Shown one piece after another: positions 1 through 17,995 of a stretch of 17,995 nt of DNA. The position numbers were made by a program, and so were the translations under genes. The notes below the pieces were generated by a model. The model did not search any database. It was given only the letters and a program-made list of their open reading frames with translations, and was not told the DNA's origin. Within the stretch, counting starts at the first letter, position 1. Every line of letters starts with the position of its first letter. Origin of the DNA: Escherichia coli (GTDB lineage: Bacteria; Pseudomonadota; Gammaproteobacteria; Enterobacterales; Enterobacteriaceae). The stretch lies in NCBI RefSeq assembly GCF_003334335.1, contig NZ_QOWQ01000057.1; one strand, written 5' to 3'.

Positions 1-40
1 CTGCGATCAGCAGGATCAGCGCGCCGACTATCTGTAACAT
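1..40 (-). CDS. yeeR: 5' end (13 codons) of a YeeR-like inner-membrane protein; the rest lies outside the window
   Basis: The reverse complement of 1-40 reads ATG TTA CAG ATA GTC GGC GCG CTG ATC CTG CTG ATC GCA = MLQIVGALILLIA, a hydrophobic N-terminus. It lies immediately downstream of flu, as yeeR does in the K-12 CP4-44 prophage. The call rests on synteny and a remembered N-terminus, with only 13 codons visible. Confidence 0.45.
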   Translation of the reverse strand, partial: MLQIVGALILLIA

Positions 41-115
41 AGTCACTCCGTGATGAATATCATGTTATTGTTAATGCCAGCGAATGTGGCGTTGAATATC
101 CGTTGCGCCGGTCCG

Positions 116-140
116 GGTCCCGATCATGATGATCGGGACC
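116..140 (-). terminator. Stem-loop between flu stop and the downstream gene (possible terminator or attenuator)
   Basis: Perfect 10-bp inverted repeat ggtcccgatc (116-125) / gatcgggacc (131-140) around the 5-nt loop atgat, about 20 nt after the flu stop codon. No U-run follows on the minus strand, so intrinsic terminator function is uncertain. Confidence 0.25.
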
Positions 141-160
141 ACAAAGAGGCGATGGTTCTG

Positions 161-3007
161 TCAGAAGGTCACATTCAGCGTGGCCTGACCGTTATAGCCT
201 TCAGCGCTGTTGCCGCTGACACTGTGGGCATAACCGGCCTGAACGCCCAGGGTGATATTTTCCCGGACACGGGCTTCCAGTCCGGCCTGCAGGTCCAGTG
301 ACGTGCCATTCCGGGACGGTGAGAACGTCATGTTACTGCCGGCTGCGGCTGTACCCATGCTCATGTCTCCCCGGGAGCTGAAGGTGCGGATAACAGAAGG
401 CTGTACCCACCAGTTCACAGGCAGTTCACTCACACCGTGTTTTGTACTGTCGCGCAGGGTGTCACGGGATGAGGTGCCTTCACCAAAGGTCATATCGTTG
501 TGGCTGCCCAGACGGAAACCGGCACGCACATGTTGTGTACTGCCATGCCCGAACTTCACATAACCGGCGTTATCCTGGCCGTCATCCAGGGAGAGCCCCT
601 GCCAGGTGTACTGCAGTTGTGGCTCCAGCATCAGGTTGTCAGTGATACTGAAGGGCAGACCGGTTTCCAGTGAGCCCAGCCAGCCCCAGCCCCGGGCGCG
701 GAAGTCGTTATTGTCCGATGACGCTTTCATGCTGTGGCGGGTTCCCTGTGCCACAATGTCAGCCCACAGGCCGGAGGACGTGTGTGTCAGATTCAGGTAT
801 CCGCCCAGGCTGCCGGCATCATCCCGGACCGTGCCGGCGCGGGAACCGTCATCATCCTTAACATCAACGGAAGAATGGCCTGCAGCACCATACACCCCTG
901 TCGTCAGAGACATACCGGCAACCTCTGTTCTCAGCAGGTCACCCTCCAGACGGACGAAGCCATAGCTGCCGCTGCTTTCCGGCGTGGCTCCACGGGCAAT
1001 ACCGCCGTTGTTATCGTGACCGAGATGACCGCCCTGAATGCTGAGACGGACGCTGTTATTTTCACCGTTTACACCGGTCTGATGGCTGCGGGAGCCTGCC
1101 AGAATCCGGTCATAGTCCATTGCCTGTGTCAGCATGGATGTATACAGGGGGACTTCAGCACGATAAGCATTTTCACTGCGCAGGTACCAGTCTTCATCGC
1201 TGTCACGGTTCAGGGTGTAGTTAAAGGCGCCGGCCTGAAGCGGGCGACTCAGGGCAAACGCACCTTCTTCTGTGGTGGCGCCATTCTGTGCATCCACAAC
1301 CCGGATACCCTGTCCGGAGGTTGCCACCCCGAGGTTACTGTTTCCGACATTTGTAAACGCAAGCCAGGTTTTGCCGGTTGCCTGACCACCATTAATCACC
1401 AGCTGGTCAGAGGTATTGCTGCCATCAAGGCGAACACGCATATTGATGGTGCCACCCTGACCGGTGAGGTTACTGGTTGTCAGTTTATGGAACGTTACCG
1501 GGGCGTTGCCTTTTGCAACAGCACGGCTCAGTACGGCGTCCGGTGTTGTCTGATTATCAAAGTAAATCTCCCCTGCGTTAACAATATCGCCGGTACTGAC
1601 CACATCACCATTCAGTACCATGCTGGCGCCTTTACTGAGCTGTGTTCTGCCACTCAGACTTCCCCCGGCAGCCAGCATCAGTGTTCCACGATGTCCGACA
1701 GTGGTGTTGCTGGCCTGTCCCCCGGCATTAACCGTAAAGCTGCCGCCATTTTCCAGCAGCAGGCCGCTGGCCTGACCGGATATGCCATCAATACTGAACT
1801 TACCGCTGGCATTGGTCCCCTCAACAGTGGCACCACTGTCTGCAATCAGGGCACCACCGGATGTCATGGTGACACCTGTTGCCTTACCACCGGCAGACAC
1901 TGCCAGGGTACCGCCGTCATCCACCAGTGTTTTCCAGGCTGAATGTCCCTCCAGTACATCCAGGCGACCACCGGACTCCAGAACAACACCGTCAGCCTTA
2001 CCGTTTTCCACCGCGAAATTGCCCAGACGGTTGCTGCCGGTGACGGTTGCCGCCGTACTGGTGACCAGTGCGCCTCCCTGCTTCAGGGTGACATTCGTGG
2101 CTATACCACCGGCGTTCACCTGCAGTTTGCCTTTCTGGTTAACGATGGTGAAATCCGCCAGACCACCTTCCTTGACAATCTGCCAGCCGTCACTGTTCAC
2201 AACAGTGTCAGAGGCTGTACCGCCGTTGTGCACATACTGGTTACCGCCGTTCAGTGTGGTATCCAGCGCGTAGCCATGTACAGTCTGGTCGCCGCCGGCA
2301 TAAACCACAGTGGTATTTGCTGTTCCTTCAGCAGCCACAATCTGACGACCATTTTCATTGATAGTGGTACGTACGGCATTTCCGCGAACAAACTGCCCGG
2401 TATCACCATTTTCTGCATCCGGTCCCCCTTCCGCGCCGGTATTCACAACCGTGTCGGTTGCCATTGCGCCGGATTTGACGGCCTGCCAGCCCTTCTCATT
2501 AATGACGGTACCCGTTGCAATCCCGCCTTCATGTACCCACTGCTCACCGCCGTTCAGAGTGGTGTTCACTGCCTGCCCCTGAAGGCTCTGTCCGCCTCCG
2601 GCACTGATAACCGTGTCTGAAACGCTTCCTCCGGCATTCACTCTCTGAAGACCACCACCGGTGACAGTAGTGTTGTTGGCGATACCGCCATTTTGTATCC
2701 ATTGCCCGCCGGTATTGGCCTCGTTATCCGGCCCATACTCCAGACCGGTACTGATGGTCATTCCGTTGGCCGTACCGAGAACAATCTGGTTGTCATGATT
2801 TGTCAGTGTTCCGCCGTTCACGGTTTCTCCCGCCTGTACAACCGTGTCAGCAGCCAGTGCCGGGACTGATGTGACAGCAGCAAGAGACAGCACAACCGCC
2901 ACACCGGCGCGTTTTCCCCGTGAGCGGGCCAGTTCGGAAGCCACCACCAGGGTGCCCGTAATGTGATTCCATACCAGCCTGTAGCTGGTGTTCAGATGTC
3001 GTTTCAT
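161..3007 (-). CDS. flu: Antigen 43 self-associating autotransporter adhesin (AIDA-I type), 948 aa
   Basis: ORF 161..3082 trimmed to the ATG at 3005-3007. The N-terminus MKRHLNTSYRLVWNHITGTLVVASELARSRGKRAG...VPALA/ADTVV is an extended autotransporter signal peptide. The passenger consists of roughly 19-aa G/T/N/V-rich beta-helix repeats (GGxQxVxxGGxAxxTxVNxxG type). The C-terminal beta-barrel ends ...GQATLNVTF with a terminal aromatic residue. The sequence is recognisably Ag43. Confidence 0.97.
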   Translation of the reverse strand: MKRHLNTSYRLVWNHITGTLVVASELARSRGKRAGVAVVLSLAAVTSVPALAADTVVQAGETVNGGTLTNHDNQIVLGTANGMTISTGLEYGPDNEANTGGQWIQNGGIANNTTVTGGGLQRVNAGGSVSDTVISAGGGQSLQGQAVNTTLNGGEQWVHEGGIATGTVINEKGWQAVKSGAMATDTVVNTGAEGGPDAENGDTGQFVRGNAVRTTINENGRQIVAAEGTANTTVVYAGGDQTVHGYALDTTLNGGNQYVHNGGTASDTVVNSDGWQIVKEGGLADFTIVNQKGKLQVNAGGIATNVTLKQGGALVTSTAATVTGSNRLGNFAVENGKADGVVLESGGRLDVLEGHSAWKTLVDDGGTLAVSAGGKATGVTMTSGGALIADSGATVEGTNASGKFSIDGISGQASGLLLENGGSFTVNAGGQASNTTVGHRGTLMLAAGGSLSGRTQLSKGASMVLNGDVVSTGDIVNAGEIYFDNQTTPDAVLSRAVAKGNAPVTFHKLTTSNLTGQGGTINMRVRLDGSNTSDQLVINGGQATGKTWLAFTNVGNSNLGVATSGQGIRVVDAQNGATTEEGAFALSRPLQAGAFNYTLNRDSDEDWYLRSENAYRAEVPLYTSMLTQAMDYDRILAGSRSHQTGVNGENNSVRLSIQGGHLGHDNNGGIARGATPESSGSYGFVRLEGDLLRTEVAGMSLTTGVYGAAGHSSVDVKDDDGSRAGTVRDDAGSLGGYLNLTHTSSGLWADIVAQGTRHSMKASSDNNDFRARGWGWLGSLETGLPFSITDNLMLEPQLQYTWQGLSLDDGQDNAGYVKFGHGSTQHVRAGFRLGSHNDMTFGEGTSSRDTLRDSTKHGVSELPVNWWVQPSVIRTFSSRGDMSMGTAAAGSNMTFSPSRNGTSLDLQAGLEARVRENITLGVQAGYAHSVSGNSAEGYNGQATLNVTF

Positions 3008-3220
3008 CAGCTTTTCCTTACAGAGGGTGAATAAAAAAGCCGGTACCCACAAATGTGGATACCGGCAGGTACAAAACAGCATGCTCAGATAAAGTGGTTT
3101 TTCCCGGACATAAATGCTTCCCCTCTCTCATCCGCCAGAGAAGTATCAGTCCGTTGTGTGCAATTCCGTTCTGCATGATGAAGAGATTCAGCTGCCTTTT
3201 CGCAGACCATTAACCACTAT

Positions 3221-3262
3221 AAACGATCGATAGTAACTATCGATACCTGTTTTATCGATCGT
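3221..3262 (-). promoter_or_regulatory. agn43 phase-variation switch: OxyR operator overlapping Dam GATC sites
   Basis: A perfect 9-1-9 palindrome atcgatagt-a-actatcgat lies at 3226-3244. On the sense strand it contains ATAGTTACTATCGAT, matching 9 of 10 fixed positions of the OxyR half-site consensus ATAGnTnnnAnCTAT. GATC sites lie at 3225-3228 and 3257-3260, each inside CGATCG. The site sits just downstream of the predicted promoter, as described for agn43. Confidence 0.75.
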
Positions 3263-3265
3263 TTT

Positions 3266-3294
3266 ATTCTATTAACAGTAGAGCAGTCACGCAA
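3266..3294 (-). promoter_or_regulatory. Sigma70 promoter of flu/agn43
   Basis: The sense strand reads TTGCGT (-35, plus-strand 3289-3294), a 17-nt spacer GACTGCTCTACTGTTAA, then TAGAAT (-10, plus-strand 3266-3271). This places +1 just upstream of the GATC/OxyR region and leaves an untranslated leader of about 250 nt before the ATG at 3007. Confidence 0.6.
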
Positions 3295-3379
3295 GAGAAA
3301 CAGGAGGGGCATGAGGTGTTTGTATCATGTTTTCAGTTGGTTAACGCAATGTAATCAGACATTTCCCCTGGCAGACTGT

Positions 3380-4252
3380 TCAGAAGAAAATCCAGTTCCA
3401 TACCGCGCGGGCAACAGAGACCACCGTGTCACGGACGGCACGCAGAACTGTGCGTGCAACAGAGGCAACACAGACGCTCTCCACCGTGTCAAATATCCGG
3501 TCCACCGCACCGGTAAACTGTTCACGGGCCTGCCCCCGGACAGATTCCGTGCACAGCTCGTCCTGCAGGCGGGTCATCAGGGGACTGGCGGCATGGTCGG
3601 GAAGCGCTGTCATGAGCGCACTGACCAGCGTATCCAGTTCCCAGCCGGTGCGGGCCGATACGGCAACAACCGGATGTACGGGCCGGAACAGCCGGAATAC
3701 CGCATCTGTTTTTTCGCGAATGTTCTGTTCCTGTGCGGGAGAAGGCTGAATACCTGCCATATCCCATTCATGGCAGGGCTCTGTTTTGTCGGCCTGCGTC
3801 ACCACAAACAGCACCTGCTGATGTCCCCGGTGCAGTATGTGTCGCCAGAAATACTCATCCACAGACAGGGCACGGTCATCGGCTTTAATCAGCCACAGTA
3901 CCAAGTCCAGTTCAGGCAGAATGTCACGGTACAGGGCTTCATACTCTGCATCCCTGTCCCGGCTCTCGCCCACCCCGGGCAGGTCAGTGATAACCATGCT
4001 GTGACCGTGGCCACTCAGACGGAAGCGCCGCACTTCCCGGGTGCCGGCGTGAACATCACTGACCGGGGTGACCTCCCCCTGAAACAGTGCATTACAGAGT
4101 GAGGATTTACCGGCCCCGCTTTTACCCATAATGCCAATCACGGGTTCGTGACTGGTGAGTTTGCGCAGATGTTCCAGGATGTGACGGGAAAGTGAGTAAG
4201 GCAGGGAGGAGAGCGGTTTTTCAATTGCCTCAATGGCATCAGACGGATTCAT
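3380..4252 (-). CDS. yeeP: YeeP/YkfA/YfjP-family P-loop GTPase (50S ribosome-binding GTPase fold), 290 aa, apparently intact
   Basis: The track ORF 3380..4291 begins at a GTG. I trimmed it to the ATG at 4250-4252 (MNPSDAIEAIEKPL...). It has Walker A GKSGAGKSSLCNALF, a G3-like DLPGVGE and a G4-like TQADK. It lies directly upstream of flu, as yeeP does in CP4-44. Confidence 0.9.
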   Translation of the reverse strand: MNPSDAIEAIEKPLSSLPYSLSRHILEHLRKLTSHEPVIGIMGKSGAGKSSLCNALFQGEVTPVSDVHAGTREVRRFRLSGHGHSMVITDLPGVGESRDRDAEYEALYRDILPELDLVLWLIKADDRALSVDEYFWRHILHRGHQQVLFVVTQADKTEPCHEWDMAGIQPSPAQEQNIREKTDAVFRLFRPVHPVVAVSARTGWELDTLVSALMTALPDHAASPLMTRLQDELCTESVRGQAREQFTGAVDRIFDTVESVCVASVARTVLRAVRDTVVSVARAVWNWIFF

Positions 4253-4405
4253 ACATGTATTCCCGGTGAAAAAAGACAAAACCCCGCGCACCGGAAAAGT
4301 GGCGGGGGACTCACGGAGATAATATCTGCCTAAAATTATTTGGAATGCAGGTATATGCAGCTAATTTGTATCGGCTCATTAGTACAGAACTAAACCTCAT
4401 CTGAC

Positions 4406-4431
4406 AGTCCGCTCTGTGCCAAGAGCGGACT
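4406..4431. terminator. Stem-loop downstream of the GIY-YIG gene (possible terminator)
   Basis: Perfect 10-bp inverted repeat agtccgctct (4406-4415) / agagcggact (4422-4431) with the 6-nt loop gtgcca, 37 nt beyond the stop of the 4468..5412 gene. TTTG follows on the plus strand only, and the minus-strand side has no U-run. Confidence 0.35.
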
Positions 4432-4467
4432 TTGCAAAATGGGGGTTATTTCAATCAAAACGTAACG

Positions 4468-5412
4468 TCACAACCAGCCGACGCTCTCTCGCCATTTATA
4501 ATTAGTAACTTTATCATTTTCGCTTATTTTTTTAGATATAGAGCGCGGCTCTCTTCCTAGATACTCAGATATTTCTATCGGGGACAAATCAAAATCGACA
4601 AGCATGACTCTAAGTTTTTCCATTTCCTTTAAAGTCCAAGGCTTGCCATAATTTTCATAAAGAGATACCTTATGCTCCCTGATAGTTCGCTTTCTCTGAG
4701 TTTCACTTTCCCTCTGAAAAATCTCGCTTTTAAATTGTGAACGGAACTCTTTACAGAAGTTGTTATCAGTTTTTTTGTTATATAGATTGCTAAAAATAAG
4801 CTGGGATGCCGGGTCTAAATCAGGTGTGTTAATAATGAAAACTTTGACCTTTTCCATATAGGGATATTCAATTTTACCCAATATGCTTAATTGCTTTATA
4901 TTAAAAAAACCTCTCAAATCAAAAGATTTAATGAGCTTTGATTGGATTACACTTTCAATCCTGCTTGCATTTGAATAACAGTACTTTGCCATTGGAAGGG
5001 CCCATACTACCAGTTGAGGAATATATTTTTCTAATGCAATGCTCTGCCAATCAGTATCAAAGGTTTGGCTTTTTGCTAGCATGTTTTTCGGCAAATCAGA
5101 ATACATTGTGGTAGATGCCCATATCTTATAATCATTCGCCAAGGCTTGATAGTATTTTGTGTGGTTATGAATTTTATAAGCTGACATGAAGCGATAAACG
5201 TCTTCGTCGTGACCAGCGTCGTAAATTGTTCGATTTCCTCTAAGATAACCGTCGTAATGTTCGGTTATCCTTCTACCTACATTACAACTTACCCCAACGT
5301 AAACCACACGACTGAAAAGTCCTTTATGGACAATAAGATAAACTCCGCTACAGCCAGATTTCCTGGCCTCTGATAGAGAACCTAAAAATCTCCATTCCAT
5401 AATTAAATCCAT
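4468..5412 (-). CDS. Orphan AT-rich gene: divergent GIY-YIG nuclease-like N-terminal domain plus C-terminal Myb/SANT-like HTH tail, 314 aa
   Basis: This is the only long ORF in a visibly AT-rich block. GIY-YIG-like motifs are SGVYLIV (GIY), VVYVGVS (YIG), GRRITEH (conserved Arg/Glu region) and a later RIESVIQ (candidate catalytic Glu). The C-terminal segment GKPWTLKEMEKLRVMLVDFDLSPIEISEYLGREPRSISKKI resembles a Myb/SANT or HTH repeat. The domain calls are by eye only. Confidence 0.75.
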   Translation of the reverse strand: MDLIMEWRFLGSLSEARKSGCSGVYLIVHKGLFSRVVYVGVSCNVGRRITEHYDGYLRGNRTIYDAGHDEDVYRFMSAYKIHNHTKYYQALANDYKIWASTTMYSDLPKNMLAKSQTFDTDWQSIALEKYIPQLVVWALPMAKYCYSNASRIESVIQSKLIKSFDLRGFFNIKQLSILGKIEYPYMEKVKVFIINTPDLDPASQLIFSNLYNKKTDNNFCKEFRSQFKSEIFQRESETQRKRTIREHKVSLYENYGKPWTLKEMEKLRVMLVDFDLSPIEISEYLGREPRSISKKISENDKVTNYKWRESVGWL

Positions 5413-5874
5413 AATTATTGCTACTGTTTTTGTTTATCATTATTTTCGTGAAACTTCAACAATTTTATCCAAAAGCTAAGGGCAAAGACTTATATAATTA
5501 TACTTGTCATCGTTAGCGATTATATAGAGTAGTGGCGCTGACCTGCTCCCTGGTGATTCACACAGAATGCTGTTAGTAATGTCCGTTCCTCGCTCAAAGC
5601 AGACCATTCGCTCAGTTAACGCATCAGTGTCGTGCTAAAAGTAGACGTGGTTAACAACAATGTGAGTTAATCAACGGAGAGCAGGTCAACTCTAACCTGT
5701 ATCAAAAAAACAAATGTGTCACAAAGATGCCGCATGCCTTAATTTGAGTATAATTGAGACGGAAGTAGACGGTTTATGGCTAAATATTGTTGATATATAG
5801 CTATTTGAAGAGTTGTAGCGCAAGTGTATAGCCCAAACTAATAACGCTACGCCCCTTACCTTTGACGCCTCTTA

Positions 5875-6129
5875 TCAAAGAGCGGCGATGATGCACAGCC
5901 CGCACGAGGCAATATTCGCACAAGAATCAGGTTCAGAAATAACCTGATCTGGCATGGTGGGGAGAGTATCACTGAGCAGGCTTTCGGTAAAATGCGGCGG
6001 GATGAGGTCGGCGTGGGTTGCAGCAGTACAATGTCGCCCGCAGAGGGTAAGCCACAGCGCGGGATCCTCGGTTTCTATCAGGGATTCGACGAAGTGGGCG
6101 CAGTTGTCGACCAAGGCGGTGAAATCCAT
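5875..6129 (-). CDS. Hypothetical protein (84 aa from MDFTALVDNCAHFVESL...), function unknown, possibly not a real gene
   Basis: ORF 5875..6183 trimmed to the ATG at 6127-6129. GC content looks similar to the hsd block. No convincing Shine-Dalgarno sequence is present, and a TATAAT lies immediately upstream on the sense strand. I recognised no motif. Confidence 0.3.
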   Translation of the reverse strand: MDFTALVDNCAHFVESLIETEDPALWLTLCGRHCTAATHADLIPPHFTESLLSDTLPTMPDQVISEPDSCANIASCGLCIIAAL

Positions 6130-6360
6130 AGTGACATTATAAGGAAACGAACAATAGATCGAGTAAATCGCAGTCAGGGACAAGGATTGTAGTCATAGAG
6201 AAGTCTCCTGTAACGGTTTTCAGGAAGCTAATCCCGACGCCTGATTTTGCAGGCGCGGAAGGAGAAGATACTGCGGCCATTAATCCGCCACAAGGCATTT
6301 ACGTGCATAAATCGCGCAGTCAAATCCGACTCCCACTGTAGTTCTTGAACCTGATACCAC

Positions 6361-6378
6361 ATTTAGCTAATTTAGCTA
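6361..6378. repeat. Tandem direct repeat ATTTAGCTA x2 (each with palindromic core TAGCTA), candidate operator
   Basis: The sequence atttagcta atttagcta occupies 6361-6378. It is followed by TATTAT (6386-6391, a -10-like hexamer) and the ATG of the small ORF at 6405. Confidence 0.6.
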
Positions 6379-6404
6379 ACTTATCTATTATACCAGTGGT
6401 TGCC

Positions 6405-6650
6405 ATGAATATGAATGAAGACGAGATTTATCGCCATATCCGGCAGGCACTTTCCAGTGCGCCTCGTAACCAGTACACCGTCGAGCTGCACCTGCAAATG
6501 ATTAAATATGCCGACAAACTGGAACACATTACGGCAAAAGCCTTTTGCGAAGGCACTGGTCTGAACCAGAGCCTCGGTACCGAATTCAGCAAAATGCGTA
6601 ACTTAACCCATCGGTTAAAGGCCGCCGGTCTGAATACCGATCTGCTGTAA
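6405..6650 (+). CDS. Small (81 aa) HTH-like protein at the head of the hsd operon; candidate regulator
   Basis: The track ORF starts at a TTG (6345). The first ATG is at 6405 (MNMNEDEIYRHIRQAL...). The segment ITAKAFCEGTGLNQSLGTEFSKMRNL looks like a helix-turn-helix. The gene is co-directional with hsdM and ends 39 nt before it. Confidence 0.55.
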   Translation: MNMNEDEIYRHIRQALSSAPRNQYTVELHLQMIKYADKLEHITAKAFCEGTGLNQSLGTEFSKMRNLTHRLKAAGLNTDLL

Positions 6651-6689
6651 CCGACTTACGGCACATTATCGCGCAAAACGAGATATTTA

Positions 6690-9128
6690 ATGGCTATCAA
6701 AAAAACCGAACTCTATTCTTCCCTGTGGGCAAGCTGCGACGAACTGCGTGGCGGGATGGACGCCAGCCAGTACAAAGACTATGTACTGACCCTGCTGTTT
6801 ATGAAGTACGTTTCCGATAAGTATAAAGGCGATCCTTACGGGATGATCGTGATACCCAAAGGAGCCAGCTTTGACGATATGGTTGCGCTGAAAAATGACA
6901 AAGAGATCGGCGACAAAATCAACAAAATCATCCACAAGCTGGCGGAAGAGAACGGCCTGAAGGGCGTCATCGACGAAGCCGACTTTAACGACGAAGATAA
7001 GCTCGGCAAAGGCAAGGAAATGATTGACCGCCTGAGCAAGCTTGTCGGTATCTTTGAAGGGTTAAATCTCTCCAGCAACCGGGCCGAAGGCGACGATCTG
7101 CTGGGCGATGCCTATGAATATCTGATGCGTCACTTCGCAACCGAATCCGGTAAGAGTAAAGGGCAGTTTTACACTCCAGCGGAGGTGTCACGTATTCTGG
7201 CGAAGGTGATTGGTATTACTCCCGATACTCCGCAAGATGCAACGGTTTATGACCCAACCTGTGGCTCTGGTTCGCTGCTGTTGAAAGTGAATGATGAAGC
7301 CCGGCGCGGACTGTCGATTTTCGGCCAGGAGATGGATAACGCTACCAGTGCGCTGGCGCGGATGAACATGATTCTGCATAACAATGCCACCGCGAAAATC
7401 TGGCAGGGCAATACGCTGAGCGATCCGCAGTGGAAAGAGGCGAACGGCAAACTGAAAGCCTTCGATTTTGCCGTGGCGAACCCGCCTTTTTCCAATAAAA
7501 ACTGGACCAACGGGCTGACGCCGAAAAAAGATCCGTTTGAACGCTTCGGCTGGGGTATTCCGCCGGAAAAAAACGGCGATTATGCTTTTTTGTTGCATAT
7601 CATTAAAAGCCTGAAAAGTACCGGCAAAGGCGCGGTGATCCTGCCCCACGGCGTACTGTTTCGCGGTAACGCCGAAGCGAATATCCGTGAAAATCTAATC
7701 AAGCAGGGCTATATCAAAGGCGTTATTGGTTTGCCAGCCAACCTGTTTTACGGCACCGGCATCCCGGCGTGCATCATTGTGATTGATAAAGAGCACGCCC
7801 ACAGCCGCAAAGGCATTTTTATGATCGACGCCAGCCGGGGCTTTATCAAAGATGGCAACAAGAACCGCCTGCGTAGCCGAGATATTCACCGCATTGTGGA
7901 CGTGTTCAACCATCAGCGAACGGTACCTGGCTACAGCCGGATGGTGCCCTCCAGCGAGATCGCCGGAAATGATTACAACCTGAATATTCCTCGCTATATC
8001 GAGAGCGGCGAGCCGGAAGATTTACACGATCTGACCGCGCACTTACAGGGCGGTATTCCGGCACGCGATGTGGATGCTTTGCAAGATTACTGGCGGGTAT
8101 TCCCTGCCCTGCGCAACGTGCTGTTTGCTGACGACCGTCCCGGTTACTGTCGGGCGCAGGTGAACGCGCAACAGGTGAAACCGACCATTCTGGCGCATCA
8201 GGAGTTTAAGGATTTTGCCACCCGCAGCCTGCTACCGTTTAAAGCGTGGGTGAAAGAGGCAAGTCTGGAAGAGATTCGCAAAGGTGATAAACCCAAAGCG
8301 CTAATCCACGATATCAGCGAAATGCTATTGGCGCAGTACGCCAACAGTGAGTTGCTGAACAAATACAGCGTGTACCAGATCCTGATGGATTACTGGACTG
8401 ATGTCATGCAAGACGATGTGTATGCGATTATGCAGGATGGCTGGCAAGCCGCCGCGCAAATCCGCGAGCTTCAGCCGGTGAAAGGCAAAGATGGCAAAAA
8501 CATCTGGAAAGAAACGCACGATTTCGAGTTTACCAAACGGCGCTACAAGGCCGATGTGCTGCCCCGTTCGCTGGTGGAAATTCGCTGTTTCCCGGAACTG
8601 CTGGATGCGCTGAACCGCGCGCAGGAGCGCAGTGAAGAAGCCAGTCGTCAGCTAGTGGAATTCATCGAGGAGCAGGCAGGTGAAGAGGATCTGCTGGCCG
8701 AGGCGAAGAACGATAAAGATAAGGTGACGCAAAAGCTGGTGAATGCCCGTCTAGCACAGTTAAAGAAAACCACTGCCGGCCCAGATGAGCTGGCAGTGCT
8801 GAACCGCTGCCTGGCGCTAATTAAGGCCGAAGCCAGTGCGAAAAAAGCGCTGAAAGCCGCACAAGAAGCGCTGGATCGGGCGGTGTTTAAACATTATCCC
8901 ACGCTGGATGAAGCAGCGATTAAAACGCTGGTAGTGCAGGATAAGTGGCTGGCAACGTTGCAGGCAGGGATCAAGGCGGAGATTGAGCGTATTACCCAGC
9001 AACTGGCGTCGCGCGTAAAGGAGCTGGAAGAGCGTTATGCTGAACCGTTGCTAGCGCTTGAAGCCTCCGTTGAGGCGTTGAGCGAGAAAGTGGCCGAGCA
9101 TTTGCGGGCGATGGGGCTGGAGTGGTGA
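6690..9128 (+). CDS. hsdM: Type I restriction-modification methyltransferase subunit HsdM, unusually long (812 aa)
   Basis: The N-terminus is HsdM_N-like (ELYSSLWASCDELRGGMDASQYKDYVLTLLFMKYVSD). The AdoMet motif is VYDPTCGSGSLLL (about residues 186-198) and the catalytic motif is ANPPF (about residues 263-267). The core ends near NLNIPRYIE (about residue 438). Roughly 365 further residues are rich in predicted coiled coil. Confidence 0.97.
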   Translation: MAIKKTELYSSLWASCDELRGGMDASQYKDYVLTLLFMKYVSDKYKGDPYGMIVIPKGASFDDMVALKNDKEIGDKINKIIHKLAEENGLKGVIDEADFNDEDKLGKGKEMIDRLSKLVGIFEGLNLSSNRAEGDDLLGDAYEYLMRHFATESGKSKGQFYTPAEVSRILAKVIGITPDTPQDATVYDPTCGSGSLLLKVNDEARRGLSIFGQEMDNATSALARMNMILHNNATAKIWQGNTLSDPQWKEANGKLKAFDFAVANPPFSNKNWTNGLTPKKDPFERFGWGIPPEKNGDYAFLLHIIKSLKSTGKGAVILPHGVLFRGNAEANIRENLIKQGYIKGVIGLPANLFYGTGIPACIIVIDKEHAHSRKGIFMIDASRGFIKDGNKNRLRSRDIHRIVDVFNHQRTVPGYSRMVPSSEIAGNDYNLNIPRYIESGEPEDLHDLTAHLQGGIPARDVDALQDYWRVFPALRNVLFADDRPGYCRAQVNAQQVKPTILAHQEFKDFATRSLLPFKAWVKEASLEEIRKGDKPKALIHDISEMLLAQYANSELLNKYSVYQILMDYWTDVMQDDVYAIMQDGWQAAAQIRELQPVKGKDGKNIWKETHDFEFTKRRYKADVLPRSLVEIRCFPELLDALNRAQERSEEASRQLVEFIEEQAGEEDLLAEAKNDKDKVTQKLVNARLAQLKKTTAGPDELAVLNRCLALIKAEASAKKALKAAQEALDRAVFKHYPTLDEAAIKTLVVQDKWLATLQAGIKAEIERITQQLASRVKELEERYAEPLLALEASVEALSEKVAEHLRAMGLEW

Positions 9129-10462
9129 TGGTGGATTTAATGGTGAATGAGCAACGGTCGAGTACGGCGGGGAAAGATGTGCCTGCGGGGTATAAACTGA
9201 CTGAGGTGGGCGTGATTCCTGAGGATTGGGATTGCGTACCATTTGGTAATCTGTTTAAAACAAACACAAAGAAAAAAAAAGTCAGCGATTATGAGCTAGT
9301 TTCATTTATTGGGATGCAGGATGTTAGTGAAGATGCACAATTAAAAAATAATACTCAACTTCCTTTTAAAGAAGTTAAAAGTGGTTTTACTTACTTTGAA
9401 AAAGGGGATGTTTTATTAGCTAAAATAACCCCTTGTTTTGAAAATGGAAAAGGATGTCATACCGCTGATTTACCTACTAATGTAGGTTTTGGGAGTACGG
9501 AATTTCATGTATTAAGGGAAAATGAAGACTCCGATTCTCGCTTCATCTATTTTTGGACAACTGATAAAAAATTCAGAGCATCACTGGAATCTGAAATGGT
9601 GGGAAGTGCGGGACACCGTCGTGTGCCGCTAGTTGCTATAGAAAAATATTTGATTCCATGTCCCCCAAATTTGCAAGAGCAAAGTGCTATTGCTGATTCA
9701 TTATCTGATATTAATAATTTTATTCTAGCTCTAGAAAAGCTTATCGTTAAAAAACAAGCCATTAAAACCGCTACTATGCAGCGACTACTGACTGGTAAAA
9801 CCCGTTTGCCACAGTTTGCGTTGCGCAAAGATGGCTCTGCTAAGGGATATAAAAAGAGCGAGTTGGGGGAGATTCCTGAAGATTGGAATTGTATTAATCT
9901 TGGTGAGCTAGGTAATTGCATTATTGGGTTAACTTACAAACCTGAAGATACATCTGATTATGGTACATTGGTATTACGCTCATCCAACATTCAAAATAAT
10001 CACTTAGCTTATGATGATAACGTCTTCGTCAGCATAGAACCACCTGAACGCACAATTGTGAAAGAAGGTGATATCTTGGTATGTGTAAGAAATGGCAGTC
10101 GCCAACTTATTGGCAAATGCGCATTAATTGACAAAAATGCGCAGGGCTCAGCATTCGGTGCATTTATGTCAGTATTCCGAACTGATATATATGGATTTAC
10201 ATTTCACCAATTCCAGTCTGATATTATTCAAAAGCAAATCGCTGAAGTTATGGGTGCCACTATCAATCAGATAACTAACAAAGATATGTTGGGCTTTAAA
10301 ATCCCATTACCTGAAAATACAGAAGAACAAGCCGCCATCGCCGCCATCCTCTCCGATATGGACAAGGAAATCCAGATCCTGCAACAGCGTCTGGACAAAA
10401 CCCGCCAGCTTAAGCAAGGGATGATGCAGGAACTGTTAACCGGGAAAATCCGCTTAATATAG
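9128..10462 (+). CDS. hsdS: Type I R-M specificity subunit HsdS with two target-recognition domains
   Basis: The ATG at 9128 overlaps the hsdM TGA as TGATG. The track ORF starts at the GTG at 9122. TRD entry motifs are duplicated (GVIPEDWDCVPFGNL and GEIPEDWNCINLGEL). Conserved helical spacers are also duplicated (QSAIADSLSDINNFILALEKLIVKKQAIKTATMQRLLTGKTRLP and QAAIAAILSDMDKEIQILQQRLDKTRQLKQGMMQELLTGKIRLI). Confidence 0.95.
   Translation: MVDLMVNEQRSSTAGKDVPAGYKLTEVGVIPEDWDCVPFGNLFKTNTKKKKVSDYELVSFIGMQDVSEDAQLKNNTQLPFKEVKSGFTYFEKGDVLLAKITPCFENGKGCHTADLPTNVGFGSTEFHVLRENEDSDSRFIYFWTTDKKFRASLESEMVGSAGHRRVPLVAIEKYLIPCPPNLQEQSAIADSLSDINNFILALEKLIVKKQAIKTATMQRLLTGKTRLPQFALRKDGSAKGYKKSELGEIPEDWNCINLGELGNCIIGLTYKPEDTSDYGTLVLRSSNIQNNHLAYDDNVFVSIEPPERTIVKEGDILVCVRNGSRQLIGKCALIDKNAQGSAFGAFMSVFRTDIYGFTFHQFQSDIIQKQIAEVMGATINQITNKDMLGFKIPLPENTEEQAAIAAILSDMDKEIQILQQRLDKTRQLKQGMMQELLTGKIRLI
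9272..9280 (+). repeat. A9 homopolymer inside hsdS TRD1 (encodes part of TKKKKV)
   Basis: The read gaaaaaaaaag gives nine consecutive A residues at 9272-9280, inside the hsdS coding frame. Confidence 0.9.
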
Positions 10463-10474
10463 AAGGGAAAGCAC

Positions 10475-11131
10475 ATGGCTTATGATTACAGCGCCAGCCT
10501 CAACCCGCAAAAAGCTCTGATCTGGCGTATCGTCCATCGGGACAATATCCCGTGGATTCTGGATAACGGGCTGCACTGCGGCAACAGTCTGGTGCAGGCG
10601 GAAAACTGGATCAATATCGGCAACCCGGAGCTGATCGGCAAGCGTGCCGGGCATCCGGTACCTGTCGGAACGGGCGGGACACTGCATGACTATGTGCCGT
10701 TTTATTTTACCCCCTTCTCGCCAATGCTGATGAACATCCACAGCGGGCGCGGCGGCATTAAGCAACGCCCCAATGAGGAGATCGTTATTCTGGTCAGCAA
10801 CTTGCGAAACGTGGCAGCACACGACGTACCCTTCGTGTTTACCGACAGCCATGCTTACTATAACTGGACCAACTACTACACCAGTCTGGATAGTCTGGAC
10901 CAGATCGACTGGCCCATTTTGCAGGCACGGGACTTTCGCCGCGATCCAGACGATCCGGCTAAATTTGAACGCTATCAGGCAGAGGCGCTAATCTGGCAAC
11001 ACTGCCCGATCTCTCTGCTGGATGGGATAATTTGTTACAGCGAAGAGGTCAGGTTACAATTAGAACAATGGCTGTTTCAGCGTAATCTAACAATGTCCGT
11101 TCACACACGGGCTGGATGGTACTTCTCATGA
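10475..11131 (+). CDS. darT: DarT (DUF4433) ssDNA thymidine ADP-ribosyltransferase toxin, 218 aa
   Basis: Motifs typical of DUF4433/DarT are [17 protein letters not shown] near the N-terminus, [13 protein letters not shown], and the putative catalytic Glu in RYQAEALIW. The gene is followed by a macrodomain gene with an ATGA overlap. An AAGGGA Shine-Dalgarno sequence lies upstream, and the start is 12 nt after the hsdS stop. Confidence 0.9.
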
Positions 11132-12195
11132 TCACATATACACAAGGCAATTTACTGGACGCACCGGTGGAAGCTCTGGTGAATACGGTTAATACCGTCG
11201 GTGTCATGGGGAAAGGCATCGCGTTGATGTTTAAAGAGCGCTTCCCCGAAAATATGAAAGTCTATGCCCTCGCCTGCAAACAAAAGCAGGTGATCACCGG
11301 CAAAATGTTCATTACCGAAACCGGGGAACTGATGGGACCGCGCTGGATTGTTAATTTTCCGACCAAACAGCACTGGCGCGCTGATTCCCGCATGGAGTGG
11401 ATTGAAGATGGCTTGCAGGACTTACGCCGCTTTTTGATTGAAGAGAACGTGCAGTCCATCGCCATTCCACCACTGGGCGCAGGCAACGGTGGTTTGAACT
11501 GGCCGGACGTTCGGGCGCAGATTGAATCTGCCCTTGGCGACCTTCAGGACGTTGATATCCTGATTTACCAACCGACTGAAAAATACCAGAACGTTGCCAA
11601 AAGCACTGGCGTAAAAAAGCTCACTCCCGCCAGAGCCGCCATCGCTGAACTGGTGCGTCGCTACTGGGTATTGGGGATGGAGTGCAGCCTACTGGAAATC
11701 CAGAAACTGGCCTGGCTGTTACAACGCGCCATTGAGCAGCATCAACAGGACGATATCCTCAAACTGCGGTTTGAAGCTCACTATTATGGCCCCTATGCGC
11801 CCAATCTGAACCATCTGCTTAATGCGCTGGACGGCACCTATCTTAAAGCCGAGAAACGCATCCCGGACAGCCAACCGCTGGATGTGATCTGGTTTAACGA
11901 TCAGAAAAAAGAACACGTTAATGCGTATCTGAACAACGAAGCCAGAGAGTGGCTACCTGCGCTGGAGCAGGTCAGCCAGTTAATTGACGGCTTTGAATCG
12001 CCGTTTGGTCTGGAGTTGCTGGCAACCGTAGACTGGTTGCTGAGCCGTGGCGAATGTCAACCAACGCTGGATTCCGTTAAGGAAGGGCTGCACCAGTGGC
12101 CTGCGGGCGAACGCTGGGCCAGCCGTAAGTTGAGGCTGTTTGATAATAATAATCTGCAATTTGCCATTAACCGCGTAATGGAGTTCCATTGCTGA
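11128..12195 (+). CDS. darG: DarG antitoxin: N-terminal macrodomain (ADP-ribosyl-DNA glycohydrolase) plus C-terminal DarT-binding-type domain, 355 aa
   Basis: The start [40 protein letters not shown] is a canonical macrodomain beginning. NFPTKQHWR and [13 protein letters not shown] are also macrodomain-like. The ATG at 11128 overlaps the darT TGA (ATGA). The track ORF starts 12 nt earlier, at 11116. Confidence 0.92.
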
Positions 12196-12213
12196 GGGTT
12201 TAAGGAGCGCCTT

Positions 12214-15200
12214 TTGAGTACCGTGGGCCAGCGCGAACGCGCCACACAGCAGCGTCTGATTCAGTTTTTTGTTGAAGATTTAGGTTACCGCCATCTGAGT
12301 CACCGCACCGGGTACACCGGGAACAGCAACATCGACACTAATATACTGAGCGCGTGGCTAAAACGGCGCGGCGTTAATGATACGTTGATCACCCGGGCGT
12401 TGCGGCAACTGGATTCCGCCGCCGCTCTGGGCGAAGGCAAAAAACTCTATTACGCCAATAAAGAGGTCTATCGCCTGCTGCGTTACGGCGTGAAAGACAA
12501 AGAAGGCGCAGGCGAGCAGAACCAAACCGTGTGGCTGATTGACTGGGCCAACCCACAAGCCAATGATTTCGCCATCGCCGATGAGGTGACGGTCAAAGGC
12601 GAGTACTGCAAGCGCCCGGATCTGGTGCTGTACGTTAACGGCATTGCGCTGGGCGTGATTGAACTTAAGCGTTCGTCAGTGCACGTCAGCGAAGGCATCC
12701 GGCAGAATCTCGATAATCAAAAGAAAACCTTTATCCGCGATTTCTTCACCACTATGCAGTTAGTGATGGCGGGCAACGATACGCAGGGCCTGCGCTACGG
12801 CACCATCGAAACCCCGGAAAAATACTATCTGGAGTGGAAAGAAGATAATCCAGGCGACTATACACATAAACTCGACTTTCATTTAAGTCGTCTGTGTAGC
12901 AAATCCAGGCTGTTGGATATCGTCCATAATTACATTGCCTTTGATGTCGGGGTGAAAAAACTCTGCCGCCATAATCAGTTCTTCGGCGTCGAGGCGGCTA
13001 AACAACATATTGCCCGTCGTGAAGGCGGTATTATCTGGCACACACAGGGATCGGGTAAAAGCCTGACGATGGTCTGGCTGGCGAAGTGGATCCGTGAAAA
13101 TGTGCCAAACTCCCGCGTGTTGATTGTGACTGACCGCACCGAACTGGATGAACAGATCGAAAGCGTGTTTATGGGCGTGAATGAAGATATTTATCGCACC
13201 TCCAGCGGCAACGATCTTATCGCAACGCTCAATCATCCTAACCCGTGGCTCATTTGCTCGCTGGTGCATAAATTTGGTCGTCGCAGCGAAGCTGAAGACA
13301 ATGCGGCTACCGACGCCTTTATCACCGAATTACAGCAGTCCCTGACGAAAACATTCCGCGCCAAAGGCGATCTGTTTGTTTTTGTGGACGAGTGCCACCG
13401 CACACAATCCGGCAAGTTGCATAACGCCATGACTGCCATTCTGCCGGACGCCCTGTTTATCGGTTTTACCGGCACACCGCTGATGAAGAAAGATAAGAAG
13501 AAGTCGGTTGAGGTGTTCGGCCCTTATATCCATACCTATAAATTTGATGAAGCGGTGGCCGACGGTGTGGTGCTGGATCTGCGCTACGAGGCACGCGATA
13601 TTGACCAGTATCTGACATCAGAGAAAAAGGTCGATGACTGGTTTGAAGCCAAGACTCGCGGTTTGTCGAATTTAGCCAGGACCCAGCTTAAGCAAAAGTG
13701 GGGATCAATGCAGAAGCTGCTCTCCAGCAAGTCGCGGCTGGAGCAGATCGTTAACGACATTTTGCTGGATATGGATACCCGTCCACGCCTGATGGACGGG
13801 CGCGGCAACGCCATGCTGGTATGCAGCAGTATCTATCAAGCCTGCAAGGTTTACGAGATGTTCAGCCAGACCGAGCTGGCAGGAAAAGTAGCGATTGTGA
13901 CCAGCTATCGCCCCGATGCCGCCAGCATCAAAGGCGAAGAAACGGGCGAAGGGTTAACGGAGAAACTCTCTAAACACGCCACCTATCGTAAAATGTTGGC
14001 TGACTATTTTGAACAAAGTGAAGAGAAGGCCGCCGCACGCATTACCGAGTTCGAGCGGGAAGTGAAACAGCGTTTTATTGAAGAGCCGGGGCAAATGCGC
14101 CTGCTTATCGTGGTGGATAAGCTGCTGACTGGCTTTGACGCGCCGTCCGCCACCTATCTCTACATTGATAAAACCATGACCGACCATACGCTGTTTCAGG
14201 CGATTTGTCGGGTGAACCGGCTGGACGGTGAGGATAAAGAGTATGGCTATATTATCGATTATAAAGATCTGTTCCGTTCGCTGGATAAAGCGATTACCGA
14301 TTACACCACGGGCGCGTTTGATGATTACGATCGGGACGATGTGGCCGGGTTGCTGAAAGACAGGCTGGAGCAGGCGCAACTGGATCTCGACAGCGCGCTG
14401 GAGATGGTTCGCAGCTTATGTGAACCCGTCAAAACCCCGCGCAGCCTGCTGGACTATCAGCACTATTTTTGCGGTGAATCAGGAGAGAATCAGACTTCGT
14501 TAAACGAAAAAGAGGCGCTGCGCCTGACATTTTACCAGTGCGTCGCCCGTCTGCTACGCGCTTATGCCAGCATCGCCAATGAAATGCCGGAAGCAGGCTA
14601 CACTGCCGAAGAGGTAGAGAGCATTCGCGCCGAAGTCGCTGAATTCGAAAAACTGCGCTATGAGATTAAGCTGACCAGCGGCGATCTTCTGGATATGAAG
14701 CGCTTTGAACCCGCTATGCGTCATTTACTGGATATGTATGTTCGCGCCGATGGTAGCGAAGTGCTGATGGATTTTGAAGAGTTAAGTCTGATTGAACTGA
14801 TTGTCGAGAAAGGCTTGGCGGCGACCGTCGCCCTGCCGGATGATATCCGTAATAATCAGGATGCGATGGCGGAAACCATCGAAAACAACGTGCGCAAAAC
14901 CATCGTGGATGAAAACCCGGTTAACCCAAAATACTATGGACGCATGTCGCAGCTGCTGGATGAACTGATTACCCTTCGCCGACAAAATGCGCTCAATTAT
15001 CAGCAGTATCTGGAACGTATCCGCGATTTGTGTAAACAGGTCATCCGCCCGGAGCAAACCGCCGGAGCGTGCTACCCTGCCACCATGGATACACAAGCAA
15101 AGCGCGCCTTCTATGATAACTTCGGCCACGACGAGGTACTGGCGACCCGCATAGATACGACGATTCGCTATACCAAAAGGGCAGAGTGGATTGGCGATCG

Positions 15201-15309
15201 TTTTAAAGAACGGGAAATTGCCAACGCATTACGTGAAGAGACCGCCAGCTATAATATTGATATTGATGAGGTGATAGCGCTTGCCCGTCAGCAGAAGGAA
15301 TATCACTGA
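12214..15309 (+). CDS. hsdR: Type I R-M restriction/translocase subunit HsdR, 1031 aa, TTG start
   Basis: The N-terminal PD-(D/E)xK nuclease motif is RPDLVLYVNGIALGVIELKRS. SF2 helicase motif I is HTQGSGKSLTM and motif II is FVFVDECHRTQ. The following FIGFTGTPL and LTGFDAP/QAICRVNR motifs are present. The TTG at 12214 lies 6 nt after the strong Shine-Dalgarno sequence AAGGAG (12202-12207). Confidence 0.96.
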   Translation: MSTVGQRERATQQRLIQFFVEDLGYRHLSHRTGYTGNSNIDTNILSAWLKRRGVNDTLITRALRQLDSAAALGEGKKLYYANKEVYRLLRYGVKDKEGAGEQNQTVWLIDWANPQANDFAIADEVTVKGEYCKRPDLVLYVNGIALGVIELKRSSVHVSEGIRQNLDNQKKTFIRDFFTTMQLVMAGNDTQGLRYGTIETPEKYYLEWKEDNPGDYTHKLDFHLSRLCSKSRLLDIVHNYIAFDVGVKKLCRHNQFFGVEAAKQHIARREGGIIWHTQGSGKSLTMVWLAKWIRENVPNSRVLIVTDRTELDEQIESVFMGVNEDIYRTSSGNDLIATLNHPNPWLICSLVHKFGRRSEAEDNAATDAFITELQQSLTKTFRAKGDLFVFVDECHRTQSGKLHNAMTAILPDALFIGFTGTPLMKKDKKKSVEVFGPYIHTYKFDEAVADGVVLDLRYEARDIDQYLTSEKKVDDWFEAKTRGLSNLARTQLKQKWGSMQKLLSSKSRLEQIVNDILLDMDTRPRLMDGRGNAMLVCSSIYQACKVYEMFSQTELAGKVAIVTSYRPDAASIKGEETGEGLTEKLSKHATYRKMLADYFEQSEEKAAARITEFEREVKQRFIEEPGQMRLLIVVDKLLTGFDAPSATYLYIDKTMTDHTLFQAICRVNRLDGEDKEYGYIIDYKDLFRSLDKAITDYTTGAFDDYDRDDVAGLLKDRLEQAQLDLDSALEMVRSLCEPVKTPRSLLDYQHYFCGESGENQTSLNEKEALRLTFYQCVARLLRAYASIANEMPEAGYTAEEVESIRAEVAEFEKLRYEIKLTSGDLLDMKRFEPAMRHLLDMYVRADGSEVLMDFEELSLIELIVEKGLAATVALPDDIRNNQDAMAETIENNVRKTIVDENPVNPKYYGRMSQLLDELITLRRQNALNYQQYLERIRDLCKQVIRPEQTAGACYPATMDTQAKRAFYDNFGHDEVLATRIDTTIRYTKRAEWIGDRFKEREIANALREETASYNIDIDEVIALARQQKEYH

Positions 15310-16025
15310 TGCCAATCATGCAAATAGGCTCGTTACACTTGCTGGTCAACCGTAAGGCGATTAAGAATCTGCATATCAGCGTGCTGCCGCCTGATGGCAA
15401 AGTCCGCGTTTCAGCGCCGGAACATATGACGGAGACGGCGATTCGTATGGCGGTTGCTTCACGCTTTCGCTGGATCAGAAAACAGCAGCAGGATTTCGCC
15501 AGACAGCCTCGTCAATCAGAGAGGGAAATGGTCAGCGGAGAGTGCCACTATCTTTGGGGCCGAAGATATCGCCTACTTGTGATTGAGCGTCACGGGCGTC
15601 ACGAAGTAAAAGTTGCAGGAAATAATAAGCTCCAGCTTTATGTTCAACCGGGAACCCGTGATGAAAATAAGGCATTGGCGTTAAGTGAATTTTATCGACA
15701 TGAACTAAAACAGCAGGTGGCTAAGCTTCTACCTGAATGGCAGGACCGAATCGGTGTTCCCCTAACATTCTGGGGCATCAAAAAGATGAAAACCTTTTGG
15801 GGCACCTGTAACACTACAACAAAACGAATCTGGCTCAATCTGGAGCTAATTAAGAAGCCGCCGGAGTGTCTGGAGTATATTCTGGTGCATGAACTGGTTC
15901 ATCTTCTGGAACGTCACCATAATGCTCGCTTCCGGTTGCATATGGATCGGTTTATTCCTGACTGGCGTGAGCGTCGGGATTTGTTAAATAATATGCCGTT
16001 AGCGTTTGAGGCATGGGAGTATTGA
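15309..16025 (+). CDS. DUF45/YgjP-like (M48/WLM-like) HExxH zinc metallopeptidase, 238 aa, coupled to hsdR
   Basis: The zinc-binding motif is HELVHLLERHH near the C-terminus, preceded by WGTCNTTTKRIWLNLELIK, which is typical of DUF45. The ATG at 15309 shares one nucleotide with the hsdR TGA (TGATG). AAGGA lies 9 nt upstream. Confidence 0.9.
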   Translation: MPIMQIGSLHLLVNRKAIKNLHISVLPPDGKVRVSAPEHMTETAIRMAVASRFRWIRKQQQDFARQPRQSEREMVSGECHYLWGRRYRLLVIERHGRHEVKVAGNNKLQLYVQPGTRDENKALALSEFYRHELKQQVAKLLPEWQDRIGVPLTFWGIKKMKTFWGTCNTTTKRIWLNLELIKKPPECLEYILVHELVHLLERHHNARFRLHMDRFIPDWRERRDLLNNMPLAFEAWEY

Positions 16026-16120
16026 TTGAGCCTGTAACTGTTTTTTGTCCATAAATTAACCTTCATTTGATGCTGGATTGAACATATCAAAATCAGACAA
16101 TTACACAAATCTATGTACAG

Positions 16121-16342
16121 GCTCTTCAATTTGTTTTTGATCGCTGATGTGACTGACAACAAACGCTCACGGAACACTAAATCCCGCTCTTCAGACGTTA
16201 ACTCGCCTCGCTCAATAAGCTCTCTGATAGAATCTCGTGGCGTTGGCGTGACTACTTCAAAACAAAAAGTCTCACCATTTTTCTCGGCGACAAAGTCTGG
16301 TCCAGCATCCTTGCTTTTAATGTCGCTAAAGCCCATCTCCAT
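16121..16342 (-). pseudogene. 5'-truncated fragment of a PD-(D/E)xK-like (restriction-endonuclease-fold) gene
   Basis: Only the first ~74 codons of track ORF 15914..16342 look protein-like (GPDFVAEKNGETFCFEVVTPTPRDSIRELIERGELTSEERDLVFRERLLSV, with a D...ExK-like PDFVAEK). The apparent ATG (16340-16342) straddles the junction with the IS3-family end, so the true N-terminus is missing. The rest of the ORF is low-complexity read-through that overlaps the peptidase gene. Confidence 0.4.
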
Positions 16343-16523
16343 AAGGTAGCCTGAGTTTAACGGACACTCCTTCGTAAGGAGCTAAGGCTACGCTGTAAGC
16401 AGAAACGCAAGTTCAGAGCGACTACGAACTCGAACCACAATCTGCCAGTTGCGCCAAATCTGCTGAACCAGACGTTCGCTCCTACAGCACCAAATCAGGT
16501 CTGGGTGGCGGACCTGACGTATG
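16342..16523 (+). mobile_element. Internally deleted IS3-family remnant (IS600-like as far as I can recall): left end fused to a mid-orfB fragment
   Basis: 16342-16372 (taaggtagcctgagtttaacggacactcc...) resembles an IS3-family terminal inverted repeat. 16382-16522 translates in frame as LRLRCKQKRKFRATTNSNHNLPVAPNLLNQTFAPTAPNQVWVADLTY. That is the conserved region just before and including the first catalytic Asp of IS3-family OrfB transposases. The orfA gene and the start of orfB are absent, and the fragment stops abruptly at the IS66 end. Confidence 0.8.
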
Positions 16524-16608
16524 GTAAGCGTAAAGCCAATGCCGTCTGTAACACCTGCTCCTTGCAGACTAAATTAGAGCTCCTTCTAAATTAGACGGAG
16601 TTCTATTG

Positions 16609-17043
16609 ATGGATAAACCTACAGACTGGCGCTCCGGAACCCGCCGGATATTTTCTAATGAATTTAAACTTCATATGGTTGAACTGGCTTCGAAACCAAA
16701 TGCCAATGTTGCACAACTGGCCCGGGAACATGGCGTTGATAACAACCTGATTTTTAAATGGCTACGCCTCTGGCAAAGAGAAGGACGTATTTCTCGCAGA
16801 ATGCCTCCAACTATTGTAGGCCCTACAGTATCACAATCTTTTCCGGCCTCTCCGACTCTGGTTCCAGTGGAACTTATCGACACCCCGCGCTGTGCTACAG
16901 ATGCTCCTGCTCCGGAGGCATTATCAGTTGCTTGTGCAGCTTCCTGCCATGTGGAATTCCATTACGGTAAAATGATGCTGGAAAATCCTTCACCAGAGCT
17001 GCTCACGGTGTTGATCCGTGAGCTGACCGGGAGGGGACGATGA
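16609..17043 (+). CDS. tnpA: IS66-family accessory protein TnpA (HTH, transposase_8-like)
   Basis: MDKPTDWRSGTRRIFSNEFKLHMVELASKPNANVAQLAREHGVDNNLIFKWLRLWQREG is the IS66 orf1 type. The ATG at 16609 lies 8 nt after GGAG. The track ORF starts at the TTG at 16606. Confidence 0.9.
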   Translation: MDKPTDWRSGTRRIFSNEFKLHMVELASKPNANVAQLAREHGVDNNLIFKWLRLWQREGRISRRMPPTIVGPTVSQSFPASPTLVPVELIDTPRCATDAPAPEALSVACAASCHVEFHYGKMMLENPSPELLTVLIRELTGRGR

Positions 17044-17390
17044 TTTCACTCCCATCAGGTACCCGTATCTGGCTCGTTGCCGGCGTTACTGATATGCGTA
17101 AATCCTTCAACGGTCTGGGGGAGCAAATACAGCATGTGCTGGATGATAACCCCTTCTCCGGTCACCTGTTTATCTTCCGTGGCCGACGGGGAGACACGAT
17201 TAAAATCCTGTGGGCTGATGCTGATGGTCTGTGCCTGTTCACCAAACGCCTTGAGGAAGGTCAGTTTATCTGGCCTGCGGTGCGTGACGGTAAGATATCC
17301 ATTACCCGCTCGCAACTGGCAATGCTCCTCGATAAGCTGGACTGGCGTCAGCCAAAAACATCCCGCCTTAACGCACTGACAATGTTGTAA
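17040..17390 (+). CDS. tnpB: IS66-family TnpB (IS66 Orf2)
   Basis: MISLPSGTRIWLVAGVTDMRKSFNGLGEQIQHVLDDNPFSGHLFIFRGRRGDTIKILWADADGLCLFTKRLEEGQFIWP is a near-textbook IS66 Orf2. It overlaps tnpA by ATGA. Confidence 0.95.
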   Translation: MISLPSGTRIWLVAGVTDMRKSFNGLGEQIQHVLDDNPFSGHLFIFRGRRGDTIKILWADADGLCLFTKRLEEGQFIWPAVRDGKISITRSQLAMLLDKLDWRQPKTSRLNALTML

Positions 17391-17420
17391 AAAACTCCTG
17401 ACCGCATTATAAAAACGGCC

Positions 17421-17995
17421 ATGAGTCAGAAATACCTCATTCGCATCGCTGAGCTGGAAAGGCTGCTCTCTGAGCAGGCTGAAGCCCTCCGTCAGAAAGA
17501 CCAGCAACTGAGTCTGGTTGAAGAGACGGAGGCCTTCCTGCGCTCTGCACTGGCACGTGCCGAAGAAAAGATCGAAGAAGATGAACGGGAAATAGAGCAT
17601 CTGCAGGCTCAGATAGAAAAACTGCGCCGGATGCTGTTCGGAACCCGTTCTGAAAAACTGCGTCGTGAGGTTGAACAGGCTGAAGCCCTGCTGAAACAAC
17701 GCGAGCAGGAAAGCGATCGTTACAGTGGGCGTGAGGATGACCCGCTGGTTCCCCGCCAGTTGCGACAGTCGCGCCATCGTCGTCCGTTACCGGCACATCT
17801 CCCCCGTGAAATATACCGCCTGGAGCCTGAAGAAAGCTGTTGCCCGGAGTGTGGCGGTGAGCTGGATTATCTGGGGGAAGTCAGCGCAGAACAACTGGAA
17901 CTGGTGAGCAGCGCCCTGAAAGTGATCCGCACAGAACGGGTAAAAAAAGCCTGTACAAAATGTGACTGCATCGTTGAAGCACCGGCACCATCCCG
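17421..17995 (+). CDS. tnpC: IS66-family DDE transposase TnpC, N-terminal 191 codons (open at the window end, absent from the ORF track)
   Basis: My own translation from the ATG at 17421 gives MSQKYLIRIAELERLLSEQAEALRQKDQQLSLVEETEAFLRSALARAEEKIEEDEREIEHLQAQIEKLRRMLFGTRSEKL...CCPECGGELDYLGEVSAEQLELVSSALKVIRTERVKKACTKCDCIVEAPAPS. This shows a leucine-zipper/coiled-coil region followed by the CxxC...CxxC zinc finger typical of IS66 TnpC. There is no stop before 17995. Confidence 0.9.
   Translation, partial: MSQKYLIRIAELERLLSEQAEALRQKDQQLSLVEETEAFLRSALARAEEKIEEDEREIEHLQAQIEKLRRMLFGTRSEKLRREVEQAEALLKQREQESDRYSGREDDPLVPRQLRQSRHRRPLPAHLPREIYRLEPEESCCPECGGELDYLGEVSAEQLELVSSALKVIRTERVKKACTKCDCIVEAPAPS

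What the first reader, a model, noticed from the sequence alone, without database searches (positions are those of the whole stretch)
4292..5870. AT-rich islet with a single orphan GIY-YIG / HTH-like gene wedged between the Ag43 module and the hsd-DarTG operon
Composition drops sharply from the roughly balanced GC of both flanks to a clearly AT-rich stretch of about 1.6 kb. That stretch contains one 314-aa ORF (4468..5412, minus strand) and about 460 bp of ORF-free upstream DNA with several TATAAT-like boxes.

The protein has a recognisable but divergent GIY-YIG signature (GVY...YVG...R...E). It has a long insertion before the distal RIESVIQ glutamate, and a C-terminal Myb/SANT-like DNA-binding-type segment. 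A lone nuclease-like gene of foreign composition next to R-M and toxin-antitoxin defence genes fits the profile of a single-gene anti-phage or anti-plasmid effector. A homing-endonuclease-derived selfish gene is the alternative.

I recall that functional screens in E. coli recovered single-gene defence proteins with GIY-YIG domains. I cannot tell from the sequence alone whether this ORF is related to them.
Basis: partly seen in the sequence, partly recalled or inferred. Interest (0 to 1): 0.7.

Follow-up and report, generated by a model that had tools for sequence, protein, structure and literature searches.

The report
Mobile single-gene GIY-YIG nuclease cassette
The AT-rich islet is a 1.2-kb mobile cassette, bounded by two 24-bp palindromic sites, that carries one uncharacterised DNA-cutting enzyme which keeps turning up beside anti-phage genes, so it is a good but untested candidate for a new single-gene bacterial immunity protein.

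Summary
GC falls to 0.33-0.39, and one intact 314-aa ORF (4468-5412, minus strand) lies there.

An AlphaFold model (pLDDT 92) and family alignments show two domains:
- a divergent GIY-YIG nuclease domain, with Y25, Y38, R48, H52, E153 and N171 invariant and a ~75-aa insertion;
- a long helix followed by a Myb/SANT/GcrA-type HTH.

The family is small: 142 representatives among 1.84 billion proteins. It is under purifying selection (dN/dS about 0.1). It matches no PADLOC defence model, including PD-T4-3/CMoRE.

The islet is not one unit. The mobile part is exactly 4407-5604, bounded by two 24-bp palindromes. This segment recurs at >=99% identity in four E. coli contexts: this island, a Qin-like prophage beside PD-T7-1, an e14-like prophage end, and plasmids. 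It also occurs in other genera.

The same sites bracket unrelated cargo and form cassette arrays. A 200-aa tyrosine recombinase often lies between them. A Vibrio homologue is a true integron cassette. Other homologues sit beside AbiH, TIR, Wadjet-like or HEPN/RES genes.

My best reading is a stand-alone DNA-targeting defence or exclusion nuclease carried as exchangeable cargo. This is unproven. A homing-type selfish role is not excluded.

The parts
4407..5604 (-). The mobile cassette itself (1,198 bp, GC 0.371): site A, the ORF, its upstream region and site B.
   Evidence: This exact segment is shared at about 99.3% identity with four other places:
- a Qin-like prophage (L002);
- an e14-like prophage end (L183, match 4407-5604);
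- plasmid L003.

It is shared at 89-98% with Salmonella, Enterobacter, Citrobacter, Pantoea, Serratia and Silvania loci, whose homology ends at the same two sites.
4407..4430 (.). Site A: the 24-bp palindrome GTCCGCTCT-GTGCCA-AGAGCGGAC, 37 nt past the stop codon. It forms the 3' cassette boundary.
   Evidence: - Sites A and B are the only two matches in the window to GTCCGCT-N10-AGCGGAC with up to 2 mismatches. Expected by chance is 0.06, and 0 of 200 shuffles gave 2 matches.
- Backbone homology with O157 island L004 switches inside this site.
- The arm next to the gene stays constant with the cassette. The outer arm varies with the flank.
4468..5412 (-). ORF of 314 aa (alternative start ATG at 5400, giving 310 aa): GIY-YIG nuclease + helical linker + Myb/GcrA-like HTH.
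   Evidence: - ORF and translation.
- 72 homologue clusters, all about 310 aa.
- dN/dS 0.07-0.17.
- AF2 model with pLDDT 92.3.
4768..5412 (-). Codons 1-215: divergent GIY-YIG nuclease domain. The layout is beta1 G23-V-Y25, beta2 Y38-V-G40, alpha1 R48/H52, an insertion at about aa 60-133, beta3 at 134-140, a helix carrying E153, then N171.
   Evidence: - Invariant residues.
- Secondary structure.
- Family profile against I-TevI.
- About 210-aa stand-alone relatives cover this domain only.
4660..4761 (-). Codons 218-251: long alpha-helical linker.
   Evidence: DSSP on the model shows helices at 218-226 and 228-251.
4471..4647 (-). Codons 256-314: three-helix Myb/SANT/GcrA-N-type HTH. W259, E265, L267, R268, F274, R287, I296 and W307 are invariant.
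   Evidence: - Profile hits to multi-repeat proteins that Pfam calls GcrA, Myb_DNA-binding and HTH_38.
- Sequence matches to solved structures are not significant.
5497..5524 (-). Two exact TATAAT hexamers (5524-5519 and 5502-5497), 85-112 nt upstream of the ATG and inside the cassette. They are candidate -10 boxes for the cassette's own promoter.
   Evidence: Read directly from the sequence. The consensus scan does not support them as more than chance.
5581..5604 (.). Site B: a 24-bp imperfect palindrome. On the + strand it reads GTCCGTTCC-TCGCTC-AAAGCAGAC. In gene orientation it reads GTCTGCTTT-GAGCGA-GGAACGGAC. It forms the 5' cassette boundary.
   Evidence: - Significance in the window.
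- The arm next to the gene, GGAACGGAC, is identical in six closely related copies. The outer arm has six different sequences.
- O157 backbone homology resumes here.
5605..5646 (.). Backbone remnant of a junction: an 18-nt spacer-like stretch (5605-5622, 13/18 identical to the junction spacer consensus) followed by a decayed A-like site (5623-5646, 14/24).
   Evidence: Inferred by comparing the sequence with A-18 nt-B junctions in L002, L026 and L030. It scores below the PWM threshold.

Best explanation
**What it is.** Window 4407-5604 is a self-contained single-gene cassette. It was inserted by cassette exchange at two 24-bp palindromic sites, into a variable slot of a CP4-44-like island. The slot lies between the YeeP-type GTPase gene and the hsdMS-darTG-hsdR operon.

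**The protein.** Its product is a two-domain DNA endonuclease:
- a long helical tether;
- a C-terminal Myb/GcrA-type HTH that supplies DNA recognition.

This is the same domain logic as I-TevI-type enzymes.

**Most likely function.** It acts alone as a defence or exclusion nuclease. The HTH would recognise a sequence or DNA feature of incoming phage or plasmid DNA, and the GIY-YIG domain would nick or cut it. The gene is kept because it benefits the mobile elements and hosts that carry it.

**Shown here.**
- domain folds;
- conserved catalytic residues;
- purifying selection;
- exact cassette boundaries;
- repeated transfer as a lone gene;
- recurrent defence-gene neighbours.

**Inferred only.**
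- nuclease activity;
- the target;
- how self is told from non-self;
- the defence phenotype.
For: **Fold and residues.**
- Invariant residues.
- AF2 model.
- Links to GIY-YIG.
- The weak full-length structural matches in BFVD are phage intron-associated and Seg-type GIY-YIG endonucleases.

**Functional constraint.**
- dN/dS is 0.07-0.17.
- 287 of the 289 E. coli genomes that carry the gene have an intact copy, out of 5,426 genomes searched.

**Autonomy.**
- The gene moves alone with about 190 bp of its own upstream DNA.
- In Vibrio parahaemolyticus it is a single-gene integron cassette flanked by attC repeats.

**Neighbours in independent contexts.**

| Context | Defence-type neighbour |
|---|---|
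| This window | type I R-M + DarTG |
| Qin-like prophage | PD-T7-1, E 7e-157 |
| Aeromonas | AbiH |
| Undibacterium | HEPN-RES, HNH, Endonuclease_NS |
| Salmonella IME | ThsB-TIR and TIR |
| Yersinia | TIR_2 cassette |
| Thalassotalea | BrxR + Mks/Wadjet-like operon |
| Brenneria ICE | BrxC/D-like and TerB |
| e14-like prophage end | beside pinE |

From my own knowledge, E. coli K-12 e14 carries mcrA at the position beside pinE.

**Precedent.** Single-gene GIY-YIG defences exist: PD-T4-3/CMoRE (PMC12923530), and PD-lambda-1 and Uzume (bioRxiv 10.1101/2024.10.26.620412).
Against: - There are no experimental data.
- The ORF matches no PADLOC model except a marginal hit to PDC-S14 (E 0.0075) over the GIY motif.
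- Cargo of the A/B-bounded cassettes is mixed rather than defence-specific. Only 2 of 47 cargo ORFs hit PADLOC at 1e-5. The rest include GNAT, LysR, MFS and Ars genes.
- In Kosakonia the gene sits between housekeeping genes.
- A lone nuclease with no partner needs an unexplained way to spare host DNA.
- Guilt by association is weak for genes that simply ride on mobile elements.
Confidence: 0.5

Rival explanations
1. Selfish homing-type endonuclease. The protein cuts 'empty' A-18 nt-B junctions, or some other cognate site. Repair from a filled donor then copies the cassette in, using the 24-bp sites as short homology arms. The gene spreads without benefit to the host.
For: - The architecture is that of I-TevI/Seg-type homing enzymes.
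- There is a marginal hit to TIGR01453.
- The gene is flanked by palindromic sites, as ssn genes are flanked by their target repeats (PMC11893778).
- There has been very recent spread at 99% identity or more into four E. coli contexts.
- Prophages that carry it encode RecE-type exonucleases able to use short homologies (mechanism from my own knowledge).
Against: - The same A/B sites bound unrelated cassettes in genomes without the gene. The O157 island is one example. The junction is in 650 E. coli genomes against 289 for the gene. Of 80 viral contigs holding A sites, 1 has the gene.
- Homologues at 40-62% identity have no A/B sites or other shared flanking repeats. The Vibrio homologue uses attC.
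- Purifying selection is strong and decayed copies are few. Homing-endonuclease genes usually degenerate cyclically (my own knowledge).
- There is no match in 50,697 phage genomes.
Confidence: 0.2
2. Accessory factor of the cassette system or of DNA transactions. On this reading it is not a defence protein. It would be a nicking or structure-specific nuclease, or a DNA-binding regulator, that assists recombination, repair or replication of the carrying element.
For: - GIY-YIG domains serve repair and recombination in UvrC and Slx1 (my own knowledge; UvrC fold match).
- The C-terminal domain resembles the DNA-binding domain of the transcription regulator GcrA.
- The gene lies next to the 200-aa recombinase gene in strain CP55_Sichuan.
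Against: - Most arrays and most recombinase copies lack the gene.
- The gene also occurs outside any A/B array.
- The full catalytic set is invariant, which argues against a purely regulatory role.
Confidence: 0.1
3. Toxic nuclease of an abortive-infection or addiction module. Its antidote or regulator would be unrecognised: a small ORF or RNA in the 190-bp upstream region, or a host factor.
For: - It is a lone nuclease with no visible self-protection.
- The cassette carries 190 bp of conserved non-coding DNA upstream.
- It sits next to DarTG and CbtA/CbeA toxin-antitoxin genes in the island.
Against: - There is no ORF of at least 60 aa in the cassette apart from the gene.
- No Rfam family matches inside 4407-5604.
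- The Vibrio integron cassette has only about 10-140 nt around the gene.
Confidence: 0.1

Closest known systems
I-TevI / Seg-type GIY-YIG homing endonucleases of phages (TIGR01453 group I intron endonuclease)
   Same: [quoted passage not shown]
- The same catalytic residues are present (Tyr, Tyr, Arg, His, Glu, Asn).
- The weak full-length structural matches in BFVD are to these proteins.
   Different: - It scores 15.1 bits against a cut-off of 56.05.
- It has a ~75-aa insertion inside the catalytic domain and a ~45-aa extension after it.
- The C-terminal domain is Myb/GcrA-like.
- It is not in an intron or a phage genome: there is no hit in 50,697 phages.
- Its mobility is explained by sites shared with unrelated cassettes.
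PD-T4-3 / CMoRE (single-gene GIY-YIG type IV restriction enzyme of E. coli; PMC12923530)
   Same: - Both are single-gene modules on E. coli mobile elements.
[quoted passage not shown]
- Both use a native promoter.
   Different: - It does not match the PADLOC model.
- It lacks the GIYxY third tyrosine; here the motif is G-V-Y-L-I.
- The acidic lid loop was not identified.
- The C-terminal domain is a three-helix HTH, not the modified-cytosine pocket domain.
- phmmer against the PDB, which should hold the CMoRE entries, found nothing.
Uzume (UzuA), PD-lambda-1 and PADLOC candidate PDC-S14
   Same: - All are single-gene defence or candidate-defence proteins with a GIY-YIG-like domain.
- Distant N-domain relatives of this ORF weakly match PDC-S14 (12 of 58, best E 1.9e-7) and UzuA (10 of 58, best E 6e-6).
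   Different: The ORF itself reaches only E 0.0075 to PDC-S14, over aa 12-53, and does not match UzuA. The resemblance is confined to the GIY-YIG core.
Ssn family (SsnA of Neisseria; GIY-YIG ssDNA nucleases whose genes are flanked by their hairpin target repeats; PMC11893778)
   Same: Both are GIY-YIG genes bracketed by short palindromic repeats that also bracket other variable genes.
   Different: - Ssn proteins are about 94-aa single-domain proteins, and their repeats accompany the gene across the family.
- Here the protein is 314 aa with two domains.
- The repeats show no arm covariation.
- The repeats are absent from distant homologues.
- The repeats are far commoner than the gene.
Integron gene cassettes (attC / IntI) and Acinetobacter pdif modules (XerC/D sites)
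   Same: - Both are discrete one- to three-gene units, arranged in arrays and separated by ~60-nt imperfectly palindromic junctions.
- A tyrosine recombinase is associated with them.
- Cargo includes defence genes.
- A 61%-identical homologue is a genuine Vibrio integron cassette.
   Different: - In the window the boundaries are two 24-bp palindromes with different conserved 6-bp cores (TGGCAC and GAGCGA).
- Crossovers map inside each palindrome, not at a GTTRRRY box.
- Cassettes lie in either orientation and carry their own upstream DNA.
- The associated recombinase is a 200-aa protein with a catalytic domain only, not IntI or XerC/D.

Membership tests
GIY-YIG nuclease superfamily | Paired 'GIY' and 'YIG' tyrosine motifs on the first two beta strands | tested here: met
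   G23-V-Y25 (strand 23-30) and Y38-V-G40 (strand 34-42). They are invariant in 29 family members and at least 90% conserved in 58 wider relatives.
GIY-YIG nuclease superfamily | Catalytic Arg shortly after YIG, and a distal Glu (plus Asn) | tested here: met
   R48, H52, E153 and N171 are invariant in alignment A1. R48 and E153 are at least 90% conserved in A2. The equivalence to I-TevI R27, H31, E75 and N90 comes from my own knowledge.
GIY-YIG nuclease superfamily | Sequence-profile link to established members | tested here: met
   - Directly, the link is sub-threshold: PF01541 scores 15.8 bits against a gathering score of 22.6.
- Transitively it holds: 28 of 58 relatives hit PF01541 (best E 1.8e-7), and the A2 profile hits I-TevI 1mk0 at E 2.5e-4.
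GIY-YIG nuclease superfamily | Alpha/beta GIY-YIG fold | tested here: met
   [not shown]
GIY-YIG nuclease superfamily | Divalent-metal-dependent DNA cleavage | not testable with these tools
   This needs purified protein.
I-TevI-like homing endonucleases (TIGR01453) | Score above the curated family cut-off | tested here: not met
   15.1 bits against a cut-off of 56.05, matching only aa 22-63.
I-TevI-like homing endonucleases (TIGR01453) | Resides in an intron or intein, or free-standing between conserved genes of a phage genome | tested here: not met
   There is no tblastn match in 50,697 phage records. In the window it lies in a cassette bounded by sites that also bound unrelated genes.
I-TevI-like homing endonucleases (TIGR01453) | Catalytic domain, flexible linker and C-terminal DNA-binding domain | tested here: met
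   The model shows a nuclease domain at 1-215, helices at 218-251 and an HTH at 256-302.
PD-T4-3 / CMoRE | Match to the family HMM (PADLOC) | tested here: not met
   There is no PD-T4-3 hit at E up to 0.1.
PD-T4-3 / CMoRE | 'GIYxY-YIG' motif with a third tyrosine (PMC12923530) | tested here: not met
   The sequence is G23-V24-Y25-L26-I27. Position 27 is I, V or L across the family.
PD-T4-3 / CMoRE | C-terminal 5hmC/5ghmC-sensing domain | tested here: not met
   The C-terminal domain is a three-helix Myb/GcrA-like HTH. There is no sequence hit to any PDB chain.
Uzume / PDC-S14 (PADLOC) | Match to the family HMM | tested here: inconclusive
   - The ORF hits PDC-S14 at E 0.0075 over aa 12-53 only, and does not hit UzuA.
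- Among distant relatives, 12 of 58 hit PDC-S14 and 10 of 58 hit UzuA, with E down to 1.9e-7.
Ssn site-specific ssDNA nucleases | Small (<150 aa) single-domain protein of cd10448 | tested here: not met
   The protein is 314 aa with two domains. The cd10448 model was not available to test.
Ssn site-specific ssDNA nucleases | Flanking hairpin repeats that accompany the gene across the family | tested here: not met
   Homologues in Aeromonas, Undibacterium, Pseudomonas, Rugamonas, Pseudoalteromonas and Kosakonia have no A/B sites or shared flanking palindromes.
Integron gene cassette | attC site with R''/L''...L'/R' boxes (GTTRRRY) at the 3' end | tested here: not met
   - In the window the boundaries are sites A and B, and no GTTRRRY-type attC was seen. 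This was by inspection; no attC covariance model was available.
- The feature is met for the V. parahaemolyticus homologue, which has ~120-nt attC repeats ending in GCGTTAGGC on both sides.
Integron gene cassette | IntI-type integrase and attI at the head of the array | tested here: not met
   None of the ten main window ORFs has a Phage_integrase domain. The recombinase linked to A/B sites elsewhere is 200 aa with a catalytic domain only.

The most novel reading that the evidence does not exclude
The ORF may be one cargo of a site-specific cassette-exchange system that has not been described. The system would operate in mobile elements of Enterobacterales.

**The sites.** Cassettes of 0.6-3 kb are bounded by two kinds of 24-bp palindromic core site. 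Both kinds share 7-bp arms, GTCCGCT/AGCGGAC. They differ in a near-invariant 6-bp core: TGGCAC in A and GAGCGA in B. Neighbouring cassettes are joined by A-18 nt-B junctions.

**The candidate enzyme.** A highly conserved 200-aa tyrosine recombinase with a catalytic domain only sits in some junctions, as A-int-B.

**The proposed mechanism.** Two heterospecific sites would allow A x A plus B x B swaps. That would be a natural form of recombinase-mediated cassette exchange. It would move defence and other accessory genes among prophages, plasmids, ICEs and islands, in parallel with integrons. Within this system the GIY-YIG protein would be a new single-gene immunity nuclease.
Probability: 0.3. 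Interest if true: 0.85.

Novelty: new variant of a known kind. Interest (0 to 1): 0.62.

Why it matters
**The protein.** If it protects against phages or plasmids, it adds a compact nuclease family to the catalogue of single-gene defences. The protein is 310 aa and its architecture (GIY-YIG with an internal insertion, plus a GcrA/Myb-type HTH) is absent from current defence catalogues. Its targeting domain might be re-usable. About 5% of complete E. coli genomes carry the gene (289 of 5,426), nearly all at 99% identity or more. It would therefore matter for predicting phage host range.

**The cassette boundaries.** This window shows cleanly how a 'defence island' gains a gene. A 1,198-bp unit is swapped at two 24-bp sites, and in other strains the same sites hold other cargo. 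If the sites and the small tyrosine recombinase form a dedicated exchange system, that would explain how single defence genes hop between prophages, plasmids and islands in enterobacteria. It would also give a sequence signature for harvesting unknown cargo genes.

Tried and rejected
- **Direct family scans of the ORF.** Pfam, NCBIfam, PHROGs and PADLOC gave only sub-threshold GIY-motif hits. phmmer and a profile search of the PDB gave chance antibody hits. A C-terminal-domain profile against the PDB was not significant.
- **Fold searches.** Foldseek against the PDB and BFVD found nothing at E <= 0.001. The afdb50 library was unavailable.
- **Hairpin hypothesis for sites A and B.** I tested whether they are structure-selected ssDNA/RNA hairpins or terminators. 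It was rejected. Arm pairing is no higher than expected from independent columns, there is no T-run, and no Rfam family matches.
- **REP/BIME-like genome-wide repeat.** Rejected for E. coli, where junctions occur at 1-3 places in 650 genomes.
- **attC identity of the junction.** Rejected by inspection.
- **Shared recombinase or other conserved gene at the array ends.** All-against-all BLAST of eight loci found none within 10 kb. The only recurrent gene is the 200-aa integrase.
- **Defence enrichment of array cargo.** Not seen: 2 of 47 ORFs hit PADLOC.
- **Literature.** Searches for the accession numbers and for a description of the sites or recombinase found nothing.
- **Promoter scan.** No support beyond chance.
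Full report
**1. Observation**

GC in 400-nt windows is 0.51-0.61 to the left of about 4400. It drops to 0.335-0.393 between 4401 and 5800, and returns to 0.44-0.52 on the right.

The only ORF of at least 60 aa between 4292 and 5874 is 4468..5412 on the minus strand (314 aa). Many homologues begin at the equivalent of Met5, so the real start may be the ATG at 5400.

The 462 bp upstream hold no ORF. Two exact TATAAT hexamers lie at 5524-5519 and 5502-5497. The consensus promoter scan finds nothing on that strand, and the total is not above shuffles.

- an Ag43-type autotransporter (161-3082);
- a YeeP-like GTPase (3380-4291);
- hsdM (6690-9128), hsdS (9122-10462), darT (10475-11131), darG (11116-12195), hsdR (12214-15309);
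- a YgjP-type metallopeptidase (15309-16025).

In strain CFSAN061761 the same island lies at a tRNA-Ser gene. It carries the CP4-44-type yeeS/T/U-cbtA module.

**2. The protein**

Direct scans give only sub-threshold hits over aa 22-62:
- Pfam GIY-YIG: 15.8 bits against a gathering score of 22.6;
- TIGR01453: 15.1 bits against 56.05;
- PADLOC PDC-S14: E 0.0075.

There is no significant sequence hit in the PDB.

The family is small and uniform:
- There are 72 clusters among 5.8 billion proteins, all about 310 aa. They come from Enterobacterales, Aeromonas, Vibrio, Photobacterium, Pseudoalteromonas and Thalassotalea. At about 40% identity they also come from Undibacterium, Rugamonas and Pseudomonas oryzihabitans.
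- An exhaustive profile search of 1.84 billion representatives found only 142 proteins at E <= 0.001. Many are ~210-aa proteins that match the N-terminal domain alone. Others match only the last 60 residues, often several times in one protein.

In 29 full-length members, Y25, Y38-V-G40, R48, H52, E153 and N171 are invariant. In 58 wider N-domain relatives, G23, Y25, Y38, G40, R48 and E153 remain at least 90% conserved.

The link to GIY-YIG rests on three results:
- 28 of those 58 relatives hit Pfam GIY-YIG (best E 1.8e-7).
- Their profile hits the I-TevI catalytic domain 1mk0 at E 2.5e-4.

In the model, beta1, beta2 and alpha1 carry the motifs and R48/H52. An insertion of about 75 residues follows. 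Then come beta3 (134-140) and the helix with E153.

Foldseek gives no significant match. In BFVD the only weak full-length matches are phage intron-associated and Seg-type GIY-YIG endonucleases.

The overall design is catalytic domain, tether, HTH, which is that of I-TevI-type enzymes.

dN/dS against homologues with dS 0.19-1.8 is 0.07-0.17, so the gene is maintained by selection.

**3. The islet is a precisely bounded cassette**

The full 1,579 bp occur in 58 of 5,426 complete E. coli genomes. The gene occurs in 289 genomes, and 287 of those copies are at least 99% identical.

The segment shared with other contexts is window 4407-5604/5616:
- a Qin-like lambdoid prophage, where it lies next to a PD-T7-1 gene (L002);
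- a plasmid (L003);
- the end of an e14-like prophage beside pinE, where the match is exactly 4407-5604 (L183).

In Salmonella diarizonae, Enterobacter, Citrobacter, Pantoea, Serratia and Silvania, homology to the window (89-98%) ends at the same two points.

Those points are two 24-bp palindromes:
- site A: GTCCGCTCT-GTGCCA-AGAGCGGAC (4407-4430);
- site B: GTCTGCTTT-GAGCGA-GGAACGGAC in gene orientation (5581-5604).

They are the only two matches to GTCCGCT-N10-AGCGGAC in the window. The number expected by chance is 0.06, and 0 of 200 shuffles gave two.

Among near-identical copies, the arm next to the gene and the 6-bp core stay constant. The outer arm takes four different sequences at A and six at B, following the flank.

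Compared with an O157 island, the backbone is identical up to and into site A and resumes at site B. That island holds two other genes (172 and 459 aa) in the same slot.

So 4292-4406 and 5605-5870 are backbone, and the cassette GC is 0.371.

**4. The sites are a general cassette boundary**

A position-weight scan gave 0 hits in 189 kb of shuffled sequence. In real loci it finds A-18 nt-B junctions, with start-to-start spacing of 42 nt. They separate cassettes of 0.6-3 kb in arrays:
- Citrobacter youngae, with eight junctions in 10 kb;
- Pantoea, Salmonella, Enterobacter, Serratia and Yersinia.

The arms show no covariation: paired counts equal the expectation from independent columns. The cores TGGCAC and GAGCGA are nearly invariant. 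This fits protein-binding core sites better than selected hairpins.

Cargo is mixed. It includes PD-T7-1, a retron-type PRTase, an OLD-like TOPRIM protein and a colicin domain. It also includes GNAT, LysR, MFS, Ars and other accessory genes.

A 200-aa tyrosine recombinase with a catalytic domain only lies between an A and a B site in several loci:
- L002;
- L013 (frameshifted);
- L018;
- CFT073.

It abuts the GIY-YIG cassette in strain CP55_Sichuan.

Frequencies:
- The recombinase family is very large and 77-95% identical across Gammaproteobacteria.
- The recombinase gene is in 848 of 5,426 E. coli genomes.
- The junction is in 650 of 5,426 E. coli genomes, at 1-3 places each.
- A sites occur in at least 120 IMG/VR contigs. 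Of the 80 fetched, one has the recombinase gene and one has the GIY-YIG gene.

I found no description of these sites or of this recombinase's role in four literature searches. That is not proof of novelty.

**5. Contexts of more distant homologues**

| Organism | Context |
|---|---|
| V. parahaemolyticus (61% identity) | single-gene cassette of the chromosomal integron, ~120-nt attC repeats on both sides |
| Aeromonas | directly followed by an AbiH gene |
| Undibacterium | among HEPN-RES, HNH and Endonuclease_NS genes |
| Salmonella | integrative mobilisable element with ThsB-TIR and TIR genes |
| Yersinia | next to a TIR_2 cassette in an A/B array |
| Thalassotalea | 40 nt after a BrxR-headed Mks/Wadjet-like operon |
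| Brenneria | ICE with BrxC/D-like and TerB genes |
| Kosakonia | between housekeeping genes |

Distant homologues carry no A/B sites and no shared flanking palindromes. There is no match in 50,697 phage genomes, and only four plasmids match.

**6. Interpretation**

The gene is an autonomous unit. Two unrelated cassette systems (integron attC and A/B sites) and several kinds of element have picked it up on its own. It is conserved and intact, and it usually sits beside defence genes.

The most economical reading is a stand-alone endonuclease directed at DNA by its HTH, acting in defence or exclusion. It would be in the same functional class as PD-T4-3/CMoRE (PMC12923530), PD-lambda-1 and Uzume (bioRxiv 10.1101/2024.10.26.620412). 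It is not a member of those families.

The homing or selfish reading keeps some weight, because of the I-TevI-like design and the Ssn precedent of GIY-YIG genes flanked by their target repeats (PMC11893778). It is weakened by two results. The same sites bound unrelated cargo in genomes that lack the gene. Family members elsewhere lack the sites.

Nuclease activity, target, self-protection and phenotype are all inferred.

**7. Novelty and score**

The protein is an uncharacterised, architecturally distinct branch of a known superfamily, and a candidate for a known functional class. I rate it a new variant of a known kind.

The more unusual element is the A/B-site cassette slot with its small recombinase. 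I followed that up only in part. Interest is 0.62.

Noticed in passing
window 4407-4430 and 5581-5604; arrays in L026:6468-16869, L018:1228-12875, L013:6880-10983, L030:9809-15203, L059:5319-11404, L002:9001-14411: Two kinds of 24-bp palindromic site bound gene cassettes and form A-18 nt-B junctions in arrays. Type A has core TGGCAC and type B has core GAGCGA. They occur in prophages, plasmids, ICEs and islands of several enterobacterial genera. Crossovers map inside the sites, and the arms show no covariation. I found no published description.
   Followed up: partly
L002:12221-12823; L048 (CFT073):11125-11727; L013:9170-9770; L018:4415-5013; L006:736-1335: A 200-aa tyrosine recombinase with a catalytic domain only repeatedly lies between an A and a B site, with a 12-bp-stem inverted repeat just upstream of its start. 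It is 77-95% identical across Gammaproteobacteria, forms more than 8,000 clusters, and is in 848 of 5,426 E. coli genomes. It is the candidate enzyme for the cassette sites.
   Followed up: partly
window 6195-6269 (minus strand), with small ORF 5875-6183 (minus strand): There are sub-threshold Rfam matches to isrK (42.3 bits against 50) and to the a1/b1 target of C4 antisense RNA (40.9 bits against 46.7). They lie just upstream of a 102-aa ORF with no family hit. This may be a P1/P7-type antisense-controlled module in the island backbone.
   Followed up: no
L003:7734-9024 (plasmid NZ_AP022179.1): An IS110-family element sits exactly at site A. Homology to the cassette begins at window 4424, inside the palindrome. 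This suggests the site is a target for IS110-type insertion.
   Followed up: no
L049:7861-9070 (Vibrio parahaemolyticus): A 61%-identical homologue is a bona fide integron cassette, flanked by ~120-nt attC repeats in a chromosomal integron array of GNAT, LprI, glyoxalase and similar cassettes.
   Followed up: yes
L183:5811-6584 (E. coli 2009C-3133): In the e14-like prophage context the cassette lies next to a second, unrelated GIY-YIG gene, annotated as a LEM-3-like GIY-YIG domain protein, and next to pinE.
   Followed up: no
L004:3789-5823 (O157 644-PT8); L030:11121-12887: The alternative cargo of the same slot is a 172-aa protein (weak HEPN_AbiU2 hit, E 0.0037) plus a 459-aa protein with no family hit. 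An ORF pair of similar size (391 + 172 aa) occupies a cassette in Enterobacter; I did not test whether the two pairs are related. This may be another uncharacterised two-gene module.
   Followed up: no
window 9200-10400: A second AT-rich stretch (GC 0.35-0.41) coincides with hsdS, between GC-richer hsdM and darT. darT-darG are embedded between hsdS and hsdR of the type I operon.
   Followed up: no
NZ_CM128586.1 4580550-4583194 (hit H1); L018:9989-10945; proteins P0040/P0042 (Klebsiella): There are occasional inactivated copies of the gene: an IS903B insertion in one E. coli strain, a frameshift in a Pantoea MAG, and a split gene in Klebsiella. The other 287 E. coli copies are intact.
   Followed up: partly

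Follow-up and report, generated by a model that had tools for sequence, protein, structure and literature searches.

The window analysed here, i.e., the whole stretch of 17,995 nucleotides of Escherichia coli DNA, was found to contain seven co-directional genes, all on the + strand, in the order rptR-hsdM-hsdS-darT-darG-hsdR-M48 (Table 1). This is the gene order of the E. coli "RRDM" phage-defence island published previously, and, judged by its sequence, the locus is an allele and a near-identical copy of that island.

Table 1. Position and assignment of the features of the RRDM-type locus in the window.
Feature	Position	Strand	Evidence
-35 box TTGAAC, island promoter	6345..6350	+	Same hexamer in window, EPEC and strain 1303
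Putative RptR operator	6362..6387	+	Motif positions; two direct repeats plus TATCTA variant
rptR, small HTH-like repressor, 79 aa	6411..6650	+	Pfam HTH_73 1.9e-28
hsdM, type I methyltransferase, 812 aa, long C-terminal extension	6690..9128	+	Pfam N6_Mtase 6.7e-104, HsdM_N 2.4e-17
hsdS, specificity subunit, two target-recognition domains	9128..10462	+	Pfam Methylase_S, two stretches; PADLOC Specificity_I
darT, ssDNA thymidine ADP-ribosyltransferase toxin, DarT2 type (predicted)	10475..11131	+	Pfam DarT 3.1e-53; PADLOC DarT 2e-74
darG, antitoxin: macrodomain ADP-ribosyl-DNA glycohydrolase plus C-terminal domain (predicted)	11128..12195	+	Pfam Macro 2.7e-21; PADLOC DarG 1.4e-127
hsdR, type I restriction/translocase subunit, TTG start after AAGGAG	12214..15309	+	Pfam HSDR_N 2.8e-41, SWI2_SNF2 7e-70, T1R_D3-like 2e-38; PADLOC REase_I
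M48, YgjP-like (DUF45)/M48-family Zn metallopeptidase	15309..16025	+	Pfam YgjP-like 1.4e-61, positions 5-206 of 207

Gene organization and comparison with the EPEC island

The domain content predicts a type I restriction-modification (R-M) system consisting of an HsdM with an N6_Mtase domain, which matched PADLOC MTase_I over its full length, an HsdS with two target-recognition domains, and an HsdR that combines a nuclease with an SF2 motor. Likewise, darT and darG are predicted to form a DarTG2 system, in which a DarT domain with the catalytic glutamate is joined by an adjacent macrodomain DarG. The Pfam DarT (DUF4433) profile was covered at 201/201 positions, and both the catalytic E170 (QAEAL) and G49 were present. 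DarG, whose gene lies directly 3′ of darT, was shown to be of the macrodomain type and not of the NADAR type, and PADLOC DarG covered 326/329 positions. The M48 peptidase contains the HExxH zinc-binding motif as HELVH (residue 194) and also gave a weak SprT-like match in Pfam; a sequence search for homologues with a solved structure returned none. In an identical genome, rptR has been annotated as a CDS of 240 nt; an alternative ATG is located at position 6405 and would result in a product of 81 aa.

A gap of 39 nt separates rptR from hsdM, hsdM and hsdS overlap in GTGATGG, and hsdS is followed by darT after 12 nt (AAGGGAAAGCAC). The darT and darG genes overlap in ATGA, 18 nt (GGGTTTAAGGAGCGCCTT) lie between darG and hsdR, and the hsdR stop codon overlaps the M48 start codon in TGATG. 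Direct reading of all junctions agreed with the first-pass annotation, in which seven co-directional genes had been described as a tightly packed composite defence module; this layout is real. The statement that the GC content of darTG matches that of the hsd genes holds for hsdM (0.529) and hsdR (0.516) compared to darT (0.531) and darG (0.519), the M48 gene being at 0.483; hsdS is a GC outlier (0.394) that was absent from that annotation.

At the protein level, DarG was identical to EPEC WP_000634203.1 and the M48 peptidase to EPEC WP_001122107.1, and the remaining proteins except for HsdS differed from their EPEC counterparts by 3 (DarT), 3 (RptR), 4 (HsdR), and 19 (HsdM) residues. HsdS was the only substantially divergent protein (38% identity to EPEC HsdS) and matched the EPEC and strain 1303 alleles solely in the conserved N-terminal, central and C-terminal segments, with two variable blocks in between. 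With target-recognition domains unlike those of EPEC HsdS, the enzyme of the window should recognise another sequence. The locus in the window and EPEC RRDM share the seven genes, their order, the junctions, the -35 box and the TAGCTA operators, except that the EPEC operator contains three TAGCTA motifs, whereas that of the window contains two TAGCTA and one TATCTA. Besides, the EPEC island is flanked by IS100/IS3, whereas an Ag43/GTPase island and an IS66 element were found at the flanks in the window.

The EPEC RRDM island as a whole was reported to defend against phages and to cut T7 plating 1,000-fold, and infection lifts the hsdM transcript >15-fold (PMC12255303). The presence of DarTG within type I operons was noted already in 2016 (Jankevicius et al.). 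The novelty of the module that was implied by the first-pass annotation could not be upheld, as this island has already been published together with its promoter, its repressor and the protection it gives against phages.

Promoter, operator and predicted transcript

In EPEC, the island promoter was mapped upstream of rptR and RptR was shown to repress the island (PMC12255303); the TTGAAC -35 hexamer is required (Zhang et al.). In the window, motif positions relative to the rptR ATG are -66 for TTGAAC, -47 and -38 for TAGCTA, and -29 for TATCTA. The operator includes two 9-bp direct repeats, TTTAGCTAA (6362-6379), and the TATCTA motif (6382-6387) is in the same 9-bp phase. The direct repeats overlap the functional -10 box, AGCTAATTT (6365-6373), so that, as in RRDM, at least two TAGCTA-type 6-bp palindromes are predicted to cover the -10 box upstream of rptR. 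Repression needs no more than two RptR sites, and TATCTA has been predicted as a variant to which RptR binds (PMC12255303).

By extension from EPEC, where this was shown, transcription of the locus would start from a sigma-70 promoter upstream of rptR with its -10 box under the RptR operators, and RptR would keep transcription low. One polycistronic and translationally coupled transcript would run from rptR through hsdM, hsdS, darT, darG and hsdR to M48; with one mapped promoter and the tight spacing of the genes, a single transcript is the most likely arrangement.

It had been stated in the first-pass annotation that there is no room for internal promoters. This applies to the intergenic gaps, but not to the AT-rich hsdS gene, in which the promoter scan detected promoter-like hexamer pairs (three + strand matches at 10110-10302). 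These matches were not counted as a conserved darTG promoter, because the hsdS recognition domain in which they are located is variable and not shared by other alleles. Over the whole region, the scan detected 13 promoter-like hexamer pairs compared to 12.5 expected from shuffled sequence, which is not above expectation, and with promoter and terminator counts of this order the scans neither show nor exclude internal promoters.

The hsdS-hsdR slot and the M48 peptidase gene

Of the 5,426 complete genomes of E. coli, 249 were found to contain the island, in which several alleles of hsdS occur, and the hsdS allele of the window was carried by 70 of the approximately 249 island-bearing genomes. 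Counts by segment ranged from 249 to 264 genomes (darTG 249, hsdM 249, hsdR-M48 258). A count of 943 genomes was discarded, as it derives from short flanks and not from island genes. Thus, the darTG insertion is not confined to one clone, a possibility that the first-pass annotation had asked to be checked, since it occurs in 249 E. coli genomes and in other genera. In E. coli AL.H8, two DUF262 genes occupy the slot between hsdS and hsdR.

A census anchored on HsdR covered 80 other species with this HsdR family, in which 69 loci could be assessed for the slot and 77 for M48. The slot was filled in 64/69 loci (93%) and empty in five, with a median length of 3.4 kb, and was shown to hold at least 12 alternative cassettes. 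TgvAB-like GmrSD pairs, which have the two-gene GmrSD/DUF262 domain architecture of TgvAB, were the commonest (23 loci), followed by Schlafen-AlbA2 (19 loci), ABC ATPase (nine loci), DarTG (only about nine loci), NucS-like PDC-S02 (eight loci), Fic PDC-S04 (five loci), and Gabija (two loci); RES- and zeta-toxin-domain proteins, MazF and others were also found. This suggests that DarTG belongs to a wide range of exchangeable cassettes carried in a conserved slot that separates hsdMS, the modification part, from hsdR-M48, the restriction part, in this type I family.

A similar organization is known from V. cholerae VPI-2, where TgvAB forms a co-oriented two-gene defence cassette between hsdS and hsdR, although the cargo there is type IV GmrSD-like and not a toxin-antitoxin pair, and the operon contains five genes and no peptidase (PMC11411939). 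Embedded defence systems in Hma, BREX, DISARM and type I R-M loci were described under the term "guilt by embedding" in the survey by Payne et al. 2024 (10.1101/2024.01.29.577857). The survey and the present census have co-oriented embedded cassettes in common, and PADLOC candidate (PDC) families PDC-S02, PDC-S04 and PDC-M31, of a class of models constructed by Payne et al. from embedded genes, recur in the slot; the two differ in that the former is at survey level, whereas here a single M48-linked type I family shows a slot that is near-obligatorily filled.

The high occupancy of the slot and the median length of its contents would also be in line with a role of the insert as a spacer that delays and lowers HsdR relative to the methylase and would thereby favour safe establishment in a new host, the cargo itself being incidental. 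In type I systems, restriction has to set in with a delay once the genes have been transferred. However, the five loci with an empty slot presumably function, and in the vast majority of cases the slot contains recognisable defence genes and not arbitrary DNA; we regard a spacer effect as highly improbable.

According to another explanation, proposed as an alternative by Jankevicius et al., DarTG stabilises the operon or island by addiction or hitch-hikes selfishly, with phage defence being secondary. A selfish linkage benefit is mentioned by Payne et al., the E. coli hsd family is almost never found without darTG according to the segment counts given above, and Fic, zeta, RES and MazF show that other cargoes of the slot have toxin-type domains. 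Nevertheless, the majority of cargoes (GmrSD pairs, Gabija, nucleases) do not represent addiction modules, E. coli 1303 has kept the island with a frameshifted darT, and anti-phage activity has been demonstrated for DarTG systems, while the island is a functional defence. An addiction or stabilising role as the main function is thus considered quite unlikely.

The M48 gene was located directly 3′ of hsdR in 77/77 assessable loci, whatever the cargo and with empty slots included, at a median gap of 4 nt. M48 also followed hsdR in a more distantly related type I family with 28-31% HsdR identity, in which DarTG occurs as well. By association, M48 is an accessory of hsdR and not of DarTG, and it presumably also functions as such. 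The idea put forward in the first-pass annotation, that the peptidase senses for DarTG, was not confirmed, since M48 follows hsdR regardless of the cargo. Cleavage of RptR by M48, in analogy with CapP/CapH, was rejected as a general role, as RptR was found before hsdM in only 9/54 assessable non-E. coli loci compared to the presence of M48 in all assessable loci. A literature search for DUF45/COG1451 alongside type I R-M revealed nothing useful; this association is said to have been listed by Makarova and colleagues in 2011.

Probable autonomy of DarTG and proposed relation between the defence layers

Of 62 assessable close homologues of DarG (identity of 65% or more), 43 (69%) were found upstream of an hsdR, and such embedded homologues occurred in two unrelated type I families, both with M48. 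This affinity of DarG for hsdR has a specificity beyond that expected of random neighbourhood in a defence island. The other 19 homologues (65-83% identity) were free-standing with no hsdR downstream and had neighbours including aconitase B, speE and polA; inspection of ten flanking genes in six of these 19 loci showed mostly housekeeping genes. Similar divergence of DarG and HsdR was seen across genera, which fits the old association that had been proposed from the sequence of the window. A Mantel test of HsdR versus DarG distances was significant (Spearman 0.31, with three loci each from E. coli and Aeromonas dominating the data), and gives weak support for a possible co-inheritance of the two.

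In EcoprrI, the prrC gene is located between hsdS and hsdR, the same position as that of darTG in the window. The two loci are also alike in that an effector gene is embedded in a type I hsd locus (type IC in EcoprrI) and would act as a second line behind restriction. PrrC differs in being a single protein that is masked by Hsd and responds to T4 Stp, and its gene is nearly always embedded, whereas DarT has its own antitoxin, DarTG is not known to interact with Hsd or to be triggered by anti-restriction, and 19/62 close DarG homologues have no downstream hsdR. The idea of a PrrC-style "backup", implied to be new in the first-pass annotation, has been discussed in general terms for embedded systems.

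If the likeness to PrrC extended to function, Hsd and/or M48 would hold DarT/DarG latent and free DarT upon an attack on the type I enzyme by a phage anti-restriction protein such as Ocr or Stp. Besides the shared position with prrC, this would agree with the location of most close DarG homologues upstream of hsdR in two distant M48-bearing type I families, and with the 1,000-fold protection by RRDM against T7, a phage that makes the type I inhibitor Ocr. The block of T7 despite Ocr, however, fits simple layering and an Ocr-triggered guard equally. Several observations argue against a guard: close homologues of up to 83% identity are free-standing, whereas PrrC is embedded with few exceptions; at least 12 unrelated cargoes were found in the slot; and M48 accompanies every cargo, and none. 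Moreover, DarG by itself neutralises DarT, and DarTG thus already has its own restraint. The toxicity of EPEC DarT and its rescue by DarG were shown to work without Hsd proteins, and the DarG macrodomain alone rescues (Lawaree et al. 2020).

In V. cholerae, TgvAB, a neighbouring cargo, works with hsdR K172A, i.e., without HsdR nuclease activity (Vizzarro et al., PMC11411939); protection by tgvAB without the rest of the cluster was 10-100-fold weaker than that by the complete cluster, a difference that the authors ascribed to expression (PMC11411939). The DarTG2 system of the Laub laboratory was located in a P2-like prophage by means of a primer from a later paper of the same group, and this primer had no match in the window. 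The prophage system shares with the window a DarT ADP-ribosyltransferase and a macrodomain DarG, and differs in having its own promoter and no R-M context. Run from that promoter, it defends in K-12 MG1655, which is without this Hsd family. With 23% identity for DarT and 47% for the DarG macrodomain compared to the window, this distant system argues for autonomy at the family level only. Taken together, control of DarTG by a guard of this kind appears unlikely.

We consider it probable that the locus consists of co-transcribed but mechanistically independent defence layers, i.e., an RRDM allele with DarTG in the cargo slot and M48 associated with hsdR. In the first layer, the HsdM2S/HsdR2 type I enzyme would methylate self DNA and cut unmodified incoming DNA. 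The second layer would be DarTG. EPEC DarT ADP-ribosylates thymidine in ssDNA and DarG reverses this (Lawaree et al. 2020), and by analogy the same activities are expected for the pair in the window, in which DarT has 3 residue changes. Once restraint by DarG ends, DarT would modify ssDNA thymidine and block replication, and DarTG may thereby provide an abortive second defence against phages that escape restriction. Regulation and inheritance would be common to both layers, but no joint sensing mechanism would link them.

A wider proposal is that the M48-linked type I R-M scaffold is a general guard platform, in which Hsd and/or M48 senses anti-restriction and licenses the cassette in the slot. 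This seems distinctly improbable; if true, it would explain the 93% filled slots, the recurrence of close DarTG relatives in this slot in two unrelated M48-bearing type I families, and the block of T7 by RRDM.

As a discovery, the locus has little weight, since the island and the embedding of defence cassettes in type I operons were already documented. The census, by showing that M48 tracks hsdR and not the cargo, sharpens the question of the role of M48. The hsdS-hsdR slot of this HsdR family represents a rich and well-delimited place to seek further defence genes.

The seven-gene island and its published counterpart

The first-pass annotation had described a run of seven tightly packed co-directional genes, and this was borne out by the ORF listing and by direct reading of the junctions, all of which were as described: hsdM overlaps hsdS (…GTGATGG…), darT starts after a 12-nt gap (AAGGGAAAGCAC) and overlaps darG by ATGA, and hsdR starts after an 18-nt gap (GGGTTTAAGGAGCGCCTT) and overlaps the peptidase gene by TGATG. 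Each of the hsd, darT, darG and peptidase identities was confirmed by profile searches, and the first gene, previously left unnamed, was found to encode an HTH_73 protein. The GC content of darT (0.531) and darG (0.519) matched that of hsdM (0.529) and hsdR (0.516), as claimed for the hsd genes in general, but not that of hsdS, which at 0.394 was far below the rest of the operon (approximately 0.52).

Features of the seven-gene operon, its promoter region and its surroundings
Feature	Position	Strand	Evidence or remark
Ag43/Cah-type autotransporter adhesin gene	161–3082	-	adjoins island on 5′ side
GTPase-family gene	3380–4291	-	5′ of island
314-aa ORF	4468–5412	-	RefSeq "hypothetical"; GC 0.364
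-35 box	6345–6350		sequence reading
Two TTTAGCTAA repeats	6362–6379		operator
TATCTA	to 6387		one 9-bp step on
rptR, HTH_73 protein	6405/6411–6650	+	ORF listing, profile search
hsdM	6690–9128	+	N6_Mtase 7e-104
hsdS	9128–10462	+	Methylase_S, two stretches
darT	10475–11131	+	Pfam 3e-53, PADLOC 2e-74
darG	11128–12195	+	Macro domain; PADLOC 1e-127, full-length
hsdR (TTG start)	12214–15309	+	HSDR_N, SWI2_SNF2, domain 3
Peptidase gene (YgjP-like/DUF45)	15309–16025	+	1.4e-61; HELVH motif
IS66-family tnpA	16606–17043		
IS66-family tnpB	17040–17390		

The reading of these genes as a tightly coupled composite module was correct, and its demonstration at island level has already been published. The island is the known RRDM, described by Zhang et al. 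(Nucleic Acids Res 2025; PMC12255303), in which DarTG2 is located between hsdS and hsdR, with rptR upstream and an M48 metallopeptidase gene downstream; the arrangement had been noted already by Jankevicius et al. Protein comparison with the locus of EPEC E2348/69 showed identical DarG and M48 sequences and few differing residues in DarT (3), RptR (3) and HsdR (4), with 19 in HsdM. HsdS alone diverged markedly (38% identity), with two differing recognition domains flanked by conserved segments at the N-terminus, centre and C-terminus. The cloned 9.8 kb EPEC island, under its native promoter in DH5-alpha, protected against five phages, with reductions of >10^7 for Trib and Baz, ~10^4 for lambda-vir and TB34 and 10^3 for T7, and infection raised hsdM mRNA more than 15-fold (PMC12255303).

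The EPEC promoter requires the -35 box TTGAAC and the first AGCTAATTT -10 box, and it is repressed by RptR binding to 9-bp direct repeats containing TAGCTA, of which two suffice (PMC12255303). The -35 box was kept in the window, and the two operator repeats were followed by TATCTA, a predicted RptR binding variant (PMC12255303). These elements are thus shared with EPEC RRDM, except that E2348/69 contains three TAGCTA repeats, with TATCCA at the equivalent fourth position. Only two sites were found in E. coli 1303, and operator copy number therefore differs among island alleles.

Distribution and surroundings of the island in E. coli

Among 5,426 complete E. coli genomes, darTG was found in 249, hsdM in 249 and hsdR-M48 in 258 (the latter two as matches at least 80% covered), showing that darTG is nearly always present with this hsd family in the species. 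The association was not confined to one clone, since hosts, hsdS alleles and flanks varied. Hosts included EPEC O127:H6, O157:H7, ETEC O6:H16, NCTC86, and isolates from animals and the environment. The full hsdS allele of the window was present in only 70 genomes, while approximately 160 matched the second recognition domain only and others the conserved core only; recognition domains are thus shuffled among island-bearing E. coli. The wider 18 kb context was common to 193 genomes, and the flanks of EPEC and strain 1303 differed from it. In strain 1303, darT was annotated as frameshifted (L002, the 1303 locus, 6303–6918) with darG, hsdR and M48 intact, so the island can evidently outlast the decay of its toxin. 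The related hsdR-M48 genes of E. coli AL.H8 (74% nucleotide identity) were accompanied by two DUF262 genes in place of darTG, also starting 12 nt past hsdS.

The Ag43 and GTPase genes adjoining the island are a typical E. coli genomic-island context. The low-GC 314-aa ORF close to the 5′ end of the island gave no PADLOC match, and its lone match was a sub-threshold one to GIY-YIG (E 0.017, residues 22–62); it could be a candidate for a further defence-type nuclease gene. On the other side (region 16350–17995), the match ended for most related genomes at 16523, where a remnant resembling IS600 is broken by an IS66-family element. The whole window was matched only by NCTC86 and B-2207.

Cargo between hsdS and hsdR

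An HsdR scan with one genome per species gave 80 loci (64–80% identity), mostly from Gammaproteobacteria, which were analysed by ORF clustering and by tBLASTn searches using the seven proteins of the window, with cargo assigned by Pfam and PADLOC. The M48 gene was located 3′ of hsdR in all 77 loci where the contig continued (median gap 4 nt), including five in which the hsdS–hsdR interval was empty. The interval was filled in 64 of 69 resolved loci, with cargo of median 3.4 kb and maximum 7.8 kb, nearly all of whose genes were co-oriented with the hsd genes.

This cargo is highly diverse. TgvAB-like GmrSD/DUF262 pairs were found in 23 loci and Schlafen-AlbA2/HATPase_c_4 proteins in 19, nine of them with an 880-aa ABC/SMC-type ATPase alongside. 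DarTG was present in about nine loci (8 intact plus fragments), a NucS-like nuclease (PADLOC candidate PDC-S02) in eight, Fic (PDC-S04) in five, and PDC-M31AB and Gabija GajAB in two each; zeta-, RES-, PLD+SNF2- and REase-type genes, among others, were also detected. Loci whose HsdR was closest to that of E. coli (79–80% identity) carried cargo other than DarTG. Outside E. coli, RptR was encoded 5′ of hsdM in only 9 of 54 assessable loci, and another small HTH protein at that position in six further ones. The census extends the findings of Zhang et al. (PMC12255303), who reported darTG2 in 12 of the 54 type I systems linked to RptR and, in four genomes, a different gene pair at the same place. 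It also agrees with the account of embedded defence genes given by Payne et al. 2024.

The complete Gabija pairs (GajA PADLOC 5e-254; GajB a UvrD-type helicase) were from Zobellella denitrificans and an Alteromonadaceae MAG (loci L028 6290–10004 and L035). A second insertion site, between hsdM and hsdS, was seen in L005 (3737–4804), L007, L026, L028, L034, L047, L066 and likely L027; it held a conserved YhcG/DUF1016 PD-(D/E)XK nuclease of ~350 aa, and in L047 additionally a MazF/PemK toxin gene. Two loci (L025 9503–9949; L056 9490–9974) carried a lone 149-aa macrodomain directly 5′ of hsdR, without darT and behind other cargo. It was 74% identical to the DarG N-terminus with a good Pfam Macro match, and L056 also contained DarG fragments; such genes may be either cargo-replacement scars or orphan antitoxin-like genes.

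The first-pass annotation, which as a whole is partly supported, had proposed that the Hsd complex and/or the peptidase keeps DarT latent until anti-restriction attack releases it, as EcoprrI does PrrC. This explanation is weakened by the census, since the interval accepts many unrelated cargoes and the peptidase is present whatever the cargo. A further argument against it comes from V. cholerae, where TgvAB, which represents the commonest type of neighbouring cargo, still functions when HsdR is nuclease-dead (PMC11411939).

Embedded and free-standing DarTG

A metagenome scan with DarG gave 80 loci (65–100% identity), 62 of them assessable (at least 1.5 kb of downstream sequence or a detectable hsdR). 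DarG homologues preceded an HsdR of the same family in 24 and a distantly related type I HsdR in 19 (HsdR 28–31%, HsdM 33–38% identity), while no hsdR was detected in the other 19. In the distant family, an hsdS-like match lay just 5′ of darT and an M48-like gene (25–29% identity) followed hsdR wherever the contig reached far enough; metagenome contigs of this kind (L133, L135, L136, L138, L140, L142, L145, L152, L160, L161, L163; DarG 67–69% identical) have darTG again between hsdS and hsdR, with an M48-like peptidase gene again 3′ of hsdR. Around six of the loci without hsdR, seven of ten flanking genes checked had housekeeping-type annotations (aconitase B, spermidine synthase/AdoMet decarboxylase, glutathione synthetase-like ligases, Na+/H+ exchanger, polA, sulfate permease, cytochrome cd1) and two ORFs gave no Pfam match; one locus had ParA-like and SF1-helicase neighbours instead. 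The closest free-standing DarG homologue was 83% identical to that of the window. The affinity of this DarTG subfamily for the interval is therefore strong without being obligatory.

Recurrence of close DarTG relatives at the same place in two distantly related M48-bearing type I families, and protection by RRDM against T7 although T7 produces Ocr, would still fit the less likely case of DarT being held latent by the Hsd complex and/or the peptidase. Against this, close DarG homologues exist without a nearby restriction-modification system, whereas PrrC is almost exclusively embedded. Moreover, DarT has its own dedicated antitoxin, sufficient alone to neutralise it, and the DarTG2 used in K-12 by the Laub laboratory (DarT 23%, DarG 47% identity to the window proteins) has its own promoter in a P2-like prophage hotspot.

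The RptR-repressed promoter upstream of rptR, induction by infection and protection as a unit have been shown for EPEC, and the corresponding arrangement is conserved in the window. One translationally coupled transcript would span all seven genes, with type I restriction as the probable first layer and DarT, ADP-ribosylating thymidines in ssDNA, as an independent abortive back-up. DarTG would then be swappable cargo between a modification unit (hsdMS) and a restriction unit (hsdR-M48), and the M48/YgjP peptidase an HsdR-associated accessory, for which built-in restriction alleviation or HsdR turnover, by analogy with ClpXP acting on EcoKI, is a reasonable guess.

Follow-up and report, generated by a model that had tools for sequence, protein, structure and literature searches.

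A DarTG2 cassette within an Escherichia coli RRDM island and the predicted basis of its expression

How is the dosage of toxin and antitoxin set when darT and darG lie, toxin gene first, between the hsdS and hsdR genes of a type I restriction system, leaving no space between the genes for a promoter? The question is raised by the window analysed here, the whole 17,995-nucleotide stretch of E. coli DNA, in which hsdM–hsdS–darT–darG–hsdR–M48 follow one another on a single strand, with rptR first and a promoter bearing two TAGCTA sequences ahead of it. The first-pass annotation had described a pair embedded in this way, and the gene coordinates agree with it. The locus is already known: it is part of the RRDM island, a phage-defence locus of E. 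coli described by Zhang et al. (NAR 2025, PMC12255303). In EPEC E2348/69 this island consists of seven genes, rptR-hsdM-hsdS-darT-darG-hsdR-M48, and shares both its order and its tight junctions with the window. We consider it probable (about 0.8) that the pair is the DarTG2 cassette of the RRDM island, expressed from mid-operon by the rptR promoter and with darG coupled to darT. The features on which this reading draws are as follows.

6345-6373, + strand: island promoter by its match to the EPEC elements, with -35 TTGAAC (6345-6350) and -10 AGCTAATTT (6365-6373)
6364-6378, + strand: two adjacent putative RptR operator palindromes, TAGCTA (6364-6369 and 6373-6378), overlapping the -10 element
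6411-6650, + strand: rptR, predicted 79-aa island autorepressor (RefSeq: HTH-like protein)
6690-9128, + strand: hsdM, 812 aa, type I methyltransferase subunit (Pfam N6_Mtase, 348 bits, and HsdM_N; PADLOC MTase_I over its full length)
9128-10462, + strand: hsdS, 444 aa, specificity subunit (Pfam Methylase_S; PADLOC Specificity_I), its start overlapping the hsdM stop (TGATG)
10460-10462, + strand: hsdS stop codon, TAG
10463-10468, + strand: AAGGGA, Shine-Dalgarno sequence of darT, 6 nt before the ATG (anti-SD duplex -5.3 kcal/mol)
10475-11131, + strand: darT, 218 aa, predicted DarT2-type ssDNA thymidine ADP-ribosyltransferase toxin (profile and PDB matches)
11032-11060, + strand: candidate promoter-like match in darT, TTGTTA-17-TACAAT (9/12 matches), about 68 nt upstream of darG
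11128-11131, + strand: ATGA, a 4-nt overlap of the darG ATG (11128-11130) and the darT TGA (11129-11131)
11128-12195, + strand: darG, 355 aa, predicted N-terminal macrodomain (ADP-ribosyl glycohydrolase, K80) and C-terminal DarT-binding domain
12214-15309, + strand: hsdR, 1031 aa, restriction subunit, TTG start (Pfam, NCBIfam and PADLOC profiles; RefSeq)
15309-16025, + strand: gene for an M48/YgjP-like metallopeptidase (Pfam YgjP-like, 208 bits), its start overlapping the hsdR stop (TGATG)

Likeness to the EPEC island

Residue differences were counted against the genome of E. coli O127:H6, the serotype of EPEC E2348/69. DarG and the M48 protein show none, DarT and RptR three each, HsdR four and HsdM 19. 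One of the RptR differences lies in the DNA-recognition helix, where residue 67 is H in the window and R in EPEC. The -35 and -10 elements and the TAGCTA operators are the same, while the window has two TTAGCTAA repeats against three in EPEC (one 9-bp repeat fewer) and an hsdS–darT spacer of 12 nt rather than 11. It is hsdS that differs most clearly in allele: a global alignment of the 444-aa window protein with the 453-aa EPEC protein contains 169 identical residues, and a restriction specificity other than that of EPEC is therefore to be expected.

Of 5426 complete E. coli genomes, 249 carry the same darTG pair flanked by hsdS and hsdR, and 238 genome records hold the locus at 99% identity or more. 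An empty site was sought with a query in which the last 200 nt of hsdS were followed by the 18-nt spacer and then by the opening 200 nt of hsdR; such a darTG-free junction was found in 0 of the 5426 E. coli genomes.

The toxin and the antitoxin

The assignment of DarT is supported by profiles of three collections: Pfam PF14487 (181 bits, E 3e-53, cut-off 22.5), the NCBIfam equivalog NF048013 (262.6 bits, cut-off 150) and the PADLOC DarT profile (247.8 bits). Its relatives of known structure are the DarT proteins of Thermus (7OMV, E 1.6e-26) and M. tuberculosis (Mtb; 7YK3), both of the thymidine type, whereas DarT1 of E. coli C7 (8BAQ) was not matched at E <= 0.001 in the PDB search. The motifs HRDN (residues 21-24), YVPFYF (73-78) and QAEALI (168-173) are all present. 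The catalytic glutamate E170, within QAEALI, is intact, as are the NAD-binding motifs of the toxin (G49 in EPEC numbering) and H21; these three residues and Y73-F78 form invariant columns in an alignment of 20 sequences. Phenotypes of the E170A and G49D substitutions have been published for EPEC DarT (PMC7003065). The window protein is identical to the O127:H6 copy at 215 of 218 positions, the exceptions (Q97R, D139N and A213S) all being non-catalytic. EPEC DarT ADP-ribosylates thymidine in TTT/TCT motifs of ssDNA, and replication stalls as a result (PMC7003065). Since the two toxins are near-identical, TTT/TCT in ssDNA is also the target to be expected of the window DarT.

DarG matches the Pfam Macro family (76 bits), the NCBIfam equivalog NF048014 over its full length (1-337 of 338; 451 bits, cut-off 250) and the PADLOC profile (424 bits). 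Residues 1-152 correspond to the macrodomain of T. aquaticus DarG (5M31, E 4e-55), and residues 183-351 to the C-terminal domain of Mtb DarG (7YK3 chain B, E 5e-13). The catalytic lysine K80 is present within NFPTKQHWR. With no differences from the O127:H6 copy, the protein is exactly equal to the sequence named DARG_ECO27, the characterised DarG of EPEC E2348/69. There the macrodomain reverses the modification, by way of K80 in the present numbering, and the C-terminal domain sequesters DarT (PMC7003065). The K54A substitution of Lawaree et al. corresponds to K80 here because the older EPEC numbering starts at M27. A start of darG at 11116, the second in-frame ATG (359 aa), was rejected: the methionine of 11128 is where orthologues start, as does the Thermus DarG structure, RefSeq annotates the same start, and the 5M31 macrodomain alignment opens at residue 1 of the protein so defined.

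A macrodomain antitoxin defines the thymidine-specific DarTG2 systems, and a NADAR antitoxin the DarTG1 systems (PMC11543638). The window pair is assigned to DarTG2 because its antitoxin has a macrodomain; among the Pfam, NCBIfam and PADLOC matches of the antitoxin, which comprise macrodomain and DarG families and a sub-threshold SocA_Panacea match only, NADAR was absent. The first-pass annotation had held that subtype and target could not be read from the sequence, but the macrodomain gives the one and near-identity to EPEC the other. Its description of the DarT motifs and the DarG macrodomain as intact was accurate, extending to E170, G49 and K80, and the DarT (181 bits) and Macro (76 bits) matches are far beyond chance. 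Its suggestion of an active rather than a decayed system is very probably right, to judge from the identity of DarG and the near-identity of DarT to the O127:H6 copies.

Other DarTG systems are related at a greater distance. The DarTG2 systems of Thermus aquaticus/Thermus sp. and Mtb (7OMV, 5M31, 7YK3) have in common with the window the DarT fold, the catalytic glutamate, a macrodomain antitoxin with the K80 lysine and a C-terminal DarT-binding domain, and the darT–darG order. Descriptions of them do not place them inside a type I restriction operon, T. aquaticus DarT is 29.5% identical to EPEC DarT (PMC7003065), with the window DarT likewise distant, and their target motif is TNTC, as against TTT/TCT for EPEC DarT (PMC7003065). 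DarTG1 of E. coli C7 (8BAQ) resembles DarTG2 in its toxin, an ADP-ribosyltransferase that belongs to the same Pfam family, in its ssDNA substrate and in phage defence, but differs in its NADAR antitoxin and guanosine target.

Transcription, junctions and translation

In EPEC, RptR acts at the TAGCTA repeats to repress the promoter ahead of its own gene, and GFP reporters have established that the -35 and -10 elements of this promoter are functional (PMC12255303). The minimal binding site of RptR is TAGCTA, two sites being necessary and sufficient for repression (PMC12255303). RptR of the window is identical at 76 of 79 residues to the protein of crystal structure PDB 9R2Z. On infection, hsdM mRNA of the EPEC island rises more than 15-fold; the island as a whole guards against several phages, and island-carrying cells that express RptR constantly become sensitive to Trib phage again, in the authors' reading because the anti-phage activity of the island is silenced (PMC12255303). 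By its match to these elements, the operon of the window carries an autoregulated promoter, the predicted repressor being RptR and not DarG. Here the first-pass annotation, which had set the locus apart from toxin–antitoxin systems with an autoregulated promoter, is corrected: the rptR promoter, with RptR acting at TAGCTA (6364-6378), would autoregulate the operon, and rptR was missed because it lies 4 kb upstream. No TAGCTA operator was found near darT.

The gaps between the genes, from rptR to M48 in order, are 39, -1, 12, -4, 18 and -1 nt, from which we infer that the rptR promoter drives all seven genes. The transcript data published on the island concern hsdM mRNA (PMC12255303), and co-transcription of darTG with hsdMS is likewise deduced. 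Promoter-like and terminator-like matches within the island are no commoner than in shuffled sequence. The darTG pair would thus have no promoter of its own and would form the middle of one long transcript begun at the rptR promoter. Toxin and antitoxin would then rise together upon derepression, and for this reason the release of DarT during infection would have to be post-translational.

At the upstream junction, darT begins at 10475, 12 nt after the hsdS stop and behind an AAGGGA Shine-Dalgarno sequence, as had been noted before. AAGGGA is unchanged in all six two-gene loci compared, from five genera, and the spacer is likewise conserved. It is probably from this modest but conserved element that darT is translated. 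The hsdS stop is in frame with darT; a read-through fusion of HsdS and DarT was considered and rejected, the EPEC spacer being 11 nt and not 12. At the downstream junction, the ATG of darG does lie in the darT stop as ATGA, and CATGAT around it is the second-longest invariant run among 14 Enterobacterales orthologues. hsdR starts 18 nt past the darG stop and is preceded by AAGGAG (anti-SD duplex -8.4 kcal/mol). No occluding RNA structure was found at the starts of darT, darG or hsdR (z-scores 0.27-0.81).

Gene anatomy and comparison suggest that ribosomes ending on darT and restarting at ATGA account for at least part of darG translation, and this would tie synthesis of the antitoxin to that of the toxin. 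Coupling need not be obligatory, since the region around the darG start lacks RNA structure (z = 0.81) and GGATGG, which resembles a Shine-Dalgarno sequence, stands 9 nt before the start, so that independent initiation is possible. It also appears dispensable, as five related loci have replaced the overlap by a 16-nt spacer with GAGGA (GAAGA in one). Literature searches on DarT and DarG together with translational coupling returned nothing, and the Mtb DarG paper contains nothing on operon structure.

These features are not special to the window. In a survey of related loci from 80 species, darT precedes darG in all 80 and the stop/start overlap occurs in 75; the overlap is a trait of the family, and the gene layout is ordinary for it. 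hsdR lies directly downstream of darG in 25 of the loci and darTG downstream of hsdR in six more, mostly with no intergenic space. Where two-gene loci are flanked by hsdM or hsdS and by hsdR, the hsdS–darT gap is -11 to +12 nt in 13 of 15, and tight or overlapping hsdS–darT junctions are kept across gamma- and betaproteobacteria. The M48 gene follows hsdR in all 22 related loci that reach that far. About half of the related loci have no adjacent type I system in view, and upstream of most stand-alone cassettes lies either a gap of 66-1065 nt or a divergent neighbour, as judged by crude ORF calling. As a separate observation, about a quarter of the related loci have three genes, with a second, divergent paralogue of DarT encoded in tandem ahead of darT–darG; this form is apparently undescribed. 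One such upstream paralogue is that of Enterobacter sp. MGH 24, at 5423-5998 of its locus.

Other readings and what the locus means

A minor possibility is that darTG, or darG alone, is driven in part by an internal promoter in the 3' end of hsdS or of darT, which would make dosage partly independent of the rptR promoter and could supply extra antitoxin without toxin. Reverse-order toxin–antitoxin systems often need a route to excess antitoxin. Weak promoter-like matches lie on the + strand within hsdS at 10110, 10196 and 10275 (10275-10302, in the 3' end of the gene), and 12 of 14 Enterobacterales orthologues keep the one within darT. However, the 13 promoter-like matches found compare with 12.8 expected from shuffled sequence. 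Conservation of 11032-11060, the best of the candidates, ranks 240th of 1709 windows, which is unremarkable at an overall nucleotide identity of 73-88%, and more distant orthologues have lost the element. The lack of a nearby TAGCTA operator and the tight hsdS–darT junctions across two proteobacterial classes also speak against it, and excess DarG may be needless because DarG is catalytic.

Still more doubtful is a functional wiring of DarTG2 to the surrounding type I enzyme, by analogy with PrrC and EcoprrI. DarTG2 would then serve as a back-up, with DarT firing or set free once the type I complex has been disabled by anti-restriction proteins of a phage, and co-translation would set its stoichiometry with the Hsd subunits. 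prrC sits between hsdS and hsdR, the very position of darTG. The Payne et al. preprint describes PrrC as embedded in the EcoprrI operon, the classic example of a restriction operon with an abortive-infection module inside it, and PrrC resembles darTG as a toxic effector with no evident promoter of its own. PrrC is, however, a single protein, which the restriction complex itself keeps inactive and the Stp peptide of T4 switches on, whereas DarT has a dedicated antitoxin and no known link to Hsd proteins. The T7 protein Ocr inhibits type I enzymes. The EPEC island protects 1000-fold against T7 (PMC12255303), and the 25 and six loci of the survey with hsdR next to the pair accord with such a link. 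Yet about half of the related loci show no type I system next to them, an interaction of DarT or DarG with Hsd proteins is not reported in the literature cited here, and the linkage could be mere co-transfer. Two E. coli DarTG systems, moreover, protect outside their native genetic elements, according to the account of LeRoux 2022 given in PMC10760071. If DarT did act as such a guard, the promoterless placement by hsdR in dozens of species would reflect that role.

That darTG is a decayed or silenced remnant in this strain is very improbable: the three DarT substitutions and the promoter one operator repeat short of EPEC might suggest it, but no ORF is truncated, G49 and E170 are preserved along with the other invariant columns, DarG is identical to a characterised protein, the 238 genome records hold the locus nearly unchanged, and two operators are enough for repression (PMC12255303).

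The window locus is a near-copy of a published system, whose biochemistry dates from 2020, its subtype from 2022-2023 and its island regulation from 2025. The darT–darG overlap and, in the class flanked by hsdM/hsdS and hsdR, the promoterless insertion are traits of the family; because they are, the EPEC model would be a better system than the window strain in which to test them.

Island anatomy and identity of the darT-darG pair

Seven closely spaced genes, all on the + strand, make up the island, separated from rptR through the M48 gene by 39, -1, 12, -4, 18 and -1 nt, in that order.

Genes of the island in the window
6411-6650, + strand, rptR
6690-9128, + strand, hsdM (812 aa)
9128-10462, + strand, hsdS (444 aa)
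10475-11131, + strand, darT
11128-12195, + strand, darG (355 aa)
12214-15309, + strand, hsdR (TTG start codon)
15309-16025, + strand, M48/YgjP-like peptidase gene

This seven-gene block was named the RRDM island by Zhang et al. 2025, and it guards E. coli against several phages (PMC12255303). The junctions described in the first-pass annotation are present: darT begins 12 nt past the hsdS stop (TAG 10460-10462; darT ATG 10475), with the Shine-Dalgarno sequence AAGGGA at 10463-10468, 6 nt before the ATG, and the darG ATG (11128) is embedded in the darT stop (TGA, 11129-11131), forming ATGA. An alternative in-frame darG start, ATG 11116, is disfavoured; the RefSeq start is 11128, a position favoured by the 355-aa length of darG orthologues in other genera and by the alignment of 5M31, the Thermus aquaticus DarG macrodomain, from residue 1.

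Stop/start overlaps occur at three of the six island junctions (hsdM/hsdS TGATG, darT/darG ATGA, hsdR/M48 TGATG). The strongest Shine-Dalgarno sequence in the island, AAGGAG (window 12196-12216; -8.4 kcal/mol), serves the TTG start of hsdR. The hsdS stop shares the darT frame (10460-10477: TAG AAG GGA AAG CAC ATG), such that read-through would yield an HsdS-DarT fusion; this is probably coincidental, the spacer in enteropathogenic E. coli (EPEC) being 11 nt. The methyltransferase domains of HsdM stop near residue 445, leaving approximately 370 C-terminal residues without a Pfam domain, and the long, 812-aa class of HsdM is covered by a full-length PADLOC model. One flank, on the - strand (161-5412), begins with an Ag43/Cah autotransporter gene (161-3082), followed by a gene of the GTPase family, weakly similar to LeoA/LeoBC (3380-4291), and then by one for a 314-aa protein with no match in Pfam or PADLOC (4468-5412). 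The other (window 16606-17390) holds an IS600 transposase remnant, as annotated in the identical locus L001. These flanks are consistent with a mobile genomic island.

This DarTG2 pair has already been characterised in EPEC. Its DarT and DarG domains are matched far beyond chance in Pfam, NCBIfam and PADLOC: DarT scores 181 bits (Pfam), 263 bits (NCBIfam equivalog, cut-off 150) and 248 bits (PADLOC), and DarG 451 bits (full-length NCBIfam equivalog, cut-off 250) and 424 bits (PADLOC). The DarT motifs noticed earlier fall at residues 21-24 (HRDN), 73-78 (YVPFYF) and 168-173 (QAEALI). The exact DarG sequence is UniProt DARG_ECO27. Compared with L002, the locus of an O127:H6 (EPEC serotype) genome, DarG and the M48 protein are identical, DarT carries Q97R, D139N and A213S (215/218 identical), and HsdR, HsdM and RptR have 4, 19 and 3 amino-acid differences. 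Of 5426 complete E. coli genomes, 249 carry the same darTG between hsdS and hsdR, with at least 99% identity in 238 records.

Subtype and target motif had both been considered unreadable from the sequence, but each can be read from it. The antitoxin separates the subtypes, being a NADAR protein in DarTG1 and a macrodomain protein in DarTG2 (PMC11543638). On sequence grounds the system is DarTG2, because the antitoxin is a macrodomain with K80 and the toxin matches DarT structures of the thymidine type, from Thermus and Mtb; the structure of E. coli C7 DarT1 was not matched by the window DarT in the structure-database search. EPEC DarT attaches ADP-ribose to ssDNA at TTT/TCT (Lawaree et al. 2020, PMC7003065), and the same target is expected here because of the 215/218 identity. 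In that study E170A was among the alanine substitutions tested, G49D kept reduced activity, and DarG neutralised DarT in two ways, enzymatically by its macrodomain and by sequestration through its C-terminal domain (PMC7003065). The K54A of Lawaree et al. corresponds to K80 in 355-aa numbering, since their annotation began at M27.

Transcription and translation of the toxin and antitoxin

The 12-nt hsdS-darT gap is too short for a promoter, and the remaining junctions are equally tight. Inside the island, promoter-like matches number 13 (12.8 in shuffled sequence) and terminator-like matches 16 (12.2), neither being commoner than chance. Twelve of 14 Enterobacterales orthologues retain the best internal promoter candidate, TTGTTA-17-TACAAT (11032-11060, within darT), which ranks only 240 in conservation among 1709 windows. 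No TAGCTA operator was found near darT.

A promoter is active 5' of rptR, which RptR represses by binding TAGCTA repeats, two sites being necessary and sufficient; after infection, mRNA of hsdM, the only transcript quantified, rises more than 15-fold (PMC12255303). The window promoter (6360-6382) has two 9-bp TTAGCTAA repeats, that is two TAGCTA operators, compared with three in the O127:H6 EPEC copy; a degenerate TTATCTATT comes after them. RptR is identical at 76/79 residues to crystal structure 9R2Z, differing from that EPEC protein by N2D, N52S and H67R; its C-terminal DNA-recognition helix alpha-4, which contains residue 67, is described as extremely conserved in the RptR paper. The earlier view, in which no autoregulated promoter sets dosage, needs revision: autoregulation of the operon does exist, its agent being RptR and not the antitoxin.

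A single transcript would run from the rptR promoter. For darT, a modest Shine-Dalgarno sequence of its own would direct translation, with the hsdS stop near enough for re-initiation also; at least part of darG translation would come from ribosomes that terminate and re-initiate at ATGA. Independent initiation probably contributes to darG translation too, since its start region is unstructured (z = 0.81) and GGATGG, which encodes a conserved Gly-Trp, lies 9 nt upstream (anti-SD duplex -6.8 kcal/mol). Derepression would lift toxin and antitoxin together, and release of DarT in infected cells would therefore have to be post-translational.

The cassette in related loci

DarT, DarG, HsdM, HsdS, HsdR, M48 and RptR were mapped onto 80 species-representative loci with DarT 63-89% identical. 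The darT-darG junction is ATGA in 40 and TAATG or TGATG in 35; the remaining five separate the two genes by 16 nt that include a GAGGA of their own (GAAGA in a single locus). Because the junction is overlapped in most loci, toxin-stop/antitoxin-start overlap is a trait of this DarTG2 clade. Among 14 Enterobacterales orthologues, only one invariant nucleotide run in the 1.7-kb cassette is longer than the CATGAT at this junction.

hsdR lies directly downstream of darTG in 25/80 loci, with M48 next in all 22 that extend far enough; darTG is placed behind hsdR or M48 in six of the 80. Fifteen two-gene loci are bounded by hsdM or hsdS and hsdR; in these, hsdS and darT stand +12 (four), -8 (six), -11 (two) or +2 nt (one) apart, the exceptions being one at 314 nt and one with hsdS undetected. 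AAGGGA and its spacer are invariant in E. coli, Edwardsiella, Klebsiella, Xenorhabdus and Pectobacterium. Where no gene abuts a stand-alone cassette on its upstream side, crude ORF calls mostly give an upstream gap of 66-1065 nt or a divergent neighbour there. The window layout is not special, and apparently promoterless insertion is a trait of the embedded class.

Two stand-alone-looking cassettes, in Phytobacter and Rosenbergiella (L013:5273-5425, L016:5273-5425), have a degenerate hsdS 3' end and Shine-Dalgarno spacer just upstream, suggesting that they derive from embedded copies that lost their restriction genes. At L063:5318-5986 an AbiEi-type transcriptional-regulator gene (PADLOC AbiEi 243 bits) shares 4 nt with the start of darT and would be a different dedicated regulator where the E. 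coli island has RptR; a similar-sized gene at L036:5360-5977, noted by size and position, has the same 4-nt overlap.

A three-gene cassette occurs in 24/80 loci, where a second, divergent DarT paralogue (~190 aa) abuts darT upstream (gap -29 to +4 nt), as at L012:5423-5998 in Enterobacter sp. MGH 24 (also L013, L016, L020, L023, L026, L028, L029, L040, L044, L054, L066, L070, L073, L078, L081, L084 and L087, among others). It scores 70-98 bits with Pfam DarT and 114-137 bits with PADLOC DarT, is only ~20-25% identical to DarT2, and retains the VPFH and cMAECLs (catalytic Glu) motifs. In the PDB it matches 7OMU best (E 1e-8), a DarT-macro fusion protein, rather than DarT1 or Thermus DarT. The paralogue is absent from the window, and no mention of tandem DarT genes was found in the searchable literature.

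Relation to known systems

No known system is closer than the EPEC RRDM island, from which the window differs by another hsdS allele, a few substitutions, one operator repeat fewer and an hsdS-darT spacer of 12 rather than 11 nt. The hsdS alleles are unrelated over both target-recognition domains (9128-10320), with 169 identical residues when the 444-aa and 453-aa proteins are aligned globally; at the nucleotide level, homology does not restart until 10321, within the conserved 3' end, and G+C is 39% in hsdS against 52-53% in its neighbours. Together these features imply that the restriction specificity would differ and that recombination has swapped the recognition domains.

PrrC, a toxic effector situated between hsdS and hsdR of EcoprrI, is the classical analogue; that DarTG might be tied to Hsd proteins as PrrC is in EcoprrI is given a low probability. 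The finding is already known, and translational coupling in DarTG, on which no paper was found in the literature searched, would be a small predicted addition rather than a new type of system.

Follow-up and report, generated by a model that had tools for sequence, protein, structure and literature searches.

Why does a type I restriction operon of Escherichia coli end in a gene for a zinc peptidase, and does this gene belong with the restriction subunit, the toxin–antitoxin cargo, or the regulator encoded in the same island? We analysed a window of 17,995 nucleotides (the whole stretch of DNA considered here), in which one operon holds all three subunit genes hsdM, hsdS, and hsdR, with the peptidase gene in the same transcription unit. 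The island is laid out as follows:

6345 to 6388, plus strand: island promoter with RptR operators, as read from the sequence (-35 element TTGAAC; TTAGCTAA twice and TTATCTAT)
6411 to 6650, plus strand: rptR, small repressor of 79 aa, at the position of a RefSeq 'HTH-like domain-containing protein' in ECONIH1 and named RptR in PMC12255303
6690 to 9128, plus strand: hsdM, 812 aa (Pfam HsdM_N and N6_Mtase; PADLOC MTase_I)
9122 to 10462, plus strand: hsdS (Pfam Methylase_S twice; PADLOC Specificity_I)
10475 to 11131, plus strand: darT, cargo toxin (Pfam DarT, E 3e-53; NCBIfam toxin_DarT)
11116 to 12195, plus strand: darG, cargo antitoxin with macrodomain (NCBIfam antitoxin_DarG, E 2.5e-135; Pfam Macro)
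12214 to 15309, plus strand: hsdR, 1031 aa, TTG start (Pfam HSDR_N, SWI2_SNF2, and T1R_D3-like; TIGR00348)
15309 to 16025, plus strand: peptidase gene, YgjP-like/DUF45 zinc peptidase of 238 aa, RefSeq WP_001122107.1 'M48 family metallopeptidase'

The promoter, with TAGCTA copies at 6364 and 6373, is the same as the promoter and 6-bp palindrome reported for an island of EPEC named RRDM, short for RptR-RMS-DarTG-M48 (PMC12255303). The window shares with that island the order rptR-hsdM-hsdS-darT-darG-hsdR-M48, the TAGCTA operators, and WP_001122107.1, while its hsdS and hsdR alleles match other E. coli strains (e.g. ECONIH1) and not necessarily E2348/69. By comparison with RefSeq, hsdS probably starts at 9128 with an ATG that overlaps the hsdM stop, and the RefSeq start of darG corresponds to 11128, giving a 4-nt overlap with darT. 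The Pfam domains of HsdM span residues 10–441 only and leave a C-terminal extension of ~370 aa without assignment; the solved structure nearest to HsdR is that of EcoR124I HsdR, over residues 101–696 only.

The original prediction of an HExxH zinc peptidase of the DUF45/YgjP-like type at 15309–16025 was borne out. The open reading frame is present, and it matched the YgjP-like family PF01863 with an E value of 1.4e-61 and 208.5 bits (cut-off 26), near full-length from profile positions 5 to 206 of 207; the Pfam scan gave YgjP-like and SprT-like matches and nothing else, and NCBIfam and PADLOC contained no model matching the peptidase. A 100% identical match covers the coding sequence of WP_001122107.1, which the 2025 description of the RRDM island calls "M48" (PMC12255303). 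Both the gene and its linkage to hsdR were known before this analysis, the gene being already annotated and also named in PMC12255303, and we regard gene identity and linkage as practically certain. The RRDM study assayed the whole island, for which a pBR322 clone and a panel of phages exist, and the M48 gene was named, given no function, and neither deleted nor mutated (PMC12255303). The claim that no function had been assigned therefore stands, as the sole paper describing the island names the gene only, and our literature search on DUF45, COG1451, YgjP, and metalloprotease-based restriction alleviation found no functional study. The product name 'M48' is misleading. True membership of the M48 family was rejected: the Pfam scan gave no Peptidase_M48 match, no membrane segment was found in the peptidase (maximum Kyte-Doolittle 19-residue mean 0.57, GRAVY -0.55), and structural similarity to M48 enzymes was far weaker than to minigluzincins and SprT proteases.

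Two features of the protein bear on what it may do:

15888 to 15920, plus strand: metal-binding and catalytic motif H194-E195-x-x-H198-x-x-E201-x-x-H204 (HELVHLLERHH, residues 194–204)
15309 to 15659, plus strand: basic N-terminal domain (residues 1–117; net charge +12, pI 11.1)

The motif had been described as intact, and all catalytic residues of the HExxHxxExxH pattern (H194, E195, H198, E201, and H204) are indeed invariant in 23 orthologues; homologues at 31% identity retain it as HELCHxxEHNH. A PDB sequence search gave marginal minigluzincin matches only, in which H204 aligned with the third zinc ligand of projannalysin and selecase. Lysine or arginine occupies 19 of the 89 invariant columns, and structural comparison aligned no solved structure with the N-terminal half. 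The charge of the N-terminal domain is consistent with DNA binding, but the domain could instead bind the acidic HsdR, RNA, or another partner. The product is a soluble zinc metallopeptidase, with a minimal gluzincin module of the SprT/Wss1/SPRTN-like kind behind a basic N-terminal domain.

Such a protein might not act as a protease in vivo; it could instead hydrolyse small molecules or nucleic acids, or serve HsdR as a structural or assembly partner. The zincin-like enzyme YbeY is an RNase, E. coli YgjP has reportedly been credited with a nucleotide pyrophosphatase activity, and RefSeq names K-12 YgjP a 'putative metal-dependent hydrolase'. This relative, however, shares 29% identity over ~100 residues and lacks the N-terminal domain, and the closest structural relatives are peptidases. 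Moreover, neither the full HExxH...H set nor the catalytic Glu varies across the whole sampled range, which argues against a purely structural role, and we consider a function other than proteolysis improbable. A caution comes from the plasmid antirestriction protein ArdC, which has an HExxH metalloprotease domain and is compared by its authors with SPRTN and IrrE (PMC7213743). The antirestriction function of ArdC is independent of its protease activity, its protease site being dispensable (PMC7213743), so that a conserved active site is no guarantee that proteolysis is the relevant activity.

Linkage to hsdR is the most constant property of the family. More than 7,700 homologues of the peptidase were found. 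The C-terminus of HsdR is encoded at most 250 nt upstream on the same strand in 78 of 79 evaluable species loci and in 61 of 70 evaluable metagenome loci, the latter from a scan based on a 7-sequence alignment of peptidase homologues. With 139 of 149 evaluable loci overall, plus plasmids, the noted recurrence of DUF45 genes beside type I hsdR proved well founded. The arrangement spans Proteobacteria, Cyanobacteria, Chloroflexi, and Actinobacteria, and was also found on Klebsiella, Acetobacter, and Acinetobacter plasmids (31% identity), on a Rhodococcus plasmid (47% identity), and in one phage genome. Homologues from Vibrio, Methylomonas, and Marinomonas are 69–73% identical to the peptidase. 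Measured against three orthologues, the peptidase has a dN/dS of 0.055–0.069, which matches HsdR and HsdM; purifying selection on it is thus strong and of the same degree as on HsdR. Together with the number of homologues and the recurrent overlap with hsdR, this confirms a real gene, far beyond chance. The peptidase gene is a conserved accessory, in effect the fourth gene, of one large type I restriction-modification clade. Relatives among the type I enzymes, namely EcoR124I-like ones and most HsdRs of E. coli plasmids, function without such a gene, and the peptidase is therefore not needed for restriction as such.

Among 50,697 phage records, four had a family member, and the top match includes a whole restriction system; searching a viral fold library gave weak SprT-like matches only, none at E <= 0.001. 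Rarity in phages would fit a host-side weapon. The peptidase might destroy proteins by which phages or plasmids inhibit type I enzymes (Ocr, ArdA, Stp-like), a role that the original prediction had suggested for phage proteins, and so keep HsdR active. Being made with HsdR, it would be present wherever an inhibitor acts, and its strongly basic N-terminal domain could attract acidic DNA-mimic proteins. Targets of this kind are nevertheless fast-evolving and mutually unrelated, whereas the peptidase is under the same constraint as HsdR (dN/dS 0.06; 69–73% identity) and gives no sign of a variable recognition region, which makes this role quite unlikely.

The coupling of the two genes is visible at their junction:

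15307 to 15311, plus strand: TGATG junction (hsdR TGA 15307–15309, peptidase ATG 15309–15311, one base common to both)
15295 to 15299, plus strand: AAGGA Shine-Dalgarno-like sequence within the final hsdR codons, 9 nt before the ATG

Both elements had been noted before, and both the 1-nt overlap of hsdR stop and peptidase start and the AAGGA were found. The exact 1-nt overlap recurs in 39 of 78 species loci, and ten more have overlaps of 4–56 nt, mostly 14. AAGGA, AAAGA, or AGGGA occupies the same place in most orthologous junctions; as AAGGA also codes for the conserved Lys-Glu of HsdR (..QKEYH*), its conservation is not ascribable to ribosome binding alone. No sigma-70-like promoter was found between hsdR and the peptidase gene. 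The peptidase is transcribed with hsdR and, judging from gene architecture, very probably translated together with it. Of the proposed co-production with HsdR, the junction fits translational coupling, while the coupling itself is read from the architecture.

Obligatory 1:1 coupling to HsdR would also suit a stoichiometric inhibitor–effector pair. HsdR may hold the peptidase inactive until a phage anti-restriction protein disables the enzyme, whereupon the released peptidase would cleave an essential host or phage protein as a latent abortive-infection effector. Such a guarded effector would join the PrrC/EcoprrI logic to a zinc protease that acts as effector, as Lit does. Minigluzincins, the nearest structural relatives, crystallised as zymogens, Wss1 is a latent protease (PMC4559962), and this clade of type I systems also serves as a platform for further abortive or toxic cargo. 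The C-terminal tail, poorly ordered and of low confidence, has residues P230, L231, W236, and Y238 conserved in the close clade and could act as a plug or docking peptide, but it is absent from homologues at 31% identity. Furthermore, the gene never occupies the variable slot in which PrrC-like effectors are carried as cargo and is instead a fixed core gene under HsdR-like selection. On balance a guarded effector is unlikely.

The other two neighbours of the peptidase in this island are optional partners. Only ~8 of the 79 genome loci, and not one of the 80 metagenome loci, contained DarT/DarG, and 6 of 58 loci are free of cargo yet keep the peptidase. DarTG systems are reported to defend alone, outside native elements (PMC10760071). 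As hsdR is constant while DarTG is optional and defends without the peptidase, the idea that the peptidase triggers DarT by degrading DarG is disfavoured, and an M48 gene specific to DarTG was rejected on co-occurrence and literature (PMC10760071). RptR was found in 7 of the 20 loci where the region upstream of hsdM can be judged, the others having unrelated small HTH genes or none. A role of M48 as the RptR protease was accordingly rejected as a general explanation, and may still apply locally.

In its broader form, that role would have a phage or DNA-damage signal lead to cleavage of RptR (or DarG), derepressing the operon or freeing DarT, as in ImmA/ImmR, IrrE/DdrO, and CapP/CapH. Infection raises hsdM transcription >15-fold, and the authors propose that an unknown factor proteolyses or sequesters RptR (PMC12255303). 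YgjP-like domains occur in rare natural fusions with an IrrE/M78 peptidase and an HTH domain, and in two metagenome loci (L138 and L159) the homologue directly follows an Xre-type HTH gene. Against these points stand the patchy occurrence of RptR, the presence of DarTG in about a tenth of the loci and its defence without the island (PMC10760071), and the coupling of the gene to hsdR rather than to a regulator, and we rate regulator cleavage as very improbable. The peptidase belongs with hsdR and not with DarTG or RptR.

Of the three roles suggested earlier, proteolytic control of HsdR fits the data best, because the invariant partner is HsdR, the fold resembles that of SPRTN/Wss1, and the N-terminal domain carries a strongly basic charge. 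We tentatively favour, as possible though short of probable, that the peptidase acts on DNA-engaged HsdR in a self-encoded form of restriction alleviation or turnover. The target would be HsdR itself while engaged on DNA, and a dN/dS equal to that of HsdR suggests a conserved self substrate. Restriction complexes translocating or stalled on unmodified host DNA, or remaining after cleavage, would be removed or inactivated, and the outcome would be restriction alleviation or turnover that the system provides for itself, independently of the host. This would parallel ClpXP, which degrades translocating EcoKI HsdR, and SPRTN and Wss1, which degrade DNA-trapped proteins. The more specific version, in which a dedicated protease is activated by DNA and degrades its own HsdR once the motor is engaged on unmodified self DNA or stalled post-cleavage, is a serious but doubtful candidate. 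Adjacency to and co-inheritance with hsdR are no proof of a physical or enzymatic tie to HsdR.

Control of this kind would matter most for mobile M-S-R operons entering unmethylated hosts. Of 471 homologue-bearing plasmids, 388 are conjugative, mostly Klebsiella plasmids, and these systems thus face the problem of establishment in naive hosts again and again. It is an open question how self-killing is avoided by type I enzymes outside the EcoKI and EcoA families (PMC11109961). This difficulty is most acute for a mobile M-S-R operon entering an unmethylated cell, and a peptidase gene tied to hsdR across phyla, plasmids, and phage is the obvious candidate for self-protection. If this is true, a large type I clade (~20,000 sequence clusters of the peptidase family) would have a built-in, host-independent device for alleviation and turnover, and SPRTN/Wss1 would have a counterpart in prokaryotes whose target is one defined enzyme bound to DNA. 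Should the gene instead prove to encode an anti-inhibitor or a guarded effector, this too would add a new layer to the most widespread restriction class.

Among known families, K-12 YgjP (PF01863/DUF45, COG1451) shares the HExxHxxExxHN motif with the peptidase, but this distant family member of 167 aa has no basic N-terminal domain and is encoded in a housekeeping context outside any restriction system. The ~100-residue catalytic module of the minigluzincins proabylysin, projannalysin, and selecase superimposes on the peptidase, and His is the third ligand in both. Minigluzincins are archaeal, ~105–110 aa long, without an N-terminal domain and with no known link to restriction, and are kept latent by their own C-terminal tail; with 238 aa and an extra N-terminal domain, the peptidase, unlike them, is not a stand-alone module. 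The M48 peptidases Ste24, HtpX, and BepA use Glu as third ligand in contrast to His here, and the catalytic domain of Ste24 and HtpX is membrane-embedded or anchored (that of BepA is periplasmic), whereas the peptidase has no membrane segment. ImmA and IrrE (M78) pair with an adjacent HTH repressor; the peptidase has no Peptidase_M78 domain, RptR is encoded six genes away, and L138 and L159 were the only loci with an HTH gene next to the homologue. SPRTN and Wss1 are DNA-dependent proteases that clear proteins trapped on DNA. The peptidase has in common with these SprT/WLM proteases the HExxHxxxxxH zinc motif and a SprT-like fold, while the zinc-binding subdomain of SPRTN, a ubiquitin/SUMO-binding motif, and a Cdc48-binding motif were sought in it and none was found. 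In the restriction alleviation of EcoKI and EcoA, ClpXP degrades HsdR in the course of translocation on unmodified self DNA (PMC11109961). This AAA+ serine protease belongs to the host and has no linkage to the restriction genes, whereas the candidate here is a zinc enzyme whose gene lies within the operon; the two are alike in their proposed logic only.

The features on which the analysis rests are as follows.

161-3082 (minus strand), 3311-5412 and 16100-17390: features flanking the island
6345-6388: RptR operator region, two copies of TTAGCTAA and a degenerate third copy TTATCTAT, 3' of a TTGAAC -35 box
6411-6650: rptR, first in the operon order rptR, hsdM, hsdS, darT, darG, hsdR, peptidase
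12214-15309: hsdR, upstream of the peptidase gene (Pfam HSDR_N, SWI2_SNF2 and T1R_D3-like; NCBIfam TIGR00348)
15309-16025, plus strand: peptidase ORF, 238 codons

The peptidase start codon (ATG, 15309-15311) has one base in common with the hsdR stop codon (TGA, 15307-15309; TGATG) and is preceded by AAGGA at 15295-15299, 9 bases 5' of the ATG. Residues 194-204 read HELVHLLERHH, and the ORF, overlap, AAGGA and motif of the original prediction were thus all confirmed in the window sequence. No sigma-70-like promoter was found between hsdR and the peptidase gene, and co-expression of the peptidase with HsdR appears obligatory on sequence grounds. The operon is the seven-ORF RRDM (RptR-RMS-DarTG-M48) island of EPEC E2348/69, for which Zhang et al. 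(NAR 2025, PMC12255303) gave the same peptidase accession (WP_001122107.1), characterised the RptR repressor with its TAGCTA operators and showed phage protection from pBR322-borne RRDM for the whole island. TAGCTA operators lie at 6364 and 6373 of the window, and its operator region agrees with the published RRDM promoter, as judged from the repeat copies and the -35 box. In this E. coli DNA, the 1.4 kb surrounding the peptidase gene recur with 100% identity in many complete genomes, and 248 of 5,426 genomes contain them at ≥80% coverage. Around the island lie a gene for an AIDA-type autotransporter adhesin (ESPR, AIDA repeats, autochaperone, beta-domain), two ORFs that match no family (263 and 313 aa), an IS600 remnant and IS66 tnpA/tnpB, a setting consistent with its horizontal acquisition. 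The finding is real and, as regards gene identity and linkage, was correctly read. It is not new: hundreds of genomes carry an annotation of the gene, the identical protein has been named in print, and Figure 8A of the same paper depicts the link between the gene and these systems (PMC12255303). A literature search returned no functional study of the YgjP-like/DUF45 family beside restriction genes. Added here are a corrected family label, 'M48' being misleading, the quantification of hsdR, not DarTG or RptR, as the constant partner, and a concrete, cheaply testable hypothesis on the role of the peptidase.

Relatives of all seven island proteins were located in 80 homologue loci from one-genome-per-species contigs (54–89% identity) and in 80 metagenome loci seeded with distant representatives (37–58% identity to the window protein). 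An HsdR C-terminus ends at most 250 nt upstream of the peptidase on the same strand in 78 of 79 evaluable species-genome loci and in 61 of 70 evaluable metagenome loci, which bears out both the hsdR linkage and the recurrence of DUF45 genes beside hsdR that had been predicted. The junction overlaps by 1 nt in 39 of 78 species and by 4–56 nt (mostly 14) in ten further species, and is short in most others. Among the nine metagenome exceptions, two have a 0.5–0.8 kb insert between hsdR and peptidase, three have the peptidase 3' of hsdM or hsdS, two have it 3' of an Xre-type HTH gene, with another methyltransferase/endonuclease pair alongside, one adjoins an integrase, and one has just 1 kb of upstream sequence with no type I gene there. 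The loci L138 (5611-6687) and L159 (3793-5951), in which the homologue is not beside hsdR but comes straight after the gene for an Xre-type HTH protein of 107 aa, also carry an N6_N4 DNA methyltransferase, together with a 923-aa protein with a TnsA-like endonuclease end (L138) or an intervening YhcG nuclease gene (L159), and represent a different restriction-like context.

The order hsdM-hsdS-(cargo)-hsdR-peptidase persists in distant examples, with stop and start codons that overlap or abut, among them plasmid-borne homologues from Klebsiella, Acetobacter and Acinetobacter (31–33% identity) and one on a Rhodococcus plasmid (47%). Peptidase homologues occur on 471 plasmids (Klebsiella, n = 347; Escherichia, n = 15; conjugative, n = 388), as against 1,875 plasmids with a related HsdR. 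EcoR124I-like HsdRs, the nearest solved relatives of the window HsdR (26–27% identity), are common on E. coli plasmids, mostly without the peptidase. The locus counts and this plasmid contrast make the peptidase a fixed accessory of certain clades of hsdR. The mostly Klebsiella plasmids with a homologue carry a compact hsdM-hsdS-hsdR-peptidase operon, its peptidase 31% identical to that of the window, as on Klebsiella plasmid NZ_CP138764.1 (837-7681). The HsdR of this plasmid aligns with the window HsdR (33% identity) only across the nuclease and motor domains and leaves the C-terminal domain unmatched. Its HsdM has an ordinary length of 507 aa, whereas the window HsdM has 812 aa, with Pfam domains confined to residues 10-441 and a C-terminal extension of ~370 aa (residues ~442-812, window 8013-9125), absent from the plasmid protein, without family match. 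Phages appear to lack the peptidase except inside a whole restriction system; one complete hsdM-hsdS-hsdR-peptidase module (PV036457.1, 1-6735) belongs to a Caudoviricetes phage of human faeces with a genome of 64 kb, with HsdR 47% and peptidase 41% identical to those of the window and an 8-nt stop/start overlap.

The space between hsdS and hsdR (window 10463-12213; loci L002-L081) holds inserts of 0.4–6.3 kb in 52 of 58 measurable loci, spanning 37 protein families. The commonest are Schlafen/AlbA_2 (+HATPase_c_4; 26 loci), GmrSD (20) and a large (891-aa) SMC-like ATPase (13), further ones being DarG, Fic, DarT, zeta-toxin-like kinases, OLD nucleases, UvrD helicases and NucS/YhcG nucleases. 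The space is thus a hotspot for defence cargo, DarTG just one occupant. About 8 of 79 genome loci, and not one of the 80 metagenome loci, have detectable DarT and DarG, all six cargo-free loci (of 58) retain the peptidase, and DarTG systems are reported to defend alone, away from native elements (PMC10760071). Degradation of DarG to trigger DarT, as originally proposed, hence fails as a general function. So does cleavage of RptR, encoded in just 7 of 20 loci with the region upstream of hsdM available, the others having unrelated small HTH genes or none. Either could be a local side role. With such DarTG and RptR counts against it, a regulator-cleaving protease is highly unlikely as the overall explanation, but we keep it alive for some branches because of two rare fusions of the YgjP-IrrE/M78-HTH kind and the two loci with an adjacent HTH gene.

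The peptidase matches the whole Pfam model PF01863 (YgjP-like, formerly DUF45; E = 1.4e-61), as predicted, and Pfam SprT-like marginally (28.2 bits). True M48 membership was rejected, as a Pfam scan gave no Peptidase_M48 match and the sequence has no membrane segment; the RefSeq name 'M48 family metallopeptidase' (WP_001122107.1) is thus a loose label, and newer RefSeq records of homologues read 'SprT family zinc-dependent metalloprotease'. With 23 orthologues as input, AlphaFold predicts a SprT/minigluzincin fold (mean pLDDT 78, >90 across most of the C-terminal half).

Table. Comparison of the peptidase model with known structures (table values).
Minigluzincins (proabylysin, selecase, projannalysin): 12.5–13.6
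SPRTN: 9.8
Wss1: 8.1
YbeY: 7.1–7.4
ArdC: 5.7
Genuine M48 enzymes (ZMPSTE24, Ste24, BepA, HtpX): 5.3–6.3
CapP: 5.2
IrrE orthologue: 5.0

H194, E195, H198, E201 and H204 are invariant among orthologues, homologues at 31% identity keep the motif as HELCHxxEHNH, and in the alignment H204 falls on the third zinc ligand of projannalysin and selecase; the zinc active site is intact. A non-proteolytic role is very doubtful, with the caution that ArdC does not need its conserved metalloprotease domain for antirestriction (PMC7213743). The N-terminal half has no counterpart among solved structures. With a net charge of +12 and a pI of 11.1, residues 1-117 are strongly basic, Lys or Arg occupies 19 of 89 invariant alignment columns, and every other island protein has a pI of 5.6–7.9. 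The close-clade C-terminal tail (residues 230-238, window 15996-16022; P230, L231, W236 and Y238 conserved) is modelled at low confidence and not kept in the 31%-identity homologues. Cysteines C167 and C187 are invariant, the latter seven residues before HExxH. Tail and cysteines may be regulatory elements (plug, docking peptide or cysteine switch).

Against three enterobacterial orthologues, dN/dS of the peptidase (0.055–0.069) resembles that of HsdR (0.054–0.071) and HsdM (0.055–0.076), the variable specificity subunit HsdS having 0.37–0.44; the peptidase is under the same selective regime as HsdR. A word-indexed search gave >7,700 homologues, the best 120 of them (69–89% identity) belonging to Salmonella, Photorhabdus, Vibrio, Methylomonas and Marinomonas, among others. 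When cluster representatives were searched exhaustively, 20,196 clusters passed E ≤ 1e-3 and 1,018 passed E ≤ 1e-30; almost all are stand-alone proteins of 225–250 aa. Rare natural fusions join the YgjP-like domain to an IrrE/M78 peptidase domain (P0178, 628 aa; P0217, 854 aa), P0217 additionally with a Cro/C1-type HTH domain.

Tentatively, we favour a peptidase that would act on HsdR engaged on DNA and silence or clear restriction complexes on unmodified self DNA, supplying often mobile systems, transcribed as one M-S-R operon, with their own means of silencing. That it is instead a guarded abortive-infection effector is unlikely, and that it destroys anti-restriction proteins, another role originally offered, slightly more so. 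The family namesake, E. coli K-12 YgjP, differs in its length (167 aa), its setting among housekeeping genes and its lack of the basic N-terminal domain, and is 29% identical to the window peptidase over about 100 residues; nothing reported on YgjP is transferable with confidence. For clearance of DNA-engaged HsdR there is precedent in EcoKI and EcoA, whose translocating HsdR is degraded by ClpXP, while EcoR124I uses another route (PMC11109961). SPRTN and Wss1, which the peptidase resembles at fold level, are DNA-activated proteases acting on DNA-bound proteins (PMC4559962).
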